DNA of 64,000 nt from Mobula hypostoma (Eukaryota): assembly GCF_963921235.1 (NCBI RefSeq), contig NC_086108.1:53570001-53634000 (forward strand), in the 5' to 3' direction. Below the pieces are notes generated by a model. It did no database searches, had not been told where the DNA came from, and was given only the letters and a program-made list of their open reading frames with translations. This document shows, piece after piece, positions 1 through 64,000 of this stretch (the first letter of the stretch is position 1; the number at the start of each line of letters is the position of its first letter). The position numbers and the translations under genes were made by a program.

Positions 1-403
1 GGCATATAAAGTAGTAAAAGTGAGTGGGAAGTTGGATGATTGGGAAGCTTATAAAACCCCCCAAAAAAAGCAACTAAAAAGCTAGAAGAAAGGAAAAGAT
101 TAAATGAGGGCAAACTTGCCAATAAAATAAAGCAGGATACTAAAAGATTTTTTTCAGTTATATAAAGAATAAAAGGGAAGTGAGAATTGATATTGGATCA
201 CTGGAAAATGATGCTGGTGAGCCAGTAATGGGGGTTGGGGGGGGGGAACCAAGAAATGGCAGATGAACTTAATGGGTATTTTGCATCAGTCTTCACTGTT
301 GAAGACACTAGCAGTGTGCCAGAGGTCCATGAGTGTTAGGGAGTAGGAATGAGTGCCATTGCTATTACAAAAGAAAAAGTACCAGGCAAACTCAAAGGTC
401 TTA

Positions 404-1427
404 GAAACATGGAAACATAGAAAATAGGTGCAGGAGTAGGCCATTCGGCCCTTTGAGCCTGCACCGCCATTCAGTATGATCATGGCTGATCATCCAACTC
501 AGAACCCTGTACTTGCCTTCCCTCCATACCCCCTGATCTCTTTAGCCACAAGGGCCATATCTAACTCCCTCTTAAATATAGCCAATGAACTGGCCTCAAC
601 TGTTTCCTGTGGCAGAAAATTCCGCAAATTCACCACTCTCTGTGTGAAGCAGTTTTTCCTAATCTCGGTCCTAAAAGGCTTCCACTGTATCCTCAAACTG
701 TGATCCCTCGTTCTGGACTTCCCCAACATCGGGAAAAATCTTCCTGCATCTAGCCTGTCTAATCCCTTTAGGATTTTATACGTTTCAATAAGATCCCCCC
801 TCAATCTTCTAAATTCCAACGAGTATAAGCCTAGTTGATCCAGTCTTTCATCATATGAAACTCCTGCCATCCCAGGAATCAATTTGGTGAACCTTCTTTG
901 TACTCCCTCTATGGCAAGGATGTCTTTCCTCAGATTAGGGGACCAAAACTGCACACAATACTCCAGGTGTGGACTCACCAAGGCCTTGTACAACTGCAGT
1001 AGTACTTCCATGCTCCTGTACTCGAATCCTCTTGCTATGAGTGTCAGCATACCATTTGCCTTTTTCACTGCCTGCTGTACCTGCATGCCCACTTTCAATA
1101 CTGGTGTACAATGACACCCAGGTCTCGTTGCACCTCCCCTTTTCCTAATCGGCCACCATTCAGATAATAATCTGTTTTCCTGTTTTTACCACCAAAGTGG
1201 ATAACTTCACATTTATCCACATTAAATTGCATCTGCCATGAATTTGCCCACTCACCTAACTTATCCAAGTCACCCTGCATCCTCTTAGCATCCTCCTCAC
1301 AGCTAACACTGCCGCCCAGCTTCGTGTCATCCGCAAACTTGGAGATGCTGCATTTAATTCCCTCATCTAAGTCATTAATATATATTGTAAACAACTGGGG
1401 TCCCAGCACTGAGCCTTGCGGTACCCC
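404..1427 (-). mobile_element. 5'-truncated CR1 LINE (RT C-terminal half, 3' UTR, tail) nested in the host CR1
   Basis: ORFs 1095-1409 (KFADD) and 499-1098 (HLEYCVQFWSP); TTTCTATG-type tail at 404-423; CTTA duplicated at 400-403 and 1427-1430. Confidence 0.93.
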
Positions 1428-2244
1428 TTAAGGTGGATAAGTCAACTGGGCCAAATGGACTACATGCCAGAGTCCTGAAAGAGGTTGCTGAAGAAATGAC
1501 ATAATTGGTCATAATCTTTGAAGAATCCCTTGATTCTGGCATGGTCCTGGAGGACTGGAAGATTGCAAATGTCACTCCACTCTTTAAGAAGGGAGGAAAG
1601 CAAAAGAAAGGAAATTATAGGCCAGTTAGCCTAACCTCAGTGGTTGGGTAAGTGTTGGAGTCTACGTTTTAGGGGTACTTGGAGACTAATGATAAAGTCA
1701 GCATGGTTTCTGTAAAAGGAAATCTTGCCTGACAAATTTGATAGAATTCTTTGAGGAAGTAACAAGCAGGGTGGACAAAGGAGAGGCAGTAAATGTCATT
1801 TACTTGGATTTTCAGAAGGCATTTGATAAGATGCCACACATGAGACTACTTAACAAGGTAAAACCCTATCTCATTACAGGAAAGATACTCACATGAATAG
1901 AGGAATGGCGGACAGCCAGGAGGAGCTTGGGAATAAAAGGGGCCTTTTCTGGTTGGCTGCCAGTGACTAGTGGTGTCCCTCAGGGGTCAGTATTGGGACC
2001 ACTACTTTTCACATTGTTTCTCAATGATTTGGAGCATGGAGTTGAAGGCCTTGTGGCAAAGTTTGCGGATGATACAAAGATAGGTGGAGGGGTAGATAGT
2101 GCTGAGGAAGCAATGCAGTTGCAATAGGACTTAGACAAATTGGAAGAATAGGCAAAAAAGTGGCAGATGGAATACAGTGTTGGGAAATGTATGATAATAC
2201 ATTTTGGTAAAAGGAACAATAGTGTGGACTATTATCTAAATAGA

Positions 2245-4301
2245 ACATAGAATAGTACAGCACAGTACAGGCCCTTCGGCCCACAATGTTGTGCTGACCC
2301 TCAAACCCTGCCTCCCATATAAGCCCCCACCTTAGATTCCTCCATATACCTGTCTAGTAGTCTCTTAAACTTCACTAGTGTATCTGCCTCCACCACTGAC
2401 TCAGGCAGTGCATTCCACGCACCAACCACTCTCTGAGTAAAAAACCTTCCTCTAATATCCCCCTTGAACTTCCCACCCCTTACCTTAAAGCCATGTCCTC
2501 TAGTATTGAGCAGTGGTGCCCTGGGGAAGAGGCGCTGGCTGTCCACTCTATCTATTCCTCTTATTATCTTGTACACCTCTATCATGTCTCCTCTCATCCT
2601 CCTTCTCTCCAAAGAGTAAAGCCCTAGCTCCCTTAATCTCTGATCATAATGCATACTTTCTAAACCAGGCAGCATCCTGGTAAATCTCCTCTGTACCCTT
2701 TCCAATGCTTCCACATCCTTCCTATAGTGAGGTGACCAGAACTGGACACAATACTCCAAGTGTGGCCTAACCAGAGTTTTATAGAGCTGCATCATTACAT
2801 CGCGACTCTTAAACTCTATCCCTCAACTTATGAAAGCTAACACCCCATAAGCTTTCTTAACTACCCTATCCACCTGTGAGGCAACTTTCAGGGATCTGTG
2901 GACATGTAACCCCAGATCCCTCTGCTCCTCCACACTACCAAGTATCCTGCTATTTACTTTGTACTCTGCCTTGGAGTTTGTTCTTCCAAAGTGTACTACC
3001 TCACACTTCTCTGGGTTGAACTCCATCTGCCACTTCTCAGCCCACTTCTGCATCCTATCAATGTCTCTCTGCAATCTTTGACAATCCTCTACACTATGTA
3101 CAACACCACCAACCTTTGTGTCGCCTGCAAACTTGCCAACCCACCCTTCTACCCCCACATCCAGGTCGTTAATAAAAATCATGAAAAGTAGAGGTCCCAG
3201 AACAGATCCTTGTGGGACGCCACTAGTCACAATCCTCCAATCTGAATGTACTCCCTCCACCACCACCCTCTGCCTTCTGCAGGCAAGCCAATTCTGAATC
3301 CAACTGGCCAAACTTCCCTGGATCCCATGCCTTCTAACTTTCTGAATAAGCCTACCGTGTGGAACCTTGTCAAATGCCTTACTAAAATCCATATAGATCA
3401 CATCCACTGCACTACCCTCATCTATATGCCTGGTCACCTCCTCAAAGAACTCTATCAGGCTTGTTAGACACGATCTGCCCTTCACAAAGCCATGCTGACT
3501 GTCCCTGATCAGACCATGATTCTCTAAATGCCTATAGATCCTATCTCTAAGAATCTTTTCCAACAGCTTTCCCACCACAGACGTAAGGCTCACTGGTCTA
3601 TAATTACCCGGACTATCCCTACTACCTTTTTTGAACAAGGGAACAACATTCGCCTCCCTCCAATCCTCCGGTACCATTCCTGGGGACATCGAGGACATAA
3701 AGATCCTAGCCAGAGGCTCAGCAATCTCTTCTCTCGCCTCGTGGAGCAGCCGGGGAATATTCCGTCAGGCCCCGGGGACTTATCTGTCCTAATGTATTTT
3801 AACAACTCCAACACCTCCTCTCCCTTAATATCAGCATGCTCCAGAACATCAACCTCACTCATATTGTCCTCACCATCATCAAGTTCCCTCTCATTGGTGA
3901 ATACCGAAGAGAAGTATTCATTGAGGACCTCACTCACTTCCACAGCCTCCAGGCACATCTTCCCACCTTTATCTCTAATCGGTCCTACCTTCACTCCTGT
4001 CATCCTTTTTTTCTTCACATAATTGAAGAATGCCTTGGGGTTTTCCTTTACCCTACTCGCCAAGGCCTTCTCATGCCCCCTTCTTGCTCTTCTCAGCCCC
4101 TTCTTAAGCTCCTTTCTTGCTTCCCTATATTCCTCAATAGACCCATCTGATCCTTGCTTCCTAAACCTCATGTATGCTGCCTTTTTCCTCCTGACTAGAT
4201 TTTCCATCTCACTTGTCACCCATGGTTCCTTCACCCTACCATTCTTTATCTTCCTCACCAGGACAAATTTATCCCTTACATCCCGCAAGAGATCTCTAAA
4301 C
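2245..4301 (-). mobile_element. Young 5'-truncated CR1 LINE with nearly intact ORF2 RT region, nested in the host CR1
   Basis: ORFs 3590-4318, 2823-3698 and 2301-2795 form one RT broken by one frameshift (about 3750) and one TGA stop (2823-2825); ATAGA duplicated at 2240-2244 and 4302-4306. Confidence 0.95.
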
Positions 4302-7300
4302 ATAGAGAGAAGGTTCAAACATCAGAGGTGCAGAGGGACTTGGGAGTCCTCGTGCAAGACATCCAGGAGGTTAATTCACAGGTTGAGTCTGCATTAAAGA
4401 AGGCAAATGCAATGTTGGCATTTATTTCAAGGAGAATAGAGTATAAAAGCAAGAAGATAATGCTGAGACTTTATAAGACACTAGTCAGACCGCACTTGGA
4501 GTATTGTCAGCAGTTTTGGGCCCCATATCTCAGAAAAGATGTGTTGTCATTGGAGAGAGTCCAGAAGAGGTTCACGAGGATGATTCCGGGAATGAAGGGG
4601 TCAGCATATGAGGAGCATTTGGCAGCTTTGGGCCTGTACTGACTGGAAATTGGAAGAATGCAGGAGGATCTCATTGAAACCTATCGAACGTTGAAAGGAC
4701 TAGCTAGGGTGGATGTGGAGAGGATGTTTCCTGTGGTGGAGGTATCCAGAACTAGAGGGCACAGCCTCAAAATTGAGGGGTAACCTTTTATAACAGAGGT
4801 AAGGAGGAGTTTTTACAGCCAGAGAGTGATGAATCTGTGGAATGCTCTGCCACAGACTGAGGTGGAGGCCAGGTCCGTGGGTATATTTAAAGCGGAAGTT
4901 GACAGTTTCCTGATCAGTCAGGGTATGAAATGATATGGCGAGAAGGTAGGTGTATGGGATTGAGTGGGATCCAGGATCAGCCATGATGGAATGGCGGAGC
5001 AAACTCGATGGGCTGAATGGCCTAATTCTGCTCCTATGTCTTATGGTCTTATATAAGCAATCAGTTCAGGGTTATTGAGGGTCAAGTGGAAAGAAAGAAG
5101 GTTGATTGTAGATAGTGGAAAGGAGCATCTCAGAGAAGTTGTATTTTGAAATTTAATTATGAAGTAGATGGAATCGCCCACAGCACTTGGAATCTCAAAT
5201 GGAAATGGTAGACATGGTGAATTAATCCTTCACATCAATCTTTTCAGATAAGATGGAAGATAAATTCCAAATCCAGTTAAACAACCTTTGGAAATTTATA
5301 GTATGTGTTGAGGTCATTAGAACATGTGTTGCAAAGAAACACAAGGAATTGAATGTCAACAGGGCATCTGTTGCAGATGGCATGCACTTTCATATCCTTA
5401 GGGAAATTGAAAAGCTTTGAATAAAAAAAGTGCATAATAAAAACTCAGAAAATCCCTAAATATAATTTTGTTGTGAAAATAAAAATTCAGACATGTCGAA
5501 GATAAATTATCCAAATGTCAGCAGCTCATGCTATCATATTTTTGCTCTCTAGAGCAGCAGTCATAATTGATAATGAGCCTGTGTTTACAAGTAATAACTC
5601 ATAGCTCATGAATTTGCTAGCATTCCTTGAGAGTATTTCAAAGACATTTGTTTTAGCATTTGAGGAAGATTAATGTTCATTGTGCTAATGCAGACTAGAT
5701 ACCCAGATAGAAATCTGGTTTGTAGTTTAAAGTAGTTGATAATGATGAATGGTGAAGTCCCTATCAGGGCAGTGCGTAAGGTTTCCTAAAGCTTGCACTG
5801 AATAGCTCTGATTCATAAGTGTGAAGAGAATGCTTCTTTCAGTGTCTCGTTTATAATTGGTGTCAAGCTGTGCGTAGGTGAACAAAGTAAGGAAAGCATC
5901 TGAACCAGGTGAAGTAAGCAGATAAAAACATTGCACATGAAATTTAATGTGTATAGTACATAATAGTCCAGGAAACATGAAGCACGCGTATATAGTGGCT
6001 TGCGGTCTTATTGCCAAAAGTGGAAAATAAAAACATTTTGGATGTGATTATGAACCATTCACTGAAAAGTATGAGATTATACCCGGGTTAATCAAATACT
6101 GGAATTTATCTTTGGGCCTTTTCAATCCAAATTGAATCAAGGTATTTTAACTATATGACTATTTAAGTCACATTTGGAATATTAAAGTCTTTGAGCCATC
6201 TATGTCTTGTTATAGTTTACCTTGTTCTTCAACAATAACAGTGACATATTTACTTCTCCAATGGCTTGAAAATTTCAGTTAAATTTATTTGGTGTGGACA
6301 ACTTACTCCAAATCCAGGATGGCTTTTTCTAAATAAACAATCACACTGTCTTGAAGTGAAGCTTCAAATAACGTGACTGGGAAGATGGGCCCAGAGGTTC
6401 ATAAATTTTATTTTTTTCTCTATCTTGCCTTTTATATTTGTAATTATCCAGTCTACAAAAGGACGATTCCTGAAGTAGGGAGATCTTGAATGGTAAGGTC
6501 TGAAACTTTTGCAGACTTCCCAGCTAATTTCTTTAATGCCCTGTGTAAAGCCCATTATTTTCTGTGGATTTGTCAGCATTTAATGTTACTATATTTCCTT
6601 TTTTTTGCCCATGTTAATAGCAGTAAGTGCATTTTGGTATCCTTTGAAAGCCTCTTCAACCATGACCAGCAGAAACTCAATTTTGTTCATTTAACACGCC
6701 TGGTGTTAACTTCTTTTCATTCACTTTATGGTTCATATTTATTTTGAAACATGGCAAAAATACTCTCATCTTTACATCTCCCCTTTACATAAAATATTAA
6801 AACAGCTTCGTAAATTTTGGTTGTTTTATGTTCATAAAATGGTTGGAGGATTACTAAAGCTGTGGCATAGTTGAGATCATTAAAGAATGAAATGACTGCA
6901 GGATGGAAACTCAGCCTTGTAATTGAGAATGGTCATTAGCTTCATTGTAGAGAATGTTGCACTAAGTGACAGCTCTTGCTGCTGCTGATTGTTCTGGAAT
7001 GAGCCAGCTCCCTCTCGAGCTGTAGCAGACAGTCAGAGGAAGTCATTGTTGTTTCTTGACCTGTAAAAATGCCTCCAAGAATAATTATTGTGAATGTTTG
7101 TGACTGCTGTGAAGCTTTCTGACATTACATCTGTGACTGGCTCAGAGGGATGGCATTGGCTATAAAGTGCTTTGGGTCGCTTGAAATGCAAGTCATGTCT
7201 ATTGGCCCTCTGCCTGCTTCAGAAACTCAGGCTCGCGTACTTGGCAAGAAACTGTTTCCCAACAATGGAAGGAGTCTAGCTCAGATCAGAGGTAACAAAT

Positions 7301-7364
7301 ACCTGTGGAGAATGCATGTGTGCATTGTGGAAAGCAAGAAAATTTAATGCTAGAAGTGAAAAAA

Positions 7365-7590
7365 GAACTTAATGGTTAAGTACTACCTTTCACATCCTCA
7401 GGACGTATTCAAATGTGTCACAGTCAATTAATTACTGTTGGAATTAATTATTCTTATGTGGGTTTAAATGGCAGCCAGTGTTGACAAAGGACAATACCAT
7501 AAGTAACAATGAAATAATTAACCATACAATTTTTTTACAGTGTTGGTTGATGCAGAAATGTTAGTGAGGATATCATAAAAGTTCCCTGAG
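7365..7590 (-). mobile_element. Old Deu-domain SINE (AmnSINE/SacSINE-like) fragment
   Basis: Reverse-complement similarity to the element at 28245-28580 (CCTTTCACATCCTCAGGACG tail, AATGGCAGCCAGT, TGTTGGTTGA); recognised by eye. Confidence 0.55.
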
Positions 7591-9270
7591 GTTGTTAATT
7601 TATTCTTTGTTGTTTATGCTAAGCATACAATGCAGTATCATTTACACTAAGAACTCTTGTCTCTGAAATTTGGTTCCATTGCCTTCAATGCCAAGCAAGG
7701 GGATCAAACCCCAGAGGGCAATTGAGGGAGATGGGCGCAATCGTTGACGCAAGTTCTGATCTCAATGAAATATTTTACATTAACATAAGTCATAAGTCTC
7801 TTATTCATCAGGAGGAAAAGGTAAATAGGTAAAATATTAACAAATCTAATGAATAACACTGCAGGTCTTGCTTTCTAGGTTCTCCACTTTTTTAAAAAGA
7901 GAAATATTGATTTCAGTGTTTCCATCTGGTTAAGGACATGGGTCACCACATTGTTCAGAGGTAATGCAAAAAGAAATACAGTATGGCCATTGCTCATAAA
8001 ATATGTCTCAATTTATGGAATACTATTGGTGATCTTCCAAATTTCAGGAATGCATGTGCCTTACGTTTGATAGAACAAGAAAGTGTTTAATCAAAGGTGA
8101 TTGCCAACAAGTGATATTTTGAACAAGAATTAGCAAAAATAATCCAAGCAAATCTAGTCAAAGGCTCAAATATCAGTAAGTGCACATTAAAGTGTTGGGA
8201 TGTCCAAATTGGGAACATCAAAGCAAGTTTTCCACCTAAAGTGTAATGCTATTATGCAGCAAATTATCAGGAAATGAGTTTGAAGAGGGCAATATATAGT
8301 TCAACAATTTTTTTTGGCATATCTGGAATGTAGAGTATCTTGTTACATAAGGGCCTGAGTGGGGTTAGATTATCTGTTATAGAAATTAGGCCTGTTAATG
8401 GCCTTTTCCTGTTTCAAGAATTCCTGAGTCCTTAAGTGCCAGTGCTCTTAAGTGTGTTTCTGTGGGTGATCTCAGTGAGGTAACCCGCTGACCCATGGCT
8501 AAATAGCTACCAGTAAAATCATTTGTAAACTCAAAAAATGCAAAACTAGTTTAAGGTAGTGGAGAAACATTTATGAAAGGCCCATAACACAGGTATAAGC
8601 CACAGACTTTAAAGCTTTGAAATGCTCCACCATGTAAATGCCTTATGACTAGTATCTGGGAGGAACTACAAGTGTTCAAGGCAGTAGTGCACAAAGACTT
8701 TATGGCTAGAGTAGCTGCTTGACTCTTGATCTCAGAGATTTAATGAGGCAGGTCAGTTCTTTCAACATCTTAAACATTGCTGATATTGTGCCCTTAGCTA
8801 ATGGCATTATTTGCATTCTTTCTTGTCCCTGGATGGCTGCCTACAAGATCCTGCAGAGGATTCATAATTTGATTGATGTTACATTTTCCAAACAGTTATC
8901 ATCAGAATTAAATAAGGGCTTATGTTACAAACTCTCAGTTTTCAGTAGTTTAAACATTCTGCCCCAGATCCATGAAAAATATAAAAGGAGTGATTTCATT
9001 GCCTTCCTGGTTTAAGATTAATAAACCACACACCCGTGCTTTTGGCAACTCTACTTTCTCTTTTTCCCCAGTTCACGTATAATCTCACTGTTAATACCAA
9101 TCCTTAACTCAATACACCATCATGATCCTGTAGTTGTCAATTGTTTACTATTCTTTCACAGTCCCTTTCGACGTCTTTGTTTCTACCCTCTCCCGTTTGA
9201 CCAAATATCTAGGCATGCTGTCTATGTGCGCTCCCAAAGATGACAGGCAAACCTAGTGTGTTCTTGCTTT

Positions 9271-10030
9271 AGTTCAAGTTTATTGTCATCTGGCTGTATA
9301 TACTATATATGACGAAACAAAACAACATTTCTCCAGACCCTGGTGCACTCACAAAACATCTATGCCACACAGCACAAAAAACAAAATATCACCACAAGTA
9401 AGTTAATAAAATATAATTCAAAGTGCATGTACTGCACGGCGCAGTAAACAGTAAATAGCTCTCTGTCCTACTGACGAGACCTCAGTGGTGGCGGACTCAC
9501 AGCCTGAGGGAAGTAAATGTTACCCAGTTTGGCAGTCCTGGTCCTGATGCTCTTGTACTTCCTCCTGCTCATGGGTTAAAGAGATTGTAGGATGGGTGGT
9601 TGGGATCCTCAACAATGCTTCAGGTCCTTTGTATACAATGCTTCCAGTAAATGTCATAAATAGGGAGAAGGGAGACCCCAGTGATCCTCCGAGCAGTTTT
9701 TTTTCTATCCTCTGTAGTGTTTTGTAGTCTGATGCTTTGCAGCTTCTGTACCACACAATGATGCAGCCAGAACAGACACTCTCAATGGTGCTTCTGTAGA
9801 AAGTTGCTGGAATGGGGGCAGGGGGTCTTGTACACCTCAGTCTCCTCATAAAGTGAGGACACTGCTGTGCGTTCTTGAGTAATGAGGAGGTGTTGTGGGT
9901 CCAGGTTATGTAGTCCATTATGTGCACACCAAGGAACTTTGTGCTCTTCACTGTCTCCATTGCAGAGCCATTGTTGTGCAATGGCGAGTGGCCAACCTGC
10001 ACCTTTCTGAAGTCCACAATCATCTCCCAC
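9271..10030 (-). mobile_element. Rex1/Babar LINE 3' fragment
   Basis: ORF 9520-10065 has EMIVDFRK, KFLGVHI, TFYRSTIES and CIIVWY; AATAAACTTGAACT-type tail. Confidence 0.88.
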
Positions 10031-11212
10031 AAGATGCAGGGGGAATTCAGCTGGTCAGGCAGCAAAGTCTACAAATTACATTAAGATGGCGCTGGCATAT
10101 ATCATCGACTGTCTGCGGGCTGCAGAAAATCATTCAGGTTTTCCACTTAAATATACTTCTTTTGAATTACTTAAGGTGCAATCTGCAGCATGTAAATTTC
10201 CTCTTAACAACTGACTACAAAATAACATCAGTGATCTTCAGATCTCATGGTCAACGATTGAATGCAGAGCGGAGGTCATGAGCTCCAGTGGAGCATTTAG
10301 CGCGGCGCCTTTAAGGGTCAAGACCATGGCTGGAAATGTGGCAGAAGTGGAATTCAAGCCAGGATGGTGTACAGAGGGACCTGAGCTCCTCTACCATTTT
10401 GTGCGTGTTGCTGAAGATTTCCAGAATCTGCTCATTATCAGTTTCTTGCAAATTGATTGCTACATTTCCTAACCCATAACCATGATGATGATTCATAAGA
10501 ACATCATTGGTTGTAAAGTGATTTGAATAACCCTGTAAAGGATATGAACCATATATAAATGCAAGTCTATACCTCTTAGCATTGTGATGCTGAAGAGTGC
10601 AGTTCTACAAATACCAGATGGGGGAAGGTTGCATAACTTCTGTTTAAACAGCCTGCCAACATTTACTGACCAAGGCCATACGTAAAGAACATGAATGGGG
10701 ATGAAGAACTGGAGCACGGAAAATCACCAGGAATACTTAAAAAAGGGAGCAGCCTATTTGAATCATCTGGATCTCCTTATTATTATTTTGGTATCCGGAT
10801 CCGCATTGTTTAATTACAAGGACCTATTATTTTAGGCTCTATTATTTTACATAATTATTACTCAAAGAATAAAACAGGTAACCACAAGATTCTTATTTTA
10901 AATGACATAATTTTGTGAAATTATTATTTTAGGTTAGACCGATCTGTATATCAGAAGGATGTATTGTTACGGGGTTAAAGGTTGAAACTATGATTCCCCA
11001 AACTTTCTGTCATTTGACCTGCATTAACCCTGTCTAGGTGGATTTCACCTCAGTTCACTCTCATTAACAATCTTGGTGTGTTGACTGTATTTTTGGGGGA
11101 AATATGTCTCCCTGTTGGATTTTTTTTTTAATTGGCAAACTGAAGGAGACAGTGTGATGTTGGTTACACAAACAATTCATTTAAATGGGCACAAAGCCAG
11201 GAAAATCATTTC

Positions 11213-13009
11213 TGTTCTGGCCTCTATAAGCACAGTTCATTTTCTATGCGGTTCGTTTTACGTGTGTCAACTTATGTCACTTCCTGTACATAACCCGTTC
11301 TTTATATCATTTCCTGCGCAGGTTAATTAGGATGACTTTAAGAACATGGTGTAGAAAGACATCTTCTTCTCCTTCTTCTTTTAAATGTACTTCTACTACT
11401 AATCAGTGTGTGATTGGAGCCTGTAATTTACATTTTGAGAACGTGATTTTGGGCTGACTGAGCAATGTTGTCTCCAAGGGAATTCAGTGTGGTTGAGAGC
11501 GAGGTTGGGAACAGAGGGTGTGGCCCAATGTGGTGCAAATCCATGATCATCTCCATTTCTCGCCGATCTCGCTGATTAAAGTGTTGAGCAAGATTGAAAC
11601 CAACGAGGACAAGAGCAGAAGGCAAGCATGTGTTCAGCGTCGTCTGCCTGCATTTGACTGGCTCCCTCTCCCCCTTACTCACTGCTGCCAGAGGAAGGTA
11701 CAGAAGCTTTGGGTCTTGGCGCGATTTGTGGATTGGACTCCTTTTTAGAGTCTACGGTTCATGTTACATGTGTTTCTGCCTTCTGATTATTCTGAGCAAT
11801 TTTGCTCGGGTACTTAGATGCAGACTGGCTCTACGACCTGCAGTCATCAGAAGCTGCAGCACTAAACTGAACTGAGCTAAACTGAACATTCCTAGACTGA
11901 ATCAAGGACTCTGCAGTTTAATGTTTAATATTCTGTGTATTATTCGCTTGTTTTTTGCTGTTTGCACAACTTGTTTTTTTTTGCGTGTTCGCTTGAATTG
12001 GTTCCGTGGTGTTTCTTTGTTTTGAGGCTGCCTGCGGAAGATGAATCTCAGGGTCGAATCCTGCATACATACTCTGATAATAAGTGTACTTTGAATCTTC
12101 CCAGAGCAGTTGCCCAGCTCTCTCAGTTTGCTCATTCCTTTACAGGAGGAGCCGAAAGCAGTCTTTGCTGTGGCTGTTTGTAAGCAACCTCTTAGCACAG
12201 AGCAACTGAATCAGGTAAAGGTTCGAATCCTTCCTGTTGTTCAAAGGCAAGTGTATGCAGAGGAAGTGCAGCGCATCACAAAGCAGGAACCACTCCCAAT
12301 TCAGAGGCAATTCCGTGAATTCTGTCCCTTTCTTGTCTCTGAGGGGCTACCGCGAGCTGAAGGACGGCACTCACTTCACTTCAGTGTTACCTCACCCAGT
12401 TGTCATTCTGAGTGAGCCCTGTATCACCAGTCTACTCATCAGACAGGACAACAAGGCTGACATTTTCGAAGCAAGAACAGTTAAGGACTGCGAAATAAGA
12501 CTGTTTTCAAGATCGATCTCTGAGACTTACCTTATTTTGCCAAAGACTTAATGAAATGATCATCTGACCTTAAGTTGTAGTAGTTAAGCTGACATCCTAT
12601 GGATCCAGGCAGGGAGTGTTCTGGCCTCTAGAAGCGTAGTTCATTTTGCATGCAGTTTGATTTGTATGAGCATCACTTCCTGTTCTTAGATCATTTCCTG
12701 CGTGGGTTAATTCAGACTTTGACTTGAAGCATACGCTGTAGAAAGATATCCATCTCCATCTCCTCTTTATTTGCCCTTGAAACAGTAATATCAGTGAGTG
12801 TAAAACATTTTTTAATATTTATAAACATTTAATAGATATATTTTGAAGTAAGTATTCTGTTTATTGTTTATTGCTGTTAAGTTATCATTGTGTCACGAGT
12901 TCACTCTGGTCTACATGGCATAGTTATGGAATGTTGTGTGTATGTATTACTTCGGTTAACACTGATCATGAGAATAATCAATAGTATTAGTATATTTTGG
13001 CATGCAACA
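11213..13009 (+). mobile_element. Internally deleted BEL/Pao LTR retrotransposon relic (5' LTR from 11213, pol remnant about 12099-12550, 3' LTR 12617-13009)
   Basis: Two diverged repeats both begin TGTTCTGGCCTCTA (11213, 12617). The second follows a purine tract AGGCAGGGAG and ends near CAACA. Peptides VQRQVYAEE...PFLVSEGLPRAEGR, HPVVIL...ITSLLIR and RSISETYLILP resemble the BEL/Pao RNase H-integrase linker and integrase end. Confidence 0.75.
11520..12098 (+). mobile_element. Non-coding retroposon with Rex1-type 3' tail inserted in the BEL/Pao relic (5' boundary uncertain)
   Basis: 3' end GATGAATCTCAGGG...TGATAATAAGTGTACTTTGAATCT resembles the tails at 47955-48092 and (reverse) 60050-60110. 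Confidence 0.55.
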
Positions 13010-13583
13010 ATTCAGTACTGAATTTCAAAGGTTTCAAAGGTACATTCGATGTCAGAGAAATGTATACAATATACATCCTGAATTGCTGAATTTAATACAT
13101 ATTTTGCTTAACTTTCTGCACGAAGATCTCCTTAAGAACCCTGAAGAAAGCTTCCAGCTGAAGTGAACTTTGAGAAGGTGTTTAACTCCCTGCCTGGCTT
13201 TGTGCACATGCACTGCAAAGGGCAGTAGAATTCCTATTCTGATGAAACCTGAAGAGTGCAATCAATCTGTGGTTAACTCCATGAAGGAGTAGCTGTCTTC
13301 ATCCTCCATGGTGCCTTTCCATAGGTAGTGGTTGTATATTAACAATGACATTTAGGATAGTTTGACCTTGACCTGACTAGTACTTTGACATCTTCCACAT
13401 TACTCCCAATAAATTTGAGGCCTGGCTCTTACAGATATTCCACTATGCAACATGGTCCACAAAGAGTAAATGGACCTTTGTGACAGAACCTGAAGATTTA
13501 GCCTGATGGCAGCTTGTCCTTTCAAAAGCTTTTTCTGCTGTTTTTATCAAAGATCTTTGAAAGAGTGGAACCGATTTCAAAAA

Positions 13584-13880
13584 TACAGTGAATTCCTGTT
13601 AAATGGGCCATTGGTTAATCAGGGCAGTTACTTATTTACGACAACTCTTAAAGAGAAAAACTAATCAGAAAATTGCCAGGCTCCCTTCATTTATTTGGGA
13701 CACTGTGCCTCTTAATTGGGACAGGAGGCTGTTGCCGAACAGTTTCTAACTAGTGTCAGATACGTGCAGTTCTGCAGCTGTTAGACACTACACCACGTTT
13801 AGAGTGAACAGTTTTTAAATAACGTCTGTGTATGTGCTTGTGATTTTTGTCACTGATAGTTAGCGAGAAATAAGCTTTAT
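13584..13880 (+). mobile_element. Tigger/pogo-like DNA transposon end fragment
   Basis: TA followed by CAGTG, with repeated TTAATTGGG(A/C)CA-like subterminal motifs; no second TIR seen. Confidence 0.5.
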
Positions 13881-14980
13881 TTCCTGACTGTCATTGAACT
13901 TGATTGTCAATTTTGAACCTCCTTTATGACTGTTGACTGTCTGTTTGGAATTACCATTATACTGCCAGTCAGTGGAAAATCTAAACTTGCCTTCTGTGGT
14001 TGCCTGAAATCCAGGAGTCAGTGGGTTAAAACTGCTTCTACCTGTTTCCTATTAGCTTGCAAGAGGAGTCAATCCGTCGTTCTCATCCACACTTCACAGT
14101 GGTGGAGGAACAGTGTGGTAAGTACCATCACTGCACAATCCGTCGTGAACAGTAACAGTTTCAAGAAAGGTATTTAGTAAAAGGCAACTGTAGAAATTGT
14201 TAATGATTGAAGTCTTTTCATCGAAATTATCTTGGCAAACAACATTCCTTGTATATATATCAGAAGATACACAGACCTACACCTGCTAATTTGTGAATAA
14301 AAGTAAATTAACTTAATAGGAGTCTAAAAGCAAATCAAATGATTTCAAGGTTCAGCCTGCAGGGAAGAAGTGCTGGATTTAGGCTGAGTGGTGCATATAA
14401 CCTTGAGACCCAAGGGAATGATTAAAGAATCCTCTCCTGTCAAATACTGAGTACCTCCAGCTGTTGAGAATAGCAGTTTGATTCACTCAAAACATAAATC
14501 ATTTTCCACACAGAAGACATAATCAAAGCTGCATGATAAACATTATTACAAGAGAAAAGAGCCACTTTGATTCCTTCTGAACACTGTGTTTATTGTAAAA
14601 TAGACTGGGAGCAATGTTGGCTTGTAGGCATGACATCAATGTCTTTTGGGGCACATCTAATTATTTACTGCTGAGGACCTAATGTTATTACAGATTTGCC
14701 TACAAGGCAATTAACTGACCTTTTAATTAGCATTTCTACATTATGCTTCATTCCACACATCACATGAGAAGATGAAGAAAGAGGACGAGGGGTAGGCCAT
14801 TCTGCCCTTGTGTCGACTAGCTTTTTTAATGAAATCACTTTGATTTCTATCACAGTGTCATTTTCCTGAACTATCCTCTTATCCCATGATCCCTTTCAAT
14901 GTGCAAGTGTCCATTAATGTTCATTGAATATATATACTTAACATGTGAACATCCACAGCTCTCTTGAACCACTACTCTCT

Positions 14981-15295
14981 GGCAATGCAAAGATAGGTGA
15001 AGGGACAGCTGGAATAGTGGCATGAGGAAGTCTGCAGAAAGACATAGACAGGTTAGGAGAGTGGGCAAGAAGTGGCAGATAAAAACAAAGCAGGGAAGTA
15101 TAGGTTTATGCACTTTGGCAGGAAGAATAAAGGTACAGACTATTTTCTAAATGGGGAGAGAGTTCAGAAATCAAAAGGACTTGGAGATCCTTGTTCAGGA
15201 TTATTTTAAATTAATTTGCAGGTTGAGTTGGTATTAAGGAAGGTAAATGCAATATATGCAGTCATCTTGAGAGGACTAGAACATAAAAGCAAGAA
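14981..15295 (+). mobile_element. Decayed CR1 RT fragment
   Basis: Encodes DIDRLGEWA-, HFGRKNK- and RGLEHKSK-like segments homologous to other CR1 copies in the window. Confidence 0.8.
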
Positions 15296-15500
15296 CAAGA
15301 GAAAGTCTAAATGCTGGAAATCCAAGCAACACACACAAAATGCTGGAGGAACTCGGCAGGCCAGGCAGCATCAATGGAACAGAGCACAGTCCATTGAATA
15401 TACATACTGTCCAAATGCCTCATTTCGAGATGACTAGAACATAAAAGCAAGAATAAACGAGAGAAAATCTGCAGATGCTGGAATTCCAAGCAACACAGAC
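15293..15500 (-). mobile_element. Two Penelope-like pLTR 3'-end fragments (15293-15391, 15454-15500)
   Basis: Match the reverse complement of the pLTR tail GATGCTGCCTGGCCTGCTGAGTTCCTCCAGCATTTTGTGTGTGTTGCTTGGATTTCCAGC seen at 22280-22340 and 44521-44581. Confidence 0.8.
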
Positions 15501-16215
15501 AATTTGATTCCCGCACCCAGATCAGTAAACTAGACTGAGTACTGATCCATGCATCATTACAACTTCCTAACATAAAATGATTCTGTTTTCTGTCCATTAA
15601 TCAGTTTCAGTCCACATATTTGTATTTTCCCAATTACATGCAGTCAAAATTTGGGTGATGCCTTATCAAAGGCCAAACACATCACTTCCACTGGTCCCCT
15701 TATCAACTCTCCGAGGTAACAACTCAAAATAAAACTTTAAACATGACATCTGTTTCATAAAACCATGCTGACTCTGCATTATCTAACGTGCTGTGCTTTT
15801 GCCAGATCCCTGAATTCTATTCCTTGGTACCACAGTACAGAGTCAGCTGACTATAACTTCAGTTAAATAGTTTTGAGTGGTTACTGAGTTAATTGGGAAA
15901 GTAACAAACTACTTGTTTACATTTTTACTACTTGTAGAACTTCTTATGGTTTGTTATTTGAAATGAGTCGCAGTGTTACATGGTATGAAAACAGGGCCTT
16001 CCGCTCAACTTCCATGCCAACCAAGATGTCTCCATTTACCTGCATTTGGTCCATATCCCTCTAAATCCTTTCTATCCATGTACCTGTGTCATTGTTACTA
16101 AAATGTTATAATTGTACCCATTCGTACCACTTAGTGATGGAATCAGGTGCACATTAGCTCTGCCAGGGTTTGTGGGCCATTATTTCCAAGGTGAAACCTA
16201 ACATTATGAATGGCT

Positions 16216-16350
16216 GTCGTGAGGAAATCTGCAGATGCTGGAAATTCAAGCAACACACATCGAAATGCTGGAGGAATGCAGCAGGCCAGGCAGCATCTAT
16301 AGGAAGAAGTACAGTCGCCGTTTTGAGCCGAGACCCCTCGTCAGGACAGG
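16216..16350 (-). mobile_element. Solo Penelope-like pLTR (135 bp) with degenerate hammerhead motif at 16312-16347
   Basis: 13-bp TSD ATTATGAATGGCT at 16203-16215 and 16351-16363; minus strand reads GTC-CTGACGA-GGGGTCTCGGCTC-AAAAC-GGC-GACTG. Confidence 0.9.
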
Positions 16351-17562
16351 ATTATGAATGGCTATGATGCTTCACTCCCAGATGAATTCAACACCTTCTA
16401 TGCATGCTTTGAAAAGGAGAGTAAAAGTACACCTGTGTGAATCTCTGCAGCACCTGCCAACCTTGTGATCTCTGTCATAGAGGCTGACGTCAGAACATCC
16501 TCCAAGAGGGTGAATCCTTGCAAGCGTCAGACCCTGTTGACGTATCAGGTAGGGCACTGGCGGGAGTGTTCAAGGACATCTTCAAAATCTCACAGCTGCA
16601 TTTGGAAATAATTCTCGCCTGCTTCAAAATGGCAACAATCACGTCAGTGTGCAAGAAGAACAGGGCAAGCTGCCTCAGCAACTCCCGCCCAGTGGCACTC
16701 ACATCTACTGTGAGAGGTTGGTCATGGCTGGAATCAACTTCTGCCTAAGCAAGGACCTGGACCTGCTGCAGTTTGCCTTCTGCCACAATAGGCATTCAGT
16801 GAATGCAAGCTTACTGGCTCTTCACTCAGCCTTGGATGATCAGGACAATAGCAATACCTACATCAGGCTTCTGTTTATTGATTACAGCTCAGCATTCAAC
16901 AAAATCATAACCTCAGTTCAAATAAATAGGCTCCAAAACCTGGGTCTTCCTCCCAATAAGGAAGTCAAGGACCCTCTGCAACTGGATCCTTGATTTCCTC
17001 ATCGAGAGACCACAGTCTGTGCAGATCAAAAGTAACAGCTCCTTCTTGCTGCCAATCAACACTGGCCCACGTTAAGGAAGTGTACTTAGCCCACTGCTCT
17101 ACTGTCTCTGCACCTATGACTGTGTGGCTCGGCACAGCTCAAATGCCATCTTTAAATTTTCCATTGACACAACAATTGCTGGCAGAATTTCAGATGGTGA
17201 CAAGGAGATGTACAGGAGTGAGATTGATCATCTGGTTAAGTGGGGTCACAACAATCTTGCATTCAATGTCAGTAAGACCATAGAATTGATTGTGGACTTG
17301 AGGAAGGGGAAGTCAAGGGAATACATGCCAATCGGGAGCATTCTAACTGATTGCATCGTCTGGTATGAAAGGGCTGTTGCACAGGATTGGAAAAAGCTGC
17401 ACAAATTTGTAAACTCAGTCAACTCTATTATAGGCTCTAGCTTCCCCAGCATCCAGGACACCTCCAAGAGGCAGTGCCTCAAAAAATTTGGCATCCATCA
17501 TGAAGGACCCTCATCACCCAGGACGTTACCTTGTCTCATTTCTATCATCAAGGAGGAGGTAC

Positions 17563-18725
17563 TGACATGGTCCAGTCCGTGAAGTCCGCTTTCCGGTTCA
17601 TGGTCCAGTCCATGGACTCAGGACTCCGGGTCTTCCAGCTGTTCCTTGTTTTGGTTGGGTTAATCATAGGCACCTGACTCCCATCTTGGGGCTTGGAATA
17701 TAAGTAGCCTTGGGGTCGAGTGTGGGCTGCTGGTTTGTCTTGTCAAGATCCCCTGGGAGCAACCAGCCGGTGGAAGGCTAGAGTGACCACTTGCCATCTT
17801 TAAGCCGTGTTGGAGAACCATCGCTTCATGAAGCCTTGCTGTCAGTAGTCGGAGCTGTCTTTGCGGTATGGATTCGGCCGTTTCCCAGGCCAGCTGAGTG
17901 GCCGTCAGCCACTCTGAGCTAGGTAGGGATCTGGCTGTTTCCGTAGGCAGCTGAGGTTGCTGGCCGTAACTGCGACTTGGAGCTACCCCAATGCAGAGAT
18001 AGAACTGTCTGTCGTTCTTTGGTATTTGTCTCTTCTTGTCCTCACCTTTGTGGGGTAAGTCAGGCCGTTCTGTCGTTGCCCTGTGGGGGGATCTGTCTTG
18101 TCTTGTCCTTGCCTCTGTGGGGTAAGTCAGGCCGTGCTGCCGTTGCCCTGCGTGGGGATCTGTCTTGTCTTGTCTTTGCCTCTGTTGGGTAAGTCTGGCC
18201 GTTCTGCCGTTACCCGATGGATGGACCTGTCCCACCTTGGTGTGGAGATAAAGATGAGTCCTGGCTTTTCGAAGGGTTAGTCCCGGCTCTATGCTGATGT
18301 TCAGTTCCCAGTCTGTCTCAGAGCTCCAGCCTCTGAGTTATCAGCCTCCGCATTTCAGGACCCCAGGCTTCAGGACCCCAAGCCTCTAGACCCCAGCCAC
18401 GTCATGTCCTTACCTGGTTCTGGGGTCCGAGCCTAAAGCAAGACCCAGGTTCTGGGTCCTTGTCCAGTCTCTGGCTCGGAGTCTAAGCACAGGGTCCTAG
18501 TTCATGGTTCCTAGTCCTGGTCCCTCTTTCCGAAGCCCAGGCTCCTAGTTCATAGTTCCTTGTCCGATTTCCCTGTCTAGTCCATGTCCTAGCCCAAGTC
18601 TGCGTTCTTGTCCCTGCTCCTTGTCTGTATCCTGTCACGTCCCCTACTCTAGTCAAGTCCTGTTCCTAGTACTTCAGTGTCTGTGTCTTGCATTTGGGTC
18701 CGTTCCCAGTACCCACCTTGTGACA
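17563..18725 (+). mobile_element. Solo LTR (1163 bp), probably Gypsy-type
   Basis: TG...CA termini (TGACAT...GTGACA); 5-bp TSD GGTAC at 17558-17562 and 18726-18730; interrupts a Rex1 LINE; TATA-like ATATAAG near 17698. Confidence 0.9.
18028..18230 (+). repeat. Tandem repeat, 67-bp unit x3, inside the solo LTR
   Basis: Units start at 18028, 18095 and 18162; each contains GGGTAAGTC. Confidence 0.92.
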
Positions 18726-20526
18726 GGTACAGGAGCCTGAAGACACACACTTAGTGTTTAGGAACTGCCTCTTCCCCTCTGCCCTCAGATTTCTGAGTGG
18801 ACAGTGAACCCATGTACAATATCTCACTGATTTTTGTTCTCTTTTTGAATACTTATTTAATTACATAATTCATTGAATTACTGTAATTCATCGTTTTTTA
18901 TTATTATGCATTGCAGTATACTGCTGCAAAACAACAAATCTCATGACTTGTGCTATTGGTATTAAACGATTCTGAATCACCTTTTTTTCTGAATGATTGT
19001 TCCATATATCCACCAGTCTCTGTGTGCAAACACTTGCCTCTCAGTCCCCTTTAAATCTTCTCTCACACCCCCCCCCCCCACCGCTCCCACTTTAAGTGTA
19101 TGTCTTCTAGTTTTAGATTCTGCTGCCCCTGGGAAAAAGATTGTGACTATCTACCCTATCTATGCCCCTCAACTTTACCCCTCAGTCTCCTCTGCTCTAG
19201 TAAAAAACTGTCTCAGACATTCCAGTCTCTCCTGATAACTAAAGACCTCCAGTCCCAGCAACTGCACCCTCCCAAGCTTAACCTAATCCTTCCTACACTG
19301 TAGTGAATATGAAAGTAATAGCAACTTCCTTTGCCTAACAGAGCTCTTGGAGATCACTGCTGAATTTCATCAGCTGATAATTCATTTAATTATCACATGT
19401 ACACTGAAACATGCAGTGAAATGTGTCATTTGCTTTAACAGCCAGCACTCCCAAGTGGCACCACACATCTTTCCGGCACCAACATAGATTAGTTCCATGC
19501 TAGGGTACAACAGTCCACTGTTGATTCTCAGATGGCAAAGGGTGAGGAATCTGCCCCTGCCCCTCCCCCCAAAGAGAGCTAACTACTGAGAAGGTTGTTG
19601 CATGCCTTGCCTGTTATTGCTGTCTTCCTGAGCTAGGATGTGTGCAATTTGATAGGATGCTCAGTGTTTTCTTAGTCCGGAGTTATAATACAGTCTTGCT
19701 TGTACTGGGCTAATAGTACCATGTCTTGCAAACTTTTTTGCATGGTTATTACTCAGAGTCTTTTACAGATTCAGAATTACCAAACCTGGGATGCACGGTA
19801 GATCCCATCTGCACAAGTGGAGTCAATGTGTGGAATCCAGATATGCTCTCTGTACAGGGTGTCTGGCAGATGCCACATATCAAACGTGTGGTGTACACAA
19901 GAAAGGGACTCCACTCCCTTGGTATCCAGCAGGTCAATGTCCGAAAACCAGCAATTGCAGTAATTGCAGAAAAGCAGCAATTGTTATGCTTTTGTTCTCT
20001 ACCAATCCACAGCACTTTATGAATTTAAACCACTGCATCAAACCATTGGCTGGCTAATGGGTGGCAAGAGGTACTTACTGATTACTTGGTGTGTGACGCT
20101 GGTATGCCATCCAAGCTCATGTGGGCAACGTGCACAAGACCAATGCTGCGATGTCGGTCAAAACTTGAGTGAGCAGACAACTGTCCTGCTGAAACAGTCT
20201 GAATCTCTCTGGGAGAGTCTTTCAATACTCAACAGAGCAGATGTGAAGATCTGTTGTGGTTTACTATTGATGACACCAGGACGACTCAGTTCTTGCCATT
20301 CTTCCCAGGGTAAGGGAAATCTAAAACTGCTTTAATGGTGAAAGGGGAAAATTCTTGATGGGACCTGAGAGGCAAACAACTGTGGGACAAGAGGTAGATG
20401 GAGCGGAGGCTGATGATAAGCAGCACACCCAACTACGATGCCGGTTAACACAGCCCTAACTCTTCATTCAACAGCAGTTCCATTTTGCATGAAACTGAAT
20501 GTCACACCTTTCACTTGAAAGCAATG

Positions 20527-20860
20527 CAAGATAATAAGAGGAATAGATAGAGTGGATAGACAGCGCCTCTTCCCCAGGGCACCGCTGCTCAATACAAGAG
20601 GACATGGCTTTGAGGTAAGGGGTGGGAAGTTCAAGGGGGATATTAGAGGAAGGTTTTTTACTCAGAGAGTGGTTGGTGCGTGGAATGCACTGCCTGAGTC
20701 GGTGGTGGAGGCAGATACACTAGCAAAATTTAAGAGACTACTAGACAGGTATATGGAGGAATTTAAGGTGGGGGCTTATATGGGAGGCAGGGTTTGAGGG
20801 TCGGCACAAAATTGTGGGCCGAAGGGCCTGTACTGTGCTGTACTATTCTATGTTCTATGT
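20527..20860 (+). mobile_element. Young CR1 3'-end insertion (same subfamily as 2245-4301)
   Basis: ORF 20552-20797 is almost identical to the C-terminus of ORF 2301-2795; TATTCTATGTTCTATG tail. Confidence 0.95.
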
Positions 20861-21056
20861 AAAAATAAAGCAATAACGTATAAACCACACATAAATATGC
20901 CTAATGACATACTTATCATTTGTTGTCTTTTGCTTGTCCTGTTGTTCTTCTGCAGTGTTGTCTCAGTGGCTACAGTGTGGCTGCTTGAGGCTCCTGCCTT
21001 CTATGTTAGGATACTGCAGGTGATCTTGGAGCACAAAGCTGAGTAGCAATAGGTCA

Positions 21057-22363
21057 AGCAAAGCACACAAAATACTGGACGAACTCAGCGGGCCGGGCAG
21101 CATAAATGAAAAAAATACAGTTGATGTTTCAGGCCGAGACCCTTCAGCAGGACTGGAGAAAAAGAGAAAAAAGCCGAGGAGTAGACTAAAAGGTGGGGGG
21201 AGGGGAGAGAGAAGCACAAGTTGGTGGGTGAAACCTGAAGGGGCGAGATGAAGTAAAGAGCTGGGAAGCCGATTGGTGAAAGAGATGCAGGGCAGCGAGG
21301 GGGGAGTCTGACACAGGTCACGGAAGAAAGAAAAGGTTGGAGGAGCACCAGAGGGAGGCAAAGGCGGGGGGGGGGGGCAAGGAGATAAGGTGAGAGAGGA
21401 AAATGGTGAAGGAGAGGGGTGGGGGCATTACTGGAAGTTCAAAAAAAACCGATGTTCATGCCACCAGGTTGGAGGCCACCCAGACGGAACATAAGGTGTT
21501 GCTCCTCCAAACTCAGTGTGGATTCATCACGACAGTGGAGGAGGCCATGGATAGACATATTGGAATGGGAATGAGAATGGTAAGTGGAATTAAAATGGGT
21601 GGCCACTGGGAGATCCTGTTTTTTTCTGGTGGATGGAGCTTAGGTGCTCAGAAAAGCAGTTTCCCAATCTATGTTGGGTCTCACCGATATATAGGAGGCC
21701 ACACCAGGAGCACCGGACACAATATATGACCAGACAGACTCACAGGTGAAGTGAAGTGAAGGTCCTGAATGGTATTGAGGGAGGAGGTGTCGGGGCAAGC
21801 TTGCAAGGGTAAGTGCCAGGAGGGAGATCAGTGGGGAAGGACGAGTGGACAAGAGAGTTACATAGGGAGCGATCCCTGTGGAAACAGAAAGTGGAGGGGA
21901 GGGAAAGATGTGTTTGGTGGTGGGATCCCGCTGGAGATGGCGGAAGTTGCAAAGAATTATTTGCTGGACACGGAGGCTGGTGGGGCGGTAGGTGAGGACA
22001 AGTGGCACCCTATCGTTAGTCAGGTGGCGGGAGGATGTGGTGAGAGCGGACACACGTAAAATGGCAGAGATGCAGTTGAGGGCAGTGTTGATGGTGGAGA
22101 AAGGGAAGCTCTTTTCTTTGAAGAAGGAGGACATCGCCTTCATTCTGGAATGTAAAGCCTCATCCTGAGAACAGATACGGCAGAGACGGAGGAATTGAGA
22201 GAAGGGGATCACATTTTTCACACACGTCTGCTCTCAGCCCATCCTCCTGCCACCCGAAATCACTGTACTTTTTTCCATAGATGCTGCCTGGCCTGCTGAG
22301 TTCCTCCAGCATTTTGTGTGTGTTGCTTGGATTTCCAGAACCTGCAGATTTTCTCTTGTTTGT
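21057..22363 (-). mobile_element. 5'-truncated Penelope-like element (RT thumb/linker, GIY-YIG, 3' pLTR) with a short inverted pLTR at about 22253-22363
   Basis: ORF 21640-22221 has IPFSQFLRLCRICS and RVPLVLTY. Other frames give YIGET and LPVATHFNS...EEQHLMFRLG. pLTRs at both ends are inverted. Possible decayed TSD GTAGCAATAGGTCAA / GTCGTGATAGTTCAA. Confidence 0.9.
21118..21155 (-). ncRNA. Minimal type I hammerhead ribozyme motif, A6C variant, with CpG-type decay
   Basis: Minus strand reads CAGTC-CTGCTGA-A-GGGTC-TC-GGCCT-GAAAC-ATC-AACTG. Confidence 0.6.
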
Positions 22364-22414
22364 GTCGTGATAGTTCAAAGTGTACCAAATTCATACACCA
22401 TTGTTTCAGCATGA

Positions 22415-22737
22415 AAAGTCAATGTCAAGTTTATTGTCATATGCACAAGTGTAATGAAAATCTCACGCAGCAGCACCACAGGCACATAGTGTCATATCAG
22501 CTGCACTTAGAAGAAAAACACAAACATAAATTATAACAACTTTTACAAGAAAAAATGTAATTAAAACAAAAAAAATTTGCATTTTAGTACAGAGTGATCA
22601 GAATGGTCATAGCGTAGCTAAACGTATGTAATGATTAAGGATTTGCCAGCTGGTTCAAGAACTGAGTGTTTGAAAGGAAGTAGCTGTACTTAAAGCTGGT
22701 GGTGTGGGACTTCAGCTTTCGTACCTCCTGCCCAATG
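22415..22737 (-). mobile_element. Rex1/Babar 3' UTR fragment
   Basis: CAAGTTTATTGTCAT tail and GGTTCAAGAAC...CTGGTGGTGTGGGACTTCAG, homologous to 57405-57730 and 60050-60440. Confidence 0.7.
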
Positions 22738-22809
22738 AGTAGCAACAATCTGGGCTGCTAGTTGCAGCGGCCACATCTTGAAGAAGTGGAGCTGAAGAGG
22801 GGAAAAAAA

Positions 22810-22888
22810 GGATCAGCTATGATTGAATGGCGGACCAGACTCGATGGGCCAAATGGCCTAATTCTGCTCCTATGTCTTATGATCTAAT
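22810..22888 (+). mobile_element. CR1 3'-UTR stub
   Basis: Near match to the 3' end of the host CR1 at 4975-5052. Confidence 0.8.
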
Positions 22889-23289
22889 TAGGTATATTTC
22901 AATTAACTCAACTCATTCAGAATGTTAGTTCATCTGGAGCTGACTCCAAGACTGCTCTTCTCTGGTGAAATGAATGGACTTTCAAAATCACTTTGCTTTC
23001 ACATGAGTTACATTGTTGATGATTATTTCAAAATTGCTTGCACTTTGGAAGGGCAATCCTAAAAAATTAATCCTCCAATGACCATATCAGTCAGAAATAC
23101 ATAGTTGTTTGTCAAGTGTGTTCGTCATCAGATTTCAAATCTGCTACTACCTGACCTGATTTGCCATTGGTTTGTAAATGTTCAAAGCATTTGCACTTGT
23201 CTATTTGTTTTATACTATTGATGTAATTGATCAAATTAATGCCTTTGTGGTTTTTCTGAATAAACCCATAATAGGTTCTGTACTATTAA

Positions 23290-23400
23290 GACACTGCCCT
23301 GAAGAAGACAATGGCAAACCACTTCTGTCAAAAAATTTGCCAAGAACAATCATTGTCACGGAAAGACTATGATTGCCATGTCATACGACATGGCAAATAA
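23290..23400 (+). mobile_element. RTE-clade LINE/SINE 3'-end fragment
   Basis: AGAAGACAATGGCAAACCACTTCTG...TTTGCCAAGAACAATCAT resembles the RTE/BovB-type 3' end. Confidence 0.6.
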
Positions 23401-23740
23401 CAAGTCAATGAACTATTAAGTGAATGACAGTTGAATGGATCATTTGGTGGAGTTCTCAAACCACAGATCTAGAAGATCTCAAGTTCATTTTTTAGTCTAT
23501 GATCTCAACAAGACAAAGAGTGTCATTAGCCACACATTGATAGAATGCTAATGCCTGCAGAACTAATGGCCACTACCTTCAACAAGAAGAGGGGAAAGAT
23601 TATTGAAAAATTCACAACAGCTTGTTTTTTCTCCTAATGCTTTCTGCATTGTGACAATGACTTTGTTTAAAAATACTTCATTGGCTGCAAAACACTTTTG
23701 GATTTTCTAAAGCCATGAGAACCACTAGTATAAATGCAGT

Positions 23741-24755
23741 GCAGCACATGCAAAATGCTGGAGGAGCTCAGCATCTATAGAAATGAGTAAGTAGTTGATG
23801 TTTTTGTCTGAGACCCATCTTCATGGTGAAAAAGGAAGGGAGGAGACTACGGAGTAAAGTGGTGGGGTGGGGGAGGAGAAGGCTAGGTAGAAGATCAGGT
23901 GAAGCCAGGTGAGAGGGAAAGGTAAAGGGCTGGGGAAGAAGGAATCTGATAGGAGAGGAGAGTGGACCATGGAAGAAAGGGAAGAAAGAAAGGCACCAGG
24001 GGGAGATGATAGGCAAGTGAGGAGAGGTAAGAGGCAGAACAGGGAATAGAAGAAGAGGGAAGGGGGAGGGGGAGGGGAAAAATTAACAGAAGAATAAATC
24101 GATGTTTCCAGTTCCGAAGAAGGGTCTCAGCTCAAAACATTGACTGTTTATTCATGTCCATAGATGCTGCCTAACCTGCTGAGTTCCTCCAGCATTTTGT
24201 GTGTGTTGCTTTGGATTTTCACGTTTAAAATTTGCTACTCTACTGCAATGTCTCTTCGAGGGATGCCTACCCTGAAGAAGCTTAACTCATCAACAGGAGT
24301 TCAGTGAGACCTTCTCAAACTGCTCCCCTGTGTGATCTTTGCTGCCCTTTGACTCTTCAACTATGCTCTCACCTGGATTCCCAACCACAGCCACGCATTC
24401 TTCCTGGGAACTTGTCTTCAAACATCAATTTCTGTCTTCTGGCCTCTTCTCACCTGCCTATCACCTCCCCTTGGTGCCTCTCTTTCTTCCCTTTCTCCCA
24501 TGGTTCAGTCTCCTCTCCTATCAGATTCCTTCCTCTCCAGTCCTTTACCATTGCTACCCACCTTATCCTCCTTTCCCTCTCCCCACCTTTTTATTCTGCT
24601 GTTTACCCCCTCCCTTCCAGCGCTGAAGGAGGGTCTCACTCCAAAACGTGAACTGTTTATTCATTTCCATGGATGTTGCCTGACCTGCTGAATTCCTCCA
24701 CCATTTTGTGTGTGTTGCTTTGGATTTCCAGCATCTGCAGAGCTTCTCCTGTTTT
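23741..24755 (+). mobile_element. Internally deleted non-autonomous Penelope-like element: inverted pLTR, pLTR, ORF start, 3' UTR, pLTR
   Basis: 13-bp TSD GTATAAATGCAGT at 23728-23740 and 24756-24768; direct pLTR repeats with hammerhead-like motifs at 24109-24146 and 24618-24655; ATG at 24248 and an HSHAFFLGTCL remnant. Confidence 0.85.
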
Positions 24756-26549
24756 GTATAAATGCAGTTCCTTTTTAGTTTATATTGCATTGAAAGCATC
24801 TGTTCTTCAAAGCAGCTTTCAAAATTTGAGCATGAATGTTTATCAGGTGAATGTCAATGTGTCAATTTGATATTGAACTCTATTTTCAATTTGCCAGAAT
24901 TCAGACATTTGTACTGCCGTTGAACATTGTTGCTATCAACTAGTCACATACATTTAAAATTGAGATTGAAAGTTTCAGAATTAATCAGATCAGTGTTCTG
25001 GTTATTATATGGTTGCAGCTGGTGGACATGGTAGAGAGAGATAGATAAATCAAATTTTATCCAAACCGTGTTGGGGAAGAAACCAAATCAGGTGGCAGGA
25101 AATCAAACTGAATGATAGTTGGATTCAGATCCAACACACCAGAACTAACTTCTCCAGTTGCTTTGCACCAGTTTTGAACAATGAAGTTTTAAGTTTCATT
25201 CAAGCTTTCTCAGAATGATTTGCAGAGGGCAGTTATTAAATGTGGGTAGCCAAAGAGGGATATGCATTTCAGAGAATATCTCATTCTTCCTGACATTGTA
25301 CTGGATTTGTTAGGTAACAAAATGTGGAGTAAAATTGATACTCTGCTGATATTACTTTGTACTTTTGCAATCGTGCATACTTCAGATTGAAATGCTATGA
25401 CGTAGACTATTGTCCCATTTATCTGTGAGTGCAATAGCTTGCCACCGTCTGCAAAGTATAAAGCTATATTGGGTTAGTTAAGGGCTGCTGGTACAATATC
25501 CTTTTATTGTGCAGAAATAAGGAAAAACATGTCCTTTATCAGTGTAAAAGTTGGTCAATTTGTGAGAAGTGACAGGGATAACTAATTGTGTTGTATACAA
25601 TGGTAAACTCTCAAACCTTCGAAGTCCCTCAATCATCTTCACATTAATTTCCCGTTGAAGTTGGATACAAAAGAAGGCGTATTTCAGAGTAGCAATGCAG
25701 AATACAGAAGTTAGAGGGTCTAACAGTTTATGATTGGCGTTCTCAATCTTGATTTACAAAATAGAATGTTAAACAACATGGTACATTATGGTCACTAATA
25801 ACCACAATCATCATGTAGAAGAGATACAACCAAATTATATAGTTTTTTAAATTTAAAGGTAGAAACTAGAAAGCCACTACTCTGAAATATGCCCTCTTTT
25901 GGTTGCTTTGCCATTTGCCCAAGCTACACTGGACACTTGAACCTCTGTCTGAAAAAAATAAAAATTCTAAGTTCCTAATGAGGGAAACATTCCTTAATTT
26001 AAACAATAAACTACAATTATTTGAACTACCCTGTAGTGACGTAAGTGCATCTGGTGATGACAATGGCTTAAGTTGAGAAAACAAGCGCCATTCCATTGAG
26101 TGCCAGAATAGACTCAAAAGTCCCTGTCATGGCTCCATGTTCCTCAAAAAGCAAAATACTGAGGATGCTGGAATTCTGAAATAAAAACCAGTAATACTCA
26201 ACAAATGAGGCAAGAGTAATGGAAATGGAAAAAGGACTAACCTTTCAGGCCAATGACCTTTCAATAATGTTCCTATGTTCCTTACTTTAATTTTGTCATT
26301 GTTTTATGGTGTTAGGAAGGTAATGATAACTCCCTGCTCACATTTTTCATGGAGAGCTCTGTGTAATGGAGCAAAAGTTATCAGAAGATTATTATGTATG
26401 ACATAAATAATGGTGTGAATTAATTGGCATAATCTTCCGGAATTCTTTTAACCATGATGTTGGTATACCATTAAATGTTCATAAATTGTTAGGCACTACG
26501 GCTATATTTCTTATAAAGCGAATTGGACCCCTTAATCTCCATAATAAGG

Positions 26550-27232
26550 AGGGGGAGAGAAGATGCAGCGCGACGCAGTGCGTGCGGCGGATCCGAATAG
26601 ATATCGTATTTGTGAAGTAGGAGGCTGTGCACAATCCTGATTTAATAGAGGCAGCCGTGCGCAGCACAGAGGAACATCTGGAGAAACTTCTGAAATGTCT
26701 GCTTCACTGCCGCTGCTACTGTGCGATCAAGAATCTCTGGAGGGGAAGGCCCCAGATCCTCGGCTTTGCCTATTGACTGTTGCCGGGGCCAGGGTTGAAG
26801 CGCTTGGCAGAGATGGTGCTCCGAGCTCGGTGTCGGAGAGCTGGTCGGAGGCTCGAAGTTTTCAGACGGACTCGGATTCAGACTGTGGTCGGGTGCTTCC
26901 AGGATGCTGCATCGGCAAGTTTGCGGTGCTGGAAGCTCATGGCAGGAAGAGTTTTCTTCCTTCAACCGTCTACTTGAGATGATGGGACTTTCAACAGACT
27001 TTGAGATTTTTTTTACCGTGCCCATGGTTTGTTCTATCAAATTATGGTATTGCTTGCACTGTTGTCACTATATGTTATAATTATGTGGTTTTTGTCAGTT
27101 TTTTTAGTCTTGGTTTGTCTTGTGTTTCTGTGATATCATTCTGGAGGAACAAATTGTATCATTTCTTAATGGATGCATTACCAAATGACAATAAAAGAGG
27201 ACTGTGTGTCCTCTTAATCTAATCTAATCTAA
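26550..27232 (+). mobile_element. About 680-bp CpG-rich non-coding retroposon with (AATCT)n tail, probably a Rex1/Babar-type non-autonomous element
   Basis: GC/CpG-rich 5' end GAGAAGATGCAGCGCGACGCAG, AATAAA, 3' hairpin GAGGAC-TGTGT-GTCCTC, tail TAATCTAATCTAATCTAA; no credible ORF. Confidence 0.6.
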
Positions 27233-28244
27233 CCTTTCAACTCATGTTTGATTACTTTTGTTGTATTTAAACTGGAATTGAATTCATATTGAAATACTAC
27301 AATTTCCATCAGACAAATCTCAAAAATTCCAGTTTTCTGACTGATTATTACTATTCTCAGACCTTCTGGAAAATAAAACGATTTTCTCCAGTGCCTGCAC
27401 TTCGTTAATATTTAGCTCAGTTCTGTATATTTTAAGTTTCTCTTATGTAACAAAAGTAGCACTTTGGATATGTCAACATTTGAGAATATGAATGATCTGT
27501 TTTCTGTTCTGTCTGTCCCATTCCTTCATTTCAGTTGATTATGATCTGCCAATATTTTGAAGACTAATGGTCAGTTCTTGCTGGTTATTAAGGCTGAGAT
27601 AAATATTTAGATTGGAGTATTTTTTAATTTAACTGACTCGTCATGGCTTATGTCCAGTTTTGTTTGATAATGTTCCTGTGAAGGTCCTTGAGGATGTTTT
27701 ATTAGTGTAGAGGTGCTCTATAAACATAAATTGTCCTTCTTCTTTGCAGATTTTATAATTTGAAGTATGGATGATGCTTGATAATTCCCAAAACTGCAAG
27801 CAGAAAAATTGTTCATGCACGAAGTAGCTTGCCAAATTAAGGACAGGCTGAGGTACCTAAAGGTAAGTCCAAAGGATCACAGAAGGGCATTGCAAATAAG
27901 AAGTTCTCTGATTAGTTTTACTCAAGGCACAGCTTGATGACTTTCAACCTTTATCTCTGTATTGCAAAGGACCTCAAAGGCCTGGATACCATCTGGTTTG
28001 AATCTACTTAAAGTGATTGATTAGAACCTATGACATCTGGATTCTAGACACAATATCCATTGGATAGTCACATCTAATTGAATACAGGTCTACAAAATAT
28101 TCAGGGAATAATCACTCTGGTCCCACAATAAGGCTCTTGGCAGCCAGAATATGAATGAACAAAACTGATATCTGCCTCTTAATTCATCTCAAACAAAAAA
28201 TTGATGATATTTCAAAAAATCTAGACAGACAATAAAAGCCGTAT

Positions 28245-28580
28245 TGAGGGAGTGTAGAACTATCAGAGGTGCTGTCCTCAGGTGAAACATTAAAATAAGG
28301 CCTCATCTATGCTCTCAGTAGGGTATAAAAGATACAATCAAACTATGAGTTGAAGAGAATCTTTTTTTGTTATTGCTAATATTTATCAATCAACTAACAC
28401 AATTAAAGTATCTGGTGATTGGTCATAAAGCTGTTTGTGGGACCCTGCTGTGCTCAGATTTGTACCATATTTTATACATTACAACCGTGTTTAGACTTAA
28501 CTGAAGTCTTTGTCTTGTATAAAGTGCTTCAGGATGGCCTGAGGTTGTGAGTTGTTCTACACAAATGCAAATTCTTTCTT
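28245..28580 (+). mobile_element. Deu-domain SINE (AmnSINE1/SacSINE-like), old
   Basis: GAGGGAGTG...CAGAGGTGCTGTC...GCTGTTTGTGGGACCCTGCTGTGC...CCTGAGGTTGTGA...AAATGCAAATTCTTTC resembles the Deu core plus L2-type tail; recognised by eye. Confidence 0.7.
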
Positions 28581-28868
28581 TCTTCTTCATGTATTTTTTG
28601 TTTCAAAGCTGTGAGGTGCCATACAGCAGGAATGCTTCACAGATTCTCCAGTCAATGTATTAAAAAAGAATTAGTTTTATGCCATTGATTAAAAAGAAAC
28701 TTTTTAAATGGACATTATGAAAACAGTTGTATTCACTGAGAATGTTGTCACTGAGAACATTTTTTTTATTGCTCCATTTATAGATTACTGAGTCTGAGTT
28801 TATTGGTTCTGTGATGGAAGCACAATTTGGAAGTTTAGTCAGTTGTAAATGACATGGTGGAAAGTGAT

Positions 28869-30140
28869 TGTTGTGTATGTGGCCATTTACACAACAATAT
28901 CATTAATAAAAGCACTAGAGACTGGAGCTAAGTTAACAGGGGCTTTTACTGAACTGAACACATATATACAGATCAATACGTGCCTAATAGCGCATACTCA
29001 ATAACGTGTTACTATGACATAAAATAGTCCCATATTATCCAGTAGGCTATGTGGTACACTCCTCCCCTTTTTTAAAAAAAGTGTAACAACTTTTTTTTTA
29101 GGGGCATTACACTAAACAAATACTATGTGTACCCTTAATATACAAATGCCCACCAACTGTTTAATTAGTAACAATAATATGAAATTATAACAAAGTAATG
29201 TAATAATAATAATTATTATAATACTTATAACTCAAGACTCTAGGCGGGCCTTCTCTGCCTCTCTGGGTAACGTCTGCCCTGCAACGTTTGATTTGGAGAA
29301 TTAGTCTCCACAGGTACATCAGGTGAATCCTCAGCACTGATGACAGGCTTATCTGTGGGCGAGGCTGATGTGGTCACATCAGGAGTGTTTGCTTCTTTGT
29401 CCAGGGAGTCCGGGCAAGGTGTTGTTGTATTTTTCACCTGAGCATTCAGAATTTGATCCACATGACATCTCCATACGTTCTTTCCCACCTGTACTCTATA
29501 CATCAGTGGCCAGTCTATGGCGGAAGTTATACCCGGCTGCCACTTTTCAGTCCGGTTATCCCGTGCAAGAACTGACTGTCCCACATTGAAGTTCCGTGTT
29601 GACTTAACATTCAAGTGTTTGAACAGTCTGTTCTCTACATCACGCCGTACATTTGGTTTGAGAAGATCCATGCGGGACCTTGGGTTCCTGTTCAGAAACA
29701 TCATCGCTGGAGTCTGGTTAGTGGCAGCATGTACTGCATTATGATCAGTAAAGAGGAAGCTGTCTGTCTTGTGTAGTAGTGGTCGATTTTCGCTGTCCCT
29801 TGCCTTGAGGGCTTTCTTGAATGTCTGTACAAATATTTCTGCCAAGCCATTTGTGGATGGATGGTAAGGAGCTGATGTAAAGTGCTTGATTCTGTTGTTC
29901 TTCACAAAACTTTGGAATTCTTCAGAGACAAGTTGTCGTCCATTGTCTGTGCAGATTTGCTCTGGTATGCCATTCCTGGCAAACATGGTCCTCAGCACTG
30001 TAATGGTCTTTTCCGATGTGGTTGTCTTCGTTCTTGATGACCCCTGGCCATTTGGAATGTGCATCAATGGCAATTAAAAAGATAGAGTCCATACTCCAAA
30101 CATCCCTTCGCTCATTGCGGCCAAAAAGTTCTATTTTAAC
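28869..30140 (-). mobile_element. Gypsy LTR retrotransposon 3' part: integrase, PPT and 3' LTR (28869-29058)
   Basis: IDAHSKWP, TDNG and APYHPSTNGLAE integrase core (ORFs 29922-30194 and 29240-30073); purine tract ending GGGGAGGAG directly before TG; LTR ends CAACA. Confidence 0.9.
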
Positions 30141-32396
30141 TTCATCAATCCCTCGGTTGATGAAGGCTAATACACCGTATGCCTTCTTAACCACACAGTC
30201 AACCTGCGCAGTAGCTTTGAGTGTCCTATGGACTCACATCCCAAGATCCCTCTGATCCTCCACACTGCAAGAGTCTTACCATCAGTACTATATTCTGCCA
30301 TCATATTTGACCTACCAAAATAAACTACCTCACACTTATCTGGGTTGATCTCCATCTGCCACTTCTCAGCCCAGTTTTGCATCCTATCAATGTCCCACTG
30401 TAAACTCTGACAGCCCTCCATACTATCCACCAACCTTTGTGTCATCAGTAAATTTACTAACCCATCCCTCCACTCTTTATCCAGGTCATTTATAAAAATC
30501 ACAAAGAGAAGGGGTCCCAGAACAGATCCCTGAGGCACACCACTGGTTGCCAACCTCCATGCAGAATATGACCTGTTTACAACCACTCTTTGTGGGCCGA
30601 AGGGCCTGTATTGTGCTGTAGGTTTTCTATGTTTCTATGTTTCAGTGGGCAAGCCAGTTCTGGATCCACAAAGCAATGTCCCCTTGGATCCCACACCTCC
30701 TTACTTTCTCAATAAGCCTTGCATGGGGTACCTTATCAAATGCCTTGCTGAAATCCATGTACACTACATCTACTGCTCTACCTTCGTAAATGTGGTTAGT
30801 CACATCCTCAAAAAATTTAATCAGGCTCGTAAGGCACAACCTGCCTTTCACAAAGCCATGCCTCTCCAAATGTTCATAAATCCTGCCTCTCAGGATATTC
30901 TCCATCAACTTACCAACCACTGAAGTAAGACTTACTGGTCTATAATTTCCTGGGCTACCTCTACTCCCTTTCCTGAATAAGGAAACAACATCTGCAACCC
31001 TCCAATCCTCCGGAACCTCTCCCGTCTCCATTGATGATGCAAAGATCTTTGCCAGAGGCTCAGCAATCTCCTCCCTTGTCTCCCACAGTAGCCTGGGGTA
31101 TATCTCCTCTGGTCCCGGAGACTTATCCAACTTGATGCTTTCCAAAAGCTCCAGCACATCCTCTTTCTTAATGTTTATATGCTCAAGCTTTTCAGTCCAC
31201 TGTAAGTCATCCCTACAATCACCAAGGTCCTTTTCCGTAGTGAATACTGAAGCAAAGTATTCATTAAGTACCTCCGCTACCTCTTCCGGTTCCATACACA
31301 CTTTTCCACTATCTCACTTGATTGGTCCTATTTTCTCATGTCTTATCCTCTTGCATTTCACATACTTGTAGAATTCCTTGGGGTTTTCCTTAATCCTGCT
31401 TGCCACAGCCTTCTCATAGCCCCTTCTGGCTCTCCTAATTTCATTCTTAAGCTCCTTCCTGCTAGCCTTATAATTTTCTAGATCTCTATCATTACCTAGT
31501 TTTTTGAACCTTTCATAAGATTTTCTTCTCTTCTTGACTAGATTTTCAACAGCCTTTGTACACCACAGTTCCTGTACCCTACCATCCTTTCCCTGTCTCA
31601 TTGGAATGTACCTATGCAGAACGCCACACAAATATCCCCTGAACATTTGCTGCATTTCTGCTGTACATTTCCCTGAGAACATCTGTTCCAAATTTATGCT
31701 TCCAAGTTCCTGCTGATAGCTTCATATTTCCCCTTACTCCAATTAAATGCTTTCCTAACTTGTCTGTTCCTATCCCTCTCCAATGCTATGGTAAAGGAGA
31801 TAGAAATGTGATCACTATCTCCAAAATGCTCTCCCACTGAGAGACCTGACACCTAACCAGGTTTATTTCCCTATACCAGATCAAGTACAGCCCTCCTTTT
31901 GTAGGCTTATCTACATATTGTGTCAGGAAACCTTCCTGAACACACCTAACAAACTCCACCCCATCTAAACCTATTGCTCTAGGGAGATACCAATCGATAT
32001 TGAGGAAATTAAAATCTCCCACCACGACAACCCTGTTACTATTGCACCTTTCCAGAATCTGTCACCCTATCTGCTCCTTGAAGTCCTTGTTACTATTGAG
32101 TGGTTTATAAAAAACACCCAGTAGAGTTATTGACCCCTTCCTATTTCTAACTTCCATCCACGGAGACTCAGTAGACAATCCCTCCATGACTTCCTCCTTT
32201 TCTGCAGCCGTGACACTATCTCTGATCAGCAGTACCATGCCCCCACCTCTTTTGCCTCACTCTCTGTCCTTCCTGAAACATTTGAAGCCTGGCACTTTAA
32301 GTAGCCATTCCTGCCCCTAAGCCGTCCAAGTCTCTGTGATGGTCACAGCATCATAGCTCCAAGTACTGATCCACGGTCTAAGCTCATCTGCTTTGT
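30141..32396 (-). mobile_element. Decayed CR1 ORF2 (endonuclease to RT) lacking its 3' end
   Basis: VGDFNF (31786-32025), NYRPVSLTS and DFSKAFDKVPH (30642-31301), SGVPQGSVLGP (30167-30586); several frameshifts. Confidence 0.93.
30590..30643 (+). mobile_element. About 54-bp CR1 3'-terminal stub inserted antisense into the CR1 RT
   Basis: TTGTGGGCCGAAGGGCCTGTATTGTGCTGTAGGTTTTCTATGTTTCTATGTTTC is the CR1 terminal stem-loop plus tail; matches the reverse of 43863-43917. Confidence 0.88.
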
Positions 32397-33020
32397 TAAA
32401 CACATCAATTTAGAAAAGTTGCAAAAGCCAACCAATTTGTTCAAAAAAGCTAGCACAGATCGTAAAAGAAAGCCATAGCTCTGAACCAGTATTAAATCAA
32501 GGTGGCGAACCACAATGTTTACAACGGAACTGTGAGCACAAATTTCTGAGCTTGAGTTGTGAAATTGTGCTCAGTGCACAATGCACAGAGGGAGCATTAG
32601 CTGCCAGAAGAGGGAGAAGGATAGGAAATGGGCTCAAACAGGCAATCAAAATATTCGGGGAGCAAATTTCCCACTAGAAGCTCAGCAACGATCACTGAGT
32701 GAGAAGACCACAATGTGGAACTTTCCACCAAAATCTCTCACTGGTCAGAACCACAACAACAACCTCAACAAAAGGGAAGTTAAGTACCCCACTCCTCTTG
32801 CTATGTTAATGTTACAATAAACGCCAAAGGAAAAATTTTGGCCCACGTAGGTGCTATTGTGATTCTGTAATTTTGTATAGCCATCCCTTGGTGTACAAAA
32901 GGAATGTGCTCTTGGAAAAAATTTTATGGAGTGAAATTTTGTAATTGAAAACACTGAGTAATTTAAAATAAATGTATTTTCCTATTGTGTTCTCCTATGC
33001 ACAAACAGATTACTCTCTGC

Positions 33021-33491
33021 ACAGGTCATCCCTGGGTTACGAATGGATTCCATTTTCATCAAAATTCATATGGTGATTGTGTCCATGAATCTGAAAATAC
33101 ATAAACTGAATGGTATTGTTGAGGATCAATTAACACAAGAATTTATTCATCATCCTCCACTGCCCAATTACAATGGTGCAGAATGAGGGTGTCCCATTTT
33201 CAATGACTAGTTTTGACAGGTTTGATGTTATACAGTATTATAGAATTTAGTTGCATAATTATCAATACGGGTGATTATTCGTATGCTTCCAAAGCAATTT
33301 TTTTAAGTGGCATCCCACGGTGAAACTGGCAGCCTGTGTGCTTAAGAGATAACGGTATTAGAGAGGTTACATATAAACAGTTTCTTTTCCCCAGGAAACG
33401 GTTCTAGTTTGAATTTAGTAACATTTATTGGATCTCACTCGTATGTATAGTTGTCCATCAGATGGGCGTTCATAACCTGGGGAAGCCCTAA
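33021..33491. mobile_element. Possible old Tigger-like MITE
   Basis: Imperfect terminal inverted repeats ACAGGTCATCCCTGGGTTACGAATG and CGTTCATAACCTGGGGAAGCCCTAA. Confidence 0.4.
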
Positions 33492-35174
33492 TGCAAAAAG
33501 TAATTTTGTGAATCAAAGACATACACCTCAAAGTGCAAATTACATTACACTAGAAAACCATAAATCAAAGGGGTGTAAATTAAGAACTAATAGTTTCTCT
33601 GTGAATTATTTTAAAAAATATCATTTTTGTGACATCTTTTATATCATAAGATAACCTGAAGTTCTTCATAATAATGAACTACTTTTGATGCACAGGAAAT
33701 GTTGTTAATTTGTGCATGGCATAATTCCAAACCAGTCATGAAATTATCCCTCTGTATAGAGTTGATTGTCAGTCAGGGCACGTGGTATAATTTGTGCTCT
33801 TCAAAGAAAAAACAGCAGGGGTTTTTGTAATGGGCTGGAGTGATCAGACTCTACAGTTCAAGTATCCAGGAGATGTGGTAGTAAGCATACCAGCACTACA
33901 AAATAACTTAAGCTTAATTTATTATCGTAAAATAGAAAGCACAAATAAACCACACAAAGTACTACAGAGCAAGTCGTATGGGTTAGTGTGTCAGAGAGTA
34001 ACCATCACAAAATGGGAAGGTCAGGGCAGAGAGCGATGAGGGAATTCCCCCATCTGAGTTCCAATCTTCACTAAAGCCCAGTAGCAGGCAAGAAGTTGTT
34101 TCTCAAACACTGTATGTCTGGTAGCAGCATCAGGAAGCTTTTAGGGACAGAAAGCCAGAGGCAAATTCTTTCTTCCATACCTCTGCCACAGGTTCCAGAT
34201 AGCCACATCATCTTTAACAAAAACTTGCATTAAAAGGGGAATATGAGTTGCCTTGATAACAACATCATCGGTTCTGGAGCCCCGAGGTGATGGGCTGAGT
34301 ATTCACACAATTCCGGATATAGCTGAGCAACGTCCTTCTTTTTGGGATTAACATTACATACTGGTGCAGGGGCCAGATGGGCAACCAACCCCTTTGTCTG
34401 GCTGTAGAGTGCGGCCCACCTGGTCAGAATGCTCACACTATAACGCATAAAGAATGCCAACAGGCACACTGGCAATCTTTTCCTTCAGCAGGGATAGAAA
34501 CATTTCTTTTCTACCAAGATGGGAAGAAGGGCTCTTTGATACTGACTGTTAGGGCACAGCCGTCGGCTGCTTTGGGGGCATTCCTAGTTTCCATTCATCA
34601 GGTGCCCAGATTGCCTCTGCTGCTGATGGGATTTACTAGCAGCCTTAACCTGCAGTTGTCCCTGATCTACGTACATCTGACCCTTCAAGTTAGGCCAATA
34701 GATTGCTCACCTCTGCAACTGTGCAAGCCTCAGCGCCCCCTAATAGACCCAACAAGATGCCTCACCTCCGCGAGGACGTGCACCTACCAAGGGAAAAGGG
34801 GACAGCGTCAGAGCCATTGAAGGCTATAAATAGCAGATTGTGTTGCCATATCACGGAGACATGAAATAGCCTCCAGGTGAGAGATTTCCAGAGATAAGGC
34901 GATGCATCCCAATCCAATGGGACAGGGTGGCGAGCACAGGCAGCTTGTATGATCACATGCCACAGGGAACTTCCGCTCCACCAGCCTGACCAGTCTGCAG
35001 TTCAACCAGGGCCAATGGATCCTTCGTTAATGGCCCTAACTGAATCAATTCTTGCATATTAAAAAAAAAGTTGGAAGGTTCATAGATCCCATGGGCAGGT
35101 GAGCCAGCTGGACAAGGATTCCCCTGGCCACTGAGCTAAACCCTGTAATTTGGTGGTAGTGTAATTACGGATTG

Positions 35175-35817
35175 TGCTCTCAGTCGTGGTGTGTGTCAAA
35201 TGGTCGTTGTGACACATCTAGTGTGGTAGTGTAGTGGGTAGTGCTTGTCACACTCACTTTCAGCTTCCATTGCAGGCTGGCTGTCTTGCGAAAAGGAGAA
35301 CTAAAAGCATAAGTCTCTCCCTGCCAGTACATATCCTCTCCAACAGCAAGCCTCATGTTGTGCCTCTTCGCCAGCAGCACACGGAAACTGAACTCCTTTC
35401 GGACTCAGGCTGAAATACTGAGGAGGGTGAGGAGTTCTGGCCCCTACATACATAGCGCACAAACCCACTGGTGTGTGGACATACCCTGGTGCTCATGAAC
35501 CAGATCCCTGGCTATGGGTAACTGCCTTGTGGGGAGCCTTGGGAGAGACACAGGTCATGGCAGTAAACCCAGAAAGCAAATCTGGAGTGGAGCCCCAAAG
35601 GCGGCTGGACATCATTGATTATCCTTCTGGCAACTCCTGCAGCCAAGCTGCTGCCAAACGTATATCTTGTCTTTCCTTTGGACTACACCGGTCAGGCTGG
35701 GAGGGAAATCTTGATGACTGGACATCCCAGGATCTCCATACCTTCCACCGAGGCTTGTGCTCTGGAGAGTTCACTCCTGTGCTGCTATCTATTATCCTTT
35801 GAGACAGACGGATGATC
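35175..35817 (+). mobile_element. Non-coding RTE-like non-autonomous element inserted in ERV A
   Basis: Interrupts gag-like remnants; contains AAATCTGGAGTGGAGCCCC...CAACTCCTGCAGCCAAGCTG, recalled as an RTE 5'-region motif; ends GGATGAT. Family assignment is tentative. Confidence 0.45.
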
Positions 35818-36204
35818 TCAGTGGTGAAAGGGACGGCTGCTGGAGCTTGATTTTGTCCATCAGCTCCATCACCCTGGCACTGCTCGTTAACTTTTACATG
35901 CCATAATGAGCACGGCTTGATTACATTGCTTTTGTCCGACCCGACTTATCATCATACTGGATAGCCCCGTCAGCTGTGACAATCTGATTAGGCTCAGAAC
36001 ATTTAACGTGTGCCTGCCCCACCCGTGACATGTACTTAAAATAGTATTCCTAGAACTCAAAAAGGCCAACGCACAATTCAGTCATTTGATTTCCTCCGAG
36101 GGCTCAGCTGTTTCAATACTCAGCTGCCACAACGCTGTCATAAAAATCCACTCTACTTGAAGAAGAGAATCCCTCTTAGAAGGAAAAGCAATATGCTTAA
36201 GACA

Positions 36205-36901
36205 AAGCACACGAAATGCTGGTGGAACACAGCAAGCCAGGCAGCATCTATAGGAAGAGGTACGGTCGAAGTTTTGGGCCGAGACCCTTCGTCAGGACTA
36301 ACTGAAAGAAGATGTAGTAAGAGATTTGAAAGTGGGAGGGGGAGGGGGAGATCCGAAATGATAGGAGAAGACAGGAGGGGGAGGGATGGAGCCAAGAGCT
36401 GGAAAGTTGACTGGCAAAAGGGATACAGAGCTGGAGAAGGGAGAGGTTCATGTGACGGGAGGCCTGGGGAGAAAGAAAGGGGGAGGGGAGCCCAGAGGAA
36501 GATGAGGAGCAGGCAAGGAGAGATTGTGAGAGGAACAGAGAGAGAAAAAAGGGGGGGGGGAGAGGAAGGAATAATAAATAAATAAATAAATAAATAAATA
36601 AGGGATGGGGTAAGAAGGGGAGGAGGGGCATTCATGGAAGTTAGAGAAGTCAATGTTCATGCCATCAGGTTGGAGGCTTCCCAGACGGAATATAAGGTGT
36701 TGTTCCTCCAACCTGAGTGTGGCTTCATCTTGACAGTAGAGGAGGCCATGAATAGACATATCAGAATGGGAATGGGACATGGAATTAAAATGTGTGGCCA
36801 CTGGGAGATCCTGCTTTCTCTGGCAGACAGAGCGTAGGCGTTCCACCAGCATTTTTTGTGTGTTGCTTGAATTTCCAGCATCTGCAGATTTCCTCATGTT
36901 T
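36205..36901 (-). mobile_element. 5'-truncated Penelope-like element (GIY-YIG C-terminus plus pLTR) with short inverted pLTR at 36838-36901; hammerhead motif at 36263-36300
   Basis: Perfect 17-bp TSD GCAATATGCTTAAGACA at 36188-36204 and 36902-36918; peptide DLPVATHFNS...LEEQHLIFRLGSLQPDGMNIDF; internal (AAAT)n. Confidence 0.93.
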
Positions 36902-37469
36902 GCAATATGCTTAAGACATTTGTTATACCACACAAGGAAGCTTAACATCAGACAATACAGCAAATACCTCCTCCCAACATTTGGGAGGAACTTATTTACT
37001 GAAAACATTAGCCAGCGATCCAAAACCCTCAGAGTTACCTGTCCATTCGGGGACTTGACAAGTTTTGGGTGCAGTATCGCTCAATTTGCTTGTCCACTTC
37101 CACATTTTCCTGAATCCCACTTGCAGCGCCCAAATGTAATGTGCTGGACTGATCAGACCGAACAATCTGAGTGTCTGGGAGATGTGGTAATAAGCATACA
37201 AGCACAATAAAGTAACTTAAGCCTAATTTATTATTATAAAATAGAAAGCACAATTAAACCACACCAAGAATAGCAAATCACAAAGATTTCTGGGCTCACG
37301 AATCTTAGTCATCACTTGATTGTTACTGTTCTCAGGGGAAACCCGAATTCTGACCCATGAAACCACCCATGGGCCCCAGACACTGATTACAATCCCGGTC
37401 TGGGTGAAGTCCAAAGAAAATTCAAAAAGTAGCCCAATGCATCTACAAGCATCATAAGCACAGAGCAAC

Positions 37470-40400
37470 TGTGAGACAGACAAACCTTTTGTTCTCATTT
37501 ATTAACACAGTCTGGTTTATTTCATTCAAATAACATATGTGTCCATTCACACAGAGTTCAGCATACCCTCATAAATCAATTGGACATTTTAAAGGTCACT
37601 CCTTATTTCATAGCACGCAGCATTCCTTGGGCTTACAAAGCACATTAATGTTTACATATATGTGATAAGCCTGAAGCAAGAATCCAGCTATCAACAGATA
37701 TTCTACAGACATTAACAGACATTTAGTTACTAACAGACCTCACGTGCTACAAGATCAGAAAGAGTTAAGTGGTCATTGACCTAACGGACATTCATTCGTT
37801 GTTTACAAATTCATTGTGCCACATACTACCCTTTGAATATCTGTCAGGTTAAAGACACATAGAACTCTTACTTCTGCCTAAAGCAAAGAATACATTTAAT
37901 ATGCCTTGAATGATTAAAACTAATATTATCATGGTTATTAAAATATGATAAATTATACAGACCCAATGACTGATCTTAACATACACACTGAAATATATGT
38001 TATCGTTCCTAAGCAGGAGGAGTGTTAACAACATCTTACTGACATTTCGAACAGAATGAGTAAGATTTACAAGAACCACATTGTGATCAGAGGTGCAAGA
38101 GTCAAATTACAATCAATTTTGCTTTTTGCATGTTTCACAAAAAAAAATCACATGAGGCCAGTCGTTCAAGGTGCACAACATTCTCTCATACTTATGGATC
38201 CGCCGTACTCCCCGTGAGCACATATCACATAATGTACATCTTTTCCCAGCTGGGACGTATGGGGCGCCCAGGAAGGAGTTGCACCTCTGGTGAAGGAGTT
38301 TGTCACATCCATTCCATGAACAACTCACTCTCCTTTGGTACCCACCAGACACGTATCTTCAAATAGCTGTTTGCATATGGCAGCGGCCACACCCCAGGAC
38401 ACCGCTTCGACAGGTGGGCTAAACCAGGTGAGGGTAGCTGGTGGCTTCATACCTCATGAGATAGGGACATGCCTGTCCTAGCATGCGAAGTCAGTTCTGG
38501 TGGACTGGGTGGACAAGATCTACAGTGAGATCCAATGGTTAGAAAGGCAATACTACAATGCTCCCATGGAGAGCAAAAGGCATGACAAAGCACACGAGAC
38601 ATCATGGTCATCCATGGGGAAAGATAGGTAACCATCCTGATAAGGTGTGGGCAGGAGTCATCTACTGCAACCAAGGAAGACGCCAGTTTGTGACGCTTGA
38701 CCTGAACTTGGACTTCTGAGGTCAAGAGAATGGAACTGACCCAGGGAAAGGCTTTTCCACTTTCAAAACTCACCCACATGATCCTGTCATTGTCAGATAC
38801 AATGGGCAATCATTACATCTTTTCGCAGAACAATAATATCCTTTCACAAATCACAACGTTATCAGTGGCTTGATGGGTCTCAAAAGAAGTCCAACATCCA
38901 ACAAAACACAAGCCAAGCATTAAAACAGAACAAAGCAACGTTCCAGCAGGAATCCAAGAGATAGTTAGCAATATTTTCATTCTCTCAGTCAGTTTACCCT
39001 TCTCCACATTCACAGGAAGTGACTGTTCTTGTACCATCACCTAGAATGTACTTCCTTTTCTATTGGCAATAGTCTCACCCTCCACTGGAGAGGGAGATGG
39101 GTATGTCACCCATACTCTACCCCAATGCAGAACTGAATCATCTCTTTACCAGCACATCCAGTTATGCCATCAGGATCAAAAGGAATTGACTGCCCTATTA
39201 TTAACAAAAAGGGAGTGCTGCCTGTCAAGGAATGATTGTTCAAACTATACAAAGCATGGGGAAGGATGGGTAACCATCTAGATAAGGTGTGGGCAGGAAT
39301 AAGTAAACAAACTTGCTCTTTTAATAGGCCATTCATTTGTTCAATCAGGTGACTACCCTGAGGATAATAAGGGACATGTACACCATTAGAGACAGACCAC
39401 TCTTGTACCCTGGAAACCAAAATGTGTAAACCATAATTGGATTGAATTTCAAAAAGATTGCAGAAACAAGATGTTCTAATCCCCGAAAGGTAGCATCCTG
39501 ATTAGTTTTAACAGTAGGGATGCTATCAAAAGACCAGAATAGTTAGGAGGTACTGGAATCGCTTCTGCAAAAGAAGGCAACTGACATAATCTATTTGCCA
39601 AATCTGAGCAGGAGCACACCATGGCAAATGGTGGTCAAGTGTTGTTTTAAAAGCTGTAGGTCCTTAATTTCTAAACATAGCCCAAAATTTCCCTACCACT
39701 GTACGAGCTATATCGGTGGGAATGTATAGTCCCCACTGTCTAAACCATTCCACAATACCCTGTACCCTCAGATGCCCAGAAGAATCATGGGCCCACCAAC
39801 CACGTGGCAGTAATGGTATTTGAGGCCGAGGACCAGATGTTCCCCTGCAAGTTTGCCAGCAATGTAATTAAATCTTGTCATTGGCATATTATCTTACAAA
39901 TGGGCGTTGACTGAAAACGGTAAACTGAAATGGTAACATGCAATGATTGGCTCCAAATGTCCTTCCATAACTCCACTCTCCATAAAGTATGCCCCACAAC
40001 AACATAAGACTGCTAGTTCCACCAGGATAACTAGACAGCAAGTCCATTAGCAACAGCCCAAGAATCAGTATAAATATGGACCACTTTGGTTTCATGCATG
40101 AAGACGGTAAACCCTGCTACAAGCAATGCATATTAACTCCTTCCTTCTTCAGAACTTGTTGGGTGAGAGGGTTAAAGGCAGCAGCCTTCCAACAACGACA
40201 ACCATTCTTCCATATCACAGAAGCATCGGTGAAGCAGGAGTCAGAAGATCAAAGGGAACAGCCCTCACAACAGGTGAGACTTCGACTGGAGTAGCTTCAG
40301 GCATTCAGTGACCAGTTCATGTATTTTATAAATTTCATCTGGTCCCTTTGGTGCTCGTTTGGAGTGCCATTTCCATTTGACAATTGAACTCTGTCGTGCG

Positions 40401-41035
40401 TGGCCATGGTTTGTTAGCTACCAAAACACCTGATTGAACAAAATGTTAAAAATTTTCAAAGATTTTTAGAACTGGGATTCAAAAACATGACAGAAGTCAA
40501 ACAGACATATGCAGTAGAAAGCAGTAATTTATTCTCAGGAGTAAAATACGCCCAATTGATGAGCATGTTGAAACAGCAGCTATCACAGGATAAAACCGTG
40601 GAGGCTATGGAACTCCCAGGTTCAATTTCCGTGTTGCACAGGGTTATGTGATCAGATGATGGACACTTTAGTTGCAAGAAATGGGCACATTGCATTTGCC
40701 AAGGGAGAGAAGTAATGGTCCAAGTGTAATAGTAGCAGGCTAGGACGGAATTCTCACTGGCTGAAAAGATTTCTCATGTGTAAATGTTTGGTAGGAGTAG
40801 TGTAGGCTTAGCTGGATCACCCCAAGTTAGATTTAACTAATCAACATTCATGGCCTGAAGTCAAATTCCAAACAAGAAAGCCGATAAAAGTACCCATAAA
40901 TTATATGGAAATGCGAAAAACAGAGAGTACAGACAATTCAACTCAAATAATCCATAATGCCATGTTATGTTTCATCCAGTATCCCCCACCCTTCTTCGCT
41001 TGACACCACCTGAATTGCAGCCACCATGTGTGAGA
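37470..41035 (-). mobile_element. Class III endogenous retrovirus relic B: RNase H, integrase, possible env remnant, PPT and LTR
   Basis: Minus-strand peptides QSSIVKWKW, WKAAAF, HIYTDSW/AVANGLA, WAHDSSGH, WQIDY and HVPYYPQGSHLIEQMNGLLKEQ (ORF 39106-39420); hydrophobic ORFs 38813-39040 and 37849-38079; AAAGGGTAGTA then TG at 37823. Confidence 0.82.
38150..38815 (+). mobile_element. Non-coding RTE-like non-autonomous element inserted in ERV B
   Basis: GC-richer block interrupting the AT-rich ERV 3' region; GGAGTTGCACCTCTGGTGAAGG near the 5' end; ends AATCAT. Family tentative. Confidence 0.45.
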
Positions 41036-43862
41036 AACCGAAAAGGAGGTTGGGACCTTTGGAAAAGACAAAATAACAACCAGCCCATGGCAACAATGTC
41101 AAAACGTCAACTGTATAAATATAAGAGTGACTAACTCTCTCTGGATGTCATTTACTTGAATATGTTGCTATAGTGTTGACTCCAGTAATTACGATTCTGA
41201 TTATCTTGTCTATATTTCTTTAAAACCAGCATGATGCTAAATTACCCTCATGAATTGAGTTTCAGAGTAAAGACATAAAACTGTACAAACCGTCGATTGC
41301 TCTTGCATTTGTAACTGTGGACCAGCTACTTTAGACGTTCCTGTTCTGTTCTTGTTGGTGTAATGAATTCCAATTGACTGTAATAAAAAGACTGTATTAG
41401 AACTGAAGCGATACACTGGGGATCTCTAGCACAGCAGGAAATATTGAAGAATCAAACTGTTAAAAGAGTAAACTTTCTGAGTGACTTTGAATAGTATTGA
41501 AAACGTGTAACATCCCCATTATTTTAAAATGCACTGTAAATTCCTTCTATATAAATTATATTCTGGCTAATTCAAGTTTCAAGTACTGAAGTAATTGACA
41601 GTCAAACAATCATATTTGCCTATGTACACATGGAATTACTTGTCTGTTTACAACTAAAAGCAAAAATCTTTTAGCAGTTCTGTACATTGACTAATATAAC
41701 TATTTAACTAACTAATCAGCCAGGTTATAAACATAGATATATGCTTGCTGGTCAGTAGCTCTGTGGGAAATTCTACTGCAATACTGAGTGAAAAAACAGA
41801 AAATGTCCAAATTCAATCCCCTAAATGCAGAGTTGGCTTCAACTTTATGTCAAATAAAACCTCTGTTTCAAAACTGTTTCACCAAAATAAACCATTCTGC
41901 TTCAGTAAAAAAAGACTTTCTGCACGGGCAGCTGGATTCAGGACAATTTGCTCCCCCAAAAGAAGTTCAGAATTGTAAAGTATCAAATCCAAATATGAGT
42001 AATTAATGACTCCCACAAGCATGTGTTTCTATATTCATTGGTTTCACTCTTTCTTCTCTCTTAAGTCAAAGATTTTAACCATACCAGGTACACTTTTATC
42101 GAACATGCTGTTGGCACATTGCTTATTGGAATCTGTTCCTCTTCTACCAGGAAAGTAAATGTATATATACCCATGCCTGGCAGTAAATAGTCAGAAAATA
42201 ACACTTCTTATTCTCTGACTTTCTTCAAAATCATGACTTGCTGACTCTTCTGTATTTGATAGATTCCACGTTTAAAACGGCCAGCCCTGGAATTTGTCTG
42301 CTGCCTTCTGTTTGCCAAAAAGAATTAATTTAACACATCTGCCATTTCACGATCCTTCACAATTTCCAAAGAACTAACATATTTGACCTGCTGTTGATAT
42401 TTCCTGTCAGTTAACTATTAAAATATTGTTCCTGCCAATGCATATGTTTGATGCAGACCCCAGAGCAATGATTTTATGGGGCTTCATTAGCTACACAGAG
42501 ACTTGCTGGATAGGATTGTGGGTCACAAACTGGACATATGCCAGGCCACATTTTACAGTGAAGAAAAAGCTAGGTTTAAGAGCGGTGCTGATGGCCAGCA
42601 CAACCTTCAATTTGAGCTCCTTCATTGGAACTTACAACTTTCTTTTTGCTGCTTCCTTGCTGGCAGGTTTCCTCAACTATTTGAATCAGGTCCAGTAGTG
42701 CATAGGCAGCATAGTGTGTGGGAATCTACTTCTGAAGTGATGATTTTAAAATTTTGGTTGTCAGGTTTGTGTTTTATCATTTAGTATGCTGCATTACACT
42801 AAATATTGTTCATGTATTAATTACTTATATTTGGATATGATGCTTTACAATTCTGAACTTCTCTTGGGGGAGCAAATTGTCCTGAATCCAGCTGCAGTTC
42901 TACTTGAAGAAAGAGGCCAGGATATGAAATCCAAATGGAGCACTGAGGTTTGCAGAGAAAGTGTGGATGGAGTTTTATCATTAGCATAGACCAATCAGCC
43001 TGAATGGCTCGTCATTGTGCTGTTGAACTTCTTGCCGTTTTATGTGGCAGTTCCTGAGAAACTATGAAAATGAGTTAAGTATACTTCACAAGTTATTCAT
43101 GCCCTCATTCAGACCTAATGCCTGTATCAGTTAACTCAATCGTTCTGTGTGTAACATGTCATTATATTTGGTACCTCTTTAAAAATTGCAGCTCATGACT
43201 AACTCTCTTCAGAACGGTTAGAAGTCAAGCACACTCTGCAAAGAAAATGGGAAGGGTTGGGGGTAGACAAAGCAAGGTAAATGTCTGTGGTAGACTCAAG
43301 ACCAGGAGAGACTGAGATTGACAAGGGATGGTGTTTTCATCTGAGAGTGATGAAGGCCTGTTGACTGCAGCTGATTTACAGTATCTGGAGGAGAAGTCAG
43401 AGAAAACAAACACTGCTGCAGCCATGAGCTACAACCACTTCAGTTTCTGGAAACTTGAAATAAGAGGACATCCCTTTCTATTTTGGGTTTTCAACAGCTT
43501 CTGTGTTTTGCATCTCATATTCCCAGCGTTACTGTGTTTCCTTCTTTCCTGTGGTCTCGTTCATCTCCTACTTACATCTTCTCCAGGCAGATCATAGGTA
43601 CTCAGTGCCCAGTATGCTGCTGGCACCTAAGGCAGAAATGAAGGTCCTCTTTCTCTGGCAGTGTTCAGGACTTCCTTTATGATGTCAGTAGCTTCCCCTC
43701 AGAAAAGGGGATGGGGAATGGGGAAGTGTGGGGGGCCATTACCGGAGTCTGAGAAATCAATGTTCATGCCATCAGGTTGGAGGCTACCAGATGCAATATA
43801 GGTGGTGTTTCTCCAACCTGAGTGTGGCCTCATCGTGTCAGCAGAGGAGGCCATGGATAGAT

Positions 43863-44102
43863 AGAAACATAGAAACAGAGAAAACCTGCAGCACAATACG
43901 GGCCCTTCGGCCCACAATTCTGTGCCAAACATGTACTTACTTTAGAAATTACCTAGGGTTACCCCCTCTATTTTTCTAAGCTCCATGTCCTTATCCAGGA
44001 GTCTCTTAAAAGACACTATCATATCCGCCTCCACCACCGTCACCGGCAGCCCATTCTATGCACTCACCACTCTCTGTGTAAAAATTCTTACCCCTGACAT
44101 CT
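43863..44102 (-). mobile_element. CR1 3'-end insertion inside the PLE
   Basis: AGAAACAT-type tail, GGCCCTTCGGCCC stem-loop, FYTESGE segment; GAT duplicated at 43860-43862 and 44103-44105. Confidence 0.88.
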
Positions 44103-44468
44103 GATGTATTGGAATGGGAATTAAATGGATGGCCACTGGGAGATCCTGCTTTTTCTGTCCTATGGAGCATAGGTGCTCGGCAAAGCGATCTCACCCCCCC
44201 CCCCCAACTTCACCATTCCCCATTTCCTTTTCCCCCCTCACCTTATCTCCTTGCCTGTCCATTGCCTCCCTCTGGTGCTCATCCCCGTTTTTCTTTCTTC
44301 CATGGCCTTTTGTCCTCTCCTATCAGATTCCCCCTTTTCCAGCCCTGTATCTCTTTCACCAATCAACTTCCCAGCTCTTTACTTCACTCCTCCCAGTTTC
44401 ACCTATCACCTTGCGGTTCTCCCTCCCCTCCCCCGACCTTTTAACTCTCCTCCTCATCTTATTTTCTC

Positions 44469-44506
44469 CAGTCCTGCTGAAGGGTCTCGGCCTGAAACAT
44501 CAACTG
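44469..44506 (+). ncRNA. Minimal type I hammerhead ribozyme motif, A6C variant
   Basis: CAGTC-CTGCTGA-A-GGGTC-TC-GGCCT-GAAAC-ATC-AACTG; identical to the reverse complement of 21118-21155. Confidence 0.6.
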
Positions 44507-44789
44507 TACTCTTTTTCATAGATGCTGCCTGACCTACTGAGTTCCTCCAGCATTTTGTGTGTGTTGCTTGGATTTCCAGCATCTTATGTGTGTAACTATG
44601 AAGTTTTGACACTATGCCAGAGTTGGAATCCCAAATTCTTCCCAATAGAGATAATATGCAAAAATATGTTTAAAGATAGGGAGCTAGGATATTCAATTGA
44701 GTTAGTATAAGATGAAACAAATAAAGGTGGGCAGGATGCTGGATGTCTAGATCAGTAACTTGTCTAGAGAATGGAAATGGTAGAGAGGA

Positions 44790-45360
44790 CAGTAGACATC
44801 ATTTCATTAGGTACACCTGTACACCTGCTCATTAATGCAATAATCTAATCAACTAATCATGTGACAGAAGCTCAATGCATAAAAACATGCAGACACGATC
44901 AAGAGGTTCAGTTGTTGTCCAGACCAAACATCAGAATAGGAAAGACATGCGATCTTGTGACTTTGACTGTGGAATGATTGTTGGCAGCAGATGGGGTGGT
45001 CTGAGTATCTCAGAAACTGCTGATCCCTGGGATTTTCATGCACAACAGTCTCAAAGAATTTACAAAGAATGGTGTGGAAACCGAGAAAAAACATCCAGTG
45101 AGCAGTAGTTCTGTGGGCAGAAATGCCTTGTTAATGAGAGAGGTCTGAGGAGAGTGCCAGATTGGTTCAAACTGACAGGAAGGAGACAGTGACTGAAATA
45201 ACCACGTGTTACACTAATGGTGTGCAGAAGAGCACCTCCAAGTGCGCGGCACATCAAACCTTCGATTTAGTAGGCTATAAGAGCAGAAGGGGACAAACAT
45301 ACACTCGATGGCCACTTCATCAGCTACAAGAGGTAGAAAATAAAGTGTCCACTATGTGTA
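44790..45360 (+). mobile_element. Non-autonomous Tc1/mariner relic (transposase N-terminal HTH only)
   Basis: DFDCGMIVGSRWGGLSISETAD is a Tc1 paired-like domain; TIR-like AATAAAGTGTCCACTATGTG-TA at the right end. Confidence 0.85.
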
Positions 45361-45939
45361 TAATGAGCCAGTTAAACCTGAACAGAGACAATTTAAGATA
45401 TTATTGTATCTCATTGATGAGAATAGGAGAGAATTCAATCATACCAAAAAGCCTTCAATTAATAAAGCCTGTAGGATGCATTACAAGTGCATTGCAATCA
45501 GCAGTTTGCCTAGAAATTAAACATCTTGCCCGTCCTCTCACCCATGTTTACTTACAATATACATTTCAGCTATTGAGTTTGTGCCAGCTCAGGGAGAGAT
45601 CACATTCTCCCATTAAATTGTCATGGAACTTCGTCTTGTTAATTCTACCCCCAGCCCTCCCCACCTGAATTTACTGACCACTTATATTAATGTACAATGC
45701 TCAATTTCTTACCAACTCATTTATCTGTTTTAGATATGAGGGGAGATGGAGTGCCTAGAGGAAACATATTCAGTCTAAACTCAACAATATCTGGCTCTTT
45801 GCATATAGCCAGAAATAAGGAAATGCTTCAATATTTTCTTAATTGGTGCAAAATTTGTTGCCAGATCAATTTAATTTAATAGATTTAAAGGATTTGCTCA
45901 TTAGAGATTAGAGTATTTGTAGAATCTGGGAATCCAGCT

Positions 45940-47180
45940 AAGGGAATGGGGTTTATGTGAAACATATTTCACTCTAGAAAAATGTGTCGAGTCATAAAAA
46001 GCCACGAAACTATCTAATGTTGGATGGCCAACAGCACGAAGTGTATGTGATAAAGTGTGAGTCAAAAGGCAGAAAGGGAAAGTGCAGCCAAGGTTGCTTA
46101 GATACCACATATATTATGGATGATAACATTAACAGCTGGAAAAGAAATGCCCTTTTGGAGAAAAATTGTGCACAATGTGGATTGGAAAATCACTTCTATA
46201 AAACAGTACATGACAGAGACGACACAAGTGAAGACGTGCAGAATAGAGATAGGATCAGATTCGGAGTATCAAATGAACACAATACCTTTTGTGCCACGTA
46301 AGTATAATTCAGTGAAAGGAATACTCACTGGAAGTACCATGATGACGGTGCAGAGGCAGCCAGCGACTTTTCAGCTTGACTTTTCAACCCAGCAAATCAT
46401 CTTTAAAGGCACCACAATTTATTTTCTACTGATGTACAATGCAAGCACAATGAAAACTGATCAAAATATTAATATAATATAGATTTCATTGTAGCAAACC
46501 TGAAAGATCTTGCACCTATGCTTGAACATAGCATATTTCCGTAGATTGGACTGGTAATGGTGAACAAGATCATAAAGGTTGCTTTAACAAAACAATCACA
46601 TAAGCACACAAAGCAGAGATGAATATGATGCTATGGGTCATGGAATGAGGAAACCAAAATTGTAAAAAAGTGTAGAAGGACAAATAGAGGCAGCTTAAAG
46701 AAGACAGGTATGCCACAGCAACAGATATGCTGAAAACTTTCCACTTCTAAGGGATGGAGATAAAATGAGGATGAATCCATCATTAGATTGATGCCACATG
46801 TGTTTGCAATAATGACTCCACACATTTCACACCCTGATCTACAAGCTCATGATGGAAAAATGCACTGTACTTTGGAGGATCAGGCACGGGCTCAAATCTG
46901 CAGGGAGAGTGCGTGGAGGAATTTAGGTTCAAATAAAGCACAAGGTATTTTTTACTTTTTTTTTAAATTAAGGAGGGGTTGTAGTATGTGTGATATGCGT
47001 TAGCTTGCGACTAACTGCTTTGTCTGTTGTTGATCCATGGTTTCAGTGTGGTATTTATCGATTTCTATCTACTGCTATATAGAAGGCCCCTATAAGAAAT
47101 GTTGGCTTTGCATAATATTGGTCCTTTTATAAATCAATTAACTTTGTTAGATTAAGCAAGTGGTTATCCTCCAATATCTT
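45940..47180 (+). mobile_element. Highly decayed Gypsy-like gag/pol relic with possible PPT and LTR start near 46980
   Basis: CAQCGLENHF (zinc-knuckle-like), TFQLDF (protease-like), purine tract AAGGAGGGG followed by TGTAGTA. Confidence 0.5.
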
Positions 47181-47523
47181 TGAAATGAAAAGCTAGGAAT
47201 GTCAGGGGAGAACGCCACCTGAAACCATTTATGCTTTGGCTTCTCTTGGAGAACAGCCTGAAGAGATGATGAAATTGTATATGATATAATGTTTGAAAAG
47301 TCACTCTTAAGCATTGTTGTAGCATCTAAGTTCACTTCCATTTACTGAACTGTCATGTTAAATAAAAACAGTGAATGCTCAAAGATTTTTTTGTCAGACA
47401 TCAACTTGAAATGTTAGCTCTTTTTCCCTTTCCACAGCTGCTGCCTGACATGTTGAATATTCTTTGCATTTTTCATTTCGATTTTCATTTATTGGTATGT
47501 TTGTTTTTTTGTGTGATCACTTT

Positions 47524-48515
47524 GGAATCAGAATCAGAATCGGGTTTATTATCACTAACAGATGTTGTGAAATTTGTTCTTTTACAGTTGCAGTTCAACA
47601 CAAGACATAAAAATTACTACAAGTTGCAAAAATAAATAGCGCAGAAGACAAACGACAAGTTTGTGTTTATTGGTTCATGGACCGTCCAGAAATCTGATAG
47701 CAGAGGGAACAAAGCTGTTCTGAAAACATTGAGTGTGGATCTTCAGCCTCCTGTATCTCCTCTTTAATGGCAGTAATGTGAAGAGGGCATATCCCATATG
47801 GTGAGGATCTCTAATGATGGACGCTGCCTTTTTGAGGTACTGGGTTTTGAAGATGTCCTCGACGGAGAGTCGATTGGAACTGGTTGGGTCTACAACCCTC
47901 TGTAGCCTCTTGTGATCCTGCGTGTTGGAGGCTCCATACCAGGCTGTGATCCAGTTTGTCTTTGTTTGTGTGCAGTTTTCCATCGGTTCTACTGTATTTA
48001 TTCTACTCTGAATACCTGCAGGAAAATGAACCTCAAGGTAGTACATGATGACACATACATACTTTGATACTAAATTTACTTTGAAACTTTGAGACTATTC
48101 CCAACTGTACATCTGTAGAAATTTGCAAGAATCATGCTGCCATACCAAATCTCCTCAAACTCCAAATGAAGCAAGGCCACTGGCTTGCCTTCCTAATGAG
48201 TACATCAATATGTTTGGCCCAGGAAAGATCCTCTGAAATGTCGACACCCATGAACTTGAAGGTGGAAATCTCACCCTTTCCACCACTGACCCCTCAATGA
48301 GGGATCAAAGTCGCCTTCCTGAAGTCCACAATCAATTCCTTGGTCTTGCTGATGTTGAGTGTTATTGCAACACCACCTAATCAGCTGATCTTTCTTACTC
48401 TTGTACACCTACTTGTCACCACAGTGGTGTCATTGGCAAATTTAGAGCTGGCATTTGGGCTATGCCTAGCTACACAGTCAGGAGTGTAGAACGGAGCAGT
48501 GAGCTAACCATGCAT
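47524..48515 (-). mobile_element. Rex1/Babar 3' fragment with an oppositely oriented Rex1-type tail (about 47955-48092) inside it
   Basis: (GAATCA)n tail; CITAWYG-like and NSFVPSAIR peptides in ORF 47675-48046; ELIVDFRK at about 48315-48340 (-). Confidence 0.82.
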
Positions 48516-51164
48516 CCTTTCATTTCCTCTTGTACCAGCATGACGTCGGCAGGTGGCGGAATGTACTCCACTAACAGGATGATGATAGAAAACTCCCTTA
48601 GCAGATAGAATGGACAACAGTTCAGCAGTTTGCAAATTTCATTAATTTTAAAGAAACTGGATTAGAATCTATTTGGAAACAATATTGATATTGAAATAAA
48701 TGCACATAGAGACTAACAAATAGCCAACCAAACCAATGGTATTGAACAACTAGAATTGTAGAAGCGTATAAAGAAATGGGAAATCTTGTAGATTTGGTTG
48801 TTGAGTGATTCTGGAGGCATTTTGGCTGTGGAAAATGCTCAGGAGAAGAAATAACCTGCATGAACACCATGATGAAGTATCTGGCCTGAGGTCTCATATA
48901 TTTGCTGCCCTCGAGACGTCACCCAAAAAATGTGTAACCAGATCTGCACACCTTCACTGTCTCTAATTTGCATGATTTCTTGTCCAATATCCACAACTGG
49001 ATAAGCAGGCAAACTCCTCCAACCGAGTATCTCACAGCCTCAAGTCAGAGTCCCTGCTCTGTAGCTATTATTAGGACTATTAAATTAATGGAGGTCTGTG
49101 CATCTTTGTGAAAAGAAGAGACATAATGGATAAATGTTCTCATGCTCCTAAATTCTGTGTCTTCAAATTCTGTGATCTTTCAATACCATGTACCAAATGA
49201 AACCAAGAAAGAGGAGTTGATAAGGCTAAAATCTGGCAAGAATGGATGCAAATAGGGATTCACAGCAGATTGTATTGAAATATCAGTGCAATGTATCATC
49301 AGCTGTCCTCCATTTAAATGAAAATATTTTATGCTATAATATGAATTTATAAATACATCATATTTTTGTCTAGTGATTATAAATGTGGTAAAATGTATCA
49401 GTGGGTACTTTTTTCCACTTTGTAGCCAAAACACTGGCTTTTCTGATGTAGAAATGCTATGATTTGTATGATTTAGTAGCAGCTACTAAGAGTAAAACAG
49501 AGGTTTATGGATGACATAATTCTTTAAGAAGTCAAGATGTTTACCTAGTCTGGAATAAGTGGAAAAACTTGTGCAGAGTGAAAACCTGAAAAATTAACAA
49601 AAATATACTGAAATCGAAGTCCATCTTCCTCTTTCAGTGGAAGATCACTGGATGTGTATATCTAGCAATTTATTTACTAATTGACTACAATGACATCTCA
49701 AGATATAATACCACAAGGTATACCTTGCACTGGTCTCTTCCCAGTTTGGGAGCATAAAATGACTGTAATAAAGCCGAATTTCATGTACCAGTCATCAACA
49801 GGCAAAGGCTGTTTGAAGTACTCGACTGATGAAGTTTGCCGTTCTTCAGCACCCTGATCTGATCACTTTTATCAGGAATTAAGGCTCATACATGAGACAT
49901 TGAATGCAATAATGTCAATTTTAGGATCCTTCAGGGAAATGGTCCTGGTTTGCCAAGAACAAAAGAAAATCCTGCAGTACATGACCACCGGGCATTGCTT
50001 TTATAATCAAAAGAGTAAGATCAGTTATAATTTTAATTGTTCTGGAATCAAAAGTGGTAGATCATTTTTCCTGGTTCCCCTCTACTCCTAATGGAGTAGG
50101 CAGTACTCTTTATTTTCCATTCAATAATCGTACATAAGCAAACTTATATCCTGTTTGCCTTGGCTGCAACTACTTAATGCTAGTCATGAACCTTTGGAGA
50201 ACTTATAAAAAATAATGACAAAATCCCTTTGTCTCTCAACTGCTTTTAATTTTTCAGATATGATTTGTAAGTACACTCAATGTTGACCATTGCCCTAGAT
50301 TTATGTAATGTAAAAACTATTTACCGGAGTTTGGCCCATTTCCCCTTGTATATTTATTTCCAATTGCAGATGGTCCTTCTCCTATAGTCTCGACATTGCT
50401 ACAACATTTAGGATCGTGGAATAATACAACACAGAGCATTTAGACCACATTTTGATTATTAATTTTTCAAGTATTAGTTCCACTTGCCTGTTGCCAGTTG
50501 ACTGGAAATAATATTTTTAAAAATCAACAGTGCCTCTAGGGCACCACTAGTAACCTGCTTCCACACAAATCTATAACCATTAACCAACACTTTCTAGCTG
50601 CAACAACATGGTCACAATGTGATTCATTGGAATAGTTTACCACAAGTGATTTTTCCTTGCAGGATAATCTGTTGTGGGACACCACTGCATAACTTTTGTA
50701 GATGCTCAAGGAGGGGCATCCACAATGTTTCTGAAACCAATTAACCAACTAGCACTGAAACATCTTCAGACTTGAACATGATCTGCCTCAGGAGCCTTGT
50801 TAGGTCTCTCTGAGGCTACCTTATTTGCCGAAGTGTTCATGGTGACAATTTAATCATTAGATGTATTTATCTGTCAAACCAATTTTTATACATTACTAGT
50901 TAGTCACTTATCTTGGTTTTGTCATGGATGCTTTAAGTTTAGCGTCTTCCTCTTACATGAAAATAATTATTAAGAATTATCTAATTATTCAAGTATTTAA
51001 TCAGATTTAAAACAGCAAAGTGGTGTGTTAGTATGTCTACTAACCCACTGAAGCCTAGTCCAGCACATCTCGAGTTGTGACTAATACTGCAGATAGTATT
51101 GACATCACATTGGATTTTACTATAAACAGAACATGTCACCTAAGTTTCCAATACATTGTGCGCC

Positions 51165-53514
51165 AGTCAAATAGTCCCTGGGCTTCACCCCTCCATATGT
51201 TCCCTAAGTCCAATGGTGGCTGCTGCCCATGTGCCGATTACTGATGCTTTAACGAGCTCATAGAGCTTTGACCAGCAGCCAGTCTGAACAGCAAAAATCA
51301 GGCCCACAGCCCAAGGATAAAAGGCAGGAGTTCGGGTTGTCAATCATTGACCTTCTCGCCTATCGCATCTTTGCAGAAGATCCAAACCTCCTCCCATCAA
51401 AAGAGGCTGCTGTTAAGGATTTCTCACTGCCCTGCACTACTAAAAACCTACAGGAGTTTGTAGGCACGGTGAATTTCCATCACTGCTTCATTCCGCGAGC
51501 TGCTGAACTTGTGCTTCCCCTGTATGGTGTTCTTAAAGACGGCGCCCCTAATCAAGAGGCTGACTGGTCAGCGGACATTACCAAGGCATTTGAAGATACT
51601 AAATGAGCTCTTTCTAAGTGACCCTGCTGGCACACCCGGACCCATAGCGATTACTACTGATGCTTCAGACTATGCATTGGGTGCTGTATACGAACACTTG
51701 GTCAGGGGACATCTCCCTGAAAGGAAGTTACAGCATGTTTGACCATGAACTTCTAGGTCTCTATCTGGCTGTCTGCCATTTTCATTTTCTTTTAGAGAGT
51801 AGCCATTTCACAGTGTTCATTGACCACAAACCCTTCATGCACACGATGGTCAAAATATCAGACCCTTGGCCTGCACGGAATCAATACCACCTAGCCTACA
51901 TAACCGGGTTCACAACTGATATACAACATATCAAGGGGAATAATAATTACGTGGCTGTTTGCCTCTCACAGCTACCCATTGAGACTATACACATAGGGGT
52001 TGATAAGGTTATCATGGCAGCTGACCAAGTTACTGACTCAGAAGTCCAGGCTTATAGAACAGCAGTCATGGGCCTGCAGTGGGCTGCCATTAAGTTTGGG
52101 GCATCTGGGGTTTCTCTCCTGTGCGATGGCTCAACTGGTTGCCCTCACCCCATCGTGCCCACAAACTGGAGGTTGACTGTTTTTAACTCCATACGTGGCC
52201 TCTCACATCTGGGCCAGAAGGATTCACAGAAACTGGTTGCACTAAAGTTAGTGTGGCACAAACTTTGAAAGGACATGGGTTATTGGACGGCAGCCTGTGT
52301 GGAGTGCCAGTGGGCAAAATTTTTACCATCATGTTCAGGCACCATTGGCACCTTTTTGAGGTCCCTGAGTGACGGTTTGATCATGTCAGTGTGGCTCTTG
52401 TTGGTCCTCCTCCCCACTCCTGTGGTTTCATGCACCTCCTCACCAAGGTGGACCATACCACCAGGTGGCCATAGGTTCCCCCCCTAACATTGACGACGTC
52501 CACAGACATGGCTTGGGCATTCGTCAGCACCTGGGTTGCTTGGTTTGGCACGCCATCTGATATTTCCTATGACCACTGTCCCCAATTCATATCAGACTTC
52601 AGGGCTGTGATGGCCCCGAACCTCAGTGTTAGACTACGTCACACCACGGCAGACCACCCACAGGCTAATAGCTTACGCAAGCAGTTTCAACGTTCCTTAA
52701 AGGCTGCTCTGAGGGCTCCCCTGAAGGATGAGTGTTGGCACAATCCTCTCCTGTGGTCCTGTTGGGACTCAGAACAGCTCCAAAAGAGGATCTGCAGTCG
52801 TCTGCGGCTGAGTTGGTACATGGACAGCCATTATGAGTGACGCCATGACTGCCTAGTTGCCCTCATAACAGTAAATCCAATTCCTTTTCAACTATTCCTA
52901 CCTCCCATCATGGCATACAGCACTCTTGGGTTCCTGTTACCTACATTCCACCTCGTTTGTTTTCATCTGCCATGATACACACCAACATCCCCTTAGGCCC
53001 CCTTACGATGGCAGGTTCCACATTTTGGAACAGGGAGTAAATGCTTCTATCATAGAGAAGAAGGGTAAACCTGAACGTATTTCAGTAGATCGCGTTAAAT
53101 TGGCCCACCAGGATTTGGAGGATTCCGCTACCGTGGCCCTGCTGTCACAACATTACATGAGCATGTCAATGCCCCTCTGGATGAGTCAGAGGAACCCGCA
53201 ACTCCTCCGCCCTTGGAGCGTAGGACCCAAGCTGGGCAGCTCGTCCGAGCTCGGACAGGCTCACAATTGCAGTTTTAGTGAATTCTGAGGGTGGGGGGGT
53301 GCTGTGTAGGGTAATTGGTGGAAATATACATAATACACAAACACTGACGTTGAATTGGGGTTTCACTCTGAGGTTGGCCTGACGTGCTGAAGTGATTATA
53401 TAAAGAGATTTTTAGTGTACCTTGAGTTCAGTTTTTTGGTGTTCAATAAATGAGTTGATACAGCTTTTTTGAAACATAAATTGTCTCCACCGTTTTATTT
53501 GCAAGAAACCTACA
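51165..53514 (+). mobile_element. Decayed Gypsy pol (RT remnant, RNase H, integrase), PPT and 3' LTR (53305-53514)
   Basis: SPWASPLH, TTDASDYALG, DHELLGLYLAV, IDHKP, RPPYDGRF and ISVDRVK; G-rich PPT; LTR TGTAGG...CCTACA with AATAAA. Confidence 0.92.
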
Positions 53515-54940
53515 GGCCAAAGTCAGCATAATATTCTTAAGGGGATATCTTGTGTGACAAACCTGTTAGAATTCTCTGAGGAACAGGCAGGATAGACAAA
53601 GGAGAGTCAGTGGATGTTGTTTACTTGGATTTTCAGAAAGCTTTTGACAAGTTGTTGCACTTCAGGCTGCTTAACAAAGAACCCATTGTATTACAGGAAA
53701 GGTATTATCACAGATAGAAGATTGACTGACTGATAGGAGGCAAAGGGGCCTTTTCTGGTTGGCTGCCGGTGACTAGAGGCACTCCACAATGATCAGTCTT
53801 GGGTCCGCTTCTTTTCTTGTTATATATCAATAATTTGAATGATGGAATTGATAGCTTCATGGACAAGTTTGTGCGCAATACAAAGATAGGCGGAGTGGCA
53901 GGTAGTGTTGAGCAAGCAAGGTACAGTTTCTGCAAAAGGATTTAGGTGGATTGGGAGAATGGGAAAGAGGTGGTCTATGGAATATAGTATAGGGAAGTGT
54001 ATGGTCATTAACCTTGGTGAAAGGAATAAAGATGTAGACTATTTTCTAAAGGGGGAGAAAATTCAAAAATCAGAGTGCAAAGGGACTTGGAAATCCTTGT
54101 GCAGGATTCCCTGTAGGTCAATTTGCGGGTTGAGTCGGTGGTAAGGAAGGCAAATGCAATGTTAGCATTCATTTCAAGAGGTCTAGAATATAAGAGTAAG
54201 GATTTGATACCAAAGCTTTATAAGGCATTGGTCAGCCCGCACCTGGAATATTGTGAACAGTTTTGGGTCACATATCTAAGAAAAGATGTGCTGGCATTGG
54301 AGATTGCCCAGAGGGGGTTCACAAGAATGATTCCAGGAATGAAAGGGTTAATGTATGAGGCATGTTTGATGACTCTGGGCCAGTACTTGATGGAGTTTAG
54401 AAGAATTAGGGTGGATCTCATCAAAACCTATCGAATATTGAAAGGCCTAAGTAGGGTGGATGTGGAGAGAATATTCTCGATAGTGGGTGAGTCTAGAACC
54501 AGATGGCTCAACCTCAGAACAGAGTGGTCCAATTAGAACAGAGATGAGGAGGAAATTCTTTAGCCAGAGGGTGGTGAATCTGTGCAATTCATTGTCACGG
54601 ACAGCTGTGGAGGCTACATCAATGAGCATATTTAAAGCGGAGGTTGATAGGTCCAAATTTGCCAAAGGGTTTCGGCCTGAAGCATTGACTGTACTTTTTT
54701 CCATAGCGGCTGCCTGGCCTGCTGAGTTCCTCCAGCATTTTGTGTGTGTTGCTAGGATTTCCGGCATCTGCAGATTTCCTCTTGTTTGTGATTTGACAGG
54801 TTCTTGGTTAGCCAGGGTGTCAATGTTTACAGAGAGAAACAGGGAGAAAGGAGTTGAGAGGCAGAATACATCAGCTATGGTGGAATGATGCAGCCGAGTC
54901 GATGGGCTGAGTGGCCGAATTCTACCCCTACGTCTTATGG
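53515..54940 (+). mobile_element. Decayed CR1 RT to 3' UTR, interrupted by a PLE solo pLTR
   Basis: DVVYLDFQKAFDK, SPHLEYCEQFW (ORF 54123-54536) and a CR1 3' UTR. Confidence 0.9.
54653..54792 (+). mobile_element. Solo Penelope-like pLTR (about 140 bp) beginning at the hammerhead core
   Basis: TSD TTGATAGGT (54644-54652) / TTGACAGGT (54793-54801); TGCCAAAGGGTTTCGGCCTGAAGCATTGACTG followed by the pLTR tail. Confidence 0.88.
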
Positions 54941-54949
54941 TGGCACCCG

Positions 54950-55155
54950 CTTAAAGCCCGGGGTACCGGTGTGACTGATGCTTCTTTGAAGCAGTTGGGA
55001 ACCACAGACTACAGCAGTGAGAGGCTGAAGATGTCCTTGAGCACTCCAGCCAGTTGGGTTGCACGCGTTTTCAGTCCCTTGCAGGTTTACAGCCTGATGC
55101 CTTGCAAGGGTTCACCCTCTTGAAGGATGTTCTTACGTCAGCCACCGAGAGACAT
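54950..55155 (-). mobile_element. Rex1/Babar RT fragment
   Basis: Minus strand reads QLAGVLKDIFSLSLL*SVVPNCFKEASV, homologous to 58790-58900. Confidence 0.75.
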
Positions 55156-55795
55156 CGTCGTGTGGCTAGAAAAACATAACTTCCCATGTTTCATTTGGCT
55201 TTCTTGTTCTTCAGCGAACAGCCCAGCACTGCATCGTTGAGGAGAACTTAAACGCAGAGTTTAGGATCTTCATAACAGCAGAATAAAAAATAGTTTTGTT
55301 CTATCGCTAATCAATTCAGACTTGTTCTTGGATGTCTTGATACTCAGTCCATTCATCTCAAATGGTTAGGTATTAATTCCCCAGCAACAACCTTCCAAGA
55401 ACAGATAATCTGAAAATAGTCTAAAAACCAAAAATGCTATTTTTTTAAATTACCCATGTATTCTTAACTATGAATATTGTATCAAACTAGAGAAGGTGAA
55501 AATGGAGCAATGGGTCAGTAATAAAACCTGGTATTTTCCAGACCTGTGTGGCTCACCACTCAGTAGCACAGAAGGCATGTTAGCAAAGGTTAATTACATC
55601 CATTGCACGACTGACAAGATTACTCATAGTACCCACAGAGTAGGATCCTGTGGGAGATACTCTTCTGGTCAGCCTCTTAAAGTGAGAAAGCTGCTTTTGA
55701 CAATTACATTAATATTTTTGTGAATTCTCGGCAACATTTTGCTTTGTGTATTAGTTGGTTAGGCCTGCAAGTCTTCATTTAATTTTTTAGCACCA

Positions 55796-56093
55796 GCCTC
55801 CTGTCCCATGATCCTCTCCTTTCTCCAGCCTTGTATCCCTTTTGCCAATCAACTGTCCAGCTCTTGGCTCCATCCCTCCCCCTCCTGTCTTCTCCTAACA
55901 TTTTGGATCTCCCCCTCCCCCTTCCACTTTCAAATCTCTTACTATCTCTTCTTTCAGTTAGTCCTGATGAAGGGTCTCGGCCCGAAACGTTCACTGTACC
56001 TCTTCCTATAGATGCTGCCTGGCCTGCTGCGTTCACCAGCATTTTGTGTGTGTTGCTTGAATTTCCAGCACCTGCAGATTTCCTCATGTTTGC
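55796..56093 (+). mobile_element. Penelope-like 3' UTR plus pLTR (same subfamily as 36205-36901)
   Basis: Near-identical to the reverse complement of 36207-36465, plus the tail seen at 36838-36901. Confidence 0.92.
55959..55996 (+). ncRNA. Minimal type I hammerhead ribozyme motif with intact catalytic core
   Basis: TAGTC-CTGATGA(55964-55970)-A-GGGTC-TC-GGCCC-GAAAC(55984-55988)-GTT^CACTG; palindromic ACGT stem III; one mismatch at the base of stem I. Confidence 0.78.
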
Positions 56094-56094
56094 A

Positions 56095-57325
56095 GGGTTA
56101 ATGTTATGTTCTTTGTGTGAGATGTGGAAACTTCGGGAGATCTCCAGTCTCCCTGATAACGTTAAGGAACTAGAGCCGCAGCTCAGTGGCCTCTGGCTGA
56201 TACGGGAGAGTGAGGAGGTGATGAATGGGAGCTACAGGGAGGTCGTCACCCCTAAGTTGCAGGAGGCAGCTACCTGGGTGACTGTCAGGAGAGGGAAAGG
56301 AAATAGGCAGCCAGTGCAGAGTTCCCCAGTGGCCATTCCCCTCAATAATAGGTAAACCACTTTGGATACTGTTGGGGGATTGCCCTACCAGGGGTAAACT
56401 GCAGCATCCATGTCTCTGGCACCGTGCCTGGCTCTGTGGCTCAGCAGGGAAGGGGGTGAAGAGGAGTAGAGTAGTGATAGGGGATTGCATCGTTAGAGGG
56501 GCACTCTGGTCGTGAAAGAGACACTGAGATGGAACATTGCCTCCCAAGTGCCAGGGTCAGGGATACCCCGATTGGGTCCACCGCATTCTAAAGGGGGAGG
56601 GTGAAGTTAGAAGTTGTAGTTCACATGGATACCAACAACATAAGTAGGAAATGGATGAGGTCCGAAAGAAAGCATCTATGGCATTTGATAGAAAGCTGAA
56701 AAGCAGGTCCTCAAGGTCAATAATCTCTGGCTTGCTGTCAGTGTCAAGCACCAGTGAGGGTAAACATAAGATGATTTGATAGATGAATGCATGGTGAAGG
56801 ATTTAGAGCATGGGGCAGGGTGTCAGATTTTTGTATCATTGGGATCCCTTCTGGGGAAGATATAATCTGCACAAAGACAAGTTACACCTGAACTTGAGGG
56901 GGACCAATATCCCAGCGGGCAGTTTACCTCGAGCTGCTGGGGAGGGTTTACACTAATTTGGCAGATGGATGGGAACTGTGATAGAGCTGAGGATGGGGCA
57001 GTTGATATGCAGGTAGATGCAGTGTATATGAGAATGTAAGAAAGGACAGGCAGATGGTTGGGCAAAATTGCAGTCAGTGGTATGGATTGAAGTTTAACAT
57101 AGAGGACAAAACTGAAAAGGGTGATGAATACAGGACTGAAGATGTTATATTTGAATGCACACAGTTTACAGAATAAGGTAGATGATCTTGTAGCACAGCA
57201 TCACTGAGTTGTGGCTGAAAGAAGATCATAGTTGGGAGCTTAACATCCAAGGATACACCTTGTATTGAAAAAGAAGAGGCAGATAGGCAGAGTGGATGGG
57301 GTGGCTTTGCTGGTAAAAAATTAAT
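56095..57325 (+). mobile_element. CR1 5' region: decayed ORF1 (CxxC, coiled-coil, esterase-like) and start of the ORF2 endonuclease
   Basis: CSLCEMW...VKELEPQL...WVTVRRGK...IPLNNR; VVIGDCIVRG (GDS-like); LYLNAHSLQNKVDDL at about 57140-57190. Confidence 0.82.
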
Positions 57326-57404
57326 ATTGATACATGGCTGTACCAGCCAAAATCTTAAACCCTGATTGCTTGCAGGTCTGCCAATGTATGCAGCACTGAA
57401 CAAT

Positions 57405-59085
57405 GTTCAAAGTTCAAAGTAAACTTAAGTACTTATACGTCACCATATACTAAGCTGAGGTTGATTTTCTTGCAGGCAAATACAAAGAAACACAATAGAA
57501 TCAATGAAAAACCATACACAACAAAGACAGTCAAACAACCAATATGCAGAAGACAATAAACTCTGCAAATACAAAATAAAGCAATAAATACTGAGAATGT
57601 GAGTTGAGGAGTCCTTGGAAGTGTTGGAGTGAGTGAAATTATCCCCTCTGCTTCAAAAGCCTAATGGCTGAGGGGTAATAACTGTTCCAAAACCAGGTGG
57701 TGTGGGAGCTGAGGCTCCTTTACTTCCTTCCTGATGGCAGCAGTGAGAGGAGAGCTTGTCCTGGCTGGTGGAGTCCCTGACGATGGATGCTGCTTTCCGG
57801 TGACAGTGCTCCATGTAGATGTGCTCATTGGTGGGGAGGGCTTTACCCGTTATGGACTAGGCTATGTCCACTACTTCCTGTAGGATTTTTCATTCAAAGG
57901 CATTGGCGTTTCCATACAAGGCCATGATGTAACCAGTCACTATACTCTCTGCTACACATCTATAGAAAGTTATCAAAGTTTTAGATGACATGCCAAATCT
58001 TTGCAAACTTCTAAGAAAGAATAGGTGCTGCCGTGCTTTCTTTGTAATGGCACTAATGTGCTGGGCCCAGGACAGATCTGCTGAAGTGATAACAATGAGA
58101 AATTTAAAGTTGCTGAACCTCTCTTCATGAGGACTGGCTCCTGGACCCTTAGTTTCCTCCTCTAGGAGTCAATAATCAGCTCCTCGATCTTGCTGACATT
58201 GAGTGAGTGGTTGTTCTTGCAGCATCACTCAGCCAGATTTTCAATCTCCCTCCAATAAGCTGATTAGTCAGCACCTTTGATTTTGCCAATGACAGTGGTG
58301 TTGTCAGAAAAGTTAAATATGGCATTGGAGTATAAGCTTAAAGTGTGTAGAGCTGGGGGCTAAGCACGCAGCCATGAGGTGCACTTGTGCTTGTGGAGAT
58401 TATGGAAGAGATATCATTGCCAATCTAAACTAATTGGGGTTTGCAAGTGAGGAAATTGGGGATCCAGTTGCACAAGAAGACATTGAGATCTCAGTCTTAT
58501 ACGTTATTGACTAGTTTTGAGGGGATGATAGTATTGAATGCAAGATTGTAGTCAACAAAGAGCATCTTGATGTATGTTTCTTTGCTGTCCAGATGCTCCA
58601 AGGTTCAGTGAAAAGCCAATGAAATGGCTTCAGTAGTTGACCTATTGTGACAGTAGGCAAACTGGAGCAGAACAAGTTGCTTCCCAGACAGGAGTTGACA
58701 TATTTTATGACCAACCACTCAAAGCACTTCATCACAGTGGATTTGAGTGCTACTGGATGACAGTCATCGAGGCAGGTTACCAAATTCTTTTTGGGCACCA
58801 GTATGATTGAAGCCTGCTTGAAGCAGGTGGGTACCTCAGACTGCCAAAGCGAGAGGTTAAAGATATCAGAGAACACTCCAGCCTGTTGATTAGCACAGTT
58901 GTCAGTACTCAGCCAGCTACCCCGTCTAGGCCAGGTCCTCTCCTTGGATTCACCCTCCTGAAGGATGCTCTCATATCAGCCACAGATACAGAAATCACAG
59001 GGTCATCGGAGGCTGTGGGAGTTTGTGAAGGTGCTTCCATATTCTGTTGGTCAAAACGAGCATAAAAGGACTTTGCTTCTCCTGC
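57405..59085 (-). mobile_element. Decayed Rex1/Babar LINE (RT to 3' tail)
   Basis: ORF 58511-58876 DIFNLSL...VPTCFK...PVALKSTVMKCFE; (TTTGAAC)n tail. Confidence 0.9.
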
Positions 59086-59317
59086 CATCAAAAGCATACA
59101 TCTGGAATAAAGTTCACTCTTCCCCTCACTACCCAAACCTTCTCTCCCCACAAATTAAATTGGAAAACCAACATTCCATTGTGGCTCTGCCTCAGAACGC
59201 AAATATGAAAAAAACTTTAAACTTTCTTCCTTTTGATTTAGAAGTGTGAAGTTTAATAATGATCAATGTATGTATTTATATTAAGCCATTCAGAGAAGAC
59301 AAATGGGAGGATTAGAA

Positions 59318-59697
59318 CATAGAACATAGAATAGTACAGCACAGTACAGGCCCTTTGGCCCACAATGTTAAAACCTGCCTCCCATATAACCCCCACCTTA
59401 AATTTCTCACGTACCTGTCTAGTAGTCTCTTAAACTTCACTAGTGTATCTGCCTCTACCACTGACTCAGGCAGTGCATTCCACGCACCAACCACTCTCTG
59501 AGTAAAAAACCTTCCTCTAATATCCCCCTTGAACTTCCCACCCCTTACCTTAAAGCCATGTCCTCTTGTATTGAGCAGTGGTGCCCTGGGGAAGACACGC
59601 TGGCTGTCCACTCTATCTATTCCTCTTAATATCTTGTATACCTCTATCATGTCTCCTCTCATCCTCCTTCTCTCCAAGGAGTAAATCCCAAGCTCCC
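59318..59697 (-). mobile_element. Young CR1 3'-end insertion (same subfamily as 2245-4301 and 20527-20860)
   Basis: ORF 59312-59677 is nearly identical to 2301-2795; TTAGAA duplicated at 59312-59317 and 59698-59703. Confidence 0.94.
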
Positions 59698-60049
59698 TTA
59701 GAAGCAGGAGCAGGCCATCCAGCCCTCAATAAGATCCTGGCTGATCCTGCCTTTGATTTTCTTTTGATTAGCATGCAAAAATATAAAAACAAAACAATTT
59801 TTTTGGCATGGAACTTAATCAACTGTTATCAAAAAAAAGAAGAATTGGTTTATAAGAAAGAAAGAGTAAAATACTGTGAGATACACACAGGTATATTTTG
59901 TATTTGTTATTTTTAAAAACTTTATCCCAGCTGTCAAAAAGCAAAGTCTTTGTTGCTATTTTTCAAGCCTGGTACCTTTTAAAATTTGCACAGTGTTAAG
60001 TAGTGATCGGGAAACATCATTTACAAGGTGTCTCAAGATTATTGTTCAT

Positions 60050-60795
60050 AATTCAAAGTTCAAAGTAAATTTATTATCAAAGTTCATATACGTCACCATG
60101 TAGAGCCCTGAGATTCACTCTAGAATCAATAGAATAGAATCAAAGAAAGACTGCAGCCAACAGGATGGACGATAACCAATGTGCATTAAAAAAACTGTAC
60201 GAGTACAGAAAGAAAGAGAAGAAAAAAAGAAAAATAATAATAATAAATAAGCAATAAATATCACGAATGTGAGATGAAGAGTCCTTGAAAGTGAGTCCAT
60301 AGGTTGTGGGAACAGTTCAGTGATGGGGTGAGTGAAGTTGAGTGGAGTTATCCCTCTGGTTCAAGAACCTGATGGTTGAGGGGTCATAACTGTTCCTGAG
60401 CATGGTGGTGTGGGTCTTGAGCCCTCTGTACCTTCTTCCTGGTGGCAGCAGAGAGCATGGCCTGGGTGGTAGGGTCTCTGATGATGCATGCTGCTTTCCT
60501 GTGACAGCGCTCCATGTAGATTTGCTCAGTGGTGGGGAGGCTTTACCTGTGATGGATTGGACTCTATCCACTATTTTTGTAGGCTTTTGCATACAAGGGC
60601 ATTGGTGTTTCCATACCAGGCCAAGGTGCAACCAGTCAATATACTCTTCACCACACATCTATAAGAGTTTGTCAAAGTTTTAGATGACATGCTGCATCTT
60701 CACAAACCTTTAAGAATGTAGAGGTGCTGCTGTGCTTTCTCCATATTGACACTTACGTGCTGGCCCCAGGACAGATTCTCTGAAATGATAACACA
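60050..60795 (-). mobile_element. Rex1/Babar 3' fragment (same family as 57405-59085)
   Basis: Colinear with 57405-58095; same TTCAAAGTTCAAAGTAAA tail. Confidence 0.88.
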
Positions 60796-61617
60796 AAAAG
60801 CAATGTCTACTTCAAATCATAAATATCTCAACATTTTAAGATAGACACTTTTATGTGATAGACACAAGTTTGCAATTCAAAATATTGCCACAAAATTATA
60901 ACAAACAGAATTTTGATGCAGCATCAATGAAAACTGAAGTATGCCAAATTTTGTAGATATATTATTCCAATTTTATTCAAGCAATTATTATATTTATGAA
61001 AAATGACAAACAAACTCCAGTAATTATTTTATCATTCTTTAGTCAATTTCCAAATAACAGTTAAAATACTGAATATAATTGAAAAAATCTAGGTTTCAGA
61101 GTGAAATGAAATCAAAGTATTTTGGAAATTTAAGATGAATGTTAGGAACACTTCATAAAGAATAATAGTAATTTATTCAGAACAACTAGCTTATGCTGGT
61201 GTTTATATCATTATACACCTCCCCCCTCATTACCTATTTGCTTAACATTAATGACTCTGATTAACCAGTGTACAGGCAGTGGCAGGCAGATCCACATTGA
61301 CATCCTTCATTTGAAATGTAAATCACAAACTTTTTCCTATTTCTAAATTTCCAAATGATCACCAAAGGATGCTACAGTGGGCTAAGTTGCTTTCAACTGC
61401 TTAGATGCACAAAATTGCATATCTTTGCACACATTTCCACATTTCACACTCATCTTTAATAACATGTATAATAATAATTTTATTTATAGAGCACTTTTCA
61501 TACAGATGATGTAGTTCAAAGTGTTTTACAATAGGATTATAGAAGAATCATGAAAATAAAATGAAAAAAACCAAAGACGTTGCCAGGACTGGAAGACATG
61601 AGTTAAAAGGAAACTAC

Positions 61618-64000
61618 GTTGGTACTGGACCCCAAGAAAGGGAGTTTGTGGAGTCCCTCCGAGATGGATTCTCAGAACAGCTTGTACTGGAGCCTACCAG
61701 AGAGAACGCAATTCTAGATTTAGTGTTGTGCAATGAACCGGATTTGATCAGGGACCTCGAGGTAAAGGTGCCATTAGGAGGTAGGGACTATAAGATATTA
61801 AGTTTTAATCTACAATTTGAGAGGGAGAGGGGAAACTCGGAAATGTCAGTATTACAGTTGAACAAAGGGAACTATGGCGCTATGAGGGAGGAGCTGGCCA
61901 AAGTTCAATGGGACGATACCCTAGCAGGGATGACAGTGGAACAGCAATGGCAAGTGTTTCTGGGAATAATGTGGAAGGTGCAGTCCCAGTTCGTTCCAAA
62001 GAGGAAGAAAGATCCTAAGGGGAATAAGGGGAGGCCGTGGCTGACAAGGGAAGTAATGGACAGTATAAAACTAAAAGAGAAGAAGTATAACATAGCAAAA
62101 ACGTGTGGGAAGCCGGAGGATTGGCAAACTTTAAAGAGCAACAGAAGGTAACTAAAAAGGCAATACGTGGAGAAAAATGAGGTATGAAGGTAAACTAGCC
62201 AAGAATATAAAGGAGGATAGTAAAAGCTTCTTTAGGTATGTGAAAAGGAAAAAAATAGTTAAGACCAAAATTGGGCCCTTGAAGACAGAAGCGGGTGAAT
62301 TTATTATGGGGAACAAGGAAATGGCAGATGAGTTGAACAGGTACTTTGGATCTGTCTTCACTAGGGAAGACACAAACAATCTCCCAGATGTAATAGTGGC
62401 CAAAGGACCTAGGGTAATGGATGAACTGAAGGAAATTTATATTAGGCAGGAAATGGTGTTGGATAGGCTGTTGGGTCTGAAGGCTGGCAGGTCCCCAGGA
62501 CCTGTTAGTCTGCATCCCAGGGTACTTAAGGAGGTGGCTTTAGAAATCGTGGACGCATTGGTAATCATTTTCCAATGTTCTATAGATTCAGGATCAGTTC
62601 CTGTGGATTGGAGGGTGGCTAATGTTGTCCCTCTCTTCAAGAAGGGAGGAAGAGAGAAAACAGGGAATTATAGACCGTTTAGCCTGACGACGGTGGTGGG
62701 AAAGATGCTGGAGTCAATTATAAAAGATGAAATTACAACACATCTGGGTAATAATAACAGGATTGGTCCGAGTCAGCATGGATTTATTAAGGGGAAATCA
62801 TGCTTGACTAATCTTCTGGAATTTTTTGAGGATGTAACTATGAAAATGGACAAGGGAGAGCCAGTGGATGTGGTGTACCTGGACTTTCAGAAAGCCTTTG
62901 ATAAAGTCCCACATAGGAGATTAGCGGGCAAAATTAGAGCACATGGTATTGGGGGCAGAGTACTGACATGGATTGAAAATTGGCTGGCTGACAGAAAACA
63001 AAGAGTAACGATTAACGGGTCCCCTTCGGAATGGCAGGCGGTGACCAGTGGGGTACTGCAGAGTTCAGTGCTGGGACTGCAGCTGTTTACAATATATATT
63101 AATGATTTAGATGAGGGAATTAAAAGTAACATTAGCAAATTTGCCGATGACACAAAGCTGGGTGGCAGTGTGAAATGTGAGGAGGATGTTATGAGAATGC
63201 AGGGTGACTTGGACAGGCTAAGTGAGTGGACAGATGCAGTTTAATGTGGATAAATGTGAGGTTATCCACTTTGGTGGTAAGAACGGGAAGGCAGATTATT
63301 ATCTAAATGGAGTCAAGTTAGGAAAAGGGGAAGCACAATGAGATCTAGGTGTTCTTGTACATCAGTCACTGAAAACAAGCATGCAAGTACAGCAGGCAGT
63401 GAAGAAAGCTAATAGCATGCTGGCCTTCATAACAAGGGGAATTGAGTATAAGAGCAAAGAGGTCCTTCTGCAGCTGTACAGGGCCCTGGTGAGACCACAC
63501 CTGGAGTACTGTGTGCAGTTTTGGTCTCCAAATTTGAGGAAGGGCATTCTTGCTATTGAGGGAGTGCAGCGTAGGTTCACGAGGTTAATTCCCAGGATGG
63601 CGAGACTGTCATATGTCGAAAGATTGGAGCGACTGGGCTTGTATACTCTGGAATTTAGAAGGCTGAGAGGGGATCTTATTGAAACATATAAGATTATTAA
63701 GGGATTGGACACGCTGGAGGCAGGAAGCATGTTCCCGCTGATGGGTGAGTCCAGAACCAGAGGCCACAGTTTAAGAATTAGGGTTAGGCCGTTTAGAAAG
63801 GAGTTGAGGAAAAATTTTTTCACCCAGAGAGTGGTGGATATATGGAATGCTCTGCCCCAGAAGGCTGTGGAGGCCAAGTCTCTGGATGCTTTCAAAAAAG
63901 AGATGGATAGAGCTCTTAAAGATAGCAGTATCAAAGGTTATGGGGATAGGGCAGGAACTGGATACTGATAGTGGATGATCAGCCATGATCACAGTGAATG
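61618..64000 (+). mobile_element. CR1 LINE ORF2 (endonuclease end, RT, C-terminus), few lesions; 3' UTR runs off the window
   Basis: ORFs 61561-62151, 62177-63244 (KFADD) and 63381-63968; related to the 404-1427 copy; short frameshifting deletion near 63237. Confidence 0.95.

What the first reader, a model, noticed from the sequence alone, without database searches (positions are those of the whole stretch)
23728..24768. Retrozyme-like non-autonomous PLE: two direct-repeat hammerheads bracket a 509-nt unit
Seen: a 1015-bp unit flanked by a perfect 13-bp TSD. It has an inverted pLTR (23741-about 24105), a pLTR with hammerhead (24109-24146), about 180 nt of a PLE-like ORF start (ATG 24248, HSHAFFLGTCL), a jump straight to the 3' UTR, and a second pLTR with hammerhead (24618-24655). 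The predicted cut sites (after 24141 and 24650) are 509 nt apart. Established: retrozymes are non-coding retroelements whose repeated hammerheads release monomeric or circular RNAs. Inference: this could belong to a PLE-derived retrozyme-like family, but both cores in this copy are decayed and the deletion could post-date insertion.
Basis: partly seen in the sequence, partly recalled or inferred. Interest (0 to 1): 0.7.

Follow-up and report, generated by a model that had tools for sequence, protein, structure and literature searches.

The report
One-off gutted Penelope insertion in ray
This is one old insertion of a known jumping gene (a Penelope-like element) in what is likely ray DNA; it lacks most of its coding part and both ribozyme motifs are damaged, no family sharing its joint was found, and the joint likely formed while the element was being copied in, so it is not shown to be a retrozyme.

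Summary
The anatomy is real: 1015 bp inside a 13-bp duplication, two direct hammerhead repeats 509 nt apart, and an inverted arm. The stub is a true Penelope-like ORF start. It joins the ORF's last seven codons, not the UTR directly. The layout is the published canonical one (PMC3846280). Both cores have lost the G of GAAA. No family showed up: in contigs of four species 0 of 32 listed pieces bridge the joint, and summed depth there is 1-4% of the ORF-start side. One related species has the joint at single-copy-like depth. The 509 nt is a decayed length; about 600 nt originally. New observation: the inverted arm's inner end and the joint's resume point are the same element position. The likeliest reading is that both cDNAs ran off one RNA end during insertion (0.5); a later deletion guided by the inverted repeat is the rival (0.27). 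One unresolved contig keeps a low-copy family open (0.18). This scan noted similar gutted or two-armed Penelope insertions before, in this genome and others.

The parts
23728..23740 (+). left target-site duplication (13 bp)
   Evidence: (D4)
23741..24107 (-). inverted arm: last ~7 ORF codons, whole 3' UTR, decayed hammerhead, shortened tail; shares TT with the start of pLTR1
   Evidence: (I1-I3)
24105..24221 (+). pLTR1; starts 4 nt before hammerhead stem I
   Evidence: (D1)
24109..24146 (+). minimal type I hammerhead motif 1, decayed (CCGA for CUGA, AAAA for GAAA); predicted cut after 24141
24248..24419 (+). ORF start, about 57 codons, two TGA stops, conserved H..F...CL motif at residue 49
24419..24420 (+). 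joint from ORF start to ORF end; about 2.5-2.7 kb of ORF absent (inferred from relatives of about 890-950 aa)
   Evidence: (X5 record 21)
24420..24614 (+). ORF end (NIDF codons) and pyrimidine-rich 3' UTR, with 51-, 7- and 21-nt gaps against the inverted arm
24615..24755 (+). pLTR2 with full tail
   Evidence: (D1)
24618..24655 (+). minimal hammerhead motif 2, decayed (AAAA for GAAA, GUG at the cut site, 3 of 5 stem I pairs); predicted cut after 24650
24756..24768 (+). right target-site duplication (13 bp)
   Evidence: D4

Best explanation
This is a single, old, TSD-flanked insertion of a Penelope-like retrotransposon whose ORF-start/ORF-end joint appears private to this locus and likely formed during insertion. 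Shown: the anatomy, the identity of the pieces, presence of the insertion in related species, and that the inverted arm's inner end and the joint's resume point are the same position (AACATC). Inferred: the element's enzyme, supplied by an intact copy, cut both target strands 13 bp apart and primed a cDNA from each end, starting in the tail. Both cDNAs ran back through hammerhead and UTR and stopped at the same place, likely the 5' end of a broken or short RNA. The right cDNA then jumped to a 5' piece of element RNA (hammerhead front edge to about codon 57) and copied it to its end. The two cDNA ends annealed head to head over TT/AA and were filled in. Point changes and small deletions later shrank the unit from about 600 to 509 nt. 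No hammerhead cutting or RNA circle is needed.
For: The layout equals the published typical insertion, and an internally deleted derivative with a TSD is already described (PMC3846280 passages; PMC8557442 passages); summed depth is 1104/539/604/163 on the ORF-start side and 33,614-134,026 on the UTR side, but 36.9/5.5/10.5/6.1 at 24425-24429. Of 32 listed pieces, 16 stop at 24408-24420, 16 start at 24429-24432, and none bridges. Organism B has one 212-nt contig across the joint at depth 10.9, the same as its flank contigs (10.3), with 4 differences. The breakpoints coincide at offset 0; a rough uniform-chance estimate is 5/2700 (my arithmetic). Both arms carry T where most family contigs have C at three positions, 24479, 24483 and 24485, which points to one template. 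A purified Penelope protein cuts and extends both strands, initiates internally and does not need hammerhead cleavage (PMC11167929; a different clade). pLTR1 starts upstream of the cut site, as does the stub at 16351, which fits an uncut RNA.
Against: The timing of the joint is not shown. It predates the A/B split, but no orthologous contig across it was listed for C, D, F or G, nor for A itself. A later deletion guided by the inverted repeat predicts the same coincidence. One 181-nt contig in organism F (depth 11.5) appears to join an ORF-start piece ending at 24418 to the UTR with at most 69 unshown letters between, about the room the pre-decay form of this joint needs. Only 32 of 8518 pieces were listed, and summed contig depth is not a copy number. 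The three-way comparison of the repeats could not tell one template from two.
Confidence: 0.5

Rival explanations
1. A full-length element with an inverted arm inserted first. The ORF was deleted later, with one break fixed at the inner edge of the stem that the two ~365-bp arms can form.
For: It explains the same coincidence and the private joint. The locus lost several small pieces after the arms separated. Microhomology deletions disable Penelope copies in Adineta (PMC3846280).
Against: It needs arms about 3 kb apart to pair, and a deletion confined to the loop. The small gaps show 4-5-nt end repeats by eye (only the 7-nt gap confirmed by script), while the large joint seems to have about 1 nt (inferred; the intact continuation was not seen). 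No ortholog with a full ORF was listed, though orthologs were mostly missing from the lists.
Confidence: 0.27
2. A deleted master copy of about 600 nt was mobilised in trans a few times, like the short internally deleted elements (SIDEs) of R2, and this is one of its few offspring.
For: The F contig has paralog-level divergence (11 differences in 60 nt) and room for the ancestral joint. pLTRs alone suffice for mobilisation in trans (PMC3846280). Unreviewed scan notes report recurring joint types in this genome (e1-8158177).
Against: Depth across the joint is at most 1.0-3.7% of the ORF-start side, about one contig's worth in C, F and G and about three in A. No listed piece bridges. The F alignment stops at 24418 instead of running into the NIDF codons, which suggests a different joint. 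The model leaves the inverted arm's stop at the joint to chance (about 1 in 100, my estimate).
Confidence: 0.18
3. A true retrozyme: the two hammerheads cut out a monomer that circularises and is reverse-transcribed.
For: Two direct type I hammerhead motifs bracket a non-coding unit. A 2026 preprint derives animal retrozymes from Penelope pLTRs and finds them in one chondrichthyan. The circular fold is below mononucleotide shuffles (-91.9 against -77.2, sd 7.0).
Against: There is one unit, not a tandem array. Both cores, and the one in the inverted arm, lack the G of GAAA. The insert does not start at the cut site. The hammerheads are the minimal Penelope type, which cut weakly in vitro (PMC4209133). 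The linear fold is unremarkable against dinucleotide shuffles (z -0.67). No family was found.
Confidence: 0.05

Closest known systems
Typical endonuclease-bearing Penelope-like insertion: inverted pLTR + pLTR-ORF-pLTR with tail and TSD (Pen2a_Av and its internally deleted relative, PMC3846280; Fig. 2 of PMC8557442)
   Same: Two direct pLTRs, an adjacent inverted 5'-truncated copy overlapping the direct pLTR, tail longer at one end, TSD, internal deletion.
   Different: TSD 13 bp against 9-10. The inverted arm reaches into the ORF end, and its inner end coincides with the joint; I did not see that feature in the passages read.
Minimal type I hammerheads of metazoan pLTRs (PMC4209133)
   Same: Short stem I, core, stem II hairpin, almost no stem III; one per pLTR.
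   Different: All three copies here have lost conserved core letters.
Metazoan non-LTR retrozymes (PMC7229834; bioRxiv 10.64898/2026.07.22.740005)
   Same: Non-coding, type I hammerheads in direct repeat, Penelope-related, a size within the 51-972 bp range of the preprint.
   Different: Not a tandem array, cores incomplete, no family, keeps ORF ends and an inverted arm, no RNA evidence.
SIDEs of R2 (passage in PMC6765202)
   Same: Ribozyme-bearing ends kept, ORF lost.
   Different: SIDEs propagate as families; propagation was not seen here, and the parent is a Penelope-like element.

Membership tests
EN+ Penelope-like element | pLTRs in direct and inverted arrangement with one-sided tail and TSD | tested here: met
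EN+ Penelope-like element | minimal type I hammerhead in the pLTR | tested here: met
   motif present but decayed
EN+ Penelope-like element | ORF homologous to RT + GIY-YIG proteins | tested here: met
   Both ends only. The N-terminal motif occurs in 46 of 132 held relatives; an HMM from 43 of them scores the stub 11.5 bits against at most 7.8 for 1000 shuffles; relatives carry RVT_1 and GIY-YIG; ORF end NIDF. The large-library searches with the stub alone found nothing.
Neptune/Nematis clade | Zn-finger-like motif between RT and endonuclease | tested here: inconclusive
   Cys motif seen by eye in ray relative P0004; that part is absent from this copy and no tree was built
Non-LTR retrozyme | tandem repeat of two or more units | tested here: not met
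   one unit plus a repeated pLTR
Non-LTR retrozyme | complete hammerhead in consecutive units | tested here: not met
   both cores damaged
Non-LTR retrozyme | multi-copy family of the unit | tested here: not met
   0 of 32 listed pieces bridge the joint; depth trough. A few copies are not excluded.
Non-LTR retrozyme | expressed as monomeric linear and circular RNA | not testable with these tools
   only contigs were offered
SIDE-like non-autonomous derivative | same internal joint at several loci with different TSDs | tested here: inconclusive
   no assembly; one unresolved contig in organism F

The most novel reading that the evidence does not exclude
The locus records the Penelope insertion reaction: two cDNAs primed from the two target ends ran off the same 5' end of one RNA piece, and one jumped to a second piece, creating a gutted two-hammerhead unit in a single step. 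Such joints may recur near the ORF start and ORF end (the F contig), so this would be the birth route of SIDE-like or retrozyme-like Penelope derivatives in rays.
Probability: 0.2. Interest if true: 0.55.

Novelty: new member of a known kind. Interest (0 to 1): 0.22.

Why it matters
As it stands it is one dead copy among a very large number and matters little. Its one useful feature is the shared breakpoint. How Penelope-like elements build their inverted-plus-tandem insertions is stated to be undefined (PMC8557442). If zero offset between inverted-arm end and internal joint recurs across loci, it gives a cheap genome-only test that both arms are copied from one RNA piece, and it shows how two-hammerhead non-coding units can arise without any circle.

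Tried and rejected
Rfam gave no hammerhead hit. BLASTN of the element against the window found pLTR or UTR matches at about ten other places but none to the ORF stub or the joint. No RNA holder was listed; this says nothing on expression, and I laid no RNA run. A's own contig across the joint was not listed in runs X1 or X3, nor were orthologous joint contigs in C, D, F or G; these holes are not evidence. The stub alone found 0 hits in 1.84 billion representatives and none in the word-indexed search. A degenerate junction pattern found 0 matches in metagenome contigs, a weak test because that collection holds little ray DNA. Viral contigs gave no relative. The 29 metagenome loci were distant and matched neither the element's DNA nor the stub. 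Pairing between ORF start and ORF end as a cause of the jump was no better than shuffles (-8.8 against mean -9.6; 180 of 300 as good). A splice origin was rejected by eye: the base pair before the resume point is TG in window copies, not AG, though the donor side was not seen. Folding of six isolated hammerhead regions gave no z-score below zero, including the best-preserved copy, so it does not discriminate. The outer-versus-middle template test was inconclusive because the informative sites are CpG. Scan look-ups by place and by sequence returned nothing. A literature search for Penelope + elasmobranch + hammerhead ribozyme returned 0 papers; searches listed nothing on coinciding breakpoints.

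Full report
Setting. The window is repeat-rich DNA of 36-50% GC. A Penelope-type ORF remnant at 21640-22230 has its best hits in Hypanus and Mobula at 63-77% identity for most, so the host is likely a ray.

Observation. The 13-bp duplication, 1015-bp insert, 509-nt spacing of the direct repeats (85% alike) and the inverted arm are all present. A hammerhead pattern hits 7 places in the window and none in 100 shuffles; Rfam has no hit. In pLTR1 the core reads CCGAAGA and AAAA; in pLTR2 CTGAAGG, AAAA, a GUG cut triplet and 3 of 5 stem I pairs. That loss of the G in GAAA inactivates hammerheads is from my own knowledge. All three repeats share AAAAC and TCTCA. Both are CpG sites, so this may be independent decay or an already dead template.

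Identity of the pieces. The stub from ATG 24248 has two TGA stops. Searched alone it finds nothing. Among 132 held relatives, 46 carry an H..F...CL motif, most often at residues 41-47, against residue 49 in the stub. An HMM from 43 of those N-termini scores the stub 11.5 bits, above all 1000 shuffles (best 7.8). Relatives carry RVT_1 and GIY-YIG. Ray proteins end in GMNIDF (P0004), and window copies read GGCATGAACAT at that place. So 24420 onward is the ORF's end, and about 2.5-2.7 kb is missing (inferred from relatives of about 890-950 aa).

Decay. The right arm lacks 51, 7 and 21 nt that the inverted arm keeps; the inverted arm lacks 12 nt and 37 nt of tail. pLTR1 appears to lack about 18-20 nt of tail. 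The spacing between cut sites was therefore about 600 nt, not 509.

Age. Contigs of organism D cross both ends of the insertion and those of C cross the right end, with flank differences of 3-6% (records 9, 16, 25, 32). Organism B, about 1.5% from the window, has a 212-nt contig from 24256 to 24467 with 4 differences at depth 10.9, against 10.3 for its flank contigs (records 17, 21, 24). The joint is thus real, independent of this assembly, and older than the A/B split.

Family test. I laid contigs of A, C, F and G on 24350-24490 at 80% likeness. Summed depth is 1104, 539, 604 and 163 at 24395-24404, and 134,026, 64,278, 71,694 and 33,614 at 24455-24459. At 24425-24429 it falls to 36.9, 5.5, 10.5 and 6.1, which is 3.3, 1.0, 1.7 and 3.7% of the ORF-start side. 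Of 32 listed pieces (8486 more not shown), 16 end at 24408-24420, 16 begin at 24429-24432 and none bridges. The tool warns that summed depth is no copy number and that unitigs drop sequence; A's own joint contig was not listed. Against my reading, the joint table has one F contig from 24418 to 24430 with unknown letters between. By its depth (11.5) it is probably record 6, 181 nt, 11 differences in 60 nt. It has room for up to 69 letters, close to the ~70 that the pre-decay joint would need, but its alignment does not run into the NIDF codons. It may be another locus with a nearby joint. A large family is excluded; a handful of copies is not.

The shared breakpoint. The inverted arm's inner end and the right arm's start align at offset 0. 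The arms also share T at three positions where the family majority has C. Independent events would coincide within two bases about 0.2-1% of the time (my rough estimate). The simplest account is one reaction: both target ends primed cDNA from the tail, both stopped at one RNA end, and the right one jumped to a 5' RNA piece that begins at the hammerhead's front edge. Cutting and extension of both strands, internal initiation and independence from hammerhead cleavage are shown in vitro for an anole Poseidon element (PMC11167929, parts 1-2 of 4 read). The jump and the shared RNA end are my inference. A later deletion fixed at the stem edge remains a serious rival.

Comparison with what is known. 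PMC3846280 (passages) describes two direct pLTRs, an adjacent inverted pLTR, a tail and a 9-10-bp TSD as the typical structure, including an internally deleted derivative. PMC8557442 (passages) says the same and reports non-autonomous Chlamys. PMC4209133 (passages) describes the minimal hammerheads and their low activity. PMC7229834 (passages and Discussion) defines metazoan retrozymes as short tandem repeats expressed as circles. [quoted passage not shown] PMC6765202 (passages) describes R2 SIDEs. This locus meets the Penelope features and fails three retrozyme features. It works like an ordinary Penelope insertion.

Earlier scan notes. Unreviewed notes report two-armed and gutted Penelope insertions in this genome and in sharks. 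They gave the leads of two-end priming and recurring joints. I could not test them genome-wide and do not count them as support.

Verdict. Observation confirmed, retrozyme reading mostly not supported. New member of a known kind, interest 0.22. The shared breakpoint is the part worth a genome-wide count.

Noticed in passing
window 36188-36918: Two-armed Penelope insertion with a 17-bp flanking repeat; the long arm holds the ORF end (P0004 residues 298-385, 85%), the short arm only the tail.
   Followed up: partly
window 16203-16363: Stub of about 135 bp with a 13-bp TSD that begins 1 nt before hammerhead stem I, upstream of the cut site.
   Followed up: partly
window 43717-44584: Penelope copy with ORF-end pieces on the minus strand and a UTR + hammerhead arm on the plus strand that starts just after the ORF stop, about 30-40 nt from the breakpoint position of the finding; possibly a preferred stop region.
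   Followed up: no
window 21056-22361: Two-armed Penelope copy with about 780 bp of ORF; no flanking repeat of 8 or more bases found.
   Followed up: partly
window 55959-55996: Best-preserved hammerhead of the window: CTGATGA and GAAA intact, 4 of 5 stem I pairs.
   Followed up: no
window 25668-25901: 25-nt inverted repeat, 92% complementary, 184 nt apart; may be a MITE (I4).
   Followed up: no
window 24366-24380 and 23901-23915: A 14-of-15 match between the ORF start and the UTR part kept only in the inverted arm (I7); may be chance.
   Followed up: no
window 29240-30073 and 51253-53288; 499-4642, 30167-31721, 61543-63968: Frames that look like LTR-retrotransposon integrase/RNase H remnants and many CR1-type LINE remnants (labels recalled, not searched).
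   Followed up: no
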